DNA of 64,000 bases from Minisyncoccota bacterium (GTDB lineage Bacteria > Patescibacteriota > Minisyncoccia > UBA6257 > JAGOQP01). The translations under genes were made by a program, and so were the position numbers. The notes under the pieces were generated by a model. The model worked only from the letters and a program-made list of their open reading frames with translations, did no database searches and had not been told where the DNA came from. Of this stretch, positions 1-64,000 are shown in pieces (positions within the stretch are counted from its first letter, which is position 1; every line of letters begins with the position of its first letter). The stretch covers positions 17,525-81,524 of the forward strand of contig JAGOQP010000003.1 in assembly GCA_017991375.1 (NCBI GenBank). Direction: 5' to 3'.

Positions 1-151
1 GAGATAAAAGTAGTTGTTTTGCGTGAAACCAGGGCAGTCGAGTACGCGAAATAACCGCATAAAAGCTAACTTTTTTGACTAAATAGCATAGCCCTGGCGA
101 AATGTCAGGGTTATGCTTCGTGCGGTAAATGGGGATAACCGCGTATTTCCT

Positions 152-179
152 TGTCTTTTTTTGTATATACAGTATACTT
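152..179 (+). promoter_or_regulatory. candidate sigma70-like promoter upstream of hup (TTGTCT ... TATACT)
   Basis: -35-like and -10-like hexamers with roughly 16-nt spacing about 50 nt upstream of the hup start. Confidence 0.35.
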
Positions 180-226
180 ATTGCATAACAACCAAAAAGG
201 TCGAAGTTGTTAAGAAAATACACAGT

Positions 227-502
227 ATGAAAAAACAAGATTTTACAGAGATTGTAATGAATGCGGCTGGCATTGAAGTAAAGAAAAATGCGGCAGCGGC
301 CGTTGACGCAATTTTTGATACCATTGTCAAAGCATTAGCAAAAGGTGATGAAGTTGCTATCGCGGGGTTTGGAACGTTTCGTGTTGCAAAACGTGCGGCA
401 CGCGAGGGAATTAACCCACGCACTGGAGAAAAAATCCAAATCGCGGCATCGATCAAACCAAAGTTCCGAGCGGCAAAGGCGCTCAAAGAAGCAGTACAAT
501 AA
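227..502 (+). CDS. hup: HU family DNA-binding protein
   Basis: 91-aa product MKKQDFTEIVMNAAGIEVKKNAAAAVDAIFD...GFGTFRVAKRAAREGINPRTGEKIQI, a typical HU/IHF fold signature. The true start is an internal ATG of the 113..502 ORF. Confidence 0.9.
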   Translation: MKKQDFTEIVMNAAGIEVKKNAAAAVDAIFDTIVKALAKGDEVAIAGFGTFRVAKRAAREGINPRTGEKIQIAASIKPKFRAAKALKEAVQ

Positions 503-528
503 CTTTTGATATCAAAGCGATATCGCAA

Positions 529-563
529 CAAAAACGCTTGTGTTCACAGGCGTTTTTGTTTGG
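529..563 (+). terminator. rho-independent terminator after hup
   Basis: Hairpin AACGCTTGTG..CACAGGCGTT followed by a TTTTTGTTT run. Confidence 0.7.
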
Positions 564-596
564 ACTATTTTTAATATAACACTGCCCCTAGCGCGA

Positions 597-635
597 TATA
601 ATATACCCCCCACGTTTTGTGGGGGGTATATTATA
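597..635. repeat. perfect 17-bp inverted repeat with a 5-nt loop
   Basis: TATAATATACCCCCCAC-GTTTT-GTGGGGGGTATATTATA sits between hup and ruvB with no downstream T-tract. Confidence 0.8.
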
Positions 636-968
636 CAGATATAAGAACCTGATTCTGTGGACAACTGTGTGGGTGTTAATCTCTGCGATCATGCAAAGAA
701 TTATAGAATTTTTTAGAGAAATATCGCAGTCAAAACCACAATACCCTTAATGCGTAAAAAAATTCCAAAGTGTGTCCACAGGATCAGGTCCTCATGACGT
801 ACCCCAAGATCTCTTGGGGGAACGGTGAGTGTATACTAGCATAATAAAAGCTCTTTGTCAAGAGCTTGCCGAGCCACGATACTAGTGGGCAGGGCGATTA
901 TGCAAGGGGTTTATCTTGTGCTCATTTTCTGGTACAGTGGGTACCATAGTAATGCAATATGTTCTGTT

Positions 969-1961
969 ATGTCAAGAGTGATTAAAAAACAAGAAGGAGA
1001 GCAAAAAAAAGAAGATGTTTCGTTGGATATATTGCTGCGACCGTCGCGATTTTCCGATTACATCGGTCAAGAAACAATAAAAAACAATATCCGTATCATT
1101 CTTGAAGCCGCAAAACAACGAGAAGAAGTCATGGATCATTTGTTGCTCTACGGTCAGGCGGGGCTCGGGAAGACGACGCTCGCGTCGATTATCGCTAAAG
1201 AGATGAATGCGCACATGCGTGTTACCTCTGGTCCCGTGCTCGAAAAAACGGGCGACCTAGCCGCGCTTCTCTCTACCATTGAAGCGGGAGATATTCTCTT
1301 TATAGACGAAGCGCATCGCATTAATCGCTCAATTGAAGAAATGCTCTATCCAGCAATGGAATCTCGACAACTGCACCTTATTATAGGAAAAGGTCCGGCT
1401 GCGCGCATGATGTCTATTGATCTTCCGCCGTTTACGTTAGTGGCCGCTACCACACGGGTTAATATGCTCTCGGCTCCTTTAAGATCTCGTTTTGGAGGAG
1501 TGTTTCATCTTGATTATTATACGGAAGATGATATGAAGAGGATTATCGAACGTTCGGCAACACTGCTAGGTATTAGTATCGACGAATTAGCGGTTGATAT
1601 ACTCGCGCGCGCGTCACGTTTTACTCCACGTATTGCAAATCGCCTACTCAAACGGGTTCGAGATTTGGCGCAGGTTGCGGGGAAAAATCGAGTTGATGAA
1701 TCAATCGCGCAACAGGCGATGGCGATGTTTGAAATAGATGATTTGGGGCTTGAGGCACACGATAGAAAATTACTCAGAACTATTATAGAAAAATTTGGAG
1801 GTCGCCCAGTTGGTATTGGGGCGCTTGCGGCGGCCATGGAAGAAGATCGAGGTACTATAGAGGACGTCTTTGAGCCATTTCTTCTTAAACTTGGATTGCT
1901 GGCGCGCACCAGTTCTGGACGCGTGGTAACTGAGAAAGGAAGAGAGCACATAGAAAAATAG
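969..1961 (+). CDS. ruvB: Holliday junction branch migration helicase RuvB
   Basis: Walker A GQAGLGKTTLA and DEAHR box, with RuvB C-terminal winged-helix region. The start is taken at the internal ATG (MSRVIKKQ). Confidence 0.9.
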   Translation: MSRVIKKQEGEQKKEDVSLDILLRPSRFSDYIGQETIKNNIRIILEAAKQREEVMDHLLLYGQAGLGKTTLASIIAKEMNAHMRVTSGPVLEKTGDLAALLSTIEAGDILFIDEAHRINRSIEEMLYPAMESRQLHLIIGKGPAARMMSIDLPPFTLVAATTRVNMLSAPLRSRFGGVFHLDYYTEDDMKRIIERSATLLGISIDELAVDILARASRFTPRIANRLLKRVRDLAQVAGKNRVDESIAQQAMAMFEIDDLGLEAHDRKLLRTIIEKFGGRPVGIGALAAAMEEDRGTIEDVFEPFLLKLGLLARTSSGRVVTEKGREHIEK

Positions 1962-1962
1962 A

Positions 1963-3225
1963 ATGAAAAAAATCACAGCCACCACATTCTCAGAAAAAAA
2001 GTTTACGCGGGACTCGTTTACGATTGTCGAGCTGTTAATAGTGGTGGGAATTATTGGAATACTCGCTGTTGCTACCGTTGTAGTGCTCAATCCATTTGAG
2101 TACATAAAAGAATCGCGCGACGCGGTTCGCATAAATGATCTTGAATCTATTAATAAAGCGCTCACTGTTTTGGAAGCTCAGGGACACATATCGTTTGGTG
2201 ATGCTGGAACAGCGTATGTTTCTGTTGCCGACGACGCATCATCAACGTGTGGGTCGCTTGGACTCCCCGCGCTTCCTTTTGGGTATCAGTATCACTGTGT
2301 TTCATCCACGACGTTGCGAAACGTTGATGGAACCGGATGGATTCCTGTTGATTTTCAATCGTCACCTTCCCTTTCATTTTCTTTATTGCCTATTGATCCT
2401 CTAAATACAACATCATCATACTATCTATATATTCCTGGCGGGTCATGGGAATTAAATGCTTTTTTTGAATCACAAAAATACAGATTATCGGGAAACAAAG
2501 ATAAAACTTCAGCTGATGGCGGAGATTCTCTGGGTGTGTATGAAGTCGGTTCAAATAAAACCCTTTCTCCATTGAAAGATAGTGGCTTGATTGGTTATTG
2601 GGATTTTGAAGAAGGATCTGGATCGGTTGTCTATGACAAAACAAACTCTGGTTTTGATGGCACATGGTATGGAACGGGGAGTCATTATGGAACAGGTAAG
2701 GTCGGCGCGTACGCGGGAAAGTTTAATACGCCAACCATAACAAGCGACTATGTGCTACTTCCCAGTGGAATGGCGGCGTCCATTCATGGGGGGACAGAGG
2801 CATCACTTACTATGTGGGTGAAGCTTGATAGTGATATTCCCGATAGTTCTACCAAGCAAGGACTCATTCAATTAAGTGGCTATGGAAGTACTAATGGGTC
2901 TTTTTACCCGTATACCACAGGATTTTTGTATTTAGATATTTTTAGAATAACGAGATTGGGATTCTCTCGTAGTGATTTGTTATCCGATTGGCATTTTCTA
3001 TCGGTGACGACACAGCCAGGGACTAATGGGTGGAAGGTGTATCTTAACGGAAAAATTATTTACCAGTCCACGGGAGAAGCGACTGTCTCCACAAACTATG
3101 CAAACACCACTATTGGGTTAAATAGCGTAAGTCGGCGAACGCTGGGGTTTATCGATGAAGTGCGAGTGTATAATCGTGCGCTTTCTCCCGCTGAAGTTGT
3201 TGGTATATATAACGCGACAAAATAG
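1963..3225 (+). CDS. type IV pilin-like protein with C-terminal LamG (concanavalin-like) domain
   Basis: N-terminus KKFTRDSFTIVELLIVVGIIGILA resembles a prepilin cleavage/methylation motif. The C-terminus GLIGYWDFEEGSGSVVYDKTNSGFDGTWYG...YNRALSPAEV is LamG-like. Confidence 0.75.
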   Translation: MKKITATTFSEKKFTRDSFTIVELLIVVGIIGILAVATVVVLNPFEYIKESRDAVRINDLESINKALTVLEAQGHISFGDAGTAYVSVADDASSTCGSLGLPALPFGYQYHCVSSTTLRNVDGTGWIPVDFQSSPSLSFSLLPIDPLNTTSSYYLYIPGGSWELNAFFESQKYRLSGNKDKTSADGGDSLGVYEVGSNKTLSPLKDSGLIGYWDFEEGSGSVVYDKTNSGFDGTWYGTGSHYGTGKVGAYAGKFNTPTITSDYVLLPSGMAASIHGGTEASLTMWVKLDSDIPDSSTKQGLIQLSGYGSTNGSFYPYTTGFLYLDIFRITRLGFSRSDLLSDWHFLSVTTQPGTNGWKVYLNGKIIYQSTGEATVSTNYANTTIGLNSVSRRTLGFIDEVRVYNRALSPAEVVGIYNATK

Positions 3226-3232
3226 TGTGCTT

Positions 3233-3856
3233 ATGCGCGGAGTTATTATTTCCGAAGTTCTCCCAAATCCATTGGGGACTGACGCGAAAAATGAGTGGAT
3301 AGAATTATACAACGAAGGAGCGCGGGCGATATCGTTATCAGGATGGAGCATTAAAGATAAAAGTGGCAAATCTAGTGTTTTCCAAGAAGGGGATATTATT
3401 GAGTCAAAATCCTTTTTGGTTATTAAAGGAGGTGATATGCGCATCTCACTTAACAATGATGGGGATGCGCTTTTTTTATATGACGATCAAAACAATATAT
3501 GTGATGTATTTGAATATACGCAAAAAGTGGGAGATAACATCTCCGTCATAAAAGAAAGTGGAAGTGTGGTGTTTAGTACTACGGCAACTCCTGGATTTAA
3601 AAATGTGATAACTATCCCAGTAAAAAAAACAAAAACCGCGCAAAAAATAAATCTCACAAAAGAAACATCATATACTTCATCAACGATGCCCGCGCAGATT
3701 ATAAATACTGCCTCAACTTCTGATACGTCTATTATTACAAGCGCGCTTGTGTTGGGGGCGGTGGGTGCGCTCATTTGGTTTTTTCTTCGTAAAAAGATCA
3801 ATGTGGTATATGGTACACGCGTAGAAAAAGACGAAAGACAAGCGGACTCATTTTAA
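3233..3856 (+). CDS. lamin tail domain (LTD) protein with C-terminal membrane anchor
   Basis: IISEVLPNP...EWIELYN...LSGWSIKD matches the LTD motif. The C-terminal hydrophobic helix ALVLGAVGALIWFFLRKK is a likely anchor. Confidence 0.7.
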   Translation: MRGVIISEVLPNPLGTDAKNEWIELYNEGARAISLSGWSIKDKSGKSSVFQEGDIIESKSFLVIKGGDMRISLNNDGDALFLYDDQNNICDVFEYTQKVGDNISVIKESGSVVFSTTATPGFKNVITIPVKKTKTAQKINLTKETSYTSSTMPAQIINTASTSDTSIITSALVLGAVGALIWFFLRKKINVVYGTRVEKDERQADSF

Positions 3857-3916
3857 CCTAGTTTTTAAGATGCTTTTTCGCCTAATACTCATTGAGAAAG
3901 ATACGCTGATCAGCCC

Positions 3917-3946
3917 TTGACTTTTTATGGTGAGTTCCTCTATAAT
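3917..3946 (+). promoter_or_regulatory. strong sigma70-type promoter, likely the rRNA promoter
   Basis: TTGACT, an 18-nt spacer, then TATAAT, roughly 320 nt upstream of the 23S 5' end. Confidence 0.55.
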
Positions 3947-4018
3947 ACGCCCACGATGTATATAACAGTTAGTCTTAAGTGCGGGTGATTCAATGGCGCG
4001 TTTTCATGCGCTTGGGAA

Positions 4019-4046
4019 CATCCGCCGCCTGGGCGGATTTTTGTTT
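4019..4046 (+). terminator. terminator-like hairpin inside the rRNA leader
   Basis: TCCGCC-GCCTG-GGCGGA followed by TTTTTGTTT. It could delimit a short leader RNA or act as an attenuator. Confidence 0.4.
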
Positions 4047-4539
4047 CTAAAAAATCGAGTTTAGGCACTATGCCAGAAGGAGAGAAAAGACCGGACGTTG
4101 AAAATTTCATAAAGCAATGTCAACAAAAACCGTGCTATCAGTGGTAGGGTCTTTTTTACTGATAGCAACGCAGGTAACCTTTTGGATCAGTATGTCTGTT
4201 CCGAAAGGCGAAAAACGCAAAGAGTATTTTTTGCAGTAACGCAAAAAATCGAGCTTAAAAAATTGTGGTTATATTAAGGGCGTATGGTGGATGCCTTGAC
4301 ACTAAATGGCGATGAAGGACGTGGCGTAACTACGAAAACTTCGGGGAGGTGTGTAGCAACCTTTGATCCGGAGGTGTCCGAATGGGGAAACCCAATTGAG
4401 CAACCCTCAATTACTCTGGCCTCGCGCCAGAGTGCGAACCCGCTGAAGTGAAACATCTCAGTAAGCGGAGGAAAGGAGAACGAAGTTATCCCCTTAGTAG
4501 CGGCGAGCGAAACGGGGAAAGCCCAAACCAGATCGGATG

Positions 4540-4720
4540 TCGGACTTTGGGTAGCAGTATTTGGAAATCGGATCTCAGATATAAAACATCTGATATCTGA
4601 AATCCGATATCTGATATCTGAAATCCGATATCTTGATTTGGGGTAGTAAGGCATGTGCGCTATCTTGACTTACGACTTTCTACTGACGACGTATGTTGTT
4701 GGTTGTTAGTCGTTGGTTGG
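4540..4720 (+). repeat. 23S helix-9 region expansion containing tandem 21-nt repeats and a GTTGGTTGTTAG motif
   Basis: TCTGATATCTGAAATCCGATA x2 at 4589-4630, then TGTTGTTGGTTGTTAGTCGTTGGTTGG. The segment sits between the conserved blocks corresponding to E. coli positions about 130-180. Confidence 0.7.
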
Positions 4721-5644
4721 GATGTGGAAGAGTTATAAATTTTTTAGCTAGCCAAACTCCTTGGAACAGGAGACCATAGAGGGCGAACGTCCCGTAGGCG
4801 AAAGCTAAAAAACTCTTTAGCATGTGATCTTGAGTACTTCGAAAAATGAATGTTTCGGAGGAATCTTCCCGCACTATCGGGAAAGGCTAAATACATTTAG
4901 TGATCGATAGCGAACGAGTACCGTGAGGGAAAGGTGAAAAGTAGGCCGGTGAGGCCGATGAAATAGAACCTGAAACCATATGTCTACAAGGAACGGAACC
5001 TCGCAAGAGGAACCGTGTGCCTATTGAAGAATGAACCAACGAGTTTATGTGTATCGCTCGTCTAAGTTCTACGGAACGGAGGCATAGCGAAAGCGAGTCT
5101 TAAAAGGGCGATTATGGCGGTACGCATAAGACCCGAAGCCGGGTGAGCTTGCCGTGGGCAGGATGAAGTTCGTCGAAAGGCGAATGGAGGTCCGAACCGG
5201 TTGGTTGTGCAAAACCTTCGGATGACCCATGGTAAGGAGTGAAAAGCTAATCGAACTCGGTAATAGCTGGTTCTCTCCGAAATAGCTTTAGGGCTAGCGT
5301 CCAGGATTAATGTATGGGGGGTAGAGCTACTGGTTGAGAGGTAAAGGGAGAAATCTCGGCCTTTCGGTCAAACTCCGAATACCCATGCAAATCGCCTGGG
5401 CAGTCAGAACGTGGGGGCTAAGCTCCATGTTCGCGAGGGGAACAGCCCAGATCGTTGTCTAAGGTCCCCAAATCTATGCTCAGTGTAAAAGGTAGTAGTT
5501 TGCCAGAGACAGGTAGGAGGTTGGCTTAGAGGTAGCCATCCTTTAAAGAGTGTGTAACAACTCACTACTAGACGGCCGACTGCGCCGAAAATTTACCGGG
5601 GCTTAAGCATAGTACCGAAGACACGAATGTCAGTGCATTACACA

Positions 5645-6045
5645 AAGTGTTTATAAAAGGTTTTTGGAAACAATGAGAAGGATGTAGAGCAGGAGAAGCT
5701 CAAACGAGAGAGCGCTCACATGGCATGTGAGAGGTTGAGGTTTGAATCCTCACTCCTGCGCCACACCTAAAAATCAATATCGAGAGAGGGGATGTGATCG
5801 TTTAATGGTAAGACGTTCGGCGATCCTTTAGGTCTGTGCTCCCGCGCGGATCAGAGGAATCATCTTCCTCAAGGAGGCCTCCAGGAAGAAGATCTAAGAT
5901 TTGCCGAATATGAGAGTTCGAAGCTCTCGAGCGTCCCCTCTCCCGATCAATAATTGCACACCGTCACGATTATTAGTGGCTAGCCGCACTCTAAAGGTTG
6001 CTAATCTGAATCTGGGTTGGCTCCTTCTCATTGTTTCCAAAAAAT
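5645..6045 (+). other. intervening sequence or intron-like insertion in 23S helix 45
   Basis: About 400 nt are inserted between conserved ..AGTACCGAAG.. and ..GGTAGGAGAGCATTCC... The insertion is closed by a perfect 19-nt inverted repeat, TTTGGAAACAATGAGAAGG at 5663-5681 and CCTTCTCATTGTTTCCAAA at 6021-6039. No credible ORF lies inside. Confidence 0.6.
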
Positions 6046-7554
6046 AAATATTTTGTGTAGTGCATTGACGTGGTAGGAGAGCATTCCAAATGCGCTGAAG
6101 CTTGACCCGTGAGGGCGAGTGGAGTGTTTGGAAGAGAGAATGTTGGTATGAGTAACCACAACCCGCCTGAGAACGGCGGGCCCCGAAAATCCAAGGTTTC
6201 CTTCGCAATGGAAATCAGCGAAGGGTGAGGCGGTCCTAAGGCGATGGCGAAAGCCGGAGCTAATGGATAGTCGGTTAATATTCCGACCCGCCAGTATGAT
6301 TCGATGGAGGGACAAGGTGTTGTACGCGGATCGTCTTAATGGTTTGACGTCCGTGACGCGAGAATCTCTGACTGGCAAATCCGTCAGAGTTCCTTTAATG
6401 GTGCATTCGAGCGTAGCGGCGATGTCTGCTTATGGCGGGCAAAGTTCGCGGAGCACATCTTCGAGAAAAACTTCTAAGGTTAATCATATTGGCACCGTAC
6501 CGTAATCCGACACAGGTGGGTGAGGCGAGAAGCCTCAGGGGAACGAGTGATTCATCCTTAAGGAACTCGGCACAAAAGCGGCCGTAACTTCGGGATAAGG
6601 CCTTCCAGCCCTTTTGGATAATGATCGTGTTATGCGCCGACAAGATAGTGGTATGCTAGTATTTGTCGTGTAACGTTATTATTATCCAAAAGAGCTGGAC
6701 GCAGCGAAAGTCTCTCGGGTGACTGTTTACTAAAGACACAGCTCCCTGCGAACTCGTAAGAGGATGTATAGGGGGTGACGCCTGACCGATGCGAGAAGGT
6801 TAACGGTGCCGGTTGTGCCGCAAGGTACAGCTGAGTGCCCGAAGCCCTCGTCAATGTCAGCGATAACTATAATCGTTCTAAGGTAGCGCAATTCCTTTCC
6901 GGGTAAGTTCCGGAGCGCACGAAAGGCGTAACGACCTGAGAACTGTCTCAAGGATGAGCTCGGTGAAAATGCGATTCCCGTGAAGACGCGGGGTACCTGC
7001 AGCGGGACGAGAAGACCCCAGGAGCTTTACTGTAACTTGATATTGATACTAGGGCTTGGATGCGTAGCGTAGTGGGCAGGCTTTGAAGCCATGCTTTCGG
7101 GCGTGGTGGAGCCGACGATGAAACACCCATCTTTCAAATTTTAGTATCTAACCTCGAGGGCAAAAACCGCGGGGGACAGTGTCTGGTGGGCAGTTTTAAT
7201 GGGGCGTTATCCTCCCAAAAAGTAACGGAGGAGTTTAAAGGTCAGCTTAGTCCGGATGGAAATCGGACTGGACGTGTAAAGGCGTATGCTGGCTTGACGG
7301 CAAGACACACAAGTCGCGCCGACGCGAAAGCGGAACTTAGTGACCCGACGGCAATGTCATGTGTTATTTATAATGCGTGATGCTTCATAGGAAGGCCGGA
7401 GACAACGGATAAAAGCTACCCTGGGGATAACAGGCTGGTGATGCCCGAGCGTCCATAGCGACGGCATCGCTCGGCACCTCGATGTCGGCTCACCCTAGCG
7501 CGGGGCTGGAGAAGGTCCCAAGCGTTTGGCTGTTCGCCAATTAAAAGGGTACGC

Positions 7555-7588
<34 letters not shown>

Positions 7589-7632
7589 CTCTATCTGCTG
7601 CAGGCGTTGACGCTTGAGGGAGGTTGGCTCTA

Positions 7633-8388
7633 GTAAGAAATTGCTACTTTCCCGAGTAATCGGGAATGATAATATGGCTAATAACGGTGAACTCTTAACT
7701 GTTCTGGTTCGTTGATAGCTACAACTACATGTCGGTCCGTTAGTTGTGGTACAATTTACTTGAGGACCAGTAAATTAATTAAGACAATACCGTGGGAAGT
7801 CGATCAAAAACAAATCTAGCTTACATAGCTGGTTTTCTTGATGGCGATGGAAGTCTAATGATGCAAATCAAAAAGCGTACTGACGGAATCAAAAAATTCC
7901 GATTTATGCTCACTATTTGTTTGTATCAAGATTCAAGACATGATAAACCTTTGTGGTGGATCAAAAAACAATTTGGTATCGGGTATATTTCCAAGAGGAA
8001 AGATCATATAACCGAATTGAGAATTAATGGTTTTAAGCAAGTCCGAACTATTCTTGAAGAATTACTTCCGTATATTCGCTTTAAAAGAAAGCAAGCGATT
8101 GAAATAATTAAAGCTGCGCGTATTCTTGAAAATAGAAAGGTTAGTGTCAGGAATACAAAAAAACTTGTTGATTGTATAATTACTATTCAAAAAAACAATT
8201 ATGCGACCAAAAGCAAACGCAGCAAAAGTGAGTTATATAGTGTTTTAGGTTTGACCCCGTAACGACTGATTTCCAATGATATATTGGAATGAAATAGAAA
8301 CTTTTTAGTTTTTATGATATGCCATCCCCCGGCGCTTTGTCGGGGTGAAGATATAGTCTGCGCACGTAGTGATACGTGATATCGTGAC
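7633..8388 (+). mobile_element. group I intron in the 23S rRNA
   Basis: About 755 nt interrupt the universally conserved CTAGTA|CGAGAGGACC sequence. The 23S resumes at ..GACGAGAGGACCGGG at about 8388. The insertion encodes a LAGLIDADG ORF. Confidence 0.75.
7792..8262 (+). CDS. LAGLIDADG homing endonuclease (intron-encoded)
   Basis: Single LAGLIDADG motif LAYIAGFLDGDGS near the N-terminus; 156 aa; located inside the 23S intron. Confidence 0.85.
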   Translation: MGSRSKTNLAYIAGFLDGDGSLMMQIKKRTDGIKKFRFMLTICLYQDSRHDKPLWWIKKQFGIGYISKRKDHITELRINGFKQVRTILEELLPYIRFKRKQAIEIIKAARILENRKVSVRNTKKLVDCIITIQKNNYATKSKRSKSELYSVLGLTP

Positions 8389-8465
8389 GAGAGGACCGGG
8401 CTGAACGAACCTCTGGTCTACCAGCTTTGGTACCAACTGAAGCGCTGGGTAGCTATGTTCGGTCG

Positions 8466-8498
<33 letters not shown>

Positions 8499-8715
8499 CA
8501 TCCCAAGATTAGGCGTCGTAGGATCCTGGAAGATGACCAGGTTGATAGGCTCTCGGTGTACGCATCGTAAGATGTTTAGCCAAGGAGTACTAATAATCCA
8601 TACTGACTACAATTTTTTGAGCGTAACGTTTTTTGCCTTTCAGAGCGGCGTATGCTGCCCTAAAAAGGTGTTGATTATTGCAAAAGGAAGTTTTTATCGT
8701 AACTGCGCGCAATAG

Positions 8716-8830
8716 CTTCCTGGTGATTTATTAGAGCATGTACCACCTCTTCCCATTCCGAACAGAGAAGTGAAAGTGCTCTAACCTGATGGTACTTGGT
8801 TTTCCAGGGAGAGTAGGGTTCGCCGGGATA
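8716..8830 (+). rRNA. rrf: 5S ribosomal RNA
   Basis: CCTGGTG...CCCATTCCGAACAGAGAAGTGAAAG...AGAGTAGGG..GCC matches the 5S consensus. It is flanked by a 13-nt inverted repeat, CTGCGCGCAATAG / CTATTGCGCGCAG, that looks like a processing stem. Confidence 0.9.
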
Positions 8831-8861
8831 CTATTGCGCGCAGTTTTGTTTTGCAATAGCG

Positions 8862-8891
8862 GTTGACATTATTATAAAAGATTGTATATAA
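8862..8891 (+). promoter_or_regulatory. sigma70-type promoter upstream of the 8988 gene
   Basis: TTGACA, 16-18 nt, TATAAT; followed by the hairpin CGCAGATTTT...AAAATCTGCG at 8920-8962 and then the RBS AAAGGAGG. Confidence 0.5.
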
Positions 8892-8987
8892 TACGTTACG
8901 CAAAATGTACTCTATAAAAAATAGTTCCACGCAGATTTTTGGAGGTATTGTCTCTTAAAATCTGCGCGGAACAAAAAGGAGGCGATC

Positions 8988-9389
8988 GTGCCTGAGAAAG
9001 TCGAGTTTTGGGGGAGAGACATAGAGCTCTGGGGACCCGATGACGTCGGGTCTGGTGCCAATGGTAATACTATCTCGATTGGGGAGGCAATTAACCGAGT
9101 GTTGGAGAAAGGATGCGATCCAGTAAGAAGCGGAACATTTAGTATGTTCCGTGGCTCACGTCTTACCGCGGTAATTCGTTTTCAGCTCGTTCAGGCCGCT
9201 GTAAGAGATCGTCAAGAAGAAGATGGGGTTTATGGAATCGTGGAGACACTTGTGCCAAAGCCCACTTTCACTGAGGATGGACAACGGCAGGTTCGACTGA
9301 GTTCATCGGCCACGTACGCTGACCTTCCATTCATCTCGGACCACAGGATTGTGTGCTTTGCTCGGTCAGAGGAAAGGAGTGGACAATGA
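8988..9389 (+). CDS. hypothetical protein (GTG start)
   Basis: Strong RBS AAAGGAGG 7 nt upstream of GTG. 133 aa with no recognisable family and higher GC than its surroundings. Confidence 0.55.
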   Translation: MPEKVEFWGRDIELWGPDDVGSGANGNTISIGEAINRVLEKGCDPVRSGTFSMFRGSRLTAVIRFQLVQAAVRDRQEEDGVYGIVETLVPKPTFTEDGQRQVRLSSSATYADLPFISDHRIVCFARSEERSGQ

Positions 9390-9568
9390 CCAACAACAAA
9401 ACTCCAACGTGGCTTTTGTTCTCTAGCGCGTTATTTTTTGGGTCTTTTTTTGGTGGTATTGTGTGGAAAGTGGCTCAGCAATTGTGGCCAGGGGGAAACA
9501 GGATGTGGATTGGAGGCATCGTTCTACTCGTCTTTCTTTCTGGCGCGGTGATAAAGTATAGGGAATAA
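9386..9568 (+). CDS. small two-helix membrane protein
   Basis: RBS AGGAG precedes the ATG. The ATG overlaps the upstream stop (ATGA). MTNNKTPTWLLFSSALFFGSFFGGIVWK... is hydrophobic. Confidence 0.55.
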   Translation: MTNNKTPTWLLFSSALFFGSFFGGIVWKVAQQLWPGGNRMWIGGIVLLVFLSGAVIKYRE

Positions 9569-9750
9569 AGAAAAAACGACAACGAAAAACACTCTACAAG
9601 TCACTCGGTCCTTCATTAGCTCTCTCGCGCGGCGCGCCACTCGGCTCGCCGTTTTGTTTTATTTGTAATAACTCGTATAATAAACAATATAGCTTCCAAT
9701 CTTTTATCGTAGTTATTAGTTATTGGTTGTGAGTTATTAGTCAATGTTTT

Positions 9751-10779
9751 ATGCGTCTCACCAAACAAATTATCTATGGCTCAATAGTAATAGTGGTACT
9801 AGCTCTCATAGCGTGGGCGGTCTATAGTACGTTTTTATCTTCCAGCCCGTCTTGTGTTGATGGAAAGAAAAATCAAGAAGAAACGGGCGTTGATTGCGGT
9901 GGACCGTGTCAATCATGCGATATAAAAGCGCTTCAACCTGTTAAAGCCAACTACGCAAAAGTATTTCGCGTTGCTGATGGGGTTGGTGTAATTGTCGAAC
10001 TGTATAACCCAAATAGTCTTTGGGGAGCTCCGTCACTACCTATTGAGCTTGAACTCAAAGATGCTCAGGCAAATACTGTTCAAGTTATTACCTATGAGTT
10101 GTATATCCATGCGGGAGAAGTAAAATATATAATCGAGCCATATATAAAAGATACCCAAGGAGCTATTACGGCGGCACGGGTCGTTATAAAAAATCCCCAG
10201 TGGATTTCGCACGAACAATTTCCAAGACCGGATATCAGCGTGCAGGACGCAAAGACAATCATGGATGGTTCGGTTGCGGTTGCGGCACGAGTGGTTAATC
10301 AGACCGAGCGGGCATATACCGACATAGACGCATACGCGATTGTATTTAACAAAAACAACGAGCCCCTCGCGGGATCAAAAACTATTATTGATTCGCTAGA
10401 TCAATTCGCTCAGCGGGCATTTAAAATATCTTTTTCAAAAGATTTACGCATTTATGAACCGCAGGCTGATCCGAGCGCGTCACTTCCCCGTACATTGAGA
10501 GTGGGTGATTCTGGGTCTGATGTGAAATATCTACAAATGATTCTTTTTGAAAGCGGTCTTTTGGAACGGGATCCAACGGGTTTTTATGATGAACTTACCC
10601 GAGAGTCCATTTTCTCAATGCAACAGCAAGCAGGACTTCCTGCTACGGGAGAGTTGGATGAAATTACCCGTCAAGCGGTCATAGAAGTGTTAAAACAACA
10701 AACACCAACTGTGTCCGCAGAGCAAGATAATTTTCTTGTTGATCCACTTCGCACCAAAATATTTATTGATGCGCGGTAG
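9751..10779 (+). CDS. membrane-anchored protein with C-terminal peptidoglycan-binding domain
   Basis: N-terminal TM helix; Cys motif CVDGKK..CGGPCQSC; C-terminus GDSGSDVKYLQMILFESGLL...GFYDELTRESIFSMQQQAGLPATGELDEITRQAV resembles PG_binding_1. Confidence 0.7.
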   Translation: MRLTKQIIYGSIVIVVLALIAWAVYSTFLSSSPSCVDGKKNQEETGVDCGGPCQSCDIKALQPVKANYAKVFRVADGVGVIVELYNPNSLWGAPSLPIELELKDAQANTVQVITYELYIHAGEVKYIIEPYIKDTQGAITAARVVIKNPQWISHEQFPRPDISVQDAKTIMDGSVAVAARVVNQTERAYTDIDAYAIVFNKNNEPLAGSKTIIDSLDQFAQRAFKISFSKDLRIYEPQADPSASLPRTLRVGDSGSDVKYLQMILFESGLLERDPTGFYDELTRESIFSMQQQAGLPATGELDEITRQAVIEVLKQQTPTVSAEQDNFLVDPLRTKIFIDAR

Positions 10780-10801
10780 CTGATTTTTTGCCTTTTTCAT
10801 C

Positions 10802-10832
10802 AAAAAAGTATAGGATTATCCTATACTTTTTT
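10802..10832. terminator. perfect 15-bp palindrome flanked by an A-run and a T-run (bidirectional terminator-like)
   Basis: AAAAAAGTATAGGAT-T-ATCCTATACTTTTTT lies between the upstream gene stop and the valS start. Confidence 0.55.
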
Positions 10833-10835
10833 GAT

Positions 10836-12956
10836 ATGCATCCTGACTTTCTAAAACCGTATAACTTCAAAGAAAACGAAAGTGTTATATATTCTCAATG
10901 GGATATATCCGGATACTTTAATCCAGACAATCTTCCCGGCGAAAGAAAAAAAGCTTTCTCTATCGTATTGCCCCCGCCAAACGTGACTGGGGTGTTGCAT
11001 ATGGGTCACGCGCTCAATGCAACCATTCAAGATATTCTTACGCGCTATCATCGCATGAAGGGCGAAAAAACTCTCTGGATTCCTGGAACCGATCATGCCG
11101 GCATTGCCACGCAAAATGTGGTAGAAAAACAATTAAAAAAAGAAGGTATTTCTCGTCATGATTTGGGAAAAGAAAAATTTTTGGAAAAGGTATGGGAGTG
11201 GAAAGAAACGTATGGCAATATTATTCTGGATCAATTAAAGAAAATAGGAGCATCGTGCGATTGGTCGCGCGCGCGTTTTACTATGGACAAACAGTACGCT
11301 CGTGCGGTGCAGGAGGTATTTATTCGCTACCATCAAAAGGGGTGGATCTATCAAGGCGACCGGATCGTGAATTGGTGTACCAAAGACGCCACTTCCCTTT
11401 CGGATCTTGAGCTTGAATATAAAGAAGAACAAGGAACGTTATGGTATATAAAATATCCACTCAAGGATGGAAGATATATTATAGTTGCTACCACACGCCC
11501 CGAAACAATGTTGGGAGACGCAGCTGTTGCTGTGCATCCACAAGACGAACGATACAATGACTTTATTGGTAACACAGTACTTCTTCCACTGGTGGGAAGA
11601 GAAATTCCTATTATTGGGGATAGTTCAGTCGAAAAAGAATTTGGCACGGGGGCGGTTAAAGTAACGCCCGCGCATGACTTTGCCGACGCGGAGATGGGTG
11701 AGCGTCATGCACTCCCGATATTTCAAGTTATTAACGAACGAGGGAAAATGACCGCGTTGGCGGGCGAGGAATTTGAGAATTTAAAAGTCATCGAAGCACG
11801 CGCGAAGGTGGTAGAAAAGCTTAAAAAAGCGGGTTTGGTGGAAAAAGAAGAGCCCTACACGCACAGCGTTGCTCATTGCTATCGTTGTGATACGGTTATA
11901 GAGCCGCTTATTTCAAAACAGTGGTTTTTAAAAATGAGCGAACTCGCGCAAAAAGCGATCGAAGAAGTCGAAAGTGGGCGCGTTGTTTTTTATCCGGATC
12001 GGTGGAAAAAAGTATATCTTGAATGGCTTTCAAAAGTTAAGGATTGGTGTATCTCGCGACAAATTTGGTGGGGACACGCCGTTCCCATTGAGGGTTCTAC
12101 TGATGTGTTGGATACATGGTTTTCTTCGGCGCTGTGGCCGTTTGCTACTCTTGGATGGCCAGAGAAAACAAAAGATCTAGAAACGTTCTATCCAACCTCA
12201 GTGCTTTCTACCGCGCGGGACATTATTAATTTATGGGTCGCGCGTATGATTTTTTCCGGGAAAGAACTCATGGGAGAAAAACCATTTTCTGATGTTATTA
12301 TTCATGCGACGATCTTGGCAAAAGATGGACGCAGGATGTCAAAATCATTAGGAACAGGAATTGATCCAATGACGCTTATAGAAAAATATGGCGCTGATGC
12401 AACGCGATTTGGACTTATATGGCAAGCAATGGGTGGGCAAGATATAAAGTGGGCCGATGAGCACGTGGTCGCCGGGCAGAAATTCGCAAACAAACTATGG
12501 AACATCGCGCGATTTGTTTTGGACAATACAAATTATGAAGATTTTGACAATATGGAGTCATACGAATGGAATCTTGAAGAAGAAGCTATTGTGAACGAGT
12601 TTCAGTTATTAAACAAAATTAATTTCAATAACAAATACGTTCGAAAACCACACAATAAACCCGATTGTGAGGCTATAGAGAAATATATAAATGAATATGA
12701 ATTTGGACAGGCGCTTCATATCGCCTATGATTTAATTTGGCATAAATTTGCTGATAAATATATAGAATATGCAAAAATAAGATTAAGACAGGGTGACCAA
12801 AAAGAACAAAAAAAACAAAAAGCTATTTTATTTCAATCTCTCGTAAAAATAATCAAACTTCTACATCCTTTTATGCCATTTGTAACCGAAGCAATTTATC
12901 AACGATTCCCCGCCCAAGTTAAAAGTAAGGGCCTTCTCATGATTGAGGATTGGTAG
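10836..12956 (+). CDS. valS: valyl-tRNA synthetase (short form)
   Basis: PPPNVTGVLHMGHAL (HIGH), KMSKSLGT (KMSKS), WCISRQ; matches ValS over its length. The C-terminal coiled coil is absent. Confidence 0.9.
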   Translation: MHPDFLKPYNFKENESVIYSQWDISGYFNPDNLPGERKKAFSIVLPPPNVTGVLHMGHALNATIQDILTRYHRMKGEKTLWIPGTDHAGIATQNVVEKQLKKEGISRHDLGKEKFLEKVWEWKETYGNIILDQLKKIGASCDWSRARFTMDKQYARAVQEVFIRYHQKGWIYQGDRIVNWCTKDATSLSDLELEYKEEQGTLWYIKYPLKDGRYIIVATTRPETMLGDAAVAVHPQDERYNDFIGNTVLLPLVGREIPIIGDSSVEKEFGTGAVKVTPAHDFADAEMGERHALPIFQVINERGKMTALAGEEFENLKVIEARAKVVEKLKKAGLVEKEEPYTHSVAHCYRCDTVIEPLISKQWFLKMSELAQKAIEEVESGRVVFYPDRWKKVYLEWLSKVKDWCISRQIWWGHAVPIEGSTDVLDTWFSSALWPFATLGWPEKTKDLETFYPTSVLSTARDIINLWVARMIFSGKELMGEKPFSDVIIHATILAKDGRRMSKSLGTGIDPMTLIEKYGADATRFGLIWQAMGGQDIKWADEHVVAGQKFANKLWNIARFVLDNTNYEDFDNMESYEWNLEEEAIVNEFQLLNKINFNNKYVRKPHNKPDCEAIEKYINEYEFGQALHIAYDLIWHKFADKYIEYAKIRLRQGDQKEQKKQKAILFQSLVKIIKLLHPFMPFVTEAIYQRFPAQVKSKGLLMIEDW

Positions 12957-13140
12957 CGTGACTATGCGAGCTACAACATACGTCTTTCGGTTAAGGACTA
13001 GTAGTTAATGATTAATGATTTCTTTTCACCTTTCCATTTATCCTGTCTTCGACTCTGAGGGATGAGCCCTCAGGCTCAGACTCGAACGAGAGTCCTCGAA
13101 GGGCTTTTCACTTTTGTCTTCGTGGGTTACACTTAGACGT

Positions 13141-13839
13141 ATGAGTGTTTTTATCGCCCTTATTCTTGGTTTTATCCCTAGCATCGCTTGGTTGGCATTT
13201 TTCCTTAAAGAAGATATTCACCCCGAGCCACGCAAAATGATTGCGCGCGCCTTTTTGTTTGGAGGCATGTCTGCGCTTATCTCATTGGGGCTGGAGATGG
13301 CATTTAATGGCCTGCTGAGCAATGTGGTTATAACACTCCCTCATCTTATTGAAGAAAACATATCCGTTTTTATAGGATTTGCCCTTATAGAAGAAGCGGT
13401 AAAATTCGTCTTGGTATATTTAGCGGTTAGAAAGAGTCCCTATTTTGATGAACCGATTGACGCTATGATTTATATGGTTACCGGCGCCTTGGGATTTGCT
13501 ATGGCGGAAAATTTTTTCATTGCGTACTCAGGAAGAGAACAGGACATACTCTCGCTGATTGTTTTGCGTTTTATTGGGGCTACACTGCTCCATGCGCTCG
13601 CGTCAGGAATTATCGGTCACTATTGGGCGCGGGGGATTAAGTTTAAAATGGAAGGAAAAATGATTGTCGCCGGAGTGGTGCTTGCCACAGCGTTCCATGC
13701 GGCATTCAATTATCTGGTCTTTAAGTTCAACGATTATTTGGTGTATCCCACTCTCTTTCTCATTTTTGTCGGGTTTTTTGTTCTGTATGATTTTGAAGAG
13801 CTTAAAAAGATGGAGGGCCCAGCGAGCGTTAACGATTAA
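13141..13839 (+). CDS. PrsW-family intramembrane protease-like protein
   Basis: Multi-TM protein with EEAVKF, FAMAEN and HALASGIIGHYW motifs characteristic of PrsW / CPBP-like membrane proteases. Confidence 0.6.
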   Translation: MSVFIALILGFIPSIAWLAFFLKEDIHPEPRKMIARAFLFGGMSALISLGLEMAFNGLLSNVVITLPHLIEENISVFIGFALIEEAVKFVLVYLAVRKSPYFDEPIDAMIYMVTGALGFAMAENFFIAYSGREQDILSLIVLRFIGATLLHALASGIIGHYWARGIKFKMEGKMIVAGVVLATAFHAAFNYLVFKFNDYLVYPTLFLIFVGFFVLYDFEELKKMEGPASVND

Positions 13840-13910
13840 CGATAAAGGAGGGCGTTACCCTTTCCACTTTAAACTTTCCTCTTTTCACTCTATATGCTAT
13901 ACTTCATTAT

Positions 13911-14423
13911 ATGAGCGAAAACAATAAAGATTTTTTTGAACAACTCGCGGGGCTTTCAGGGGAAGGAGATATCCCAGAGCCGGAGTTGGTGAAGGCCGAC
14001 ATTCTTTCAAAGAAATTAGACAAACCGGAACTGGAAGAGAAAGAGGTGCCTATTAATGGAGCTGATGATGGCGAGCTTGGGTTTGAAGACGCTGAGGGGC
14101 ATCTTGTTATTGATGTATATCAAGATTCTGCTTCTATTGTTATTGAATCAACGGTCGCGGGAGTAGATGCAAACGACATAGATGTCGCGATCACTCCAGA
14201 ATCGGTGACTATAAAGGGAAAGCGGTCAAAAAAAGAACGAGTCAAAAAAGACGATTATTTGTACCAGGAATGTTTCTGGGGAAAGTTTTCTCGGTCCGTT
14301 ATTTTACCGCAGGAGATTGATCCAGAGAAATCATCAGCTTCGCTTAAAAATGGATTGCTCAAGATTGTGTTGCCGAAAGTAAACAGACAACATGGTAAAA
14401 AAATAAAGATAAAACTGGACTAA
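13911..14423 (+). CDS. Hsp20/alpha-crystallin family small heat shock protein
   Basis: Alpha-crystallin domain with GLLKIVLPK near the C-terminus; 170 aa. Confidence 0.8.
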   Translation: MSENNKDFFEQLAGLSGEGDIPEPELVKADILSKKLDKPELEEKEVPINGADDGELGFEDAEGHLVIDVYQDSASIVIESTVAGVDANDIDVAITPESVTIKGKRSKKERVKKDDYLYQECFWGKFSRSVILPQEIDPEKSSASLKNGLLKIVLPKVNRQHGKKIKIKLD

Positions 14424-14490
14424 CGTCCAGTTTTAGATTCTATTATCCTTGGTCTTTCCCTCGTGTATTTTTTGGCGCATAATAGTGTGT

Positions 14491-16155
14491 ATGGAACGTT
14501 TCACGCATGAACAAGAGGTAGTGCCACAAGACGCTCAACAAGAAGAAAATCCTCCAGTGGTTATTCAAGGTAAGCGCCCAGATGAATACATAGAATCGCT
14601 TAAAAAAGCTGGGCTTGAAAAGCATGCGGCAGTATTTGCGGTTATCGTAGCGGTCGCGCGCATTATTCAAGAAAGGGGAGGGCGAGCGATGCTGGTGGGC
14701 GGAGCGGTTCGTGACGAGCTCACTGATAAACATCCAAACGATTTTGATATTGAAGTGTACAATGTTGACGAGGGAGAGCTCAAAAAGATATTAGAAGGGA
14801 TTGGCGAAGTTGAGGAATGTGGACAAGTATACGGGATTTTTAAAGTTCACATAGAAGGTATTAGTGTCGATTTTTCACTTCCGCGTAAAGAGCGTTCAAC
14901 AGGAGATACACATAAGGATATTGAAGTTGAATCAGCCCCCGATCTCTCTTTTAGGCAAGCAGCCCAGCGGCGGGACTTTACTATAAACGCGTTCTTAAAA
15001 GATGTACTAACCGGAGAAATTTTTGATTACTTTGGTGGTATTGATGATCTAAGGCAACGTCGTTTGCGCATGGTAAGTGAGAGAACGTTTGCCGAAGATC
15101 CCTTGCGTCCAATGCGCGCTCCCCAATTTGTCGGAAGGTTTGGGTTTTTTGTTGATCACGCAACGCAAGAGGAAATTAAAAAAGTAACACAAAAACTTGC
15201 GACTCTCCCCGTTTCACGTTTGCGGGACGAATGGAAAAAACTTCTTACCAGATCAAAAACGCCATCACTAGGACTTTCGGCCGCGATGGGTCTTGGAATT
15301 TTAGAAACATTATACGGCGATGAGGTACTCCCACTTACTCACACAGAACAGGATCCGCATAAACACCCGGAGGGGAACGTATGGATTCATACCATGCAAG
15401 CGGTTGACAGTGCTCGTCGCGTTATAGACGCGCTTAACAAAAATCATCGCCAAGGGAGGCAGGATGGTATGAGCATAGAAAGCGAAGAGGAGCTTGTTAT
15501 ACTACTTGCGACTTTTTGTCATGACTTTGGGAAACCAAAAGCAACAAAAAAAGAAGAGGGCAAAATAACATCGTACGAACACGAACAAATGGGACTTGAG
15601 CCCGCGGCGGCATTTTTAGAAAAGATTGGAACAAAAAAGAAAGTAATAGATAAAGTTCTCAAAATAGTGCGGTGTCACCGCAGAGCGCTCGATATGATGA
15701 AAGCGTTTCAAGATGGCAAGGTATCAAGCCGTATGATTCGAAGGTTGGTACAGGATGTATTTCCGGCAAGCGTAAAGGAGTTACTTGTGGTCGCGGTAGC
15801 GGATAGTATGGGTCGTGTTGGATTGCCTAATGTTATGAAGGCACAACTTCTTGATGTAAAAGAATTGCGCGCCATACAGGCATTGAGCGACTTAGCTCAA
15901 CAAGAAGTGGGAGAACATAATCGCCCCAAACAAGCAATCGCTGGACAGGAACTTATTGCCCTTGGCATTGAGCCCCGCGCGCGATCAGACGCGGAGTTTG
16001 GTCAATTACTATCACTGGTAAATGCGTTAGTCGATCACCACGGCATTGAGAAAGCATGGGTTATAAGCGAGCTAGAGAAACAAAAAGGAAAACCACTCCG
16101 CGTGGTTGCTGAGTATCTTCAAAGGCGTTTTAAGAAAGAGAAACCAAAGAAATAA
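14491..16155 (+). CDS. cca: CCA-adding tRNA nucleotidyltransferase with HD domain
   Basis: GGAVRDEL and DFDIEV (class II nucleotidyltransferase head), plus HD motif CHDFGKP. The start is taken at MERFTHEQ. Confidence 0.8.
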   Translation: MERFTHEQEVVPQDAQQEENPPVVIQGKRPDEYIESLKKAGLEKHAAVFAVIVAVARIIQERGGRAMLVGGAVRDELTDKHPNDFDIEVYNVDEGELKKILEGIGEVEECGQVYGIFKVHIEGISVDFSLPRKERSTGDTHKDIEVESAPDLSFRQAAQRRDFTINAFLKDVLTGEIFDYFGGIDDLRQRRLRMVSERTFAEDPLRPMRAPQFVGRFGFFVDHATQEEIKKVTQKLATLPVSRLRDEWKKLLTRSKTPSLGLSAAMGLGILETLYGDEVLPLTHTEQDPHKHPEGNVWIHTMQAVDSARRVIDALNKNHRQGRQDGMSIESEEELVILLATFCHDFGKPKATKKEEGKITSYEHEQMGLEPAAAFLEKIGTKKKVIDKVLKIVRCHRRALDMMKAFQDGKVSSRMIRRLVQDVFPASVKELLVVAVADSMGRVGLPNVMKAQLLDVKELRAIQALSDLAQQEVGEHNRPKQAIAGQELIALGIEPRARSDAEFGQLLSLVNALVDHHGIEKAWVISELEKQKGKPLRVVAEYLQRRFKKEKPKK

Positions 16156-16161
16156 AAGACA

Positions 16162-17964
16162 CTAATTCTCTGGAGCATTATTGACGATGCGTTCTTTTCG
16201 TACACGATCCAGTTGTGATCGAATTTGTTTTCTCAGGCGGATATTTTTGGGCGTGATTTCCAGATAGTCATCTTTGTTCATAATTTCGAGTCCTCGTTCG
16301 AGCGTGAGCGTAAGCGGGGGAGTAAGTTGGATCGCTTCGTCCGCTCGTGCCGCGCGCATATTGGTAAGATTTTTTCCTTTAGTAGGATTAACAGTTAAAT
16401 CAATTCCTTTTGATACGTTGCCGATAATCATTCCTTCATATACTTCGATTCCTGGCCCAATATAGAGTGTGCCACGCTCTTGAAGATTTGCGAGCGCGTA
16501 CCCAAGGGCTGTTCCGGTCTCCATGGATACCATGGAGCCAACATCTTTTTTGCGAATATCTCCCACATAGGGTCGAAATCCGATAAATCGACTGCATAAA
16601 ATTCCCTCACCGCGCGTGTCTATAACAAATTCGTTGCGGTACCCTAAAAGTCCTCGTGTGGGAACCTCAAATATAAGTCGTAGCCAATTGTCGTGTTGAT
16701 GTGTCGCGGTCATAACGCCACGTCGTTTTCCCATTTTCTCAATAACCACCCCCGAGAGTTCCTGAGGAACATCAACCACTACCTCTTCGTATGGCTCCAT
16801 CTGTTGCCCGTCAATGTGTTTGATGATAACCTCTGGTTGTGATACTTGAAGCTCATATCCCTCGCGACGCATATTTTCAAGCAGTATCGCGATATGCAAC
16901 TCGCCTCGTCCAAAAACAGTGCAATAATCATTTGACGAAAAATCAACACGCAAACCGATATTAACCTCCAATTCCTTCTCTAGTCGTTCGCGAATCTGTC
17001 TGGTGGTGACGAATTTTCCATCGCGTCCAGCAAATGGAGAATCATTTACTAAGAAAGTAAGACAAATGGTTGGCTCATCAACGGTAATCGCGGGGAGCGC
17101 TTTTTGGTCTACTGACGCGCATATCGTTTCTCCGATATCAATATCCGTGATGCCGGCGATCATAACAATATCTCCAGCTTGAACATGAGGAACTTCCTTG
17201 CGCGCGAGTCCGTTAAAAGTAAATAATTTTATGACTTTTGCTGATCGTGTTTCTCCTGATGGTTTTTTAACTACAACCGTTTCTCCGACTGATACAGATC
17301 CTTCGTATACGCGGCAAATTGCCATGCGCCCAAGAAAATTGTCATACGCAAGATTAAATGATTGCGCGCTGAGAGGGGCATCAATATAAGCGGGTGCGGG
17401 AGCGACGACTTCTAATATCGTTTCAAGTAATGGCGTTAAATCGGAAGAGGTGTCGGTAAGATGTTTCTTTGCGATACCATCCCGTCCTATTGCGTAGATA
17501 GTGTGGAAATTAAGTTGTTCGTCGGTCGCGCCAAGATCAAAAAAGAGTTCATATACTTGATCATGAGTTCGTGCCGGGTCTGCCGCGGCCTTGTCTATTT
17601 TATTGATAACCACAATCGGCTTAAGACCAAGCTCGAGTGATTTTTTGAGCACGAAGCGGGTTTGTGGCATCGGACCTTCTTGCGCGTCTACCACTAACAA
17701 TACCGAATCAATAGAGCGCAATACGCGCTCGACTTCTGATCCAAAATCAGCATGACCAGGTGTGTCAACGATGTTAATTTTTGTATCCCTAAAAAAGAGA
17801 GAGGCGTTTTTTGAATAAATCGTAATACCACGCTCTTTTTCGAGCGCGTTACTATCCATGCTCACCCCACTTTCAACCATTCCCGTTTGACGCATAAGCG
17901 CGTCAGTAAGGGCTGTTTTTCCATGGTCAACGTGAGCAATAATTGCGATATTGCGTATTTCCAT
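16162..17964 (-). CDS. typA: translational GTPase TypA/BipA
   Basis: [30 protein letters not shown]; BipA-like domain order. The start is taken at MEIRNIAII. Confidence 0.88.
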
Positions 17965-18184
17965 ACAAGATAAAGCAGGACTTGATTTAATCAAATATCA
18001 GCCCCAATGTCAAAAAATAACAGACATTCGAGTTGCAAAAGTCAGTAAAATAGAGCACAATAACAGAGCAAAAATTAGATAAAAGATGAACGTTATGCGA
18101 TCAACGATGAAAGATGAATGGTTACCAGATAGTTCTGTGTTGTAAGTCGTTAGTCGTTAGTTGTTAGTTATTGGTTAACGTCCC

Positions 18185-18256
18185 GCTCCCATCGTTCAAT
18201 GGATAGGACGCAAGATTGCGGATCTTGTAATTGAGGTTCGACTCCTCATGGGAGCA
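18185..18256 (+). tRNA. tRNA-Arg (anticodon GCG), no encoded CCA
   Basis: Hand-folded cloverleaf: acceptor GCTCCCA/TGGGAGC, T-loop TTCGACT, anticodon loop TTGCGGA. GTTG-type repeats flank it on both sides in inverted orientation. Confidence 0.65.
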
Positions 18257-18561
18257 CATAATTTTTACTCAACAACATACAACCAACAACCGACAACAAA
18301 ATAACTTCCAAAATGGGAGTTTTTATTGATTATATGTCGTCGGTTGTCAGTTAATGTGATGCTGTACTCTCCGCGTTTTCGGTGCGGCAAATCCCTCAGC
18401 AAAAATATAAACAGTAGAATCGTACCAATAAAAATTTCAAGTTCTTCTTTAGCGACGAATACTTTGAATGAATTAAATATGGAAAATTATGGAATTTTTC
18501 AATTATAGAAAAATAAGAACCCCAAGCAGACTTAATCCGCAAGGGGTTTTAGTTCTTGGGT

Positions 18562-18900
18562 TCATAGGACTATTGAGATGATCAACGTCGCAACGAGTTG
18601 CGCGGCGATGATCATCGGATGAACCTTGATGCCGAACCTCTTCAGGTAGTGGCAGGTGAACGACCCGCTGTATGTCGTGCTTGAATCGCATCTCGCACGA
18701 AGCGTCTTTTCGAGTGCAGTAAGCGGGCACCCAAGCCACAATAGTTGCGAAACGATTGTGGTCGTGAAAACGACAATATTGATTGGCCTGTACCACCCAA
18801 GGTGGAAGACAAACTCCAAGAGAATGCCCGCCACTAGCATAACTATCCAGATCAGATGGAGGCAGGCCGTGGCATCCGCCAACTTGCGGTAGATATTCAC
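18562..18900 (-). CDS. hypothetical small membrane protein
   Basis: 112 aa with three hydrophobic helices, in a GC-rich islet. It overlaps a longer alternative-frame ORF (18503..19114) that looks less protein-like. Confidence 0.4.
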   Translation of the reverse strand: MNIYRKLADATACLHLIWIVMLVAGILLEFVFHLGWYRPINIVVFTTTIVSQLLWLGCPLTALEKTLRARCDSSTTYSGSFTCHYLKRFGIKVHPMIIAAQLVATLIISIVL

Positions 18901-19505
18901 TTAGCACCTCCTTCGTGGCTTTCCTCTGAAAAAGAACAGTTCTCTGCGGCGCTATTACCGGAGAGACTATCAAGTTCTTACGACTTGGTAGTGAATCCAT
19001 TATAGCATATATGTGTTCCAGAGTCAATAGAGCTAAAAAGCCCACATTTTTAGCTTTTTCTAGGTTTTGTATCCAATAAAAATTCTCTTTTTTACCATTT
19101 TCTCGATAGTACACCCAGTAGGAATTTTACGTCGTTCTTCGACTGCGTGTTCAGAACTCTTCAGGCACTCACGGCGTCTAAACATTTTTGTAGAACTTTT
19201 CATAGTTGTCATAAAATCGAAATACAGTAGAAACAATATAAATGTTCTTGTTGTATGTCGTCGGTCGTTAGTTGTAAGTTAGCGCTGTGCAGAATACTTG
19301 AATTAGTCCGAACCGCTTTCGCCGCCTGCGGCGGCGCGGAAGCCCCCCGCGAAAATCCGAAAAGGCGGCGGAGCCGCACGAATGACAATTTCAAGTTTTT
19401 CTTTGGCGGATTCGGATTACTGAAATTCTAACGAATTTCAGTCTTGGCGGCAAATTCTTGTTCTTTTAAAAAGATAATGGGCACCCTCTTGCGAGAATGC
19501 CCATG

Positions 19506-20141
19506 TTACGTCCGAAGGTGAGCAAGCGATCGTGCGATGTTTCGCCGAGCTTGCGTTTCGTACTTGTCGCGGAAGAACTGCGTCGCGTAGATGTCCGATC
19601 GTTCGAGGAACGACTTGAGTATCGCCGATCGTCCAGCAACAAACGCATCTTCGGAAACCCACTCGTACTCTTTGCGAACCTGCCGCTCATATTCATCGAA
19701 CCCTTCCTCGGCTTGTCCGAGAATAGAAAGGTCGATGTCCACGAGAAGCTGAACGTCGGAGTCGCTGGGGGTCGCCGCATGCTTCGTTGCCATGATGAGA
19801 TTTGTCACCGATTGTCCGAGGTTGTCGGGCAACGAAGCATTTCTCACCATTTCCACCGCGAGCGCTGCACTCCGCTCTTCGCTGTCCTTGGCCTTGGTAT
19901 CGTAGATTGCGTCGTGATACCAGAGGGCCAACTCCACTGCGTCAGGATTTACAGCGAGGTCTCGGGCTTGCTCGAGCTCATCGAGGCAATGCCCGATGTG
20001 TTGGAGCGTGTGGTACGCTCGGTGCGGTTCGGAGTATCGCGCAACAAGGTCGTTGTACGCCCCGCTCGCGCCTCCTTGCGCACCAAGGCGTTGACACATG
20101 GCTGTCCAGCGTTGTTCGAGTATCATCGTCATATTCCTCAT
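19506..20141 (-). CDS. HD-superfamily phosphohydrolase (COG4339-like)
   Basis: PHRAYHTLQHIGHCL ... LALWYHDAIYD are the conserved His/Asp motifs. The start is chosen at the ATG that makes an ATGA overlap with the upstream gene stop. Confidence 0.65.
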   Translation of the reverse strand: MRNMTMILEQRWTAMCQRLGAQGGASGAYNDLVARYSEPHRAYHTLQHIGHCLDELEQARDLAVNPDAVELALWYHDAIYDTKAKDSEERSAALAVEMVRNASLPDNLGQSVTNLIMATKHAATPSDSDVQLLVDIDLSILGQAEEGFDEYERQVRKEYEWVSEDAFVAGRSAILKSFLERSDIYATQFFRDKYETQARRNIARSLAHLRT

Positions 20142-20407
20142 TGTAGCGAGATTTTGTAGATGACACGAGGCGTGTGAGGTCCATCCTCGAACGGGCTCGC
20201 TGGCGGAGTCGCCCATTCCTTCTTCTGCTTCTCCCGGTAGACGCGAGCTTCGGCAACTTTCTTCTCCCAGATTCCTTTCGCTTCCGCGATCGCTCCGTCC
20301 TCCGTGGTCGCTTTCAGAGGAATTTCCTCGTGCTCGATCGTTCCGGCAAGACCTCCTCCGAACGTGTCTCGGTAGGTGTACACGAAGTACCATTTTCCGC
20401 GGTTCAT
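20138..20407 (-). CDS. hypothetical protein, translationally coupled to the HD hydrolase
   Basis: 89 aa, KWYFVYTYRDTFGGG...; its stop overlaps the downstream start. Confidence 0.5.
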   Translation of the reverse strand: MNRGKWYFVYTYRDTFGGGLAGTIEHEEIPLKATTEDGAIAEAKGIWEKKVAEARVYREKQKKEWATPPASPFEDGPHTPRVIYKISLQ

Positions 20408-20677
20408 GTTTTACCTCCTTTCAAGGTACGGATTTGTTTCACCTAGACACTCTGTCCAGATTTCAATTAAAGATATCATATCATATCATAAAAGTCAAGC
20501 TCACGCAAGTACAACAAAAAAACCTTTATTTCAGGCTATTTTCACTTTTAAATCCAATGTTTAAAATTTTTTTTCTGTTTTTAACAAAATCGGAAATTTC
20601 TTTTTGCCCCGAAAAATCCGTATGATTTGGCCGCCGAGCACCGCGAATCGACATCTAAATCCTTGACTTTCCCAACG

Positions 20678-20752
20678 TGGTGCACCCAGTAGGAATTGAA
20701 CCTACATTCCGAGCTTCGGAGGCCCGTGTTCTATCCGTTAAACTATGGGTGC
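20678..20752 (-). tRNA. tRNA-Arg (anticodon CCG) with encoded CCA
   Basis: Acceptor GCACCCA/TGGGTGC, T-loop TTCAATT, anticodon loop CTCCGAA. Confidence 0.75.
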
Positions 20753-21055
20753 ATAAAAGCTTAGAGCGTTATAGCTTATGGCGTGTAGCTCGATGCGACA
20801 GATATGAAATACTATAGTCCTGTGCTTATCAACATTACAATGATCGTCTCATATGCGCAATATACTATTTATTTGTAATGCAATTAACGGCGAACGATGA
20901 AATATGAGTGACTACTTAACCTTCGGCTGATAATTGTCGGTTCTGTTGTTGGTTGTTAGTTGTAGGTTGTTGGTTTATTATGCTCATGGTCATTTACCAT
21001 ACACTCTTTACTGCTCACTATTCACCATGCTTCGCAGTATGCTACCCTAATAGCA

Positions 21056-23221
21056 ATGATTTCTCTTTCAACGCCGCTTACACAGGTAAAGGGCATAGGA
21101 TTGGTTGGAGCTCGTTTAGCGAAGCTTGGTTTGGCGACTATTAAGGATGTTTTGTATTATTTTCCATTTCGGTATCAAGATTTTTCTACCCTTTCAACCA
21201 TAGCTGACTTAAAAGACGGGAATGTCGCGACAGTATGTGGCACCGTTGAAAAGGTGAGTGTCTATCGTACGCCGCGGAAGAAAATGTGGATTGTGCAGGT
21301 AGTGGTGCGCGATGAGACCGGGCTGCTCTTTATTACGTGGTTCAATCAAAAGTTTATTGCAGGAACGCTCAAACAAGGAATGGAGATAAATGTCGCGGGG
21401 AAAGCTATTGCAGAGGGGAAGAAAATGACGATGCAGAGCCCCACGTATGAAATTATTTCACAAAAAAATACTACAGGGTCTCGGCATACAGGACGACTAG
21501 TTCCCATATATTCAGAAACTCCCGGGATTACCTCGCGAGGAATTCGTTTTGCGCTTTCAAAAATAATGCCACTCGTGAAAGACATTCCCGAATTTCTTCC
21601 AGATGATATCGTAGAGAGTAATTCGTTACTCTCATTATCTGACGCGTTGCAGAAAATACACTTTCCCACCTCTATAGAAGAAGCGCAAACCGCGCAACAT
21701 CGTTTTGCGTTTCAAGATCTTTTTCTGTTGCAGTTGGTGCATGGCATGGAACGGGCTCGACTAACACGTCAACCCGCGCACTCTTTTGCTTATGACCCGG
21801 GGGATATAAAAAAAAGGTTAGACACCCTACCATTTGAACTCACGCTTTCTCAAAAGAAAGCATTGGTGGAAATTCTTGATGATCTTAAAAAACCGTATCC
21901 CACTAATCGTTTACTTCAGGGCGACGTGGGGTCGGGTAAAACTATCGTTGCGGCACTGGCGGCGTTAGTGGTAGTACAACAAGGAAAACAGGTGGTATTT
22001 ATGGCGCCAACAGAAGTTCTTGCTGCTCAACACTACGCGACGTTCAAAAAATTTTTTAAAGATGTCTCTAATGGTGTAGCGCTTATGACCGCGTCACAGG
22101 CGGCGGTGTTCTTTGGTGACGGTTTGGAATCCCAACAAAGCAAAAAAGAAGTATTAAGCGAAATAAAAAAAGGGGAAATAGCCATTATTATCGGCACGCA
22201 CTCGGTTATTCAAAAGCATGTTGAGTTTAACGATGTGGCGTTTGTCGTAATTGATGAACAGCATCGATTTGGTGTTAGTCAGCGTTTTTTGCTTAGTCGC
22301 GCGTCTGCTCTCATGTTGCCGCACCTGCTTTCTATGTCGGCGACACCCATCCCGCGCACACTCGCGCTTACGGTTTTTGGCGATTTGAACCTCTCCATTA
22401 TCAACGAGCTTCCAAAAAACAGAAAAGGAATCATCACAAAAATTGTTCCTCCAACACAGCGAAATGACGCGTATGAATTTATCAGAAAACATATCCGTAG
22501 CGGTCATCAGGCGTTCGTTATTTGCCCTCGCATAGATCAAACGCAGATTGAGGCAGATAAAACATTGGGGGCGGATACTTTGTTTTCCTATCCCAACGTA
22601 TCTACGTCGCATTCACGTGCGTCGGTAGCGTGGGAGGTTAAGTCGGTTGTTCAGGAGTATGAAAAATTATCTCAAAAAGTATTTCCAGATCTTCGAGTGG
22701 GTATGCTTCATGGACGACTCAAGGCAAAAGAAAAGCAAGATATTATGCGTCGGTTCCAGGAGGGTGTGGTAGATATTCTTATTTCAACATCAGTGGTTGA
22801 GGTTGGCGTGGATGTTCCCAACGCGACCATTATGATGATTGAAGGGTCCGAACATTTTGGGTTGTCGCAACTGTATCAATTTCGTGGTCGCGTGGGTAGG
22901 AGCGATCATCAGTCGTATTGTTTTTTGTTCACCGATATACAATCGGCAACAACTCATGAGCGCATGAAGGCAGTAGTCAACGCGAAAAGCGGGTTTGAGC
23001 TTGCGGAAATAGATCTAAAACTGCGCGGCCCAGGGCAATTTTTAGGGCAGGAGCAAACGGGGCTTCCTGATTTGGCAATGAAGGCAATACAAAATCCGTT
23101 ACTGGTACAAAAGGCGCGCTCGGCGGCAGCGAATGTTATTTCTCGGGACCCATTACTAAAAAGAACTCCTTATCTACTTGCGTATGTGAATCTTTTTAAA
23201 GATCAAATTCATCTGGAATAG
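21056..23221 (+). CDS. recG: ATP-dependent DNA helicase RecG
   Basis: N-terminal wedge/OB domain, helicase motifs GDVGSGKT, DEQHRFG, and a C-terminal helicase domain. Confidence 0.9.
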   Translation: MISLSTPLTQVKGIGLVGARLAKLGLATIKDVLYYFPFRYQDFSTLSTIADLKDGNVATVCGTVEKVSVYRTPRKKMWIVQVVVRDETGLLFITWFNQKFIAGTLKQGMEINVAGKAIAEGKKMTMQSPTYEIISQKNTTGSRHTGRLVPIYSETPGITSRGIRFALSKIMPLVKDIPEFLPDDIVESNSLLSLSDALQKIHFPTSIEEAQTAQHRFAFQDLFLLQLVHGMERARLTRQPAHSFAYDPGDIKKRLDTLPFELTLSQKKALVEILDDLKKPYPTNRLLQGDVGSGKTIVAALAALVVVQQGKQVVFMAPTEVLAAQHYATFKKFFKDVSNGVALMTASQAAVFFGDGLESQQSKKEVLSEIKKGEIAIIIGTHSVIQKHVEFNDVAFVVIDEQHRFGVSQRFLLSRASALMLPHLLSMSATPIPRTLALTVFGDLNLSIINELPKNRKGIITKIVPPTQRNDAYEFIRKHIRSGHQAFVICPRIDQTQIEADKTLGADTLFSYPNVSTSHSRASVAWEVKSVVQEYEKLSQKVFPDLRVGMLHGRLKAKEKQDIMRRFQEGVVDILISTSVVEVGVDVPNATIMMIEGSEHFGLSQLYQFRGRVGRSDHQSYCFLFTDIQSATTHERMKAVVNAKSGFELAEIDLKLRGPGQFLGQEQTGLPDLAMKAIQNPLLVQKARSAAANVISRDPLLKRTPYLLAYVNLFKDQIHLE

Positions 23222-23261
23222 CAAAAACATCCCTCTCTTTGACGTTGAACGTGTGGGGGTT

Positions 23262-23759
23262 TTATATACCGAGTAATTTAGAAAAAAGATCCGAGAGCGA
23301 TGGCTCTATTTTTTTCTTTGGTAAATGTATTTTCAAAAACGTTTCTATCTTCTCTATATCATTTTTCCAGATGCGGGCGCGTACCATTGAGCGTAGTCGT
23401 TCTTTGGGGGCAAAATAAAGCTCATATTCCTGTTCGTGATATTCTACGACATCAAAATGACTATACTTTTCATAGGGAAGATGCTGATAGCCGTCTATGA
23501 TGAGTTCTGTTTCAGTAAGTTTGAACGAGTGTGTCTCTGCTTGTTGTGTTGAAAGAAACAGTACAACACCAGTTGCCAGAATAACAAAAATTCCAAACAA
23601 AAAATTTTTTTGCCACACCGCGAATATAAGCAACACCGCCATAACACCTAGAACAACAAGATAAAAAACATCGCCGCGCTCTCGGTCGTCGCGCGTTTTT
23701 ATGTCCCATGACATGGAAATGGGTTTTTGCTCTTTGTCGTCAACGTGAGATTCGTGCAT
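23262..23759 (-). CDS. hypothetical membrane protein
   Basis: 165 aa with two TM helices after an acidic N-terminus. Confidence 0.5.
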   Translation of the reverse strand: MHESHVDDKEQKPISMSWDIKTRDDRERGDVFYLVVLGVMAVLLIFAVWQKNFLFGIFVILATGVVLFLSTQQAETHSFKLTETELIIDGYQHLPYEKYSHFDVVEYHEQEYELYFAPKERLRSMVRARIWKNDIEKIETFLKIHLPKKKIEPSLSDLFSKLLGI

Positions 23760-23792
23760 AGCGTGTATATAGTGCTAGTGTACCACAAATGT

Positions 23793-25490
23793 TTATATAT
23801 GCTCCAACGCGCTAATTCCCAAAAGAGCGAGCCCCTCTTTAATAGTTCGAGAAACAGTCCTAATAACCACCAGCCGAGCATCTCGACGGCGCTTGAGAGT
23901 GTCTTTCAGAATAGGTGTTGTTTCGTAGTATTTATTTGCTTCTGAGGCCAACGAAAAAAGATAGTCCGCGATATGATGAGCCGACGCGTCTCGATACGCG
24001 GCGGTGACGGCGTCGTAATATCCAAACAATGTTCGTAATAGAGGAATATCTGAGTCGTCTAATAGCGAAAAAGATGGGCGAGTAAACAATGGTCCTTTTT
24101 TGACGATACGTGAAAGCCGTGCGTATACATACTGAATGTATGGGCCGCTATTTCCACTCAGCGAAAGCGCGGCTCGTGGATCAAAGACAATATCAGAATC
24201 TCTGCGATCTTTGAGAAGGTTATATTTGAGCGCCGCCACACCAACGGCGTTAGATACGGAGTGAATCTGTTTTGAGGTGTAGCGAGGGTTTTTTTCTATA
24301 ACAAGGATTTCTTCAAGAGCAATGAGTTCGTTAATAATGTCTTGAGCAGAAATAATATTTCCCTCGCGAGTGGCGAGTTTTTTCCCGTTGGCTCCTAGCA
24401 CCATCCCGAACGCAATATGTTCAAGTCCGGTGCTCGTTATGCCAAGTATTTTTGCAACAGCAAATAGTTGTTTAAAATGTAAATTTTGTTGGTCCGCAAC
24501 TACATACAAACAGCGCGTGGGGGAGTAGGCGTCAACGCGATAGCGCAAGCTCACCAAATCTCGTGTTAAATATAGCGTTGCTCCATCGCTCTTTTGAATA
24601 AGAGCGGGCGGCATTTGTTCTCCAAGATCAATTATAAGTGCCCCGTCACTTTTTTTAGCAACACCAGACGAAACCAAATGTTCGATAAACGGCTTTAGAA
24701 ACGGTTCGTAAAAACTTTCTCCTTTAATAACGTCAAACGAAATATCAAGCTGGCGATATATGCCCGCGAATGCTTTAAGTGACAATTTTACAAACCATTG
24801 CCAGAGCGCTCGTGTTTTTTTCTCTCCTCGCTCGAGATTAGCGAATGTTTCTTGAGCTCTAGTGAGCATTTCAGGATTGGTCGCTAATTCACTATTGTAT
24901 CGAACATAGAGGGCTAGGAGAGTTCCAATGGGGTCGCGCTCAACTTCTTTTTTTACTCCCCACTGTTGATAGGCGGCCAAAAGCATTCCAAATTGCGTTC
25001 CCCAATCACCAAGATGGTTCCATCGCACAACCGAATACCCCAGTCGTTCATAGAGACGCGCCAGAAAATCTCCAATCAGCGTGGCGCGCAAGTGTCCAAT
25101 ATGCATTGGTTTTGCCACATTGGGAGATGAATAATCAATAACCACGCGCTGTTTTTTCCCAACAGCGCTCATGTGTTTGTTGTGTGCTAAAAAGGAATTG
25201 AGGCCATTCGCGTACAAAAACGGCGATACAAAAAAATTCAAAAACCCATTTCCCGCAACCTCTACTCGCTCAACTCCTTCAGGAAGATGCTCTTGTATCT
25301 TTTTTTGAATCTCTTGTGCGATAGAAAGAGGGGGTTTTTTTGTTATGCGAGACAGCGAAAACGCGATGGTGCTAGAGTAATCGCCAAATGTTTCGCGGTC
25401 TTTAGTTTCAACATCAAACAACACCGGCTGATTGGTGTGCTCTTTAGCGATGCCGTTTAGAATTAAATGGATATAATCTTTTGGAAGCAT
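23793..25490 (-). CDS. argS: arginyl-tRNA synthetase
   Basis: PNVAKPMHIGHLRATLIGD (HIGH) and a C-terminal DALK anticodon-binding domain. The start is probably MLPKDYI; the ORF extends to 25562 through an upstream inverted repeat. Confidence 0.88.
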   Translation of the reverse strand: MLPKDYIHLILNGIAKEHTNQPVLFDVETKDRETFGDYSSTIAFSLSRITKKPPLSIAQEIQKKIQEHLPEGVERVEVAGNGFLNFFVSPFLYANGLNSFLAHNKHMSAVGKKQRVVIDYSSPNVAKPMHIGHLRATLIGDFLARLYERLGYSVVRWNHLGDWGTQFGMLLAAYQQWGVKKEVERDPIGTLLALYVRYNSELATNPEMLTRAQETFANLERGEKKTRALWQWFVKLSLKAFAGIYRQLDISFDVIKGESFYEPFLKPFIEHLVSSGVAKKSDGALIIDLGEQMPPALIQKSDGATLYLTRDLVSLRYRVDAYSPTRCLYVVADQQNLHFKQLFAVAKILGITSTGLEHIAFGMVLGANGKKLATREGNIISAQDIINELIALEEILVIEKNPRYTSKQIHSVSNAVGVAALKYNLLKDRRDSDIVFDPRAALSLSGNSGPYIQYVYARLSRIVKKGPLFTRPSFSLLDDSDIPLLRTLFGYYDAVTAAYRDASAHHIADYLFSLASEANKYYETTPILKDTLKRRRDARLVVIRTVSRTIKEGLALLGISALEHI

Positions 25491-25703
25491 GGGGGTAGTG
25501 ATTGGTGAATAGTGATCAGTGTGAGGACAAATAATCCACCGCTCATTGTGACTTTTACTCACTAGTCACTGTACACTATTCACTTATTTTAACACAATGT
25601 ATTACCGAACGTCACTTTTCCACATGAGAAGATCGGATGTGGTATACTTATCATATGAGCCGCTTTGTAGGCGGGGTCGAGGTAATATACGAAATAAAAA
25701 CAT

Positions 25704-25943
25704 ATGCCAACAAAGAAATTAAATGTATTGGATTGGATAGCGCTGATTCTTGTGGTGATTGGTGGGCTCAATTGGGGCCTAATCGGCGCGCTCAACTTCA
25801 ATCTAGTCACGACATTGGTAGGTATGTGGCCATTTGTTGAATCGCTGGTGTATATGATTGTCGGTATCGCGGCAATCTATGTCCTGGTTGTTATGCCCGG
25901 ATTCTTGCGTTGCTGCAAATCGTGCCAGGTGCAAAATCAGTAA
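25704..25943 (+). CDS. DUF378-family small membrane protein
   Basis: LILVVIGGLNWGLIGALNFNLV matches the DUF378 signature. Confidence 0.7.
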   Translation: MPTKKLNVLDWIALILVVIGGLNWGLIGALNFNLVTTLVGMWPFVESLVYMIVGIAAIYVLVVMPGFLRCCKSCQVQNQ

Positions 25944-26102
25944 ACACTCAAAATCCCGTCTTTGTGGTGAGGTTAATAAGGCGGGATTTTGTTTTTTTTG
26001 GCATATTTCGTATGGTATGATGTGGACGATAGCGATGTCCGCAAAATTATCTTCTTTTTTGATTTGTTTTTTCTTAGATTAGATTTTTCACTGCTAATAT
26101 TT

Positions 26103-26140
26103 TTGACCCCTTTTTTCACGATCGTGAAAAAAGGGGTCAA
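26103..26140. repeat. 38-bp perfect palindrome, copy 1 of 3
   Basis: TTGACCCCTTTTTTCACGATCGTGAAAAAAGGGGTCAA; identical copies at 28205 and 63580. Confidence 0.95.
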
Positions 26141-26305
26141 ATGGGGTAGTTACATTGTGGTTTATCATGGTTATAATTCACCACAGTCATGGTCTATCAC
26201 AGTGGTGGGTCATCAGAAAGCGAGTAATTAAATAAAGAGGGTGGCTAAGAAAGCGTCGTTGTTATTTTTATTTAATGAGCTACGCGCGTTTTTTGTGTTA
26301 ACTAT

Positions 26306-27103
26306 ATGCGCTTGTCCCCACATAGTATACGAGTGTTTCAAAAAACCGTTTTGCGGTATTTTGATAAACACAAACGAGATTTTCCATGGCGTCGTGGCGT
26401 AACACCATACAAAACACTTGTGTCGGAGATAATGCTTCAGCAAACACAAGCAGATCGTGTGGCAAAATACTTTCCCCGTTTTATAAAACAATTTCCGACC
26501 ATCCAAGCGCTTGCTCAAGCTTCTATCACGCGTGTTCTTCGGGCGTGGCAAGGACTTGGATATAATCGTCGGGCGTTATTTTTGCATCGATGCGCGCAAC
26601 ACATAGTCCGCCAACACAAAGGGGCAATTCCTAACACTATAAGTGAGCTCGACGCGCTCCCAGGAGTGGGATACGCGACCGCGTGTTCCATAGTGGCGTT
26701 TGCCTACAATAAACCGACTGTTTTTATAGAAACCAATATACGAAGCGTGTATATTCATCACTTTTTCAAAAATAAAAAGAATATTTCCGATGCGACGCTT
26801 ATATCTCTGGTCAAACAAACACTCTATTCAAAAAACCCTCGGCGGTGGTATTCGGCGCTCATGGATTATGGAACGATTCTTAAAAAAAGAGAGGCAAACC
26901 CTTCTCGCCAAAGTGCTCACTATATAAAACAAAAACCATTTAAAGGATCAACGCGCCAAATTCGCGGACGTATTGTAAAAGAACTTTTAAAAAGAAAGGA
27001 TGCCAAAGATATTGTGCGACTTCTCAAAAATGTCGGATTTGGTGAAGCAGCAATAAAAAAATCCCTCTCGACTCTCAAAAAGGAGGGATTTACGGGCCTG
27101 TAA
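26306..27103 (+). CDS. HhH-GPD DNA glycosylase (MutY/Nth family) lacking the Fe-S Cys cluster
   Basis: FPWR, VSEIMLQQTQ, LGYNRRA, LPGVGYATA are HhH-GPD signatures. There is no C-x6-C-x2-C-x5-C cluster. Confidence 0.75.
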   Translation: MRLSPHSIRVFQKTVLRYFDKHKRDFPWRRGVTPYKTLVSEIMLQQTQADRVAKYFPRFIKQFPTIQALAQASITRVLRAWQGLGYNRRALFLHRCAQHIVRQHKGAIPNTISELDALPGVGYATACSIVAFAYNKPTVFIETNIRSVYIHHFFKNKKNISDATLISLVKQTLYSKNPRRWYSALMDYGTILKKREANPSRQSAHYIKQKPFKGSTRQIRGRIVKELLKRKDAKDIVRLLKNVGFGEAAIKKSLSTLKKEGFTGL

Positions 27104-27157
27104 AACTCTTTCTCCTTTCTTGTGGCAGGGCGCGTCAAGATGGTATAGTGTGAATAT

Positions 27158-28150
27158 ATGGAAAAATATCTCGTTGACGTGTTTACTGGTGTGCGGCCGT
27201 CTCACACACTCACGATTGCAAATTACATCGGTGCGATAAAGCCGATTATTGATTTACAAAAAAAAGGCGCGCGCCCAGTAGTGTTTGTCGCGGATCTTCA
27301 CGCGCTTACTGATAACGAACCAAAACAGATTGGACAGTATATACAGGAAATAGCCGCTGATTACATCGCGCTCGGACTGGATCCCGAAAAAACGAGCATT
27401 TTTACCCAGTCGGCAATCAGAGAGGAAGTGCTTACGTTAACGGCGTATCTGGCGCGATTAATATCTGTTGCCGAACTACTGCGCGTGCCAACACTCAAAG
27501 ATAAACTAAAATCAGGAGCGCGCCCCGAGACAGCTAACGCGTTGTTGTTTCTGTATCCGGTACTTATGGCGGCTGATATTTTAATTCAGCGTGCTCAGCG
27601 TGTTCCTGTGGGCGAGGACCAATTGGCGCATCTTGAAGTGTCGCGAGAACTTGCTCGACGCTTTAACCAAAAGTATAAAACAGTATTCCCATTGCCTCAG
27701 CCGTATGTCACCAAAGCATTGCGTATTATGTCGTTGGACGGTAAGGGGAAAATGAGTAAAAGCAATCCCGATGGCGCGTTTTTACTCACCGACACCCCCG
27801 CTCACATTCGCGCGAAAATAAAAAAGGCGGCAACGGCAACTGAAGGAAACATAACAGACGTTCTAAAAAGTCACTGCTCCATTATTGAGCACATCGGAAC
27901 AGAAAAAGAAAACGAACTTATGGGCGCCATCATCAAAAAGCATAAAAAAGGAGAAAAGGTTATGGGGGAGTTTAAGACATTGCTTGGAGATTGCGTAGAA
28001 CGTTTTTTGGTGGGATTTCAAGAAAAACGTGCTCAAGTATTGGGAAATAAAAATTTCGTCCCGCTGGTTTTAGAAAAAGGAAATGGTTTTGCGCGTGAAA
28101 ACGCGTCGCGCACGTTGGAGTTGGTAGAAAAAGCGATGAAAGAAAGATAA
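27158..28150 (+). CDS. trpS: tryptophanyl-tRNA synthetase
   Basis: GVRPSHTLTIANYIGA (HIGH-like), KMSKS; about 330 aa, class Ic. Confidence 0.85.
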   Translation: MEKYLVDVFTGVRPSHTLTIANYIGAIKPIIDLQKKGARPVVFVADLHALTDNEPKQIGQYIQEIAADYIALGLDPEKTSIFTQSAIREEVLTLTAYLARLISVAELLRVPTLKDKLKSGARPETANALLFLYPVLMAADILIQRAQRVPVGEDQLAHLEVSRELARRFNQKYKTVFPLPQPYVTKALRIMSLDGKGKMSKSNPDGAFLLTDTPAHIRAKIKKAATATEGNITDVLKSHCSIIEHIGTEKENELMGAIIKKHKKGEKVMGEFKTLLGDCVERFLVGFQEKRAQVLGNKNFVPLVLEKGNGFARENASRTLELVEKAMKER

Positions 28151-28204
28151 TACATGATGCGAATATACTAATAGCGCGAATCCGCCACTACCTATTATAG
28201 TAGA

Positions 28205-28242
28205 TTGACCCCTTTTTTCACGATCGTGAAAAAAGGGGTCAA
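28205..28242. repeat. 38-bp perfect palindrome, copy 2 of 3
   Basis: Identical to 26103-26140. Confidence 0.95.
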
Positions 28243-28267
28243 TCCATGGCGAACGAATGACTACGAA

Positions 28268-28293
28268 TGGGAAGGAATCATTAATCTTTCATC
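28268..28293. repeat. left inverted repeat of the pair bounding the 28.27-29.76 kb segment
   Basis: GGAATCATTAATCTTTCATCCTTAAT. Its reverse complement matches 29728-29760 across a 20-nt identical core TTAATCTTTCATCCTTAAT. Confidence 0.6.
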
Positions 28294-28498
28294 CTTAATT
28301 ATTGACCGCACAGTGCTTATCCTTAATCATTAATCGCACACTGTCGACCCATAACTCGTTCCACATTTATCATTCACGTTTCACTAAAAAGGCTATCCTT
28401 GACGGAAAGCTTTTTTTGTAGTACGTTTGTTTTTAGCATTCTGACAATGTGTCCCGAGTCAACAAACAAACCAGCCAGAGAAAGAGGGGAGAAACGCT

Positions 28499-28927
28499 AT
28501 GTCTCATTACCCAATTTCTGACTGTACCAAGTGTGACGTAGCGACTTGTATTCACAGGAGAGCTGCGTACGTAGAAAAAACAACGCAGAGATTTTCGGTT
28601 TCTCATCATCAGAGAAAACCAGTATGCGGTAGGATTTCTTTGCCACAAGTAGGTATTGAGAGCGATTGCAGAGCTGAGGTTTTCAATATGACAAAAGAGG
28701 CGCTCCGACGCATTTCTTTTCACGTCCGAGCTTCGCGTGCTCGCGAGATTTTTGTTCTTGTGTTGTTAGAGGAAATTCGTTCAACCATTGTTGGTCGTTA
28801 CCACGAGAACAGCGCGATGGGAATGATCGGCGATGAAGTGATGACGTTGTTACAGGATCTTGTGGCTCACGAAAGCTCGCAAGCTTCACCGCCATCCGCT
28901 CAAAAGAGCGACACTTCTTCTAGGTGA
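28499..28927 (+). CDS. hypothetical protein
   Basis: RBS GAGGGG 8 nt upstream; 142 aa; no recognisable family. Confidence 0.45.
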   Translation: MSHYPISDCTKCDVATCIHRRAAYVEKTTQRFSVSHHQRKPVCGRISLPQVGIESDCRAEVFNMTKEALRRISFHVRASRAREIFVLVLLEEIRSTIVGRYHENSAMGMIGDEVMTLLQDLVAHESSQASPPSAQKSDTSSR

Positions 28928-28956
28928 GCGCCTTCTAAGGAATTTCAGAGGGGGCT

Positions 28957-28992
28957 TGACAAATCTTTTGTAGTGTGCTAAGATGTATCTCG
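28957..28992 (+). promoter_or_regulatory. sigma70-type promoter driving the GC-rich locus
   Basis: TTGACA, a 17-nt spacer, then TAAGAT. Confidence 0.5.
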
Positions 28993-28994
28993 TA

Positions 28995-29697
28995 CACTAC
29001 AACGGAGGGAAGATGCACAGGCGCCCAAGAGACAACCCGTACTAGCTACTCAGGACAAGCCGCTCTGGCACGGTATTCGCTCACTCCACGGTTTGGGGGA
29101 GCGAAGCGGAAAGGGCATAGGTACTCCATCTGGGGGATGCTCTTTCGTGCCGTGCCGCCACTGCGCTACAGTGTCATCGTCGACGCTGTAGCACGGCCGC
29201 CCCATGCGGCGGCAGAGAGGAGGGCACTGTAGTGCCCATCGTCGAGGTCCGAGGTGGACCTTAGCCCGCTAAGATAGCACGATCGCCCCAAGAGGATTTT
29301 ATTAAAGTAGACCTCTTGGAGAAGGAAAGAACCAAAGGATCAGCATGTCAAAGGCGGGCGAGGGCAAAGCCCATGCGTCCCCTCCCTTCTCTACCTAAGA
29401 AGAAACGGCATGACTCACTACGAGTCGTCTGCCGTCTCTTAGGTCAAACCCTGCGGGAAGAATGCTGGCTTGCCAGGAATCTTCTCGCGACAAGCGCGAA
29501 CCTCGAAACGAAAAAGGTTCTCGGTGCCCCGTGTGTGACACGGGCGCACCGAGACCACAACCACGAGGAGCTCAACAAGAGCTTTAGTCGCCGATACAGC
29601 GAGCGCGTAGCACACTCTCGACACTTGCGGTCCGGTGGAATGATTGAAGCCGGAACCGTAGCCCTGCACCACCTGGTGTGGGGCGTTTTTTTATGCG
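28995..29697 (+). ncRNA. candidate large structured non-coding RNA (about 700 nt; identity unknown)
   Basis: GC content is far above the surroundings. It contains many near-perfect GC-rich hairpins, for example GCCGCC..GGCGGC, GGGCACTGTAGTGCCC, CCAAGAGG..CCTCTTGG and GGTGCCCCGTGTGTGACACGGGCGCACC. No ORF exceeds 130 aa, and the translations are Arg-rich nonsense. It ends in the terminator CCACCTGGTGTGGGGCG followed by TTTTTTT. Confidence 0.4.
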
Positions 29698-29727
29698 ATT
29701 AACGACGAATGTGGAAAAAGCAATTGG

Positions 29728-29760
29728 CTACAATTAATGATTAAGGATGAAAGATTAACG
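29728..29760. repeat. right inverted repeat of the pair bounding the 28.27-29.76 kb segment
   Basis: CAATTAATGATTAAGGATGAAAGATTAACGATCC, whose reverse complement is GGATCGTTAATCTTTCATCCTTAATCATTAATTG. Confidence 0.6.
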
Positions 29761-29818
29761 ATCCCCCCTGTTTTTTTAGGTTAAGGATTAATAGTCAACG
29801 ATAAACTATTTCTCTCCG

Positions 29819-30547
29819 CTATTCCCTCACCAATATCATCAGTACGATACCCGCAATAAAAATGAAAAAGTTTAATATAGATTTTCCCAAATGTTTTTCT
29901 TTTCGTATTTCTGGCATCAAATCTGAAGCGGCAATATAAATAAATCCTCCCGCGGCAAATGGCAATAAGTAGGGAAGTATATGTTCAAGAGGTGTGCGCA
30001 CTAGATATCCCGCTATACCTCCCAATACTACAAAGAGCGATACGGTGTAATTGGCAATAAGCGCTTTAAGGCGATTAAACCCCGCGTGAAGCAACACGCC
30101 AAAATCTCCAATTTCTTGAGGAATCTCATGCAACGCAATGGCGATTGTTGTGGCTATTCCGAGAGGAATGTCGACCAGAAATGAGCTTGCGATCACAAGG
30201 CCGTCTATAAAATTATGAAGTGAATCGCCAAATAAATTCATGTGGCCGAGCGTGTGTACTTCACATATTCCTTTGTGACAGTGCCGCCAGTGGAGAATTT
30301 TTTCCATTAAAAAGAAAAAAACAAAAGCTCCCAAGGTGATGATAAAAAGCATTTCGGGGTGAATTTTTTCCGCTGCCTCGGGGAGTAAATGTATAAAAGC
30401 GCCGCCAATAAGCGCTCCAGCTGAAAACGAAACAAGATAAATAGTGATAGCGGGAAGCGACTCCTCCTTTTTTACATACAAAAAAGCAACGGCGATAAAT
30501 ATACACAGCGTTATCGAAAACGTCGCTAGTAAAATAAATAGAAGCAT
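29819..30547 (-). CDS. zupT: ZIP family metal (zinc) transporter
   Basis: HNFIDGL and HEIPQEIGDFGVL motifs; multi-TM. Confidence 0.8.
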   Translation of the reverse strand: MLLFILLATFSITLCIFIAVAFLYVKKEESLPAITIYLVSFSAGALIGGAFIHLLPEAAEKIHPEMLFIITLGAFVFFFLMEKILHWRHCHKGICEVHTLGHMNLFGDSLHNFIDGLVIASSFLVDIPLGIATTIAIALHEIPQEIGDFGVLLHAGFNRLKALIANYTVSLFVVLGGIAGYLVRTPLEHILPYLLPFAAGGFIYIAASDLMPEIRKEKHLGKSILNFFIFIAGIVLMILVRE

Positions 30548-30575
30548 ACGCTATACCACTTGCCGCTTTTTTGCG

Positions 30576-30845
30576 CTACATTCCCAAAAATTCAAGTAGT
30601 TTATAAACCACAAACGCCGGCCATACCGCGGCCTTCAACACTCCGAGCACCCCGACCCAAAACGTATCCGCGTGCTGGATAAAATATACAGCCGCTCCAA
30701 TAAAGCCGATACCATAAAGTCCACACGAGGCCCCTGCTCGGTGGCTCTTTTTTGATCCGCACCATTTTTTAAAGCACGAGCAACATTCGTTGCATTGCTG
30801 AGTGCATGCACACTGTTCTTTTTCCATATAGGAGACATTATACAC
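30576..30845 (-). CDS. Cys-rich small membrane protein
   Basis: N-terminal CACTQQCNECCSCFKKWC followed by two TM helices. The start is ambiguous: GTG at 30845 or ATG at 30827. Confidence 0.45.
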   Translation of the reverse strand: MYNVSYMEKEQCACTQQCNECCSCFKKWCGSKKSHRAGASCGLYGIGFIGAAVYFIQHADTFWVGVLGVLKAAVWPAFVVYKLLEFLGM

Positions 30846-30867
30846 CCAAAACGTTGATGGTCAAAAA

Positions 30868-31758
30868 TTATGACAGAGATTTTCTTTTTATCCACTCAAT
30901 AAGAAAGAATACGCCGGTTATAACTGCCGGGCCCGCAATTAATACATACCAACTCCAATGACGATGAAGTCCCACCATCCATACGTAATAGAGCGCAAAA
31001 CCAAAAAACGCAATTGCGCCTACTAGAGGCTTTTTCCACGCAAATATAGTTGCGACAAGAACAACCAAAGGGATGATAAGATGGATAAGGCCGCCAAGAA
31101 TCATATTCCACCCGAGCGGTCCAGAAAACCCATCAAACGAGAATAAAAGCAAAAATCCGACAAACAATAGGGCTAGTATTCGTGGTGTCCAATAAAGTAA
31201 CGAATTATGCATAGTAGTGTGTGTAAGATGTGTGTGATGAGTATTGTCCCATTGAATGATTCGTTTGTTAAGTAGGGGAGAAAAATGATTTTTGTATCGT
31301 TTTTGGACTTCGGGTAATTTCCAATCTTCTCCAGTAATTTGTTTTCTGCACATAGGGGAATCGCACTGGCATTTCCATGACGATCGGTAGTCGCCATCAT
31401 CTTCCCAAAGAGCATAATCAGAAGTAATTTCCTCGCCGCTTGCGATAGCGCGCTTTGCGACGAGAGTGTATGTATCACTCATCCAGGTATTTGCGTCGCA
31501 GGAATGGTTGATAAAATAGCCTCGATCGACACCCCGATCTTCAACACTAAATACATCATCATCCCATTGTATTGCCAGTTTTCCACCAACCGTTTTTGCC
31601 TTTAGGGCTTCTTCTTTGTTGACGTAGTTTCCTCCCCACACAATTACTTTTTCTCCTGGGGCAATATTTTCAACAGCAAAAAGCCCCTTGCCGTATTTCT
31701 TGGTTTCTCGTAGTTCTATTTTTGGGCTTATCCAATCTTCTTGCGAGGGAGTAGTCAT
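30868..31758 (-). CDS. SET-domain protein fused to a C-terminal multi-TM domain
   Basis: N-terminal GKGLFAVENIAPGE...RGYFINHSCDANTW...EEITSDY plus post-SET CQCDSPMC; the C-terminal half has 4-5 hydrophobic helices. Confidence 0.7.
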   Translation of the reverse strand: MTTPSQEDWISPKIELRETKKYGKGLFAVENIAPGEKVIVWGGNYVNKEEALKAKTVGGKLAIQWDDDVFSVEDRGVDRGYFINHSCDANTWMSDTYTLVAKRAIASGEEITSDYALWEDDGDYRSSWKCQCDSPMCRKQITGEDWKLPEVQKRYKNHFSPLLNKRIIQWDNTHHTHLTHTTMHNSLLYWTPRILALLFVGFLLLFSFDGFSGPLGWNMILGGLIHLIIPLVVLVATIFAWKKPLVGAIAFFGFALYYVWMVGLHRHWSWYVLIAGPAVITGVFFLIEWIKRKSLS

Positions 31759-31817
31759 GGCGGTTTTGTGATGTGCTTTGATTGTTTCTAATTAAAAATT
31801 CTTTTTAAAATACGCAC

Positions 31818-32756
31818 CTATCTTGGAAAATCTTCCATTTTCATCTCATCTTTTAATTGTTGCAATTTCTTTCGCATATCGCGATCATTAGGTTGCTCTT
31901 CTTTAATACTGTCTTGAAACTCATTCTTTTCGTCGCTATCCTCAGTAGATGGGGGATTGAGCATATTCCGCGCTTTTTCAAGAAGCTTATATTCTTTGGC
32001 GATTTCCATGCCTTTTTCATTATCAACTCCACCACACTCAAATTTGAAATTTCCAGAAAAACTAAATCCTATTCCAGAAGAACCTGCTGAACAAGATTTT
32101 TCAATTGAAAAATAATCAGGGGTGCTAAAAGCATCACCTAGAGAGAAAGCCGAGCAAAACGTTTTTGCGTCTCCTGTTGTTATGTCAACAGTCTCCTGAG
32201 TAAATCCCATCACAGTCCCTTTGCTTTTTGTCTCTATAACTACCCAATCATTCCTCTTTCTTTCTGGAGCGGGGTATATGAGCTTAGCATTATAATCAAT
32301 TCTAACTGGCGCGGTAAACGGGTTATAGTACTCAACCATCAACCCGCTCTCCTCTATGTCAACCGTCCCTTCTCCAATAGAGGCCTCTACATGCCCTGTG
32401 CCGGAGTAGGTATAACGGATTTTTCTCCCCAAAATAAATAATTTATTTTTTTCCTTATCAAAGACGTTTATATCCTCTGAAATATATTCAATAGAGCCTT
32501 TTTCATTACCAAGCACCGAGCTGGTGTATGGGCCTTTTATTTCTTCTTGGCTTTGACAAAAAGAGTACTTATCTTCATCGGCAAAATCTTCAAAACGCGA
32601 TTCTTCAAGTGTTTCGCGTGTTTCTTCATCTAATTGCAAATCGCCCTGTCTTCGAGTAGCTTCTTCAAAGCCAGAGTTATTCAAAAACACTCCAGTAGCA
32701 ATAGCGCCACCTACAACAACTATGGCTCCGCCAATAAGGAGGGTGTTTTTGCCCAT
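31818..32756 (-). CDS. membrane-anchored hypothetical protein
   Basis: N-terminal TM helix GGAIVVVGGAIATGVFL; acidic extracellular body; 312 aa. Confidence 0.55.
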   Translation of the reverse strand: MGKNTLLIGGAIVVVGGAIATGVFLNNSGFEEATRRQGDLQLDEETRETLEESRFEDFADEDKYSFCQSQEEIKGPYTSSVLGNEKGSIEYISEDINVFDKEKNKLFILGRKIRYTYSGTGHVEASIGEGTVDIEESGLMVEYYNPFTAPVRIDYNAKLIYPAPERKRNDWVVIETKSKGTVMGFTQETVDITTGDAKTFCSAFSLGDAFSTPDYFSIEKSCSAGSSGIGFSFSGNFKFECGGVDNEKGMEIAKEYKLLEKARNMLNPPSTEDSDEKNEFQDSIKEEQPNDRDMRKKLQQLKDEMKMEDFPR

Positions 32757-32759
32757 ATA

Positions 32760-33266
32760 TTACAATCCACAGGCGTTAGTAAAAGATTCGCAGTCAAAGG
32801 CGTCAATCATGCAATTAATTTTATTCGCGCTCCAAGATGAGCATTCTTTCATGCAAGAATTCAGACCATCCGCAAACAATGCCTCGGTTGCATTGGGAAC
32901 AAGGGTTAGGCATTTGCCAACATAACTTCCACATGCCGCCTCGCACCCGCTTGCATTCTTATCAACTGTTTTTGGAGCTATTGCTTCTGGAATTAACATG
33001 TCGGCAATCAAATCGGGTCGCGAAGTTATTTGTTCGCAACTTTTAGATTCTTTTAAATGCTTCTTTGATTCTTCGCTTACCTTTGAGCAGGCGTTATTGC
33101 AGGTTCTTTCATTTACCAACGAAGGACAAGTTTGGCTGGCTGCTTGGCAAACATCTTTGCACGCAAGATCGCCCTGACTTGCCGATTTATCTGTTGTAAG
33201 TAAAAGGACTCCACCTCCAACCACCACTACCGCCAACAAAGCTCCTAAAACAATTTTTATACTCAT
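32760..33266 (-). CDS. Cys-rich secreted or membrane-anchored protein
   Basis: N-terminal signal/anchor; about 18 Cys in 140 aa of mature region. Confidence 0.55.
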   Translation of the reverse strand: MSIKIVLGALLAVVVVGGGVLLLTTDKSASQGDLACKDVCQAASQTCPSLVNERTCNNACSKVSEESKKHLKESKSCEQITSRPDLIADMLIPEAIAPKTVDKNASGCEAACGSYVGKCLTLVPNATEALFADGLNSCMKECSSWSANKINCMIDAFDCESFTNACGL

Positions 33267-33613
33267 ATTTTTATATTAATTCTATCTATTCTACTAGTTT
33301 TTTGTGTTATTGGCGAATAAATAAGCTTCTATATACAGAAAATGAGTTACAATCACAAAATGTGATTCTTGGCGGTGACGATGCTCCGAAATTCGAATCA
33401 AAAAGGCGGCTCAAATTCAGGATTCTTGATAAAAGTATACAGGGATTACGAGCTATCTACAAAGTTCATCCAGAATGGTTTGGAATACCTAAACCGAAGT
33501 CTGATGGGGGTAAAAACGAGGTGGATTATTCTATATAAAATTTCCCCGATCCAGTGTACACACATCCCGCCCGCGAAGGGCAGAAGGGATCGCGGGCGGG
33601 GCTCCCTAGAGAT

Positions 33614-35572
33614 TCAAGATTTAATTCCAAAAATTCTTAACAATTCACTACCGACGACCACATTTGGTAAATGTTGTGTGACCTCTCCGAAAAAAGGGCT
33701 TGCTTGTGTTCGCGCACTTCTGCCTCGTTGTCCTCCCATTATTCTGACATTCAATTTCATAGCCACACCAAAATCTATATCTCTAAACGACGACAATATC
33801 AGCGTCTGTTTTGGGCGCGTAATTGCGACGAAGAAAAGTCTTTTTGCTTCAGCTCGTAGACGATCTAACTCCGCTGTCTGGTTCTCGTTGATCAATTTCC
33901 GTTCATCTTTGATGGTCGGCACAAGACCTGCTACACATCCGATTACAAAGACTACTTTTGACGTTAGTCCCTTAGACTTGTGTAAGCTCATTATCCGTAC
34001 ATATCCTGCATCATTTGTAACCTCTGGAGAGCGAATTCTATCTTGCAGTTTAGTAAAAAAGGTTTTCAAATCCATCTCCTCATCAATTTTTATAGTATCA
34101 ATTATGCTCAATAAAACTTCTATATCAGAGGGGTCAGTCCGATCAAATAACGATGCGACGATTTCAGTAACACTCTTGCCATCGAGACTCGTTTTGACAG
34201 ATTCAATATCATCATATCGTCTGACGATTTCGTCTGAGCGCGAAATAGCAATTGTTCCGGCTTTAATATCCAGGATGACTTCTTTTGGTGTCTTGTTTAG
34301 CTCCTCTGCTTTTAGGAGAATTTTTTCGTATGTTCCTTGCAAAACCGTCGGCATACCAAGAAGCGCGCGCAAAGCAATGCGGTCATCAGGGTAAGCAATA
34401 TAATTTAATAAAGAGTAAGCCCTTTTTGCCTTTTCCGTATCCAACGCTTCTTCTTGAAAAAATGTGTTTGAATTGATTGCGAAAGAAGATTTTAATTCAT
34501 CCCTAAGCGCATAGCCCAACTGACGGCGCGGAGAAAGTATCAGTATGTCTTCGGCTCGTACTTCGCGTGTAGCATCTGAAATCATAGCGCTTACAATTTT
34601 TGCTGTTCCTTTTGTTTCCTCATCGATGTTGTTCCACTGGACTGCATGAACCTCACCTTCGCCATTTTCAGGATGTTCACCGAGTTTCTTAGGGTGTTCG
34701 CCTAAAAAGTAACCCATCAATTCATTTGCCAGGCGGACTACTTTTTTCGGGCATCGACGACAAATCTGAAGACTTATATCCTCAAGGGGATTGTGAGTCG
34801 TCGGAAATTCTATAATTCCGTCGGGGTGAGCGTGTTTAAAACTGTAGATGGACTGATCGTCGTCGCCGATAACCAAAAGCTCTCCATTGCTTGCAAATAG
34901 ATCAATAAGCGATTGCTCCGCTTTGTTAAGGTCTTGGTATTCATCAACCAAAATATAGTCGTACTGATTTAATTCTTGAGCGGTAGGATTGTTTCTTAGA
35001 TAATCGTATGTGATTGGCACAAGTTCACCAATAAGCATCGCTCTATGAATACTCAGCCAACGCAAAAGTCGAGTCTTAAATCTTGCATCATCAGCAGATT
35101 GAATTACTCCCGGGGTGTCTTGCTGTTGTCGTGCAAACGCACTTTCGTACGCTAATAGTAATTTTTCAGTATTTCTTTTTCCATTAAAATCTCCCTTGAG
35201 ATCTTCCAAAAGAAAATTCGTTTCAAAATCCATCAAAGGGCGCGGAGTTCGATTCGTTATTTCTAGCACTTGCTGTCTTCGAAGTATTTCAAAACAAAGA
35301 CTATGCAATGTGCGTGCGCGAACATTTTCCGCGCCAGGGGTCTGAGCCGCCGCCAAGTCTTTCTTTAGTGCATCAGCCGCCACATTCGTGAAAGTAACAA
35401 CGAGTATGCGAGATGGGTCTTTTCCTTCCTCCAAAAGTCGCATTACTTTCCTTTGCAAAGCATAACTTTTCCCCGTTCCGGGTCCGGCGAGAACACGCAT
35501 CGCCGATCCTTGATGGCTCGCGATTCGTAAGTGATTTCCGTCAATGTCCTGATTCCATTTAGGCATAGTCAT
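33614..35572 (-). CDS. UvrD/Rep-family (SF1) DNA helicase
   Basis: GPGTGKS (Walker A), VDEYQD, SLHKSKGL, VAITRPK motifs. The start overlaps the upstream hsdMS stop by 14 nt. Confidence 0.85.
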   Translation of the reverse strand: MTMPKWNQDIDGNHLRIASHQGSAMRVLAGPGTGKSYALQRKVMRLLEEGKDPSRILVVTFTNVAADALKKDLAAAQTPGAENVRARTLHSLCFEILRRQQVLEITNRTPRPLMDFETNFLLEDLKGDFNGKRNTEKLLLAYESAFARQQQDTPGVIQSADDARFKTRLLRWLSIHRAMLIGELVPITYDYLRNNPTAQELNQYDYILVDEYQDLNKAEQSLIDLFASNGELLVIGDDDQSIYSFKHAHPDGIIEFPTTHNPLEDISLQICRRCPKKVVRLANELMGYFLGEHPKKLGEHPENGEGEVHAVQWNNIDEETKGTAKIVSAMISDATREVRAEDILILSPRRQLGYALRDELKSSFAINSNTFFQEEALDTEKAKRAYSLLNYIAYPDDRIALRALLGMPTVLQGTYEKILLKAEELNKTPKEVILDIKAGTIAISRSDEIVRRYDDIESVKTSLDGKSVTEIVASLFDRTDPSDIEVLLSIIDTIKIDEEMDLKTFFTKLQDRIRSPEVTNDAGYVRIMSLHKSKGLTSKVVFVIGCVAGLVPTIKDERKLINENQTAELDRLRAEAKRLFFVAITRPKQTLILSSFRDIDFGVAMKLNVRIMGGQRGRSARTQASPFFGEVTQHLPNVVVGSELLRIFGIKS

Positions 35573-38027
35573 TCAAAACTCCGGAGATTTTCTTTTCCAT
35601 CGCTTCAATCAGATTGCGATTTGAGGCGATAATTTCTTCCTCTTTTTCCATTTCCTCGACCATTTGTTCTTGGACTTCGAGAGGCGGGAGCGGGATTTTT
35701 AGATCTTTGATTTGCTTAATCGTGTACTGTTGTAATGTTGCACCTCCTTGCTCCGTCTTAATCTTTCCTTGAATATCTTCAGAGTTTAAAATGTGCAAAA
35801 GAAATCTCGGCAAAATCTGCTCCTTTGATCTAAGCCAAGCCAATTGAGAATTAAGATTTGCGGAATCATACTCTTTATCAATTATTGCCACTTTCCCAAT
35901 TTCTCCACGATTAGAAAAAATAACATCATTCGTTTTGAGATGTCCCTTCTTTAGTTTGTTATGTTTTTCTTCGCTTATGAATTTCATGTCCGTAGAATCA
36001 ATTTTCAAATTCTGAATATTTGTCGCACGAATAAAAGGTACTCCTTGGTTGACCATTTCAGATGATTTTGGATAGTTCGAAGAATGGTTTCCGTCTCCTA
36101 CTTCACAAATGTCACCAATTTTTGCCATGGGAATATCACCTAATTTTCTAAGCGACTGGCCAAAATATCGTCTCTCTCTCTCTAGATTTTCGATGATTGC
36201 TTTCGCGTGCTCGATGGCGTTCTGCTTGACCTCAATCCGCTCAACGATTTCTTTCTGCACCTCAATCGGCGGGAGCGGGATTTTTGTATCCTTTAGTTTT
36301 GAGAAATGCCTCTTGTAACCGTCTGATTCAATCGGTTTTAATTTAAGATAGAAGTATAGATACTTAGGTAGAAGTTCGTCATTTGTTTTGATTATCTTAA
36401 TTCCATCAGCCCCTTGAGCAAACGGCTGTTCAAGATATTTAACCGCACAGGTATGATCACCAAAAATCACAAGAGGATTATTTGCATTGACTAGCGCAGA
36501 CTCATCGTCAGTCCATCCCGAAATTTCTTCTTGTGATTGATCAATAATCGGATATTTACCATTATTACCAAATTCACTTTTTTGAATCTTTGTTGGTGGA
36601 GTAATTGTCTCTATCAACTCACCAATTTTTCTAACAGGCCACTTCTGATTTTTCTGCTCGCCAAGATTATCCAGCCGATATCGTTCCGCCGAAAGGTTAT
36701 AGTCGCCACTTTGCGCTATTTGCTCTTTTGATATTTCATACGCAAAAAGACTATTTTCCTGAAGCCACGGGTTTTTCATTCCCGTTTCAATCGCTATTCT
36801 TTGCCCCTTGAGCACTTTTGTCGCGTCTACTTCGTTATCGGGGCGGACGAGATCATTTCTATCAATCGGTCGGCGCTGTGCGCCAAGATCAAAGCCGTCA
36901 TTCAAAACCCGCACGAATAAAATCTTATCCGTCTTTTTTGCGACCGTATTATCAAAAAAGAGAATACTCGTTTTTACGCCCGCATACGGATTGAACACGC
37001 CCTGCGGAAGCGACACGACTGCAAACAAGCCGTCCTCAACCAGAATCTTTCGAAGCTGTTTATACGCTCCAGACGACTGGAAAATAATGCCCTCCGGCAC
37101 GATGATACCGGCGCGTCCATTTGGGCGCAGATGCTCCTTGATGTAATCAACGAAAAGCACCTCCGCGCGGTTTGCCTGCACGGAAAATCGCTTGTGCGGG
37201 CGAATACCGCCTTGTGGAGACATAAACGGCGGATTCGCCATAATGACATCAAAACTTTCATCCCATTTCTCATCGCTTGAGAGCGTGTCGTATTCAAAAA
37301 TCTTTGGCTCGGCGAAGCCATGCAAATACATATTCACTTTTGAGAGCTTTACCATGTCGGGCGAAATATCGTAGCCGACAAGATTATTCATCAATTTTTT
37401 CTTTTCGTCCGGAGTGAGGGGTTTGTCTTTTTGCTGTTTGAGAATGTTTTTGTATGCACTGATGAGGAAGCCAGCCGTACCGCACGCAGGGTCGAGAATC
37501 GTGTCGCCCTTTTTCGGCTCAATAACATCAACGATAAAGTCGATGATATGCCGAGGCGTGCGGAATTGCCCCGCATCGCCCTGCGAGCCGAGAATCGAGA
37601 GGAGATATTCAAAAGCGTTGCCGAGTTCTTCGCTGTGGTTGTAAGTGAAGCCGTTTATTTCTTTCAAAAAGAGCGTGAGCGTTTCGGGGCTTCGATACGG
37701 CAGAAAAGCATCTTTGAAAATATCGCGGAACAATTGCGGGATGTGCGGGTTTTGCGACATTCGCGCGACGGCTTCGCCGTACAGCTCCAATCGCTCATGT
37801 CCGCCAAGCTTTGGGTCAAGTAATTTCGTCCATGCGTACTTTTGAAAACCGTTGGTGAAAAATCGCGCCTTGCCACCAAGCTCGATAGCTTCCTTGTCCA
37901 TATCATCCATAAATTTATAGATGAGTGCGGTCGTGATTTGCTCAACCTGTGCTTTTGGGTCAGGGACTTTACCGACAAGAATTTGCCGAGCGGAATCTAT
38001 TTTTCGTTTTGTTTCTTGGGTAAGCAT
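35559..38027 (-). CDS. type I restriction-modification fused methyltransferase-specificity subunit (HsdM-HsdS fusion)
   Basis: N-terminal HsdM: FRTPRHIIDFIV, DPACGTAGFL, ANPPF motif IV. The C-terminal roughly 380 aa has two TRD-like regions, each ending with the HsdS conserved repeat (IPLPPIEVQKEIVERIE and IPLPPLEVQEQMVEEME). Confidence 0.8.
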   Translation of the reverse strand: MLTQETKRKIDSARQILVGKVPDPKAQVEQITTALIYKFMDDMDKEAIELGGKARFFTNGFQKYAWTKLLDPKLGGHERLELYGEAVARMSQNPHIPQLFRDIFKDAFLPYRSPETLTLFLKEINGFTYNHSEELGNAFEYLLSILGSQGDAGQFRTPRHIIDFIVDVIEPKKGDTILDPACGTAGFLISAYKNILKQQKDKPLTPDEKKKLMNNLVGYDISPDMVKLSKVNMYLHGFAEPKIFEYDTLSSDEKWDESFDVIMANPPFMSPQGGIRPHKRFSVQANRAEVLFVDYIKEHLRPNGRAGIIVPEGIIFQSSGAYKQLRKILVEDGLFAVVSLPQGVFNPYAGVKTSILFFDNTVAKKTDKILFVRVLNDGFDLGAQRRPIDRNDLVRPDNEVDATKVLKGQRIAIETGMKNPWLQENSLFAYEISKEQIAQSGDYNLSAERYRLDNLGEQKNQKWPVRKIGELIETITPPTKIQKSEFGNNGKYPIIDQSQEEISGWTDDESALVNANNPLVIFGDHTCAVKYLEQPFAQGADGIKIIKTNDELLPKYLYFYLKLKPIESDGYKRHFSKLKDTKIPLPPIEVQKEIVERIEVKQNAIEHAKAIIENLERERRYFGQSLRKLGDIPMAKIGDICEVGDGNHSSNYPKSSEMVNQGVPFIRATNIQNLKIDSTDMKFISEEKHNKLKKGHLKTNDVIFSNRGEIGKVAIIDKEYDSANLNSQLAWLRSKEQILPRFLLHILNSEDIQGKIKTEQGGATLQQYTIKQIKDLKIPLPPLEVQEQMVEEMEKEEEIIASNRNLIEAMEKKISGVLNDYA

Positions 38028-38030
38028 AAA

Positions 38031-40586
38031 TTACATGAATGTATTCACGGAGACATAGTCTTTCACATATTCGGGAATAACTTCGCGGAAGCCGTTCAGT
38101 TCTTTGTAGTCCGCCATTGAAACTTTCGGATTTGTTGCGAATCGACCATATTCCTTTGACTCCACAATTTCCCGAATCTCGTTGTCGGTGATGTATGCCT
38201 TGAGGAAATTCTTGATCGGGTAGTAATACTTGCTGTCCGGCCTGTAGATGGAGATAAACTTTTCAAACTCCTCCTCAAGAAGCTCGTCCTTATTCTTGAA
38301 TTTATCAAGGCGACCGAATACGCGATCTATGACTTCCCGCAAAGAAAGGCGGCGGTCTACTTTTGCAGATTTTCGCAGTTTCTCTAGGTTGTAGAAGTCC
38401 TCGGGCTTGTCGAAGATTTCAGTCTTCACATACTCCTCGATGGCTTGCATGTCGCCCTGCACGTATTTTTCTTTTACGAAACTGTCGGACTTGAGTACAT
38501 CCTCAAATTTCTCAAAAAGTTTGCGATCTACTTTCATTCCCTCAACACCAATCGCTTTTTCGTTGAAAGTCTTTAGCGGGTCAGGGGTTCCGATAACTAC
38601 TTCATCAATATCAATCGGCTCTCCGCCTGTTCCACCAGTGCCTACTTTCGGCACTTTTAGAACTTCGTCGTAATTAAACTTTTCCTCGAAATACTCGCAG
38701 TTGGCGAAAAAGTCGAACAGTTTGAATTTATCTTTTTCTGTCTTTGTTTCCTCCGCCTCTCCGTCCTCACGATGTTCAAATGAGAAATTGAATTTGCGAG
38801 TACCACGCCCTTTGATCTGTATGAAGTCAGTCGGCGAGAAAATCGGGCGCATAAGCCCAAGGTTCAAAATATCTTGGCAGTCATAGCCGGTCGTCATCAT
38901 GCCGACAGTAACGCAAACGCGCGTCTTGCTTGATTTATATCCATCAAGCCACTTCGTGTAGCCGTTCAGGTTGTTGTTTGCAAAATTGATAGTGAATTGC
39001 TGTGCGTCGGGAATATTTGAAGTAACTTGCACGGCAAAATCCGAATTGTATTTGCCCGGCCACATTTTGTCCGCAAGCTGGTTGAGCATTTGCGTGATTT
39101 TTGTCGCGTGTTTTTGGCTTACGCAATAGATAATGCCTTTGCCAATCTCTCCGCTTACTGGATCGGGGAGCGCGTTTTTGAGAAATGTTTCGCAGAAAAT
39201 CGTGTTTGTCTTGTCGGAGAAAAATTTCCTCTCAAAATCCGTTTGGTAAAAAGTCTGTTCCTCTTTGCCTTCCTCGGTGTCAATAATGAGCGAATATCCC
39301 TCGTCAGAGAGAAGTTGCGTAGTGATTTCCGTGCGCGCGTCAGCAACGACCGGATTGACCAAGAAGCCGTCTTTTACGCCATCGAGTAAACTGTAGCGGA
39401 AAGTCGGCTCGCCGTTTTCACAGCCGAAAGTTGTGTAAGTATCAAGGAGTTGGCGCCGCTCCCATGATCGCGGGTCTTTCTCATTCAATTTTGCAGGGTC
39501 TATGCCTTTAAGATAATTTCTAGGAGTAGCGGTGAGTCCGAGCTTGTAGCCGACAAAGTATTCAAAGACCGCACGGCTATTTCCACCGATTGAGCGATGG
39601 GCTTCGTCAGAAATGATGAGGTCAAAATCCGTTGGAGTGAAAAGTTTTTGGTATTTGTTGCCGGATGAAAGACTTTGTATCGTAGAAACGACAATCTCCG
39701 CCTTGCGCCAATCGTCTCGATTTTCTTTATAGATAACGGTCGTGTAATCCTTGGAAAGCCACTTTTTGAAATTTTTCGCCGCCTGATCTTCAAGCTCGAT
39801 GCGGTCTACGAGAAAGAGAATCCGTTTTGCATTTCCGGTCTTGAGAAAGAGCTTGATAACGGCGGCGCAGGTAAGGGTCTTTCCAGTTCCCGTCGCCATC
39901 TCAAAGAGATAGCGATCTTTTCCGTTTTGCGCCCACGCTTGGAGTGCCTCGATAGCTTTTAGCTGATACGGGCGCAAAAATTTCAAGTCGTATTCCTTGA
40001 TCAGTTCTGATTTCTGCTTTTCATCTGTCCAGCGAGGGTCTTTTTGATAGACAGGGTTTTGGGTGAGTGCGATAAAATCGGGCGCGAGTTTTTCTTCGTT
40101 CAGCCTTTTTGAGTCCGGCTTGAAGGATTCAATATGCTTGAGTGATTCCGGCGTAGGGAAAACGGTAATAATTGACGGATTGCCTCGTTCCAAATCCCAA
40201 AAATAATGAATGTTGCCGTTCGAGAGAATAATGAATCGAACATTTTGAGACTGTGCATACCGGCGAGCTTGCTCTTTGCCGTTGAGTGGGTCTTTATCTT
40301 CTGATTTTGCTTCTAGCACGACATACGGAAAACCCTTTTCATCGAGCAAAAGAAAGTCGATAAAACCGTCCTTCGTTTTATCAAAATCGTTTCCAAATTC
40401 ATCAACGGCGGATTTTGTGAGCTTCACATTGTTTTCCAAAACAATATTCGCCACGCCGTTTTCATCGTCAAAAAACCTCCAGCCGGATACTTGAAGCAAG
40501 TTGTTTATTTTTATTCTTGATTTTGCTTCTTTTTGCATATAATTGGCTAAATAATCCTTATTTTGCTTGGGTTCAAACTTGGACAT
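38031..40586 (-). CDS. hsdR: type I restriction enzyme R subunit (HsdR)
   Basis: N-terminal PD-(D/E)xK core DFLLLDEKGFPYVVLEAK; SF2 helicase motifs MATGTGKT and IISDEAHRS; 851 aa. Confidence 0.85.
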   Translation of the reverse strand: MSKFEPKQNKDYLANYMQKEAKSRIKINNLLQVSGWRFFDDENGVANIVLENNVKLTKSAVDEFGNDFDKTKDGFIDFLLLDEKGFPYVVLEAKSEDKDPLNGKEQARRYAQSQNVRFIILSNGNIHYFWDLERGNPSIITVFPTPESLKHIESFKPDSKRLNEEKLAPDFIALTQNPVYQKDPRWTDEKQKSELIKEYDLKFLRPYQLKAIEALQAWAQNGKDRYLFEMATGTGKTLTCAAVIKLFLKTGNAKRILFLVDRIELEDQAAKNFKKWLSKDYTTVIYKENRDDWRKAEIVVSTIQSLSSGNKYQKLFTPTDFDLIISDEAHRSIGGNSRAVFEYFVGYKLGLTATPRNYLKGIDPAKLNEKDPRSWERRQLLDTYTTFGCENGEPTFRYSLLDGVKDGFLVNPVVADARTEITTQLLSDEGYSLIIDTEEGKEEQTFYQTDFERKFFSDKTNTIFCETFLKNALPDPVSGEIGKGIIYCVSQKHATKITQMLNQLADKMWPGKYNSDFAVQVTSNIPDAQQFTINFANNNLNGYTKWLDGYKSSKTRVCVTVGMMTTGYDCQDILNLGLMRPIFSPTDFIQIKGRGTRKFNFSFEHREDGEAEETKTEKDKFKLFDFFANCEYFEEKFNYDEVLKVPKVGTGGTGGEPIDIDEVVIGTPDPLKTFNEKAIGVEGMKVDRKLFEKFEDVLKSDSFVKEKYVQGDMQAIEEYVKTEIFDKPEDFYNLEKLRKSAKVDRRLSLREVIDRVFGRLDKFKNKDELLEEEFEKFISIYRPDSKYYYPIKNFLKAYITDNEIREIVESKEYGRFATNPKVSMADYKELNGFREVIPEYVKDYVSVNTFM

Positions 40587-40589
40587 CTG

Positions 40590-40607
40590 GCGGAGAGGGA
40601 GGGATTC
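40590..40607. repeat. 18-nt direct duplicate of the tRNA-Ser 3' end
   Basis: GCGGAGAGGGAGGGATTC is identical to 40782-40799, the 3' terminal portion of the tRNA. It lies 4 nt from the hsdR start. Confidence 0.85.
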
Positions 40608-40782
40608 TCCTTCGACTCTAGTATACGCCGTCGCGTATACTAGGTCTAGGCACCAACTCGCTGTATAATCTGCTGATTACACATGCTCCGTTGTTCGAAA
40701 TCCCCACAAGAGCCAAGCAGTTGGCTCTTTCCCTCTTCGTGCATAAAATCATCTCGCTTAATAACGAGAAATTTTATATGCG

Positions 40783-40869
40783 CGGAGAGGGAGGGATTCG
40801 AACCCTCGGACCGGTTTCCCGGTCAACATCTTAGCAGGATGCTGCTATCGACCGCTCAGCCACCTCTCC
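40783..40869 (-). tRNA. tRNA-Ser (anticodon GCT), class II with long variable arm, no encoded CCA
   Basis: Acceptor GGAGAGG/CCTCTCC, anticodon loop CTGCTAA, variable arm TGACCGGGAAACCGGTC, T-loop TTCGAAT. Confidence 0.8.
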
Positions 40870-41026
40870 AGGGTGACTAACAACTAACAACCAACGACTT
40901 TTGAATTTTCTCTTTCCACTTTTCACCTTCCATTTATCCTGAGCGAAGTCGAAGGACTTTTCACTACCACACCATCCTACCCGCAAAATAGCTCAAAATC
41001 AATGTGGGTTATTTTTTGGTCGCAAC

Positions 41027-41530
41027 GTGCTACTATATACGTATATGGAACAACAAGATAAAACAATGTGTTGTCCACCGTTTGATCCCACGCCGTGGAC
41101 AGACAAAGAAATAGTTTGGCAAAACAAGCTGTTTATTAAAGACAAGGTCGCCGCGTTTTTTCATTTTCCCCTTAACATGGGCGCGGTTATAACGAGAATG
41201 TGGAAAAAGGTGACTGACGCGAACGCACAAACCGAGATGAACGATTGGATATTGCTCTCGGATGAGGTGTCTCCGTGGACATCAATACAGTTGATGGCGG
41301 TTACCAAAGAAGTGCCTGGTGCAGAAAATGTGTCGCTCTCGGGAACATTTTTGACAAAGGTATTTGAAGGACCGTACAAAAACGCGCCGCAGTGGTACGC
41401 GCAGATGAATGAGTATGTAAAAGAAAAAGGGTACGAAACGAAAAAATTTTACTTTTACTACACAACATGTCCCACATGTGCCAAAAAGTATGGCAAGAAC
41501 TATGTGGTAACCATTGCTCAAATTAAGTAA
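41027..41530 (+). CDS. hypothetical protein
   Basis: 167 aa; MCCPPFDPTPWTDKEIVWQNKLFIK...YFYYTTCPTCAKKYGKNYV; no confident family assignment. Confidence 0.5.
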   Translation: MLLYTYMEQQDKTMCCPPFDPTPWTDKEIVWQNKLFIKDKVAAFFHFPLNMGAVITRMWKKVTDANAQTEMNDWILLSDEVSPWTSIQLMAVTKEVPGAENVSLSGTFLTKVFEGPYKNAPQWYAQMNEYVKEKGYETKKFYFYYTTCPTCAKKYGKNYVVTIAQIK

Positions 41531-41573
41531 AGCATTTACTATTTATAAACAGTAATAAAATAAAAAATATACT

Positions 41574-42161
41574 ATGAACCCAGAAGAAGAAAAAACAACA
41601 ACGTCTCAAGAAACCAGCCAAAAAAATACTAAGAATAAAAACATTATTCTTATCGCGGTGGGTGTTATTGTGGTACTCGCGATTGTGGGGACGTTGTTTG
41701 GCGGAAAGTTTAGCGTGAGTAACAAGATGGGGGAGAAAATGGGAGAAAAGTTTGCCGAAAAAATTCTTGAAGAACAATTTGGCGGTGATGTTGATGTTGA
41801 CGCGAGCGATGGTTCGGTGAGTGTTAAAACAGACAAGGGAACATTTAGCGCGGGCGATAAAGCAAAATGGCCTTCAGATATACCCAGTAGCGTACCTAAG
41901 TTTTCGGGAGGAACGATTGTGATGGCTGGATCGGCGTTTGGTATGGAAGCGGGGACTGGATGGCAGATAGTGGTCTCAAATGTTTCCGAAAATGATGTCG
42001 TTGACTATCAAAAATCGCTCAAAGCCGCCGGATGGACAACGGGAGCGACCATGGATATCGGGTCTACATTTTTTCAGATGACCAAAGGAGAGCTTATGAT
42101 TGTGGTGATGCATAACACCGATGACAAAACAGTGAGTATTACCGTTGGCCCGAAAAAATAA
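41574..42161 (+). CDS. membrane-anchored hypothetical protein
   Basis: N-terminal TM helix IILIAVGVIVVLAIVGTLF; repeated MGEK; 195 aa. Confidence 0.55.
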   Translation: MNPEEEKTTTSQETSQKNTKNKNIILIAVGVIVVLAIVGTLFGGKFSVSNKMGEKMGEKFAEKILEEQFGGDVDVDASDGSVSVKTDKGTFSAGDKAKWPSDIPSSVPKFSGGTIVMAGSAFGMEAGTGWQIVVSNVSENDVVDYQKSLKAAGWTTGATMDIGSTFFQMTKGELMIVVMHNTDDKTVSITVGPKK

Positions 42162-42184
42162 AAACCAGCAACAAAAATAAGGCA

Positions 42185-42226
42185 TAAAAACATTCCAACA
42201 TTCTTAAGAATGTTGGAATGTTTTTT
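42185..42226 (+). terminator. rho-independent terminator
   Basis: Perfect hairpin CATTCCAACATTCTT-AAGAATGTTGGAATG followed by TTTTTT. Confidence 0.8.
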
Positions 42227-42289
42227 GTGGGGTTGGTGTGTCGCGTATGCGGAAAATGTTCCACGTGAAGTTGACAAAATATAAAAGCG

Positions 42290-42724
42290 GTGTATGATAA
42301 GAATACGCACACGAGAAAGGGGTTAGAAATGACTGGCGGAGAAGTAGCGAGAGTGGTGAGATCCGTGTATGATCTAAGTTTTCAGGTATTTCTCAGGGGA
42401 TTCATGCTCCAATTTTCAAATCCCATGGATCACGGAAGTTATCGAAAACTTCTTCGTTTTGAGAAAGTACTCAAGATCTTGTTGAGTATTCTCACCAAAG
42501 GAGAGTGGGCGAGCGCGACGCTTCCTCCACAAGAGTTGGGGGAAGACGGATTTAGTATGGTTGAGAACATCTTGCGTGAGAATGGGTTTCTTTTTATACA
42601 ACACGACAGAGACGACGCGAGAGATCCTGGTGCCGCTACTATGTCGGTCTCTGTGGCGGCACTCTTTCTTCGTAGATTGGAAGAAGAAAATCTTTTGGGA
42701 GACGAAGCGCCGAGTCCTAAATAG
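42290..42724 (+). CDS. hypothetical protein
   Basis: 144-aa ORF with moderately protein-like composition; no recognisable motif. Confidence 0.35.
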   Translation: MYDKNTHTRKGLEMTGGEVARVVRSVYDLSFQVFLRGFMLQFSNPMDHGSYRKLLRFEKVLKILLSILTKGEWASATLPPQELGEDGFSMVENILRENGFLFIQHDRDDARDPGAATMSVSVAALFLRRLEEENLLGDEAPSPK

Positions 42725-42907
42725 AACACAAACGGTTCGTTACACCAAGACCCCACAAGGGGTCTTTTGTTAGTTGATGATCAATAACTGACGACAAACA
42801 ATAAAAACAAAGAGGGGTGATACCGCAGTTGGTATAAGTCATTAGTTGGTGGTTAACTTAACGCGGTCTTGCTCCTTTCTTTTTTTTCTGGTACAGTAGT
42901 GGGCACG

Positions 42908-44380
42908 ATGCTTACTCAAGATACAAGCGCACAGAGCGGCCCACGACCTCGTCCGCCGATTGTGGTGGTTATGGGGCACGTAGATCACGGCAAGACCACA
43001 TTGCTTGATTTTTTGCGTAAGAGCCGTGTTGCCGAGCGAGAAGCTGGCGGCATTACTCAGTCAATTGGCGCATACGAAGTTGAACGCAACGGAAAAAGAA
43101 TCACTTTTATTGATACGCCAGGGCATCAAGCATTTACTCACATGCGTCAGCGCGGAGCACAGGTTGCCGATGTTGCTATCCTTGTTGTCGCCGCAGATGA
43201 CGGAGTACAACCACAAACAGAAGAGGCAATTTCAATTTTGCAAAATTCAGGGACTCCTTTTGTGGTGGCGATTACCAAAATAGATAAAAATAATGCTGAC
43301 ATAGAAAAAACAAAACAAGATTTGCTCGCGCACGGAGTGTATTTGGAGGGATTTGGAGGAGAGGTGCCGTGGCACGGGATTTCGTCAAAAACAGGTGAGG
43401 GTGTGGATGAACTTCTTGACCTGGTGTTGTTGTTGGAAGAAATGTCTGGATCAACATGTAATCCAGCCGCGCCCGCGAAAGGATTTGTATTGGAATCAAA
43501 AGTAGATAGCCGTCGAGGCATTATCGCGGTTGTCATTGTCAAAGAGGGGACGCTTCGTGTTGGTAGTACTATCGCGACATCGTCGGCGTGTGGGAAAATA
43601 AAAATCTTAGAGGATTTTACTGGTAAACGAGTTGACGAACTTACACCATGCGCGCCCGCGCTCGTGGTGGGGTTTGAGCAATTGCCGGCTATTGGAGAAG
43701 AATATACCGCCGGAGAGTTGGAGATCGAAGCATACAGAAACGCTCTGGTAAAAAAAGAGGACGCGCATACGTTACCAATGCAACAAAACAATGAAGCGGC
43801 CGCAGAAGATGTTATTTCGGTATTCGTAAAAGCGGATGTCTCAGGATCGCTGGAGGCACTCGCACAAGTTATTGCTAGCATGACAACCGATGGCGCTACG
43901 TTTCGTGTCTTGGGCCAGGGGGTGGGTGATATTAGTGACAGTGATATTAAAGACGCAAAAGCAATGAACGCGATTATCGCCGGTTTTAATGTAAAGTTGG
44001 CAAAGTCAGCCGAAAATTTAGCCCGAGCCCATGAAATAAAAATAATTACTTCAAACATAATCTATCGTATCGTTGAGGCGCTCGAAGATATAGCAAAAAA
44101 TCGCGATCGAAAAGAGATCCTGGGCAAATTAGAAGTACTCGCGCTTTTTTCTAAGAAGGATAAAAAACAACTTATAGGAGGACGTGTTACCGAAGGAATA
44201 TTAACGCTCAACCAAAAATTTCACATTGTTCGAGGTGATGAATCATTAGGCATGGGCCGTATTACTAATCTTCAAATGGGAAAAAAGCCGGCCACAAAAG
44301 TTGAAAACTGCGAATGTGGTCTTATGATTGAATCACCGATTGATATTGCCGTCGGAGATATTCTGGTGGTGGAAAAGTAA
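42908..44380 (+). CDS. infB: translation initiation factor IF-2 (short form, G domain to C-terminus)
   Basis: RPPIVVVMGHVDHGKTTLLD, DTPGH, TKIDK; IF2 C-terminal beta-barrels; followed by rbfA. Confidence 0.88.
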   Translation: MLTQDTSAQSGPRPRPPIVVVMGHVDHGKTTLLDFLRKSRVAEREAGGITQSIGAYEVERNGKRITFIDTPGHQAFTHMRQRGAQVADVAILVVAADDGVQPQTEEAISILQNSGTPFVVAITKIDKNNADIEKTKQDLLAHGVYLEGFGGEVPWHGISSKTGEGVDELLDLVLLLEEMSGSTCNPAAPAKGFVLESKVDSRRGIIAVVIVKEGTLRVGSTIATSSACGKIKILEDFTGKRVDELTPCAPALVVGFEQLPAIGEEYTAGELEIEAYRNALVKKEDAHTLPMQQNNEAAAEDVISVFVKADVSGSLEALAQVIASMTTDGATFRVLGQGVGDISDSDIKDAKAMNAIIAGFNVKLAKSAENLARAHEIKIITSNIIYRIVEALEDIAKNRDRKEILGKLEVLALFSKKDKKQLIGGRVTEGILTLNQKFHIVRGDESLGMGRITNLQMGKKPATKVENCECGLMIESPIDIAVGDILVVEK

Positions 44381-44559
44381 AGAAGACAAAAATAAACGAT
44401 TAAGGATGAATGAGTTACACATAGAACGGTAAACGTGGAACGAGCTATAGATCAATGCCGTGCGGTTATCGATTAAAATTATCTCCCCGGCTTTGGTTAA
44501 GGATTATTATTCTATTCCATTGTTGGTTGTAGGTTGTTGGTTGTAAGTTAATTATCATC

Positions 44560-44832
44560 ATGCATCATCGCAAAGAGCGTTTAGAAAGTCTCATCGCTGA
44601 TTTACTCTCGGCTGAGATAGTAAAAAATTTGGAAACGCCGGATGCGCTTATCACTATCACCGGTGTTGAAATAAACGAAGAAGCGGAAACAGCAACAGTT
44701 TTAATATCTGTGTTTCCCGATGAGCGAAAAAAAGATGTTATCAAGGGACTCAAAAAAATAATTCCCGCCCTTTCGTTTATGCTACTTAAAAAAATGCGTA
44801 TCAAAAAAGTTCCAACACTCTTATTTAGATGA
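44560..44832 (+). CDS. rbfA: ribosome-binding factor A
   Basis: 90 aa; RLESLIADLLSAEI...ITITGVEINEEAETATVLISV is the RbfA pattern; conserved infB-rbfA linkage. Confidence 0.75.
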   Translation: MHHRKERLESLIADLLSAEIVKNLETPDALITITGVEINEEAETATVLISVFPDERKKDVIKGLKKIIPALSFMLLKKMRIKKVPTLLFR

Positions 44833-45002
44833 TAAAATAAAGATACGCCATACGATTTACACGTACGGCCTGATAGCCCCCCTTCTCCACCAGAGGCGGA
44901 TTCGGAGGGTACGGCAAGTGGTATAATACAAACACGACCCGGTGGTAAAGTAGGATAATGTAATACATTATCCAGCGGACTGTGCGGGTAACAGAAAAGT
45001 AT

Positions 45003-45074
45003 GGCGCGGTAGCCAAGTGGTAAGGCAGTTCTCTGCAAAAGAACTACACGGCGGTTCAATTCCGCCCCGCGCCT
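45003..45074 (+). tRNA. tRNA-Cys (anticodon GCA), no encoded CCA
   Basis: Acceptor GGCGCGG/CCGCGCC, anticodon loop CTGCAAA, T-loop TTCAATT. Preceded by an extended -10 TGGTATAAT. Confidence 0.75.
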
Positions 45075-45077
45075 CAG

Positions 45078-45374
45078 ATGTCTAAACGTTTTCAGAAAAA
45101 AGTGGAAGATTTTGTGTGCGAGCAATGTGACGCATTAGTTTCTGGTGATGGGTATACAAACCATTGTCCGCGTTGTTTATGGAGCAAACACGTTGATGTA
45201 TTTCCTGGTGATCGCGCTCATACATGTAGGGGACTTATGGAGCCAATTGAAATTCGTATTCGCGCAAGAGAATACGACATTGTTCACAGATGTATTCGTT
45301 GTGGGGTAAGGCGGGTAAATAAAACTGCCGAGCATGACGATGTGGATGCTATCGTGCGGCTATCACAACATTGA
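45078..45374 (+). CDS. RNHCP-domain zinc-ribbon protein
   Basis: CEQCD...YTNHCPRCLWSKHVDVFPGDRAHTCRGLMEP...CIRCG matches the RNHCP family. Confidence 0.7.
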   Translation: MSKRFQKKVEDFVCEQCDALVSGDGYTNHCPRCLWSKHVDVFPGDRAHTCRGLMEPIEIRIRAREYDIVHRCIRCGVRRVNKTAEHDDVDAIVRLSQH

Positions 45375-45407
45375 AGCGGCCTAGTTTGTATGGTATAAAA
45401 CCAGAAA

Positions 45408-45492
45408 GCCCGGGTGATGGAATGGTAGACATGAGGGACTTAAAATCCCTTGAGAGTAACATCTCGTGCCAGTTCGACTCTGGCCCCGGGCA
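45408..45492 (+). tRNA. tRNA-Leu (anticodon TAA), class II, no encoded CCA
   Basis: Acceptor GCCCGGG/CCCGGGC, anticodon stem AGGGA/TCCCT, loop CTTAAAA, long variable arm, T-loop TTCGACT. Confidence 0.75.
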
Positions 45493-45646
45493 CAAAATTA
45501 TATACTCTCGTTGTTTTGGTTAATTATTTTTTGTATAATACAACTATTATAAAAACGATACCTATATGGCAAACAATTATTATTTTCTCAAAAAAGAAGC
45601 GTTCTCATACGGATGAAGCACGACCAAAAAGTATTTTTGGTTTTTT

Positions 45647-46195
45647 GTGCAGGTGCTCGTCATCGTGGTAGTCATTTCGGGTATTTTATCGATGCTTGGA
45701 AATTACTATACGGCGCGCAATGGGGGATTGGGAGCGCTATTTATGCTTCTTAGTTATGTGATCAATTTCTTTCTCGCCGTAGGAGTAACTATGATTGCGC
45801 TTAATGTGTTTGATCAAAAACCAGCGACGTTGAAAATGCTATATGCCGATCCCGCGGTGGTGTGGAGATATTTCTTAGCGACAGTGCTCTATATGCTTAT
45901 TATTCTTGGGGGAACCATCTTGCTCATTGTGCCTGGTATTATATGGGCGATTAAATATTCTCAATACAAATACATTGTTATAGAAAAAAACATTGGTCCA
46001 TGGGAAGCTCTGAAGTTGAGCGGAAGAATAACCAAAGGATCGCGGTGGAATATATTCTTTTTCTTTGTTCTTGTTGGACTCCTTAACGTGCTTGGGGCTA
46101 TTGTGCTTGGTGTGGGACTGTTAGTTACTATTCCGGTATCTATGATGGCATCGGTATGGGTTTATAGAAAATTACTTGGGCGCGGCGAAGCATAG
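45647..46195 (+). CDS. hypothetical multi-TM membrane protein (DUF975-like)
   Basis: 182 aa with four predicted TM helices. Confidence 0.55.
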   Translation: MQVLVIVVVISGILSMLGNYYTARNGGLGALFMLLSYVINFFLAVGVTMIALNVFDQKPATLKMLYADPAVVWRYFLATVLYMLIILGGTILLIVPGIIWAIKYSQYKYIVIEKNIGPWEALKLSGRITKGSRWNIFFFFVLVGLLNVLGAIVLGVGLLVTIPVSMMASVWVYRKLLGRGEA

Positions 46196-46344
46196 CATAA
46201 TGTAGTGACATAATGTTTTCCGCCAGAGGTGGGTCAGCCACAAGCTGGAGTGATAGGTAAACAGAGCGTATAAAAACCTTGACGGGGTATTCTTTGTGTA
46301 TTATGTTAGTACCGGCACCTTACCAGAGAAGGAGGGCTCTATAA

Positions 46345-46620
46345 ATGAGCGGTTCGGTTTTTACTGTTGCGTTTGCTACATTCAGCGGGGTTTTGGAAGC
46401 GCCTTTTGCCAAAACGTTTATCCTGTGCGGTCTTCATACTCTTGAGGAAATGCAAGGGCGGATTAAGAAATGGTTCCAAGATACATACGTTCCCGAGTTT
46501 CGTCGCGGAGTTCCGATGATCAGTGAGATGAAAATCAAAAATCCAGATGGGTTTGTGACGATAAGCGAGCTTGTTGTCGCCCTTCAGGATGAAGAATGCG
46601 AAGTTGTTGTTTTGGAGTGA
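46345..46620 (+). CDS. hypothetical protein (first gene of a two-gene operon)
   Basis: Strong RBS AGGAGGG; 91 aa; candidate promoter TTGACG..TATTAT at 46278-46307. Confidence 0.5.
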   Translation: MSGSVFTVAFATFSGVLEAPFAKTFILCGLHTLEEMQGRIKKWFQDTYVPEFRRGVPMISEMKIKNPDGFVTISELVVALQDEECEVVVLE

Positions 46621-46626
46621 GCGCAC

Positions 46627-46971
46627 ATGCGAGAAGATGTCAGAGTGTTTATTGCCTGTGTGCAGTGCTCAATTAAAGAGAGTAAGCACTACGGATTCAA
46701 CCGGCATGTTGTAATGGATGTGCCTGAGGGCGAGCTCGTTCCCACGTCCAGACGTTTTGTCTACTCATTTTTTACCCCTCGTGTACATGCATGGATAAAA
46801 GAAACCCTAGGCATCCCCCCAGAAGATTTTCATCCGAGCGAGTGGGATATTGTTGGTATTCAGGAGATTCCTCGGGATTCTTCGATCCCCGATGTGTCTA
46901 GTAGGCAGGTACTTGGGGTGATTATTGAAGCTGGCCATGCGCACATTCCGTCTGTTGCAAAGGCCGAGTAG
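46627..46971 (+). CDS. hypothetical protein (second gene of the two-gene operon)
   Basis: RBS GGAG; 114 aa; followed by the terminator hairpin GGCGCC..GGCGCC and a T-tract at about 46990-47025. Confidence 0.5.
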   Translation: MREDVRVFIACVQCSIKESKHYGFNRHVVMDVPEGELVPTSRRFVYSFFTPRVHAWIKETLGIPPEDFHPSEWDIVGIQEIPRDSSIPDVSSRQVLGVIIEAGHAHIPSVAKAE

Positions 46972-47135
46972 ATCGCCAGTATCATCCTTGGCGCCCGTTC
47001 CCACGAGCGCCTTTTGTTTTTACTCTTGATTATCCGCCCTTTCTCCGCTACAGTTTGGAATGGTTATTATTGGTTTTTCACTTGGTGTTTTAGATTTTTT
47101 CTATCAGCTATAAGCCATAAGCTCTTAGCCAAATC

Positions 47136-47463
47136 GGCCTCATCGTCTAACGGTTAGGACAGTGCCCTTTTCCACCATCGGTGGATCGCCCATAGGGGGA
47201 CACGGCATACGCGTCAATATGTTCTATGTATATGTGTTAAAATCACTTGGACATAGCCGACATTATATCGGCATAACTAATAACGGAAAGAAAAGATTGC
47301 AAAAACATAACAGCGGATCGGTTCGTTCCACAAAAGCATATAGACCATGGGCTATAGCTTGGATAGAAGAATACAATAACAAAACAGATGCTCGCAGGAG
47401 AGAATTACTACTGAAAAATAATTACACGTTAAGAAAAGAGTTATTCGAAAAAATAGAAAAATC
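47136..47463 (+). repeat. tandem unit 1: tRNA-Glu 5'-half copy (35 nt) plus GIY-YIG ORF
   Basis: 328-bp unit, near-identical to 47464-47791 (1-2 mismatches). Confidence 0.9.
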
Positions 47464-47485
47464 GACCTCATCGTCTAACGGTTAG
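47219..47485 (+). CDS. GIY-YIG nuclease family small protein (copy 1)
   Basis: MFYVYVLKSLGHSRHYIGITNNGKKRLQKHN...; about 89 aa. The last roughly 11 codons and the stop are encoded by the following tRNA-Glu 5'-half copy. Confidence 0.7.
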   Translation: MFYVYVLKSLGHSRHYIGITNNGKKRLQKHNSGSVRSTKAYRPWAIAWIEEYNNKTDARRRELLLKNNYTLRKELFEKIEKSTSSSNG

Positions 47486-47791
47486 GACAGTGCCCTTTTC
47501 CACCATCGGTGGATCGCCCATAGGGGGACACGGCATACGCGTCAATATGTTCTATGTATATGTGTTAAAATCACTTGGACATAGCCGACATTATATCGGC
47601 ATAACTAATAACGGAAAGAAAAGATTGCAAAAACATAACAGCGGATCGGTTCGTTCCACAAAAGCATATAGACCATGGGCTATAGCTTGGATAGAAGAAT
47701 ACAATAACAAAACAGATGCTCGCAGGAGAGAATTACTACTGAAAAATAATTACACGTTAAGAAAAGAGTTATTCGAAAAAATAGAAAAATC
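47464..47791 (+). repeat. tandem unit 2: tRNA-Glu 5'-half copy plus GIY-YIG ORF
   Basis: See unit 1. Confidence 0.9.
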
Positions 47792-47813
47792 GGCCTCATC
47801 GTCTAACGGTTAG
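47547..47813 (+). CDS. GIY-YIG nuclease family small protein (copy 2)
   Basis: Identical to copy 1 except one residue near the C-terminus. Its C-terminus is encoded by the 5' half of the intact tRNA-Glu gene. Confidence 0.7.
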   Translation: MFYVYVLKSLGHSRHYIGITNNGKKRLQKHNSGSVRSTKAYRPWAIAWIEEYNNKTDARRRELLLKNNYTLRKELFEKIEKSASSSNG

Positions 47814-47866
47814 GACAGTGCCCTTTCACGGCATAAATTCGGGTTCGATTCCCGATGAGGTCACCA
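47792..47866 (+). tRNA. tRNA-Glu (anticodon TTC) with encoded CCA
   Basis: Acceptor GGCCTCA/TGAGGTC, D-arm GTCT..GGAC, anticodon loop CTTTCAC, T-loop TTCGATT, then ACCA. Confidence 0.8.
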
Positions 47867-47867
47867 A

Positions 47868-47900
47868 AATAAATAGCACCGAAGGTGTTATTTATTTTGG
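47868..47900 (+). terminator. rho-independent terminator after tRNA-Glu
   Basis: AAATAAATAGCACC-GAA-GGTGTTATTTATTTT. Confidence 0.6.
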
Positions 47901-48237
47901 TGATACTAAGCGAAATCGAACTATAAGCCCCCGTGGCGCCTGCCTGCTGTAGGCAGGGAAGATATGGAAGAATATTTGACATAGAAAAGCAACCAGGTTT
48001 ATAATATTAATCATGTTCAAGGCAATATTGAGCATCTAAGGCCGGAGTCGGGGATCCTCAAGATTATAAGAGTAAATTTCTGAGATCTGTGGTCACTCAA
48101 AAGATGCTTATAAATCACAGTTCTAAAAATAGTTGCCGGAGTCGGAACCCCTCATAAAAAACATCTTGATAATTAAGGTGTTTTTTGTTTTTGATGTGGA
48201 TAATGGAGGAATATTATTGTACACTGAACATATTCTC

Positions 48238-48891
48238 ATGTGGTATTTATACTTGGATGAAAGCGGTGATTTAGGTTTTGATTTTGTTAATAAAAAACCA
48301 ACAAAATTCTTCACCGTAACTATTCTAGCTGTTAGCTCTCGAGATGCTAACAGAAAGTTATTTAATGCTGCGAAAAAAACATTAAATCAAAAACTCAATA
48401 ACAAAAAACATAGGAAAAGAATCATTTCTGAGCTTAAAGGAACTGGAACCACAATAATAATCAAAAAATATTTTTTTGAAAAAGTTAAGAACACAAAATT
48501 TGGCCTCTATTCTATCACTTTGAACAAAAAACGAGTGTATGCAACTCTGGCAGAAAATAAATCAAGAGTTTATAACTATATTTCAAGACAGGTTTTAGAC
48601 CGCATACCTTTTGAAAAATATGACTCTGATAGAGTAGAGCTAATCATAGATAAGTCTATGGCAAAACCAGAAATCTCAGAGTTTAATTCTTATATTAGGC
48701 GCCAACTAGAAGGAAGAATCTCCCCAAACACGCCGTTGGATATATATCACCGCTTGTCTCATGAAAATTTTGGATTGCAAATTGTCGATTTGTTTTGCTG
48801 GGGCATTTTTGAAAAGTACGAAAAACCAAAAAACGATGATTGGTTTAACATTTTTAAAGAAAAAGTACTGCTTGACGAGCAGTACCTATAA
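48238..48891 (+). CDS. DUF3800-family protein
   Basis: N-terminal MWYLYLDESGDLGFDF matches the DUF3800 YxDESG signature. The locus is very AT-rich and Lys/Asn-rich and looks foreign. Confidence 0.6.
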   Translation: MWYLYLDESGDLGFDFVNKKPTKFFTVTILAVSSRDANRKLFNAAKKTLNQKLNNKKHRKRIISELKGTGTTIIIKKYFFEKVKNTKFGLYSITLNKKRVYATLAENKSRVYNYISRQVLDRIPFEKYDSDRVELIIDKSMAKPEISEFNSYIRRQLEGRISPNTPLDIYHRLSHENFGLQIVDLFCWGIFEKYEKPKNDDWFNIFKEKVLLDEQYL

Positions 48892-49182
48892 AGACCCCTT
48901 GCGGGGGAGCTGCCTTATAGATTTGTAGTGTCCACACTATAGCCAACCGATGGATGGGAACATGTGGAACAATCTATAAAGGGCTAACGCTCAAATATAG
49001 ATTAGCATAAATTCTATAAAAAACAACAAATTTTGTGGATAAGTTAAAAACGAATCCTAATATGAGCTAGGTTTTATTAGGTTTTTATAAATAGGATAGT
49101 ATTTACAGATATATAGATAATTATTGACTCCACTCTCAAAAAGAGGCACTATTTTAATATACGGGCCAAAAGCCCTATTTCT

Positions 49183-50703
49183 ATGGAGCAGAAAAATCCG
49201 ACATTCTATCGCGCGATGGAAATAATACCTGCGGTGCTCGCGTGGACCACTATCATCGCCATGGTTGTGTTATCCGCGTTTATTCCGGCTTATGTTGCCG
49301 TGTTTATTATCCTCTTTGATATCTATTGGCTTCTTAAAACTATATATCTTTCTTTACACCTGAGAAACAGCTTCACCATCATGAAGCGCAACACAGATAA
49401 AGATTGGAGAGTTTTTTTGGAAACCGACATACGCACAAAAGCTCTATGGGAACGCGTACATCATGTGGTGATCTTGCCGATGTACAATGAGCAATACGAA
49501 GTGGTTCGTGAAACATTTGAACGTCTTTCTCGAGCGAACTATCCACTTGATAAGTTATTTGTCGTACTCGCGCTTGAAGAGCGAGCGGGAGCGCACGCTC
49601 AAGACATTGGAGAAAAAATAAAAAAAGAATTTGGAGACATGTTTGGTGCGTTTTTAGTAACCACTCACCCAGCCCATATTCCCGGGGAACGCCCTGGTAA
49701 AGGATCAAACGAGTCATATGCCGCAGAGATTGTTAAACGTGACGTCATAGACGCGCGGGGCATTGAGTACGCAACACTGTTGGTATCGGTATTTGACGTT
49801 GACACGCAGGTGTATAAGGACTACTTCGGTATTCTTACCCATACATTCTTAACCACGGAGGATAATCAACACGCAAGCTATCAACCCATTCCGTTGTTTC
49901 TTAACAACGTGTACGATTCGCCCGCGCTCGCGCGCATCGTTGGATTTTCGGGAACGTTTTGGCATTTAATGCAACAGTCACGTCCCGAAAAACTAACCAC
50001 CTTCTCATCTCACTCAATGCCTTTTCAGGCGCTGTTAGATATTGGATATTGGCAAAGAGATATTGTATCGGAGGATTCGCGTGTATTTTGGCAATGCCTT
50101 ATTCATTATAATGGAGCGTATAGAGTTGTCCCGCTTTTTTATCCGGTATCTATGGATGCTAACGTCGCGCCCACGTTTTGGGGAACGATGGTAAATTTAT
50201 ACAAACAGCAACGTCGGTGGGCATGGGGAAGTGAGAATATCGCGTACATGATGACAGGGTTTAAGAATAACAAAACGATTCCGTTTAAAACAAAATTTTT
50301 TTGGGCGTTCCATTTGATAGAGGGATGCCATTCATGGGCGACAAATTCTCTGATTATTTTCGCGCTGGGGTGGTTACCCATCTTGCTCGGGGGGCAGTTG
50401 TTTCGAGTAACTATGCTCGCGTATAATCTTCCGCAAATTACCAGGATTATTATGAACTTAGCGTCTCTGGGAATTATTAGCTCGGCGGCGCTTTCGATGA
50501 CCATATTACCTCCAAAGCCCGAATGGTTTAGAAAAAAACATTATGTGTGGTATTTTATTTCGTGGGTGCTGATGCCCATCACGCTCATTGTATTTGGATC
50601 ATTCGCGGCTCTGGACGCGCAGACGCGTCTGGCGTTATCGGGGAAATTCCGTTTGGATTTTTGGGTTACACCGAAGCATCGCCGAGACGGCGGTAAACGA
50701 TGA
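49183..50703 (+). CDS. family 2 glycosyltransferase, membrane-embedded, processive type (QxxRW)
   Basis: N-terminal TM helices, a GT2 catalytic region, LYKQQRRWAWGS (the Q(Q/R)xRW motif of cellulose/chitin-synthase-like enzymes), and C-terminal TM helices. Confidence 0.75.
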   Translation: MEQKNPTFYRAMEIIPAVLAWTTIIAMVVLSAFIPAYVAVFIILFDIYWLLKTIYLSLHLRNSFTIMKRNTDKDWRVFLETDIRTKALWERVHHVVILPMYNEQYEVVRETFERLSRANYPLDKLFVVLALEERAGAHAQDIGEKIKKEFGDMFGAFLVTTHPAHIPGERPGKGSNESYAAEIVKRDVIDARGIEYATLLVSVFDVDTQVYKDYFGILTHTFLTTEDNQHASYQPIPLFLNNVYDSPALARIVGFSGTFWHLMQQSRPEKLTTFSSHSMPFQALLDIGYWQRDIVSEDSRVFWQCLIHYNGAYRVVPLFYPVSMDANVAPTFWGTMVNLYKQQRRWAWGSENIAYMMTGFKNNKTIPFKTKFFWAFHLIEGCHSWATNSLIIFALGWLPILLGGQLFRVTMLAYNLPQITRIIMNLASLGIISSAALSMTILPPKPEWFRKKHYVWYFISWVLMPITLIVFGSFAALDAQTRLALSGKFRLDFWVTPKHRRDGGKR

Positions 50704-50727
50704 AAGATTAACGATTAACGATGGCTT

Positions 50728-51888
50728 ATGCGTATTTTGGCTATTGAAACAAGTTGTGATGAGTCGGCAATCGCGATTGTCGACATACAACAAAAAAAGA
50801 AAAACGATATCCCGCGCATCAAGGTAATTAAGCATGAAGTTGCTTCTCAGATAAAACTACACGCTCAATACGGGGGTGTAGTTCCCGCTCTTGCAAAAAG
50901 GGAGCATATAAAAAATTTGCCGATTTTGTTAAAAAAAATAATTCCTGAAAATCGCTTATCACTTATCTCCACTATTGATTGTATCGCGGTAACGGTTGGT
51001 CCAGGGTTGGAGCCGGCATTGTGGACGGGAATTGAGTTTGCAAAAGAGCTCGCGCGTAAATGGAAAAAACCTCTCATTGGCGCCAATCATATCGAAGGCC
51101 ACTTGTATAGCTTCCTGTTGTCCTCATCACTTACCACTACCCACTTACCACTACCCACTAATATATTTCCCGCCATCGGGCTTATTGTAAGCGGAGGGCA
51201 TACGATTGTGCTTGAGCTTAGTAATTTATCAAAGAGAAAAAAACTGGGAGAAACGCTCGATGACGCGGTGGGAGAATCGTTCGATAAAGTAGCGCGCCTA
51301 CTTGAACTTCCATATCCCGGGGGACCAGCGCTTGAAAAATGTGCCAGAAATGGCGATCCGCGTAGCATCCCATTTCCCTCTCCAATGATTGATGCGCACA
51401 ATTATAATTTTAGTTACAGCGGCCTCAAGACGGCAGTGCTTTATTATATGAAAGGGGTGCAAAGTGAAAAAAATAAACACTGGTGGTCTCCGGATTCCAT
51501 TCACAAACATACGGGTAATTCAGATACGCTCGTACCGCGTTCGTCTGGGGATAAAAAAAGCGCAGAAAGGACTTCAAGTCGAGTGGCCGACATAGCAGCG
51601 TCGTTTCAATATGCCGCGTTTAGAGTACTTGCCAAAAAAGCAGTCAGGGCCGCTCGTGCGTGTGGTGCTCGTGCTATTACTATTGGCGGCGGAGTAGCAG
51701 CGAGCAAGAAACTCCCCGAAATGATACGGGCTGAAATTAAAAAACAAAAGTTAGAAACACGTGTCATAGCTCCACCGTTGGTGTATTGCATGGACAACGC
51801 GGTTATGATCGCGCTTGCCGGGTTTTTCGCTCAACAACAAAAAAAGAGATATCCGCTTAAAGCAAATGGTATTCTTAATATAAAATAA
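50728..51888 (+). CDS. tsaD: tRNA N6-adenosine threonylcarbamoyltransferase TsaD (Kae1/Gcp family)
   Basis: MRILAIETSCDESAIAIVD, GANHIEGHLYS, VSGGHT. It contains an in-frame insertion encoded by the tandem repeat CTTACCACTACCCAC x2 (SSSLTTTHLPLPTN). Confidence 0.85.
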   Translation: MRILAIETSCDESAIAIVDIQQKKKNDIPRIKVIKHEVASQIKLHAQYGGVVPALAKREHIKNLPILLKKIIPENRLSLISTIDCIAVTVGPGLEPALWTGIEFAKELARKWKKPLIGANHIEGHLYSFLLSSSLTTTHLPLPTNIFPAIGLIVSGGHTIVLELSNLSKRKKLGETLDDAVGESFDKVARLLELPYPGGPALEKCARNGDPRSIPFPSPMIDAHNYNFSYSGLKTAVLYYMKGVQSEKNKHWWSPDSIHKHTGNSDTLVPRSSGDKKSAERTSSRVADIAASFQYAAFRVLAKKAVRAARACGARAITIGGGVAASKKLPEMIRAEIKKQKLETRVIAPPLVYCMDNAVMIALAGFFAQQQKKRYPLKANGILNIK

Positions 51889-51941
51889 ACCGCTCGAAGA
51901 AGGAGCCACGAGCGGGGAAGGTGTGCGATATTGATTCTCAT

Positions 51942-52229
51942 TTATTTGGTTTTCCGTCTGGGTCTTAGGACTAAGGTAACAAACGAACGAGCTGTTTGGG
52001 CGCTCCTTTTAAGCATGTTGAGAAATCTCTCGGCGGTTCGGTTAAACTCTCTAATCTCTTCCGGTGACGGGGAAAATTGACCTCTTCTTGTGCCGTTCAT
52101 CCTCTCGAATATCTCTTGGAGACGGCCCCTTTTGGTAGATTGGCTGCTCTTACGATTATGGAAATCGCTCTGAATACGAGAACGACGCAATCGTGTCACG
52201 TCTCTTTGATACCCTCTATCGTATCCCAT
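51942..52229 (-). CDS. hypothetical highly basic small protein
   Basis: 95 aa, Arg/Lys-rich. A minus-strand terminator hairpin CCGCTCG..CGAGCGG plus T-run sits immediately downstream (51898-51925). Confidence 0.45.
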   Translation of the reverse strand: MGYDRGYQRDVTRLRRSRIQSDFHNRKSSQSTKRGRLQEIFERMNGTRRGQFSPSPEEIREFNRTAERFLNMLKRSAQTARSFVTLVLRPRRKTK

Positions 52230-52413
52230 AGAACCCTCCCTGCTGGTTGGGATAGTAAAACGAAGTAATTAATTAGTCAATTATCCCTTGGGCTCTCTAG
52301 TTCTCGGTCTGCTTTGGCAGATCGGGAGTCTTTTTATAAAAACAGTTTGTGCACACTTATGTCGTCTAGTGCTTAATATTGAGGATATTTATTTTTTTTG
52401 ATACGGTTACGGA

Positions 52414-53481
52414 ATGAATGTGCTTAAAAGAATCGATTGGCAGTTAATGATGGCCGTAGCGCTTTTGTGCGGTGCCGGGCTAGTGAGTCTTCTTTCATCC
52501 CATCAGGATTTATTTTGGAAACAGTGCGCGTGGTGTGGGGTTGGTCTTGTAGTCGCGCTTATTCTTACATTGGTTGATTTACGATCCTTCTTTTCACACC
52601 GTGGGTTTGTGCTTAGTTTTTATTATGTGACCGTCGGATTATTGGCTTTGACTTATTTTTTTGCTCCAGCGGTAAAAGGAAATCGGGCGTGGCTTTTTAT
52701 CGGTCCGTTTCAATTTCAACCGGCGGAACTTGCGAAAGTTGCGTTGATTTTAGTTCTTGCTCGTTACCTCGCTAAATGTCATGTAAGCATCGGGAGGTGG
52801 AGAACCATCGCAATGTCGCTGCTGTGGTGTGTTCCCTTGGTTGGTTTTATTGCTGTTCAGCCGGATATGGGGTCTGCTCTGATGTTGCTTATTATATGGG
52901 GATGCCTGGTGTTGATGTCTGGGTTGCCACTTAAGCGAGTCGCTATCGGTGCGTTGGCGGCGATTCTTATTGGGGGGTTGCTATGGGGATTTGTATTAAA
53001 AGGGTATCAGAAGGAAAGAATTATTGGGGCCTTTAACCCAGAGCGTGATCCGCTGGGGGTCAACTATAATATTATCCAGTCAAAAATAGCGATTGGTTCT
53101 GGGGGATGGTTTGGAAAAGGGTTTGGCCAAGGCACGCAGACCCAGCTTGGTTTTCTTCCCGAAGGACACAATGATTTTATTTTCTCCGCGATAGCCGAAG
53201 AGGGTGGATTTTTTGCCATACTGGTGTTAATCATCGCGTATGTATGGATGATGGTGCGCATTCTTAAGATGGGTGCTCGCAGTGATAATAATATGTACGC
53301 GTTTGTATGTTTGGGAACCGCGGCTCTGTTCTTTGGTCAATTTTTCTTTAACGTGGGTTCCGCGACTGGATTGCTTCCCGTTATTGGGGTAACGCTCCCT
53401 TTTGTAAGCTATGGGGGGTCTAGTATTCTTGCTAATATGATACTCATCGGTATGATACAATCATTTTGGGCAAGAAAATAA
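52414..53481 (+). CDS. ftsW: SEDS-family peptidoglycan glycosyltransferase (FtsW/RodA)
   Basis: Ten-TM topology; conserved PDMGSALM and GFLPEGHNDFIFS motifs. Confidence 0.85.
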   Translation: MNVLKRIDWQLMMAVALLCGAGLVSLLSSHQDLFWKQCAWCGVGLVVALILTLVDLRSFFSHRGFVLSFYYVTVGLLALTYFFAPAVKGNRAWLFIGPFQFQPAELAKVALILVLARYLAKCHVSIGRWRTIAMSLLWCVPLVGFIAVQPDMGSALMLLIIWGCLVLMSGLPLKRVAIGALAAILIGGLLWGFVLKGYQKERIIGAFNPERDPLGVNYNIIQSKIAIGSGGWFGKGFGQGTQTQLGFLPEGHNDFIFSAIAEEGGFFAILVLIIAYVWMMVRILKMGARSDNNMYAFVCLGTAALFFGQFFFNVGSATGLLPVIGVTLPFVSYGGSSILANMILIGMIQSFWARK

Positions 53482-53560
53482 TAAACAACCTACAACCAAC
53501 AACTTACAACATTGATATTCAGCAATAATTTGTATATCTGTTTGTTGTGGTGGATTAGTA

Positions 53561-54544
53561 TTGAGCAACATTGCTATGTATAAATTTCTTATCACCTATA
53601 TTTGTATTATTATTGGCGCGGTCGGATTATTGTGGGGGATTAATCAAATCCTTTTTTCAACAGGCGATCAGCAGGCAGTGGTAAAGGTAGTCATAGAACA
53701 AAATCAGGGCGTCTCGCACATCGCTGACGCGCTACTCGAAAAAGAGTTAATTCATTCACGATTACTTTTTTTGTTGTACTCGTATGTGTCTGGATCGTAT
53801 TCAAAATATCAACCAGGCGTATATGCTGTTGCTCCCTCAAGTTCACTTCGAGAAATTATTAAGTTGCTTATCGGCGGACCCAAAGATGTAACGGTGACTA
53901 TTATTCCAGGAATGACGCTTAGAGAGATAGACGAGATGCTTGCGCAAAACGGCGTTATCGCGACAGGAACGTTGCTCAAAACGGCTCCGAGCACGTTTAA
54001 AGACACGATTCGATCGCTCAAGAACGCAAAAACACTAGAAGGATTTTTAATGCCTGACACCTATCGTTTCAAGGGATCAAGCGATGTTGAGGAGGTAATA
54101 GAAACAATTCTTGCCAATTTTAAAAAAGAAAATAATTCACTTTCGTATCAAACACTTATTAAAGCATCGCTCATAGAAAAAGAAGTTCCTCAGGATGACG
54201 ACCGAGTGATAGTAGCGGGGATTATAGAAAAGCGTCTCGCGATGGGGATGCCTCTTCAGATAGACGCGACCGTCCGCTACTGGGCATGTGGTGAGCGTTT
54301 TACCAATTGTGGTTCTTTTAGACGGAGTGATTTTTCGACCGATTCACCTTATAACACGTATATATACAAAGGACTCCCGCCAGCCCCTATCTGTAATCCC
54401 TCTCAGAGCGCGATAGATGCCGCGCGCTCTCCTAAAGCAAGCCCTTTCCTTTATTATTTGTCTGATCCTCAAACCAGCAAGACAATCTTTTCAAAAACAC
54501 TTGAAGAACACAATAAAAATCGAGCGTTGTATCTTGGGTTGTAG
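53561..54544 (+). CDS. mltG: endolytic murein transglycosylase MltG (YceG-like)
   Basis: N-terminal TM then a YceG domain (IPGMTLREIDEML, LMPDTYRF, YNTYIYKGLPPAPICNPS). Confidence 0.8.
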   Translation: MSNIAMYKFLITYICIIIGAVGLLWGINQILFSTGDQQAVVKVVIEQNQGVSHIADALLEKELIHSRLLFLLYSYVSGSYSKYQPGVYAVAPSSSLREIIKLLIGGPKDVTVTIIPGMTLREIDEMLAQNGVIATGTLLKTAPSTFKDTIRSLKNAKTLEGFLMPDTYRFKGSSDVEEVIETILANFKKENNSLSYQTLIKASLIEKEVPQDDDRVIVAGIIEKRLAMGMPLQIDATVRYWACGERFTNCGSFRRSDFSTDSPYNTYIYKGLPPAPICNPSQSAIDAARSPKASPFLYYLSDPQTSKTIFSKTLEEHNKNRALYLGL

Positions 54545-54583
54545 TAAGTGACACGGGAGATAAAAAGGTGTATAAGTAATACT

Positions 54584-55048
54584 ATGGAAAGTCCAGAACG
54601 GTTAATGGACGAACAAAAGGAGGCGCCGAAAGAGTTAGTGGTATGGGTTGTTGATGATTGGGAGGTTGAAACAACGGCGCAATATATACAAATGCAATTT
54701 AACGGCCGCGTTAAAGTTGTCCCTTTCAAAACGGGGGAGAGCGCGCTGGAAGAAATCAAAAAAGAAGGAGCAACGCTTCCTGATCTTATTATTGTTGATG
54801 GGGAACTTGATGCAGACGAAGAAGAGCTGAGAATGGGAGATGAGGTTGTGAAACGGTTGGTTGGAAGCGGACGATTAAAGCCCTTGTGTGGCATTATCCC
54901 ATTTAGCACAAAACGTGAAATAAACCAGAAAATATATGAAGCAGGAGGAGCGCGTGTTGTTTCTGGTTTTCTTGAGGCAAAAAATACAACACCGGTGATC
55001 TCGTATATAGAGCGATTACTATCAACAAAATCAAAGAGGCACGAATAG
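54584..55048 (+). CDS. receiver-domain-like (CheY-like) protein
   Basis: VVWVVDDWE ... LIIVDGELDAD ... fits an alpha/beta receiver-fold pattern; about 155 aa. Confidence 0.45.
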   Translation: MESPERLMDEQKEAPKELVVWVVDDWEVETTAQYIQMQFNGRVKVVPFKTGESALEEIKKEGATLPDLIIVDGELDADEEELRMGDEVVKRLVGSGRLKPLCGIIPFSTKREINQKIYEAGGARVVSGFLEAKNTTPVISYIERLLSTKSKRHE

Positions 55049-55096
55049 GGGTGTGTATCGTTTCCCTACGCGGATAAATAAGGGACTTGACATTTT

Positions 55097-55126
55097 TAGT
55101 CCTCTTGGTTTATACTAAACCCACTC
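55097..55126 (+). promoter_or_regulatory. sigma70-type promoter upstream of rpoB, with a roughly 230-nt leader
   Basis: TTGACA, a 17-nt spacer, then TTATACT. Confidence 0.5.
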
Positions 55127-55357
55127 AGTCACTTCCTATTTTAAAAAGCGCGCTCACCTTGTCGCACTCGGTCTTGTTGGCCGCGGTGCATGCAAAGACG
55201 TATTGGTTGCGCCCTATGGCTCTACTGGTGCGTTCTGCCGACGGTAAGCGATATCATAATAGTGTTTACCACCAATACTAAGTAATACGTCGAAAATTAA
55301 ATACCCTCACCAAGGAGAAAGAGGAGGTCTTTTTTTGCAACGTGTATAAAAAAGTAT

Positions 55358-58300
55358 ATGCATACGCTACCAATTAAGTCGTTTTCAAAACACCCGGGCG
55401 ATTTTATTGAAAAGCCATACTTTGGAGAAATCCAATTGAATTCGTGGCAGTGGTTTTTGAAAAAAGGTATCAAAGAATTATTTAAAGAAATTTCTCCCAT
55501 TCGCGACTACACCTCAAAGGAGTACGAGCTTTATTTTGAGGACTACTCGTTTGATGAACCAAAATTTACCGAGGAAGAATCATGGCAGCGAAGTTCAACA
55601 TACGAAGCAGCGCTTCGCGCGCATGTGCGATTAGTTAATTTAAAGACAAAAAAAGAAACGGAGCAGGAGGTTTACTTGGGTGACTACCCCATGATGACTG
55701 ATCGAGGAACGTTTATTATAAATGGAGTTGAGCGTGTGGTGGTATCTCAATTTATCAGATCGGCGGGGGTATACTTTACCGCAAAATCGGTTCGTGGTCG
55801 CAGATACTTTGGCGCAAAAATTATTCCCGATCGTGGGAGTTGGATGGAATTTGAAGTTGAACTCGATGGGAGTATTGGCGTTAAAATAGACAAACATCGC
55901 AAAGTTCCAGTATCCGATTTACTGCGCGTGTTTGGCTTGGAAACAAACGATACCATCACCTCCACGTTTTCTAGCGATGATGTCGGCGAAACAAAATTCA
56001 TTGCCGCGACACTTAAGCGTGACGTGGCACATGATATTGATGGGTCATATATAGAAATCTACAAACGGTTGCGCCCGGGAGATTTAGTAAGTGCCGAAAA
56101 CGCAAAGAGTTTGATTGATGGCATGTTCAAACGCCTAGATCGTTTTTCTATGTCGCAGGTGGGGCGTTTTAAGTTGAATCAGCGATTGGGCGTGGATCAA
56201 AAAATTGATACGCAACTTATTCGGTTGGAGGATTTGGTGCTTATTGTAAAGGAGCTTATTCGTTTGAATAACGATGAAAACGCTCAACCGGATGATTTTG
56301 ACGATCTTTCTAATCGGCGCGTGCGTTCGGTTGGCGAATTATTGCAGGGGAGAATGCGCGTAGGATTTGCGCGTATGCGCAGAATCATCCAAGACCGCAT
56401 GTCTACTTCCGAAGCGGCGCTCATTACCCCAATGCAGTTAATCAATCCGCGTCCGTTGGCGATGGTGGTGAGAGAATTCGTGATGTCATCACAATTGTCG
56501 CAATTTATGGATCAGGTAAACCCATTGGCTGAGTTGGAGCACAAGCGATTGCTTTCGGCTCTTGGTCCTGGGGGACTTTCTCGCGAACGAGCTGGCTTTG
56601 AAGTGCGCGATGTTCATGCCTCACACTACGGACGCATTTGTCCTATTCAAACTCCAGAAGGTCAAAACATCGGTCTTATTAACCACCTTTCTAACTTCGC
56701 GCGCGTCAACGATATGGGCTTTTTAGAAACGCCGTATGTGCGCGTAAAAAATGGAAAAGTAACTGGTGAGATAGTGTGGATGGATGCGCTTGAGGAACGC
56801 AAACACAACATCGCGCAGGGGAGTGTACGATTGGATGCGTCAAAACATCTTGTTGAGGATATTATTGAAGCTCGCATAAATGGAGAGCCGGGCGTGTGTC
56901 CACGCGATGAAGTTGAGTATATGGATGTTTCATCGTTGCAAGTGGTATCGGCCGCAACCAGTTGTATTTCGTTTTTGGAACATGACGATGCCACGCGCGC
57001 GCTGATGGGATCAAATATGCAACGTCAAGCGGTGCCAGCAGTTCGACCACAGATGCCACTAGTGGGGACGGGAGCTGAGGAACGTATCGCTCTCGACTCG
57101 GGGCGTGTAGTGCTCTCAAAAGAAGACGGAGAAGTTACGTCTGTTGATGCCTCTCATATTGTGGTGCGTGGGAAAAACGGCTCTATTGAGTACGTTTTAC
57201 ATAAGTTTCGTCGATCAAACAGCTATACGGGAATAAGTCAGCGTCCAATCGTAGTCCCCGGTCAAAAAGTCAAAAGAGGCCAGCCGATCGCCGACGGCCC
57301 CGCGACAGATCACGGGACGCTCGCGCTGGGACAAAATCTTCTTATTGCGTTTATTCCATTTTTTGGCGGTAATTTTGAAGACGCGGTAGTTATTTCAGAG
57401 CGTGTTGCACAACAAGATCGGTTTACGTCGGTGGCGATTGAAGATTATATTTGTGATGTTCGTGACACAAAACTTGGTCCGGAGGTAACCACATCCGACA
57501 TCCCAAACGTTTCGGAAGAAAAATTGCGCAATTTGGATGAAGAGGGAATTATCCGTGTTGGCGCCGAGGTGCGTGCGGGAGATATTTTGGTGGGGAAAAT
57601 TTCTCCAAAAGGTGAAACAGAGCTCACCGCTGAAGAAAAATTATTGCGATCTATCTTTGGTGAAAAAGCGCGTGACGTGAAAGATACTTCGCTCTATTTA
57701 CCGCACGGGAAAATCGGTCGCGTTATTGGAATAAAAATATTCTCTCGAGAACATGGAGACAAATTGGAACCGGGAGTTATTAAAAGAATTCAAGTAGAAG
57801 TTGCTCACTTGCGAAAAATACGCGCGGGAGACAAGCTTGCTGGACGTCATGGAAACAAAGGTGTTATTTCACAGGTGCGTCCTGTTGAAGATATGCCGTA
57901 TCTTGCTGATGGAACGCCGGTTGATGTGGTTCTCAATCCCGTAGGCGTACCGTCTCGCATGAACTTAGGACAAGTGCTCGAAGTCCATTTGGGACTTGCC
58001 GCTAAGAAATTAGGATATCGTGTGGTGACACCGGTGTTTGCGAGCGCGACCGAAGAAGAAATCGCGCATGAACTTAAAAAAGCGGGGTGTCCTGAAAATG
58101 GACGACTGGAATTATTTGATGGCCACACCGGAAAGAAATTCGATCAGCCGGTGACGGTGGGGTATATGTACATTATGAAACTCAATCACTTGGTTGAGGA
58201 TAAGATTCACATGCGTTCAATTGGGCCGTACTCACTAGTAACTCAACAACCGCTGGGAGGGAAAGCGCAATTTGGCGGTCAGCGTTTTGGAGAAATGGAA

Positions 58301-58531
58301 GTATGGGCGCTCGAAGGATATGGCGCGGCTCATACACTGCAGGAAATGCTGACGATCAAATCGGATGACGTGCTTGGACGCGCGGCGGCGTTTGAATCAA
58401 TTGTAAAAGGAGATGACATTCGCGTGTCGACATCTCCCTCGGCGTTTAGTGTGCTCACTAACGAAATTAACGCGCTTGGTATTAAGATTGATCCGGTGCG
58501 CAAAGAAGACGTTGGGGACAAGGACTACTAA
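55358..58531 (+). CDS. rpoB: DNA-directed RNA polymerase subunit beta
   Basis: Conserved RpoB blocks (GDYPMMTDRGTFIINGVERVVVSQ, NMQRQAVP, GRHGNKGV); 1057 aa. Confidence 0.95.
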   Translation: MHTLPIKSFSKHPGDFIEKPYFGEIQLNSWQWFLKKGIKELFKEISPIRDYTSKEYELYFEDYSFDEPKFTEEESWQRSSTYEAALRAHVRLVNLKTKKETEQEVYLGDYPMMTDRGTFIINGVERVVVSQFIRSAGVYFTAKSVRGRRYFGAKIIPDRGSWMEFEVELDGSIGVKIDKHRKVPVSDLLRVFGLETNDTITSTFSSDDVGETKFIAATLKRDVAHDIDGSYIEIYKRLRPGDLVSAENAKSLIDGMFKRLDRFSMSQVGRFKLNQRLGVDQKIDTQLIRLEDLVLIVKELIRLNNDENAQPDDFDDLSNRRVRSVGELLQGRMRVGFARMRRIIQDRMSTSEAALITPMQLINPRPLAMVVREFVMSSQLSQFMDQVNPLAELEHKRLLSALGPGGLSRERAGFEVRDVHASHYGRICPIQTPEGQNIGLINHLSNFARVNDMGFLETPYVRVKNGKVTGEIVWMDALEERKHNIAQGSVRLDASKHLVEDIIEARINGEPGVCPRDEVEYMDVSSLQVVSAATSCISFLEHDDATRALMGSNMQRQAVPAVRPQMPLVGTGAEERIALDSGRVVLSKEDGEVTSVDASHIVVRGKNGSIEYVLHKFRRSNSYTGISQRPIVVPGQKVKRGQPIADGPATDHGTLALGQNLLIAFIPFFGGNFEDAVVISERVAQQDRFTSVAIEDYICDVRDTKLGPEVTTSDIPNVSEEKLRNLDEEGIIRVGAEVRAGDILVGKISPKGETELTAEEKLLRSIFGEKARDVKDTSLYLPHGKIGRVIGIKIFSREHGDKLEPGVIKRIQVEVAHLRKIRAGDKLAGRHGNKGVISQVRPVEDMPYLADGTPVDVVLNPVGVPSRMNLGQVLEVHLGLAAKKLGYRVVTPVFASATEEEIAHELKKAGCPENGRLELFDGHTGKKFDQPVTVGYMYIMKLNHLVEDKIHMRSIGPYSLVTQQPLGGKAQFGGQRFGEMEVWALEGYGAAHTLQEMLTIKSDDVLGRAAAFESIVKGDDIRVSTSPSAFSVLTNEINALGIKIDPVRKEDVGDKDY

Positions 58532-58563
58532 ACATAAAAACGTAACTACTATCTATCTATTTT

Positions 58564-61500
58564 ATGGCTCTTATAGATTTTGACTATCTTCGTCTTAAAA
58601 TTCCTTCGCCCGATGAAGTGCTTTCGTCGTCATACGGTGAGATAACCAAACCAGAGACAATTAACTATCGCACACAACGTCCAGAAAAAGACGGACTTTT
58701 TTCAGAACGCATATTCGGTCCGACAAAAGATTACAAATGTTACTGCGGTAAATTTAAAGGATTGCGATATAAAGGAACGGTATGTGATAAGTGTGGTGTT
58801 GAAGTTACACGCGCCATTGTGCGCCGCGAACGCATGGGGCACATTAAGCTTGCTGCCCCCGTGGCACATATCTGGTTTCTTAAGACCGGATCGTCAAAAA
58901 TCGGTTTGTTTTTTGATGCCCCTGTGTCAAAACTTGAAAAAGTTGTTTACTATGCGTCGTACATCGTTACCAACGTGCACGAAGAAGCACGCAAGGAATC
59001 GTTAGCCAATCTTCAGAGTGAATATAAATCACGTCACGGAGATATTTCCGATAAAGCCCAACGCGAAACGTTCGACGCGACATTCGCACGCTCAAAAGAA
59101 TTTTTGACGTCGGTTAAAATGGGGACGGTTATATCGGAAAATGATTATTTTGAACTTGCGAAAAAATTTGGCGCCGTATTTGAGGCGGGAACTGGAGCGG
59201 AAGCGCTCTATCGGATTTTGGAGAAAGTGAATCTCAAAAAAGAAATCACTGCCGTGCAACAACAGCTTGATGTGCTCAGCAAAAAGAAGGATGTAGTTTC
59301 TGAGAAAAAACTTTTAACAAAATTGCGCGTACTGCATGCGTTTGTGCGCAATAATATGCGTCCCGAATGGATGATTATGACAGTATTGCCCGTTATTCCG
59401 CCTGACTTGCGACCAATGGTTCCGCTTGATGGAGGGCGTTACGCCAGTTCTGACCTTAACGATCTATATCGTCGGGTTATTAATCGTAATAATCGTTTGC
59501 AAAAATTAGTTGAACTCAAAGCTCCAGAAATTATTGTTACTAACGAAAAGCGCATGCTTCAAGAGGCAGTTGACGCGCTCATTGATAATGCCGCTCGCTT
59601 TGGACGTCAACAGATGTCCGCGCAGAATCGTCCGCTTAAGTCTTTGGCTGATATTCTCAAGGGAAAGCAGGGACGATTTAGACAAAACTTACTAGGAAAA
59701 CGCGTCGACTACTCAGGGCGTTCGGTTATCGTTGTTGGTCCCGAAATGCGCCTTAACGAGTGCGGTATTCCAAAAAAGATGGCACTGGAATTGTTTAGAC
59801 CGTTTGTGATCAATCAAATTTTGGAACGCGGACTCGCGCACAATATAAAAAATGCAAATCGTTTAATCGAGCAGGGTATTCCGGAGGTATGGGAGATTGT
59901 CGAAGAAGTCACTCAAAACAAATTGGTGCTTCTTAACCGCGCGCCAACGCTACACCGATTGGGTATTCAAGCGTTCAAGCCGATTCTTATTGAAGATTTA
60001 GCAATTCGCATTCCGCCGATGGTGTGTAGCGCGTTTAACGCGGACTTTGATGGAGACCAAATGGCCGTGCATCTGCCACTCTCTGCGCAAGCGCAACAAG
60101 AGGCAAATGATCGCATGATTTCTTCAAAGAACATCATCAAACCAGCCAATGGAGATCCAATTGCCGCTCCATCGCAAGATATTGTGCTTGGGTGTTACTA
60201 CTTGACGCGTATTATCGATGAAAAAAATGATTCAAAAGACGTAAAAATATTTTCGTCTCCAGAAGAAGCCCTCATGGCAATGGAACTCGGGGCGGTAAGA
60301 ATAAACGAACCGATTCGTGTTGGTTCCTCAAAAGCAGAAGTAATCAGTTGTGGTCGTTTGATTTTCAATCGTATCGTTCCAAAAGAGCTGGGCTTTGTGA
60401 ATACGACTATGGACAAGAAGAGCTTAAAAGCGCTCGTGGGGCGTTACATTGACACCTTTGGATTTGAATCAGCGTGGGAATTTCTTGATGCGGTTAAGCG
60501 TATTGGGTTTGAGTATGGCGCGCTCTCTGGTATTACCTGGAGTACGTTTGATATGAAGGTGCCGGAAGAAAAAGATGTTATTGTCGCGCAGGCACGTACA
60601 CAGGTCAAAAAGATTCTTGAACAATACGAAGGAGGATTATTAGACGAAGGAGAACGCAAAGCGCATATTTTGCAGATTTGGGAGGGAGCGAAAAAACAAC
60701 TCGCGGAACTGGTCAAAAAGGCGCTTCCTCAAAAAAGTCCTATTTTTAGCATGATTGATTCTGGCGCGAAAGGAACGTGGGCACAGGCGACACAAATGAT
60801 GGGAATGAAAGGGCTAGTGAATAATCCGAAAGGAGAAACAATTGAATTGCCTGTGGTCTCATCGTATAAAGAGGGATTATCAGTGCTTGAATTCTTTATT
60901 AACACGCATGGCGCGCGCAAAGGATCAACGGACACGGCACTCAAAACGGCGCAGGCGGGATATTTAACTCGTCGTATGGTTGATGTGTGTCAGGATATTG
61001 TTATCAATAACGATGACTGTGGAACGTCTGAGGGTGTCACGATTGATCGTGCCTCAGGTGATGCGTATGGCTTTTCGTTCGCAACGAGACTTTTTGGACG
61101 AACGGCTGCTGGGGACATAAAAGAAGGTAACAAAATCCTTGTTCGTGAGGGAGACATTATTGATCGCGCCTCAGCTGACGCAATAAAAAACTCATCTATC
61201 GCGTCAGTCGTGGTTCGCTCTCCTATTACCTGTAAATCACTCTATGGCGTGTGCTCACATTGTTACGGGTTGGATCTGGGGCGTCTATCTCTTGCCAAGC
61301 AAGGAGAAGCTGTTGGTATTATCGCTGCACAGTCCATTGGTGAGCCAGGAACACAGCTTACTCTGCGTACTTTCCACGCCGGAGGGGTTGCGGAAAAAGA
61401 CATTACATCAGGACTCCCTCGTATTGAAGAGGTCTTTGAGGCCCGTCCTCCAAAGGGAAGAGCGGCTTTGGCAAAAGGAGATGGTATGGTTGAAGATATT

Positions 61501-62196
61501 GAGGATCATGGATCTCAAAAAATCATCAAGATCAAAACCCATGCGTCGCGCGCCAAAGGAAAATCAAAAACAAAACCAAAAGAAAAAGTCATTGAATACA
61601 TCGCTCCTAAAAATGTCATGCTCTTTGTTTCAATCGGCGACACCGTAAAACAAGGGGATCAACTCTTTGAAGGAAGCATTGATCTTAAGGAGTTATTCGC
61701 GCTCAAAGGAAGAGAAGAAACAGAAAAATATATCATCAATGAAGTGCAACGCATCTACGTTACCAACGGAAATACCATAAACGACAAACATATTGAGTTG
61801 ATTGTGAAGCAAATGTTCTCTCGCGTAGTGGTAAAGGAAACGGGAGAGAGTGATTTTGTGGTGGGACAGGTTGTTGAAAAATCGCGCTTCTTGGAAGTAA
61901 ATCGCGCGCTTAAACGAAAGGGAAAAACACTGGCGAAAGCGCGGCAACTTCTGTTGGGAATTACACGCGCGGCACTGAGCACAGGAAGTTTCCTCTCAGC
62001 CGCTTCATTCCAAGAAACGGCTCGTGTCCTGGTGAACGCGGCATCAGAAGGACGCGTGGATCGTTTGCGCGGACTTAAGGAAAACGTTATCATAGGGCGC
62101 TTGATTCCAGCGGGCACTGGATATGGACGAGTAGACGATGTCGCGCAGGGCGAAAAAACCGATTCGGACGGAGACGCTCTAACCGAAACGGCGTAA
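58564..62196 (+). CDS. rpoC: DNA-directed RNA polymerase subunit beta'
   Basis: Zn-binding [28 protein letters not shown] catalytic loop, trigger loop and bridge helix blocks; 1210 aa. Confidence 0.95.
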
Positions 62197-62271
62197 AAAT
62201 GATTAAATCAGCAGTTACTTGCGTTTCTGCTTGGTATGTGATACCGTAACCACACATTGTAAATTACGAAA

Positions 62272-62721
62272 ATGAGTATCATGTCTGAAGTTGAAAAGAA
62301 AGAATACGAAATAGCTTTGCTTGTACGCGCCGAAGGCGATGTTCAACACGCAAAAGCGTTGCTTGAAAAACATGGCGTCGTGACTACTTTTGAGAGCCCG
62401 CTCAAGCAAATACAGTTGGCTTACCCAATCGCAAAGGAAAAGGCGGCAGTGTTTTGTTTCTGGTATGGAATGGCCGACCCCGCGGTTATCAACAAGTTAA
62501 CTAACGAATTACGTCATGAATCATGGTGCGTGCGTTCACTTATTGTAACCGATCCGGTTAAACACACCCATCACGAAGCGCGACGATCAGAACGCGATGG
62601 CGAATACATCGAAAAGTCACAAGAACCAAAAGAACAAATGGCACCAATACAGAATAAAAAAACAGCAGACACAGTCACTAACGAAGATTTAGAAAAAAAG
62701 CTGGAAGAAATTCTTGGGTAG
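62272..62721 (+). CDS. rpsF: 30S ribosomal protein S6
   Basis: KKEYEIALLV...FESPLKQIQLAYPIAKEKAAVFCFWY is the S6 fold pattern; rpsF-ssb-rpsR operon context. Confidence 0.75.
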   Translation: MSIMSEVEKKEYEIALLVRAEGDVQHAKALLEKHGVVTTFESPLKQIQLAYPIAKEKAAVFCFWYGMADPAVINKLTNELRHESWCVRSLIVTDPVKHTHHEARRSERDGEYIEKSQEPKEQMAPIQNKKTADTVTNEDLEKKLEEILG

Positions 62722-62760
62722 TCGTTATGTGCGTATATATTACTATTTAGTAGCACTTAT

Positions 62761-63240
62761 ATGAATCTCAACAAAGTATTTCTCATCGGTCGGGTGACTA
62801 CCGATATTGTGCTCAAAGCGACTCCATCAAACCAGGCGGTTACTAATTTTTCTGTTGCAACCAACAGGGTATGGACCGATAAAAGCGGCGTAAAGCAAGA
62901 GGATGCCCAGTTTCACAGCGTTGTGGTGTGGGGAAGACAAGCAGAGCTCGCGAGTCAATTCTTAAGCAAGGGAAGTTTGGTGATGATTGAGGGACGGCTC
63001 CAGACGCGAACGTGGAAAGATAATAGCAATCAAACACACCGAGTGACTGAGGTGGTATGCGAAGGGATCCAGTTTGGACCACGGAGCGCGAACGCAGGAG
63101 CATCCTCGGGGGCGCCGCGTCCAGCGGAGAAAAAAGCAGAGACGCAACCGGCAACTAACGAATTTGAGGATTCACTAGAAGAGAATCTCCCACAAATATC
63201 AATGGATGAAGAGATTAAAGCAGAAGATTTACCGTTTTAA
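62761..63240 (+). CDS. ssb: single-stranded DNA-binding protein
   Basis: OB fold MNLNKVFLIGRVTTD...SVVVWGRQAE...IEGRLQTRTW and an acidic C-terminal tail ending DLPF. Confidence 0.9.
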   Translation: MNLNKVFLIGRVTTDIVLKATPSNQAVTNFSVATNRVWTDKSGVKQEDAQFHSVVVWGRQAELASQFLSKGSLVMIEGRLQTRTWKDNSNQTHRVTEVVCEGIQFGPRSANAGASSGAPRPAEKKAETQPATNEFEDSLEENLPQISMDEEIKAEDLPF

Positions 63241-63243
63241 CCT

Positions 63244-63471
63244 ATGGCAATACAACGAGTTTCAAAAAGACCGCGACAGTGTTTTTTCTGCTCGCAGAAT
63301 ATACAAGAGGTTGATTATAAAGATATCGCGCTTCTTAAACGTTTTATATCGGCACAGGGTAAAATTGTCGATCCTCAACATACAACCACATGCGCCAAGC
63401 ACCAGCGTAGATTGGCTCAAGCGATAAAGCGCGCGCGCTTTATGTCTCTTCTTTCGTATGTGAAAAAATAA
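63244..63471 (+). CDS. rpsR: 30S ribosomal protein S18
   Basis: KRPRQCFFC...[17 protein letters not shown] matches the S18 signature. Confidence 0.85.
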
Positions 63472-63478
63472 ATTTAAA

Positions 63479-63516
63479 CCCCCTCGTGAAAAAAGTTCAC
63501 GAGGGGGTTTTTGTTT
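63479..63516 (+). terminator. rho-independent terminator after rpsR
   Basis: CCCCCTCGTGAA-AAAAG-TTCACGAGGGGG followed by TTTTTGTTT. Confidence 0.85.
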
Positions 63517-63579
63517 GATAGGTAAGTATGTACAAAAAGGTTGACGAAGGATAAAAAAACGGCGGGATTTTTGACCCCT

Positions 63580-63617
63580 TTTTTCACGATCGTGAAAAAA
63601 GGGGTCAAAGGGGAGCT
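63580..63617. repeat. 38-bp perfect palindrome, copy 3 of 3
   Basis: Identical to 26103-26140. Confidence 0.95.
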
Positions 63618-63694
63618 AACGCTAGTCGGGGGTATGAGAGGTATAACGAACGAGTATATTGTGCGCGCCCCGTCGCGTGCGTTATACTACTAGT

Positions 63695-64000
63695 ATGTTT
63701 TCTATTGATATCGCTATTGCTCATATATTTGGCGCTATCCCGCGAGTGGGAATTATTTCCGCTCTGATAGCGACCATCGGGACGTATCTTATTTATATTA
63801 TTGGCGTTATCGCGATCGTATTATGGTTTCGTGAAAAAGACATCAAAAAACGTATATACGTTGTTCTTATTACTATTGTGGTTGAAGTGCTGTCACGAGG
63901 AATCATAACCGAAACGATTCGCGCGCTCTGGCATCGCGCTCGTCCGTTTGTCTCACTGGGATTTGAACCGCTTATTAGTGGAAAAACATCTCCGTCGTTT
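63695..64000 (+). CDS. membrane protein, 5' partial at window end (PAP2-like phosphatase candidate)
   Basis: MFSIDIAIAHIFGAIPRVGIISALIATIGTYLIYIIGV...LWHRARPF is hydrophobic and KX6RP-like. It runs off the window. A -10 TATACT lies at about 63672. Confidence 0.4.
   Translation, partial: MFSIDIAIAHIFGAIPRVGIISALIATIGTYLIYIIGVIAIVLWFREKDIKKRIYVVLITIVVEVLSRGIITETIRALWHRARPFVSLGFEPLISGKTSPSF

Follow-up and report, generated by a model that had tools for sequence, protein, structure and literature searches.

Type I restriction-modification (R-M) enzymes of the Type IMS design, in which HsdM and HsdS form a single chain, were engineered and named in 2012 (PMC3510504). In two such enzymes, EcoKI MSFusion (PMC3510504) and MSfus of S. 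aureus CC398-1 (PMC6158711), HsdM is joined end to end with a two-TRD HsdS, and HsdR is separate. Engineered EcoKI M-S fusions restricted and modified in vivo with HsdR alone; in vitro, EcoKI MSFusion required extra free HsdM (PMC3510504). Type IMS was also proposed to be an intermediate between Types IA/IC and IB (PMC3510504, 2012). The stretch of DNA analysed here (64,000 nt of a Candidatus Pacebacteria genome, hereafter the window) contains what looks like a functional Type I R-M system of a naturally fused Type IMS design, followed by a helicase gene.

Three tightly packed minus-strand genes code for HsdR, an HsdM~HsdS fusion and a UvrD/PcrA-like SF1 helicase (Table 1). The initial annotation had described an operon of hsdR (851 aa), an 822-aa fusion and a UvrD/Rep helicase, and these open reading frames are real. 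It had extended the operon to 40607; positions 40587 to 40607 are non-coding and include a copy of the tRNA-Ser 3′ end. The stop codon of hsdR and the start of hsdMS are separated by 3 nt. The reported overlap of hsdMS with the helicase gene also exists, but its length of 14 nt applies to the first ATG; counted from the conserved start, which is the second ATG (35566) and yields the 650 aa of the NCBI record, it is 8 nt. We infer that the three genes are co-transcribed. The transcription unit probably ends at the stem downstream of the helicase gene, which may act as a terminator although it lacks a T-run and folds with a non-significant z-score; the ORF beyond it starts 348 nt further on with its own promoter-like site. 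On the other side, the 18-nt repeat lies 174 nt downstream of the tRNA-Ser gene, just upstream of hsdR. It had 2 matches, with 0 expected in shuffles, and looks like an att-site footprint.

Table 1. Features of the R-M locus and its flanks (positions within the window).
Feature	Position	Strand	Description
tRNA-Ser (anticodon GCT)	40782..40869	-	ARAGORN; Rfam tRNA, 56 bits; immediately upstream of the operon
Exact copy (18 nt) of the tRNA-Ser 3′ end, GAATCCCTCCCTCTCCGC	40590..40607	-	Source copy 40782..40799; repeat family D15
hsdR	38031..40586	-	Longest ORF, 851 aa; PD-(D/E)xK nuclease (HSDR_N) and SF2 motor
hsdMS, whole gene	35559..38027	-	822 aa; HsdM~HsdS, two TRDs
hsdMS, methyltransferase module (~residues 1-455)	36663..38027	-	PADLOC MTase_I PDLC03021, residues 1-459, 324 bits
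hsdMS, specificity module (~residues 456-822 and stop)	35559..36662	-	PADLOC Specificity_I, residues 457-789
Helicase gene	33614..35572	-	UvrD/PcrA/Rep-like SF1A helicase; 652 aa from first ATG
Perfect 11-bp G+C stem, CCCGCCCGCGA...TCGCGGGCGGG	33566..33600	-	13 nt past the helicase stop

HSDR_N and ResIII/DEAD domains were detected in HsdR with Pfam, PADLOC and NCBIfam, in agreement with its earlier description as a PD-ExK nuclease plus SF2 helicase, and the motor carries the motifs MATGTGKT, DEAH, TATP and QIKGRGTR. Its top NCBIfam match was restrict_EcoAI, the R subunit of the EcoAI family, at 227 bits, below the equivalog cut-off of 550; by its sequence, the protein is EcoAI/Type IB-like. 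Since the alignment of HsdR homologues begins at residue 17, where the orthologue in locus L219 also begins, the true start is probably the ATG at 40538, which gives 835 aa. Nucleotide homology to L219 begins at 40542.

In the fusion, Pfam recognizes N6_Mtase (residues 133-451) and two Methylase_S stretches. The first module is a gamma-class N6-adenine methyltransferase (MTase), with FRTPR, DPACGTAGFL and NPPF in columns that are invariant among homologues, and it ends with the usual HsdM C-terminus, so that the junction reads …GDYNLSAERYR – ~10 aa – KWPVRKIGE…. In the S module, a conserved KIPLPP(I/L)EVQ helix region comes after each of two variable TRDs; at the DNA level these conserved repeats form a 59-nt direct repeat (36240..36298 and 35655..35713; 75% identical, 585 nt apart). 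The three MTase motifs, the two IPLPP(I/L)EVQ repeats and the two TRDs of the initial annotation are thus all present. Across the fusion homologues the TRD columns vary and the remaining columns are conserved, as expected for an R-M system in use.

More than 100 full-length fused homologues of 790-850 aa were found, and in 72 of 75 sampled loci an HsdR homologue (50-94% identical) is encoded immediately 5′ of the fusion gene, at a median distance of ~9 nt. These numbers rule out a frameshift or an assembly error as the origin of the fusion, which on this comparison is natural and one of a large R + M~S family. That such fusions are uncommon, as had been stated, is true of the literature searched, in which they are rarely described, but not of the sequence data.

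The helicase has the domains UvrD-helicase, AAA_19 and UvrD_C (Pfam, PADLOC and NCBIfam) and intact motifs GPGTGKS, DEYQD, GDDDQSIY, CRRCP (a variant of motif IV), HKSKGL and VAITRPK, and it ends soon after the last of them. An AlphaFold2 model (pLDDT 83) aligned along its entire length with UvrD and PcrA in Foldseek, with TM scores of 0.77-0.79, and no nuclease or other added domain was found by domain searches or in the fold; the predicted fold is that of a complete UvrD without an extra domain. An effector or sensor domain is likewise absent, which counts against the role proposed for the helicase below. Its strongest PADLOC matches were GajB models and the reverse transcriptase (RT)-associated helicase of DRT. 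No paper describing the family was found in the literature searched.

Members of this family (~645 aa, 36-45% identical over the full length) are patchily distributed across many bacterial phyla and Methanophagales. The family moves as a cassette, with synteny conserved in no clade, and the surroundings of the nearest relatives (65-94% identical) are unrelated to one another, with R-M systems and recombinases as neighbours. R-M-like core genes lie no more than 6 kb from the helicase in 23 of 69 full-length genome loci, and the helicase is often between them, with overlapping stop and start codons. The orders found include M-S-helicase-R (L007, L012, L017), HmaA-helicase-DUF1156 MTase-DUF499 (L009, L014, L015, L018) and helicase-Mod-Res (L071, L029), and the Pfam families met most often in the directly neighbouring genes all belong to R-M systems. 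About two thirds of the genomic members, including a large, mostly alphaproteobacterial clade, are not beside recognisable R-M genes, which counts against an accessory role in restriction. Of the 12 CPR-clade contexts, 7 have an R-M operon that ends with the helicase gene; these operons are of six kinds: Type IMS (n = 2), Type I with EcoEI_R_C, Type I whose HsdR has EcoR124_C (Type IC-like), MmeI/Eco57I-type MTases with T5orf172-ResIII, a BpuJI-like Type II enzyme with two C5 MTases, and a DpnII-like Type II system. Taken together, relatives of the helicase are found within Type I, Type III, Type II and Hma operons, at their 3′ ends, or next to serine recombinases. A large serine recombinase is encoded within ~4 kb in 6 of the 12 CPR-clade contexts (L001, L003, L005, L222, L224, L226), accompanied by ParB-MTase fusion genes in L003 and L226; this proximity would also fit a role in a mobile element, and to that extent speaks against an accessory helicase. 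Because it occurs in many kinds of restriction operon, the helicase is better regarded as a candidate accessory defence gene than as part of a new class of system, and the earlier label of an accessory helicase module is a fair one.

The reading that we favour, with confidence evenly poised between belief and doubt, is a Type IMS system with a lone accessory helicase, which travels with restriction operons and would act downstream of restriction. The enzymatic activities and the role of the helicase are here predicted from sequence. The single-chain HsdM~HsdS, with one gamma-class m6A MTase module and two TRDs, would methylate a bipartite site, and HsdR would translocate on and cut unmodified DNA as classical Type I enzymes do. 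The helicase, a solitary, motif-intact UvrD/PcrA-like 3′-5′ enzyme of a horizontally mobile family and not a subunit of the R-M enzyme, would load on the nicks or ends made by the nuclease in incoming DNA and unwind them. Breaks unwound in this way would be passed to exonucleases instead of being re-ligated or repaired, so that restriction would become irreversible. The in vivo activity of the engineered EcoKI fusions and the recurrence of the whole operon in L219 and L220 speak for this reading, as do L001 and L002, in which a 30-codon remnant of an hsdMS 3′ end precedes a helicase gene at 92% nucleotide identity.

Alternatively, the helicase could be an autonomous second-line defence gene that nests in R-M operons and does not process restriction products, a possibility that we consider real but doubtful. 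It might then sense DNA ends and burn (d)NTPs in the manner of GajB, or be triggered when R-M is inhibited. Independent defence genes are known to accumulate in the slots within and after R-M operons (guilt-by-embedding, 10.1101/2024.01.29.577857), and PrrC, RloC, GmrSD/BrxU and OLD-type ATPases nest in R-M operons likewise. The slot downstream of hsdMS is hypervariable, with at least 34 unrelated gene families; in R+MS loci it holds, among others, OLD ATPase-TOPRIM, STAND NTPase, AAA_13, HerA-like, DUF4145 and RadC genes. The helicase also occurs on its own, for example in L005, where Gabija and Wadjet are its neighbours, and in non-R-M contexts, and its top PADLOC matches come from defence systems. 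However, none of the PADLOC models scanned represents an established defence system made up of a solitary UvrD-like helicase without an effector, the window has no GajA-like partner next to the helicase, and the likeness to solved GajB structures is weak (E ~1e-6, versus 1e-30 for PcrA). Moreover, the linkage is specific to R-M-type operons and not to defence genes generally.

A further alternative, rather unlikely in our view, places the helicase among the genes that maintain or replicate an integrative mobile element, such as one mobilized by a large serine recombinase; the R-M systems would be co-travelling cargo, and the linkage would stem from shared mobility, not from a shared function. 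The recombinases of the CPR clade, the resolvase, integrase and transposase genes among the nearest neighbours at non-R-M loci, and the tRNA-Ser att-like repeat adjoining the operon agree with this. So does the 92% nucleotide identity with L001, which is limited to the helicase cassette and indicates recent horizontal movement. Yet in other phyla the helicase lies between Type I or Hma core genes with overlapping codons, which is not the expected place of an element's backbone gene; in the window no recombinase, relaxase or Rep gene is near it; and the family is nearly absent from viral contigs (2 members in IMG/VR), phage genomes (none found) and plasmids (1). Defence cargo, in any case, commonly clusters next to integrases.

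We consider it very unlikely that the helicase is an integral third subunit, so that R-MS-helicase would be a distinct new restriction type requiring an SF1 helicase. The tight packing, with its 8-nt overlap, and the recurrence of the operon would suit such a subunit. L219 and L220 carry the entire operon at ~79% nucleotide identity (protein identity 89% for HsdR and 90% for the helicase) with different TRDs, the nucleotide homology of the window to L219 having gaps only at the TRD regions, and operons with swapped TRDs at this level of identity are on at least 14 contigs. Nevertheless, 72 of the 75 R+MS loci are two-gene units, and the helicase family was absent 3′ of hsdMS in all 52 sampled R+MS loci whose sequence extended far enough downstream, and hence the R-M system does not need the helicase. 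The nearest R-MS relatives, L097 and L161 (HsdR 94% identical), are without it. The suggestion that the helicase is dedicated to this R-M type as its third member therefore falls, given the hypervariable slot and the presence of the helicase family on at least six other kinds of R-M-like operon.

That the helicase is the housekeeping PcrA/UvrD of the genome, adjacent to the R-M genes by chance, is extremely improbable, although it is a complete, motif-intact UvrD-fold helicase and CPR genomes are reduced with divergent proteins. It scored 167 bits where the PcrA equivalog requires 911, and 113 bits where the UvrD models NF008743 and TIGR01075 require 965 and 1144; at 650 aa it is too short to include the C-terminal extension found in the ~720-aa UvrD and PcrA equivalogs; and its unrelated contexts, lack of conserved synteny and cassette-limited identity with L001 argue likewise. 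The initial annotation had raised this possibility against an island gene; the scores, the patchy distribution and the movement as a cassette decide for the latter.

Among known helicases, the best PADLOC match (2.5e-51) is RTasHel, a UvrD-like helicase associated with the methylase-RT fusion UG35. It too is partnered with a methyltransferase-containing system, but the match spans only the N-terminal two thirds and the window operon has no RT. GajB of Gabija is a UvrD-family SF1 helicase in a defence context, and its PADLOC models match the helicase full-length at 1e-49; it differs in having a GajA (OLD ATPase-TOPRIM) partner, the window helicase being closer to PcrA, and the GajB encoded beside the L005 homologue is 22% identical to the window helicase, in patches only. 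With the embedded defence genes of Type I, BREX or Hma loci (PrrC, RloC, BrxU/GmrSD, HEC-01..09) the helicase shares a nested or appended, exchangeable niche, although no described embedded system is a solitary UvrD-like helicase.

The Type ISP enzymes LlaGI and LlaBIII are, like the window protein, fusions of Type I-like modules. They are, however, single polypeptides with an Mrr-like nuclease, a motor, an MTase and a single TRD, and nothing in the locus resembles them: two TRDs with Type I repeats and a normal, separate PD-ExK and SF2 HsdR do not bear out the Type ISP-like split architecture once suggested. The Type IIB/IIG chains AloI and CjeI combine, as here, one MTase with two TRDs (1M:2TRD; PMC3874165), and the PADLOC REase_MTase_IIG model matches the S part of the fusion; their nuclease is at the N-terminus of the same chain, without a motor, whereas in the window nuclease and motor form a separate HsdR. 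Type IB (the EcoAI family) resembles the window system in its R subunit, which has the same HSDR_N nuclease and SF2 motor, with the match to restrict_EcoAI below the cut-off, but has M and S as separate proteins. An IB-like R beside a natural MS fusion fits the idea of Type IMS as an intermediate, without proving it. Finally, the engineered Type IMS enzymes have the same simple tail-to-head M-S junction; the window fusion differs in being natural and of a large family, and in its EcoAI (IB)-like rather than IA HsdR. The fused R + MS locus is thus the natural counterpart of the engineered design.

Three genes follow one another on the minus strand of the window, coding for HsdR (R), a fused HsdM~HsdS protein (hsdMS, MS) and a UvrD/PcrA-like SF1 helicase (HEL). 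NCBI assigns proteins identical to these to a Candidatus Pacebacteria MAG. The hsdR and hsdMS genes are 3 nt apart, and hsdMS and HEL overlap. Nearly all HsdR homologues align from about residue 17 of the longest ORF, and the orthologue in the related locus L219 begins exactly at the conserved ATG; the conserved HEL start is also that of the NCBI record and of L219. With this start the hsdMS/HEL overlap is 8 nt, rather than the 14 nt of the initial annotation. The operon span proposed there, 33614-40607, placed the three ORFs correctly and every motif quoted is present in the translations, but the segment 40587..40607 is non-coding, being a copy of the 3′ end of tRNA-Ser. Transcription probably stops at an 11-bp G+C hairpin just 3′ of the HEL stop codon. 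The next ORF is 348 nt away, with its own promoter-like site and the look of a membrane or secreted protein. Neither this ORF nor the one after it had a match in Pfam, PADLOC or NCBIfam, and both were rejected as HEL partners given their position beyond the hairpin and the gap. About 1.9 kb past the end of the HEL gene, a SET-domain protein is encoded; SET domains are unusual in bacteria.

Features of the window and of related loci (L-numbers), and the gene contexts in which HEL relatives were found
Feature	Locus	Coordinates	Strand	Remark
hsdR	window	38031..40586	-	longest ORF 851 aa; conserved start ATG 40538
hsdMS	window	35559..38027	-	single uninterrupted 822-codon ORF
HEL	window	33614..35572	-	longest ORF 652 aa; conserved start ATG 35566, 650 aa
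tRNA-Ser(GCT), last 18 nt, and exact copy	window	40782..40799 and 40590..40607	-	copy 174 nt downstream, directly before hsdR
ORFs downstream of HEL	window	32760..33266 and 31818..32756		first is membrane/secreted-like
SET-domain + DUF7670 protein	window	30868..31758	-	
Inverted repeats	window	28274..28334 and 29733..29765		30 nt (90% complementary) and perfect 16 nt
ORF for IF-2	window	42869..44380		
23S rRNA gene	window	4264..7650		~420-nt insertion at ~5640..6060, model position 1218
tRNA-Ala GGC (ARAGORN)	window	5689..5763		Rfam tRNA 53.5 bits
DUF3800-V RNA (RF02964)	window	48902..48997	-	45 bits
DUF3800 protein ORF	window	48133..48891		
30-codon hsdMS 3′-end remnant	L001, L002	9918-10000; 5103-5185		before 94%-identical helicase, same stop/start overlap
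KilA-N gene between hsdR and hsdMS	L102, L130, L166	3965-4789; 5321-6160; 4739-5548		
Truncated hsdMS	L161, L162	4749-5849; 2685-3785		
Cluster m2 (examples)	L103, L104, L124	5281-6012; 5486-6217; 10506-11252		
Other UvrD-like helicase	L099, L111	3527-5503; 7235-9196		right after hsdMS
RVT_1 reverse transcriptase	L003, L074	17432-18430; 13284-14300		
Classical Type I	L007, L012, L017			M-S-HEL-R
Classical Type I, further inserted genes	L011, L040, L067			including GmrSD
Type I contexts	L025, L052, L070			
Hma	L009, L014, L015, L018			SNF2/NOV_C helicase-HEL-DUF1156 MTase-DUF499
Hma core genes, other arrangements	L016, L021, L032, L072			≤6 kb from HEL; c1; c5 in L021, L072
Hma core genes	L077, L080			near truncated HEL copies
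Type III	L071, L029			HEL-Mod-Res
Type III genes, other arrangements	L016, L054			within ~4 kb of HEL; Mod; Res too in L016
Window clade	window			Type IMS, HEL last
Window clade	L219/L220			HTH gene upstream, then R-MS-HEL; at least 14 contigs
Window clade	L003			HsdR with EcoEI_R_C, M, S, HEL
Window clade	L218			M, AAA_15 ATPase, 378-aa protein without Pfam match, HsdR with EcoR124_C, HEL
Window clade	L001/L002			MmeI/Eco57I-type MTases, T5orf172-ResIII, HEL
Window clade	L221			C5 MTase, BpuJI-like REase, C5 MTase, HEL
Window clade	L225			N6_N4 MTase, DpnII REase, HicB-like protein, HEL

The tRNA-Ser repeat resembles an att-site footprint, as left by an element that has integrated or decayed. 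A third copy was not found at up to 3 mismatches, no recombinase lies near the operon in the window (the ORF at 42869..44380 encodes IF-2), and the composition is unremarkable. Elsewhere in the window, the insertion in the 23S rRNA gene holds a tRNA-like element, the DUF3800-V RNA adjoins a DUF3800 protein ORF, and the two inverted repeats bracket ~1.4 kb with three small ORFs without family matches, which may be a small mobile element.

HsdR matched the HSDR_N/HSDR_N_2 nuclease, ResIII and DEAD models, i.e., a PD-(D/E)xK nuclease joined to an SF2 DEAD/DEAH translocase, and carries the motifs D…EAK, MATGTGKT, DEAH and QIKGRGTR. Its best NCBIfam match was restrict_EcoAI, the R subunit of the EcoAI family, at 226.8 bits, the cut-off being 550; judged by its sequence, HsdR is related to the Type IB (EcoAI) family but is no equivalog. 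In MS, N6_Mtase covered residues 133-451 (6e-54) and was followed by two Methylase_S stretches, and PADLOC placed MTase_I over 1-459 (3e-97) and Specificity_I over 457-789. The methylase part is a gamma-class N6-adenine MTase with the SAM-binding DPACGTAGFL and the catalytic NPPF motifs, and the specificity part has two target-recognition domains (TRDs) and a duplicated KIPLPP(I/L)EVQ region; the two conserved S regions are also a 59-nt direct DNA repeat, 585 nt apart. The M~S junction is a plain tail-to-head one, in which the usual HsdM C-terminus (GDYNLSAERYR) is followed, after ~10 residues, by the usual HsdS N-terminus. When homologues were aligned, the TRD columns varied and all other columns were conserved, as expected of specificity subunits under diversifying use. 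The best reading is that R and MS form a working Type I system of fused design, its mechanism being predicted from family membership.

With the 822-aa protein as query, all matches obtained were strong. The best 120 are mostly 790-850 aa long with the same N6_Mtase and Methylase_S architecture, and come from Patescibacteria, Omnitrophota, Marinimicrobia and unclassified metagenomes; a shorter variant (620-660 aa) has a single TRD. The fusion reported by the initial annotation is therefore genuine, since a frameshift or an assembly error is ruled out by the continuity of the ORF and by over 100 homologues with the same fusion. We then surveyed 80 metagenomic loci with fused homologues (45-96% identity). 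An HsdR homologue (50-94% identical) was found directly upstream of MS in 72 of the 75 loci that have upstream sequence, with a median gap of ~9 nt, hence R and M~S constitute a conserved two-gene unit. Extra gene(s), e.g., KilA-N, lie between the two in 13 of these 72 loci. In L161 and L162, hsdMS is 96% identical to that of the window and is cut off after about residue 346-366, and unrelated small genes and a 546-aa gene come next; an insertion probably inactivated the system there.

The name Type IMS was given to a design made from EcoKI, in which HsdM is joined to an HsdS that has one or two TRDs and HsdR is separate, and this design was proposed to be an evolutionary intermediate between Type IA/IC and IB (PMC3510504). 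A second engineered M-S fusion has been reported (PMC6158711). In the searchable literature we found no description of natural members; the "hsdMS" of Pseudomonas and Staphylococcus papers denotes two genes. The fusion in the window is a naturally occurring case of an architecture that had been conceived and engineered before, and what that literature presents as engineered only exists in nature as a widespread family whose partner HsdR is conserved. The IB-like HsdR is consistent with the proposed IA/IC to IMS to IB route, without proving it, and so large a natural family would let the route be tested directly.

The slot downstream of hsdMS is far less uniform. For 52 R+MS loci, 2 kb or more of downstream sequence was available. 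A same-strand ORF begins no more than 300 nt after hsdMS in 44 of these, and the occupants fall into at least 34 unrelated clusters, including OLD-type ATPase-TOPRIM, STAND NTPase, DUF4145, RadC, AAA_13 and HerA-like proteins. The commonest gene directly 3′ of hsdMS (6/52 loci) belongs to a ~243-aa family without Pfam match (cluster m2), whose members occur in ~14 of the 80 loci. In L099 and L111 the slot holds another UvrD-like helicase, 22% identical to HEL, which looks like an independent recruitment of an SF1 helicase. The HEL family of the window occupies the slot in none of the 52 loci, and the closest R-MS relatives (HsdR 94% identical; L097, L161, L162) are without HEL. The proposal that HEL is a dedicated third member of this R-M type thus does not hold.

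HEL matched the Pfam models UvrD-helicase, AAA_19 and UvrD_C. It has the UvrD/PcrA/Rep-like SF1A fold (1A/1B/2A/2B, motifs I-VI): the structural model is a complete UvrD fold (pLDDT 83) with no added domain, and Foldseek gave TM values of 0.77-0.79 to UvrD and PcrA over ~650 residues. Walker A, DEYQD and motifs III, V and VI do not vary among 21 diverse homologues; motif IV is CRRCP, as against QNYRS in UvrD/PcrA. Four cysteines (C91, C269, C272 and C544), invariant or nearly so across phyla, may form a metal site. The scores against NCBIfam equivalogs were 167 bits for PcrA (cut-off 911), 146 for Rep (cut-off 951) and 113 for the UvrD models (cut-offs 965 for NF008743 and 1144 for TIGR01075). 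The 650-aa protein ends soon after the last helicase motif and is too short to include the C-terminal extension that the ~720-aa UvrD/PcrA equivalogs have. Its best PADLOC match was the RT-associated helicase of a DRT system, and two loci have related RVT_1 genes at 1.4-5.5 kb 3′ of the helicase. The sub-cut-off scores, a patchy phyletic pattern, homology limited to a cassette, and the lack of conserved synteny or vertical context argue that HEL is an island-type gene, as the initial annotation had supposed, rather than a housekeeping PcrA, UvrD or Rep. We conclude that HEL is: i) not a core subunit of the restriction-modification (R-M) system, and ii) not a housekeeping helicase.

Full-length relatives of HEL (~645 aa, 36-45% identical) occur in many bacterial phyla and in Methanophagales. 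We called and clustered the ORFs of 80 genome loci and annotated the recurrent neighbours. The sole recurrent context was restriction-type operons, namely Type I, Type III and Hma, the last also called "DUF499-centred BREX-related", and the junctions of HEL with their genes are often few-base overlaps. Counted over 83 adjacent same-strand genes, the commonest Pfam families were DUF1156, ResIII, NOV_C, Methylase_S, T1RH-like_C and HSDR_N, and 23 of 69 full-length loci have R-M-like core genes no further than 6 kb from HEL. In a rough NJ tree, some clades were R-M-linked, and a single large one, alphaproteobacterial for the most part, was without R-M genes. Loci outside R-M have miscellaneous nearest genes with no recurrent partner, save a few recombinases, transposases and OLD-like ATPases.

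In the window's own clade, 12 distinct contexts of HEL relatives (58-100% identical) were compared. In seven of them HEL closes an R-M operon, and five (L005, L222, L223, L224 and L226) have no adjacent R-M. The L219 operon is ~79% identical to that of the window at the nucleotide level over its entire length except for the two TRDs (HsdR 89%, HEL 90% and MS 65% overall at the protein level), so R-MS-HEL was kept as a unit while specificity changed. With L001/L002, on the other hand, 92% nucleotide identity is confined to the stretch from 85 nt before the HEL ATG through its stop. These 85 nt encode a remnant of the HsdS C-terminus (…EKEQEVINANKQLIEIMEQKFSNILNDYA, then the stop) in the same overlapping register, which indicates that the helicase was formerly joined to hsdMS and that another R-M module later took the place of the one upstream.

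As read from gene neighbourhoods, HEL is a self-contained, mobile, single-gene module with one recurrent habitat, inside or at the 3′ end of restriction operons that differ widely in mechanism. Since its partners include Type II enzymes, its action should be generic to restriction; the idea that all partners are ATP-dependent translocating systems was dropped on the BpuJI-like and DpnII-like cases. We favour the view that HEL would process the nicks or ends made by restriction, and that its unwinding would block re-ligation or repair and feed exonucleases. It is possible, and we propose it tentatively, that the ~645-aa family is an accessory of restriction in general that has gone unrecognised, a "restriction booster" or break processor transferable among Type I, II, III, IMS and Hma systems. 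Such a helicase would act on restriction-made nicks or ends, or on stalled restriction complexes, and render cleavage irreversible, perhaps most usefully where end-processing nucleases are few, e.g., in CPR bacteria.

Two main rivals compete with the processing view. The first is that HEL is an autonomous nested defence gene, with GajB-like or PrrC-like logic. Like an embedded or appended defence gene, HEL recurs within or attached to multi-gene defence operons of different types, and its linkage agrees with what is known of defence genes, which nest in operons of R-M type (10.1101/2024.01.29.577857). A Gabija identity was rejected, as no gajA (AAA_15/TOPRIM protein) flanks HEL, and PADLOC matched none of the HEL neighbours. 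The second rival is a mobile-element helicase travelling with R-M cargo. A large serine recombinase or resolvase lies within ~4 kb of HEL in L001, L003, L005, L222 (a shorter resolvase), L224 and L226, though not in L223, and the recombinase-linked loci suggest that CPR genomes harbour a family of integrative elements. ParB-N6_N4 MTase fusion genes were seen beside the recombinases in L003 and L226. A phage or plasmid origin was rejected: INPHARED gave no member of the family, with generic PcrA-level matches alone (~25% identity), IMG/VR two and PLSDB one. An integral third subunit, for all that R-MS-HEL was kept together in L219, and a housekeeping PcrA, despite the shared fold, are poorly supported.

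We found no paper in the searchable literature that ties the HEL family to R-M, and as far as found the linkage is undescribed. Should HEL co-operate with restriction, it would add a new accessory layer to the oldest defence systems known; should it protect by itself, it would be a minimal defence gene of a new kind, consisting of a helicase only. In both cases a test would be cheap, with a single gene whose catalytic residues are clear.

In classical Type I systems M and S are separate subunits that assemble as M2S1, translocation is ATP-dependent, cleavage occurs far from the bipartite site and m6A is placed on both half-sites. The operon shares with them the nuclease and SF2 parts of HsdR, a gamma-class HsdM and two-TRD specificity, but has one fused ORF instead of separate M and S. 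It is not Type IB in the strict sense, HsdR falling below the EcoAI equivalog cut-off. Type ISP enzymes are one polypeptide with nuclease, motor, MTase and a single TRD, whereas here two genes encode R and MS, and the latter carries two TRDs, so the "Type ISP-like split architecture" of the initial annotation does not apply. AloI-like Type IIB/IIG enzymes carry a nuclease domain N-terminal to an MTase-2xTRD chain; MS differs in that residues 1-459 are wholly covered by the Type I HsdM model, and Pfam and PADLOC gave no match to a nuclease domain in the chain. The stoichiometry of one MTase to two TRDs is the same puzzle noted for AloI and CjeI (PMC3874165), and the natural family offers many cases in which to test how a single methylase module can serve a pair of recognition domains. 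Among the known systems it is Type IMS (PMC3510504) that describes the locus, with its M~S polypeptide and its separately encoded HsdR.

Follow-up and report, generated by a model that had tools for sequence, protein, structure and literature searches.

The tRNA-Glu(UUC) gene in the 64 kb stretch of DNA analysed here (the window) is preceded by two tandem 328 bp units, each of which joins an interrupted partial copy of the same tRNA gene to a small GIY-YIG nuclease gene. We lean, by a little more than an even chance, towards reading these as a two-copy tandem of a long-lived, homing-type selfish cassette that lies between the promoter and the body of tRNA-Glu(UUC) and was recently doubled by recombination. 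The anatomy of the unit, its recurrence, the tracking of tRNA identity by nuclease clades, the purifying selection on the nuclease, the palindromic hairpins and the variable copy number can be read directly from the sequences compared; the nuclease activity, its probable target and the presumed role of the hairpins are deduced from them.

Tandem Repeats Finder places the array at 47131-47826 (period 328, 2.1 copies, 99% matches), and its order is two 328 bp units followed by the intact tRNA gene. The partial tRNA copies are referred to here as dead copies, and the features of the locus are as follows.

47136..47170, + strand: dead copy 1, tRNA-Glu nt 1-35 with 0 mismatches to the intact gene
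47171..47200, unstranded: double hairpin 1 (TCCACC-ATC-GGTGGA + TCGCCC-ATA-GGGGGA) between anticodon nt 35 and 36, with family covariation
47201..47209, + strand: dead copy 1 resumed, tRNA-Glu nt 36-44 (CACGGCATA), then a 9 nt leader up to the ATG
47219..47485, + strand: GIY-YIG nuclease ORF 1, 88 aa, tail ..KSTSSSNG; last 22 nt, including the TAG, inside tRNA copy 2
47464..47498, + strand: dead copy 2, tRNA-Glu nt 1-35 with G2 to A at 47465 (1 mismatch)
47499..47528, unstranded: double hairpin 2, same sequence as hairpin 1
47529..47537, + strand: dead copy 2 resumed, tRNA-Glu nt 36-44
47547..47813, + strand: GIY-YIG nuclease ORF 2, 88 aa, tail ..KSASSSNG, equal to database protein P0001; last 22 nt inside the intact tRNA
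47792..47866, + strand: intact tRNA-Glu(UUC), CCA encoded (Rfam tRNA, 62.3 bits)
47862..47902, + strand: 19 bp hairpin beginning in the CACCA end of the tRNA (z -10.1)

The sequence-only reading had described two near-identical 328 bp units ahead of an intact tRNA-Glu gene, and this is borne out by direct comparison: the units match at 327 of 328 positions, the sole difference being G at 47137 versus A at 47465. Since G2-U71 is common among these tRNA-Glu genes, the A is best read as a plain mutation. The third copy of the 5′ half does belong to a complete gene, the single intact tRNA-Glu(UUC) found by both ARAGORN and Rfam. Nucleotides 1-35 of the tRNA recur in both units as had been noticed (no such recurrence was seen in 100 shuffles), but each unit extends to nt 44. 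The divergence within the anticodon loop was correctly placed, at nt 35/36, although it is not a simple departure: a 30 nt insert splits the dead copy there, after which tRNA identity resumes for 9 nt. Both ORFs end, as had been proposed, within the next tRNA copy, at the TAG in GGTTAGGAC, although the overlap of 22 nt amounts to about seven codons plus the stop rather than the roughly 11 tRNA-derived codons first estimated. That the intact tRNA might be a chimera was considered from acceptor-stem pairing in dead versus live copies and set aside, the comparison being unreliable since tRNA end coordinates vary.

The window comes from a short-read metagenome-assembled genome, and it could be argued that only one unit is real, a G/A strain variant at tRNA nt 2 having sent the assembler round the repeat twice. 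The units are distinguished by one base only, and two independent assemblies of the window allele end within the first unit, L084 at 47182 and L087 at 47160. Such an artefact is nevertheless very improbable. The path from the nuclease end through the tRNA copy with A at nt 2 and on into the hairpin would need a span of 33 nt that should exist only where two units are adjacent, and a 13.8 kb contig from another project has the two-unit layout, with several more contigs showing it in part. The count of two units thus rests on the deposited assembly, on its A-variant junction and on the same layout in unrelated contigs.

Copy number varies among tRNA-Glu loci. Among 77 true metagenome tRNA-Glu loci, 43 are canonical, 10 are without the nuclease and 12 have two units. 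The locus L157 has the two-unit layout of the window, with 99.7% identity between its units, whereas the near-identical genome L155, which shares its left flank, has one unit, the two differing by exactly that unit in an otherwise identical context; another allele of the window species, recovered from three other runs, also carries one unit. These one- and two-unit forms among near-identical genomes, together with the 327/328 identity of the window units, fit recombination between the 35-40 nt tRNA repeats, which exist because of the cassette. The sequence-only reading had preferred two serial insertions, in which a 328 bp unit (as a circle or through break repair, for example) enters tRNA-Glu at nt 35/36, restores the target and is followed by a second strike. 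The junctions are those expected of such events (tRNA 1-35, unit, tRNA 1-35, unit, intact tRNA), the restored tRNA is identical in sequence to the presumed target, and two-unit arrays are frequent in the census. We nevertheless consider serial re-insertion unlikely and do not favour it over tandem duplication, in view of the single difference in 328 positions, the L155 and L157 pair and the one-unit allele. The identity between units takes in the hairpin and nt 36-44, unequal exchange between repeats gives the same product, the unit encodes no recombinase, and strand joining is not known for a GIY-YIG domain. Arrays of the form psi-nuclease-psi-tRNA, which have no second nuclease gene (L003, L103 and L117), also fit recombination and deletion better. 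The relatives' tRNA-Glu loci, where an empty site had been hoped for as well as units in differing number, yielded one- and two-unit forms and nuclease-free remnants but no clean empty site, which counts against a homing-type cassette. A scan of metagenome contigs with the left flank of the window, for an empty or differently occupied site, gave 0 matches.

The association of the nuclease with tRNA genes is not peculiar to the window. A same-strand tRNA gene lies within 260 nt after the stop codon in 43 of 80 relatives from bacterial genomes, and in 32 of those 43 its start falls between 47 nt before and 26 nt after the stop. When 47 loci were analysed (46 tRNA-linked loci, three of them from a looser window, plus the locus described here), 38 had an upstream dead copy of the adjacent tRNA cut by precise hairpins, mostly with no tRNA base lost. 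An intact tRNA adjoins the cassette in nearly every complete locus. The nuclease clades track tRNA identity in these comparisons: in 25 of 48 cases the nearest protein neighbour shares the tRNA species, whereas permutations averaged 7.3 such cases and never exceeded 17. The dead copy is not always derived from the adjacent gene, since it is sometimes a different tRNA-Glu allele (L157 and L152). The earlier suggestion of a small GIY-YIG element that targets tRNA-Glu and regenerates it therefore holds in part: there is a tRNA-tied cassette family with an intact tRNA and a partial copy, and within the tRNA-Glu lineage anticodon position 35/36 stands out, every dead copy that reaches it being split there, but the duplicated 5′ part does not end at nt 35.

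The insert itself is a 30 nt GC-rich double hairpin that sits exactly between anticodon nt 35 and 36 in both dead copies. In other tRNA lineages comparable hairpins occupy different positions, and downstream 3′ fragments contain them too. When the hairpins are aligned across the family, 99.3% of cells are paired, and eight of the 12 pairs show double changes and none one-sided changes; 620 of 624 stem pairs are Watson-Crick with essentially no G-U pairs, and within a pair the second hairpin is the reverse complement of the first. The Watson-Crick stems and this symmetry argue that the hairpin acts at the DNA level. They also weigh against an RNA-level explanation, in which a tRNA precursor would carry the hairpin much like an intron and RNA would be what the GIY-YIG protein processes. 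Precise inserts in tRNA loops do recall archaeal tRNA introns, and a related GIY-YIG domain fused to a tRNA methyltransferase is noted in PMC1564403. However, the dead copy ends at nt 44 and so has no tRNA 3′ half, an intact tRNA stands beside it, the leader RNA fold is not unusually stable (z -0.4), and no Rfam family matches 47136-47791 at E ≤ 1; we regard processing at the RNA level as scarcely credible, and a group I or archaeal tRNA intron was rejected on the same grounds. Two other origins for the hairpins were considered. A search of the 64 kb window for a genome-wide repeat gave only two double-hairpin copies, both in dead tRNA copies, plus two loosely similar hairpins. The joined ends of an inverted-repeat transposon were also considered, but inverted repeats of at least 9 nt around the ORF are absent from the tRNA-linked loci, save for two borderline cases, L020 and L035, the repeat in L035 being itself a palindrome.

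By sequence, the 88 aa protein is a minimal GIY-YIG nuclease and falls within the Slx1/UPF0213 lineage. Residues 1-70 form the catalytic domain and match Pfam GIY-YIG (PF01541) with an E-value of 2.3e-15 (57.1 bits, cut-off 22.6); no second domain was found, and a DNA-binding domain is lacking. Within the unit it is the only ORF with a family match, and no integrase or recombinase is encoded. A profile of its relatives matches the UPF0213 structures 1zg2 (7e-15) and 1ywl (4e-13) and SLX1 chains (1e-6 to 4e-5); neither homing enzymes nor UvrC chains appear below 1e-3. PADLOC gave two marginal matches only (E about 0.006-0.01) and NCBIfam none. The window protein has all of the residues Y5, Y16, G18, R26, H30, N31, E50, R61, E62 and K66, each of which is conserved at 96% or more among 56 relatives. 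Among relatives dN is 0.08-0.17 with dS saturated, and the nuclease sequence is under purifying selection across the family. Such strong long-term selection exceeds what would be expected of a purely parasitic nuclease and counts against the selfish reading. We note too that a protein consisting of a catalytic domain only is unlike the characterised homing GIY-YIG enzymes, which counts against the homing reading.

These features could suit a domesticated module serving the host, by guarding or repairing tRNA genes or by regulating the operon, in which case the doubling would be a local duplication of the ordinary kind and mobility would play no part. The Slx1/UPF0213 lineage includes housekeeping proteins, the catalytic residues are retained and the hairpin stems stay paired through many compensatory changes. 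The searches for mobility point the same way and count against the homing-type reading. No near-identical cassettes were found in unrelated contexts; all share flanks, and nothing points directly to a recent transfer. Phage, plasmid and viral collections contain almost no relatives (no phage match, one weak plasmid match and four weak matches in 2.9 million viral contigs), and no vector is evident. A host-serving role nevertheless appears rather improbable when set against the distribution of the cassettes, which are spread patchily over many tRNA species and many phyla (hosts include Patescibacteria, Bacteroidota, Ignavibacteriota and others), with several cassettes at different tRNAs in some genomes. 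Loci with a degraded nuclease gene, and remnants that have none, are common (for example L021 and L069, and the 10 nuclease-free census loci), dead copies decay (allele 2, L104 and L129), and the allele mismatches described above likewise count against such a role. In a sister clade, inverted repeats bracket 17 of 79 loci in the manner of a small transposon.

The favoured reading, that of a homing-type cassette, would work as follows. The unit consists of dead tRNA-Glu nt 1-44 with its 30 bp dyad-symmetric double hairpin, the 9 nt leader and the 88-codon nuclease gene, and would be transcribed from the tRNA promoter along with the tRNA. The nuclease would break the DNA of tRNA-Glu in or close to the anticodon arm, a target suggested by the position of the hairpin, and, because it has no DNA-binding domain, would probably recognise DNA shape. 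Repair would then copy the cassette, with the tRNA sequences on either side of the nuclease gene acting as built-in homology arms, so that one working tRNA would always be restored. The hairpin may abolish the target within the dead copy, in the way that an intron disrupts a classical homing site, though this is a guess; nor would immunity be complete, since the restored tRNA would itself stay a target. The 35-40 nt direct repeats would destabilise the locus, and unequal recombination, possibly stimulated by the nuclease, would give rise to one-unit, two-unit or nuclease-free forms, with the array in the window as a recently doubled example.

Among known systems phage T4 SegB comes closest; the free-standing enzyme is encoded in the tRNA gene cluster of phages T4 and T6. 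It is described as a GIY-YIG homing nuclease that recognises a T-arm motif conserved among tRNA genes (PMC2330249). It drives tandem amplification of tRNA-plus-segB units, in which the 5′ end of the tRNA shares microhomology with the 3′ end of the nuclease gene, and it is associated with tRNAs across phages (PMC13096335). As in the window, the nuclease gene is on the tRNA strand and abuts the tRNA 5′ end, the T4 segB stop lying 5 nt before tRNA-Arg. The differences are considerable, however. SegB has 221 aa as against an 88 aa protein that is catalytic domain only, and the two have just the GIY-YIG motif in common (hhalign probability 6.5%); SegB is phage-borne, whereas the window family is almost absent from viral collections; and whole tRNAs are repeated with SegB, 5′ fragments in the window. 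Neither a dead tRNA copy nor a hairpin insert is reported for SegB in the available sections of PMC2330249 and PMC13096335.

Other systems share single elements with the cassette. Bacterial UPF0213 and eukaryotic Slx1 proteins, which are structure-specific GIY-YIG nucleases, belong to the same sequence family and have the same minimal domain without a DNA-binding module. Slx1 prefers branched or hairpin DNA, and a similar preference would suit both the arms of tRNA genes and the double hairpin. The window protein differs from Slx1 in having no RING domain, and no Slx4 partner is present; the available part of Dunin-Horkawicz (2006; PMC1564403) describes neither tRNA linkage nor mobility for the lineage. 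The rRNA genes of CPR bacteria carry small GIY-YIG ORFs in non-intron inserts (PMC11270868), which resemble the window cassette in occurring in the same bacterial group within structured-RNA genes; most of the rRNA inserts surveyed there are placed at either the tip or the base of a stem-loop. In those inserts, however, the rRNA gene itself is broken, whereas in the window the functional tRNA is whole and a partial duplicate is interrupted, and the survey mentions neither tRNA nor hairpins (PMC11270868). Integrative elements of tRNA genes also leave an intact tRNA and a partial direct repeat after insertion. They encode an integrase and their repeat is the tRNA's 3′ part, whereas the 328 bp window unit has no recombinase and duplicates the 5′ part, and no 3′ tRNA copy is found downstream in the window.

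Mitochondria offer two further parallels. The double-hairpin elements of Allomyces are comparable short stem-loop elements. GC-rich mitochondrial elements of one or two stem-loops insert precisely at non-essential spots, including structured-RNA genes (PMC2800124). The mitochondrial hairpin elements (those of Allomyces, yeast GC clusters and sponge repeats) are organellar, dispersed and present in many copies, whereas the window hairpins are nuclease-linked and confined to the dead tRNA copies, two in 64 kb. Mobile endonuclease ORFs of fungal mitochondria bring with them a replacement piece of the host gene that preserves its function. As in the cassette, the nuclease gene moves with a duplicate of part of its host (related cases are given in PMC7315562), although there the hosts are protein-coding genes, usually with 3′ duplication and in-frame fusion, and the nucleases are of other lineages.

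A broader proposal, which we put forward tentatively and with the chances somewhat against it, is that these loci represent an undescribed and widespread kind of bacterial mobile DNA. Its members would be 0.3 kb cassettes that encode nothing but a minimal Slx1-like GIY-YIG nuclease and colonise tRNA genes, cutting at cloverleaf loops as directed by shape and carrying pieces of the target as portable homology arms. Their 15-30 bp dyad-symmetric hairpins would be either the DNA substrate of the nuclease or a mobile by-product, which would make them the bacterial equivalent of the GC clusters and double-hairpin elements of mitochondria, accompanied by a candidate for the mobilising enzyme. The literature searched, a body of text that leaves out most subscription journals, contained no account of Slx1-like cassettes that are linked to tRNA genes and carry hairpins. 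If the proposal is true, a compact selfish system undescribed in that literature resides in the tRNA genes of many uncultured bacteria, and in it the smallest kind of GIY-YIG nuclease comes together with a copy of its own target and a palindrome inserted precisely, as a bacterial parallel to phage SegB. It would also tie a structure-specific nuclease to mobile hairpin DNA in a way that can be tested. Such a connection has long been suspected in mitochondria and is unproven. A simple account of the tRNA fragments, tandem repeats and contig breaks beside tRNA genes in metagenome assemblies would follow as well, and the nuclease and its 30 bp dyad-symmetric site are small enough for direct in vitro work.

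On the downstream side of the array, the hairpin at 47862-47902 is probably the terminator of the whole unit. The DUF3800 islet that the sequence-only reading placed downstream of tRNA-Glu is real.

The array stands immediately before an intact tRNA gene and comprises the following features.

47131-47826, tandem repeat of period 328, 2.1 copies, 99 % matches
47136 and 47464, starts of the two repeats of tRNA-Glu nt 1-35
47219-47485, GIY-YIG ORF 1, 88 codons (Pfam GIY-YIG, E-value 2e-15)
47547-47813, GIY-YIG ORF 2, 88 codons (Pfam GIY-YIG, E-value 2e-15)
47792-47866, intact tRNA-Glu(UUC), directly after the array (ARAGORN; Rfam tRNA, 62.3 bits)

The repetition of tRNA nt 1-35 has no counterpart in 100 shuffles, and the sequence-only reading was right to see repeated units of a tRNA-Glu 5′ part and a GIY-YIG ORF ahead of the intact gene. 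The two units differ at a single position (G at 47137, A at 47465), and since 327 of 328 bases are identical the doubling appears to be recent. It had also been proposed that the units leave the tRNA in the anticodon loop; the break after nt 35 is real, but the tRNA sequence does not end there. In each unit a 30-nt insert (TCCACCATCGGTGGA TCGCCCATAGGGGGA) follows, after which tRNA identity picks up again with CACGGCATA, corresponding to nt 36-44, and the ATG lies 9 nt further on. Each unit therefore contains a dead (incomplete and broken) tRNA copy that covers nt 1-44 and in which two adjoining short hairpins separate the second anticodon base from the third. The ORFs do end within the next tRNA copy, at a TAG in its D-arm, but the overlap measures 22 nt and not the approximately 11 codons first suggested. 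Several database homologues have C-terminal tails (..ALSSNG, ..GPIV) that are translated tRNA-Glu 5′ ends.

A scan of one genome per species yielded at least 541 relatives of the nuclease, and in 43 of the best 80 a same-strand tRNA gene lies no more than 260 nt past the stop. The tRNA starts between 47 nt before and 26 nt after the stop in 32 of these 43, and the tRNAs include those for Glu, Ser, Cys, Trp, Tyr, Val, Lys, His, Ile, Leu and others. A mirror form, with the tRNA directly 5′ of the ATG and a 3′ fragment past the stop, is present at about nine loci. Nuclease similarity follows tRNA identity, the nearest protein neighbour having the same tRNA species in 25 of 48 cases (mean 7.3 and maximum 17 in 1000 permutations).

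Dead copies were analysed at 47 loci, namely the window itself and 46 tRNA-linked loci, three of which qualify only under a slightly relaxed distance limit. An upstream copy of the same tRNA is present at 38 of them; it begins at nt 1 or close to it and runs to somewhere between nt 22 and 89, and in most cases the ATG comes 0-23 nt later. These copies are broken by GC-rich hairpins, mostly with no tRNA base lost at insertion. Most insert sites fall within or close to one of four places (D-loop, junction around nt 26, anticodon loop, T-loop), and at some loci a hairpin has taken the place of the whole anticodon arm. Within the tRNA-Glu lineage all dead copies that reach the anticodon are split at nt 35/36 by a hairpin insert, which is double at every locus except one. 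At L004, L005, L013, L032, L040, L063 and L064 a 5′-truncated copy with the same hairpin and a full 3′ half lies downstream of the intact tRNA; if the duplicated 3′ halves of these full forms recombined, the outcome would be the simpler form seen in the window. We note that one and the same 24-nt hairpin (CCCCGTCGCTCGCGAGCGACGGGG) interrupts the anticodon loop of the dead tRNA-Trp copies at L017 and L032, which span two candidate phyla, Saccharibacteria and Kerfeldbacteria. Nested arrangements also occur: at L023 (2240-2413) the D-loop of a dead, hairpin-bearing tRNA-Val encloses an intact tRNA-Val, and at L040 (2440-2870) the acceptor stem of the split dead tRNA-Ile (GGGTCGG/CCGACCC) has compensating bases of its own and differs from that of the intact gene, as though an incoming gene had displaced an older resident.

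In 12 examples of the double hairpin 99.3 % of stem positions are paired, with both-sided changes in 8 of 12 pairs and one-sided changes in none, and among 52 distinct tRNA-Glu examples 620 of 624 stem pairs are Watson-Crick, with loops that are purine-rich in the first hairpin and pyrimidine-rich in the second. The two loops agree at 1.90 of 3 positions if the second hairpin is taken as its reverse complement, as against 0.17 if it is read directly, and the two stems of one locus resemble each other more than they do stems across loci. The insert is thus a 30-bp dyad-symmetric DNA element composed of two 15-bp palindromes, and the near absence of G-U pairs suggests that it was selected or generated as DNA and not as RNA. 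The stability of the leader as RNA was not unusual in a fold test, and no Rfam family matched it. The insert in the window has decayed slightly and contains one G-G mismatch. Such hairpins could equally be the substrate of the nuclease, a small mobile DNA in their own right, or a means of shortening homology between the repeats. A further hairpin (CCTGCCTGC-TGT-AGGCAGG, 47939-47957), 73 nt past tRNA-Glu, belongs to the same word family as the dead-copy hairpins of L010, L018, L060 and L020, and no tRNA fragment is detectable beside it in the window.

A pattern combining the D-arm and anticodon stem of tRNA-Glu with the first hairpin matched 113 metagenome stretches, of which 80 were analysed; three are chance matches in coding sequence, leaving 77 true loci. 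The canonical order of dead copy, nuclease and tRNA is present at 43 of the 77, a dead copy followed by the tRNA without a nuclease gene at 10, and two hairpin-bearing dead copies 320-434 nt apart at 12. One locus, L157, has exactly the architecture of the window, with 330-nt units of 99.7 % identity. Nucleotides 1-35 of the dead copy are identical to those of the neighbouring tRNA in 31 of 57 comparisons, and the dead copy is not always copied from the adjacent gene, since at L157 and L152 it represents another tRNA-Glu allele, differing in D-loop or acceptor bases.

Unit number varies among related loci, as the sequence-only reading had proposed to check. L155 has one unit and L157 two, although these come from sister samples with the same left flank and right flanks that are 99 % identical. 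In the species of the window, the adjoining upstream gene (114 aa) is 100 % identical in five other sequencing runs; two of these contigs agree with the allele of the window and end within its first unit, and the other three (L083 3444-3600, L085 and L086) carry a second allele with a single nuclease unit before the tRNA. This second allele has an unrelated 143 nt in place of window positions 47070-47150, and a decayed dead copy with an extra hairpin pair (TTCCGCCTGGGGCGGA CCAATATGACATTGG) in the D-loop region. Because of these differences in unit number, the doubling in the window is probably one state of an unstable locus.

Relatives of the nuclease at 40-60 % identity are found in Patescibacteria and other uncultured bacteria. 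Their profile matches the solved bacterial UPF0213 proteins BH0048 (7e-15) and EF2693 (4e-13) as well as eukaryotic SLX1 (about 1e-6), which places the nuclease, by sequence comparison, in the Slx1-like, minimal branch of the GIY-YIG superfamily (Dunin-Horkawicz et al., PMC1564403). Domain searches of the protein found no second domain. Across 56 relatives, conservation is at least 96 % at the catalytic Tyr, Tyr-x-Gly, Arg and Glu positions, and dN is 0.08-0.17 with saturated synonymous sites in pairs of 72-78 % DNA identity; the gene has thus stayed functional for a long time. Such long-term purifying selection could point to a module of use to its host, a weak spot of the selfish model set out below.

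From the observed anatomy, recurrence, selection and polymorphism we infer, as the most economical model, a homing-type selfish cassette. The nuclease would break the tRNA gene, and repair would copy the cassette into the same tRNA gene of any genome with one intact tRNA left over, which is feasible because tRNA sequence flanks the nuclease gene on both sides. In the dead copy, the hairpin at nt 35/36 would label the target and inactivate it; a weakness of the model is that the restored tRNA would itself still be a target. The enzyme, with no DNA-binding domain and of Slx1 lineage, more likely reads DNA shape (tRNA-gene arms and the dyad-symmetric hairpin) than a long sequence. Under the homing-type model, unequal exchange between direct repeats of 35-40 nt would generate two units, one unit or nuclease-free remnants. 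The cassette may be read from the tRNA promoter, and this fits the finding of no terminator in the cassette before the tRNA and a strong 19-bp hairpin after it. Since the stop codon sits inside the tRNA, it would be cut off the message when RNase P processes the transcript, and we speculate that nuclease levels could thereby be kept low; in many relatives the stop precedes the tRNA. Against the homing-type model, no clean empty site was found among metagenome contigs scanned for the left flank of the window, nor any near-identical cassette in a foreign context, and phages, plasmids and viral contigs hold almost no relatives.

The closest known case is SegB, a homing enzyme of the GIY-YIG type found in phages. 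Its recognition site includes the conserved tRNA T-arm motif (PMC2330249); SegB is also enriched near tRNAs across phages and drives tandem repeats of a tRNA+segB unit (PMC13096335). The T4 SegB gene ends 5 nt upstream of tRNA-Arg on the same strand. Only the GIY-YIG motif is common to SegB and the window nuclease, which, unlike SegB, is chromosomal, 88 aa long and accompanied by a hairpin-split dead tRNA copy, a feature not reported for SegB in the accessible parts of either paper (PMC2330249, PMC13096335). In CPR bacteria GIY-YIG ORFs occur inside non-intron rRNA-gene inserts, most inserts in that survey lying at the top or base of stem-loops; tRNAs fall outside its scope (PMC11270868). Hairpin-forming mobile elements with no identified enzyme are known in mitochondria (PMC2800124). 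The full-text literature searched, of incomplete coverage, gave no account of this tRNA-linked nuclease family.

A sister clade of the nuclease lacks a same-strand tRNA, and its gene is bracketed instead by inverted repeats of 13-18 nt, found at 17 of 79 loci as against 2 % in mismatched controls. Bracketing repeats of 10-18 nt (for example CCCCCACACCTTTTAT ... ATAAAAGGTGTGGGGG) are present at L019, L022, L033, L037, L042, L045, L047, L048, L050, L055, L059, L061, L065, L066, L072 and L075, and L075 has a nuclease-free copy of the repeats nearby. At L037, L050 and L059 the nuclease abuts the 3′ end of an opposite-strand tRNA, and an 8-9-nt repeat of the tRNA end lies on its far side. These inverted repeats and tRNA-end repeats suggest that the nuclease family as a whole may sit in the loops of DNA hairpins.

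The AT-rich DUF3800 islet earlier noted downstream of tRNA-Glu is present, with the following features.

47976-48997, islet directly past tRNA-Glu, GC 0.34
47976-48005, promoter, perfect TTGACA-18-TATAAT
about 48238-48891, DUF3800 ORF (Pfam E-value 9e-14)
48902-48997, minus strand, DUF3800-V RNA motif (45.1 bits; gathering score 37.4)

Another GIY-YIG locus, L070, has a DUF3800-II RNA 2 kb away. Elsewhere in the window, in the stretch 40590-40869 (minus strand), the final 18 nt of tRNA-Ser(GCT) recur 174 nt downstream of it (40590-40607), and this repeat adjoins both a palindrome (40618-40643) and the beginning of an ORF of 851 aa (38031-40586) that by eye looks helicase- or restriction-like; this repeat looks like the scar of an element once resident at that tRNA. 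A 40-nt perfect palindrome, TTTGACCCCTTTTTTCACGATCGTGAAAAAAGGGGTCAAA, occurs three times (26102-26141, 28203-28244 and 63570-63609), with a related palindrome at 63476-63510.
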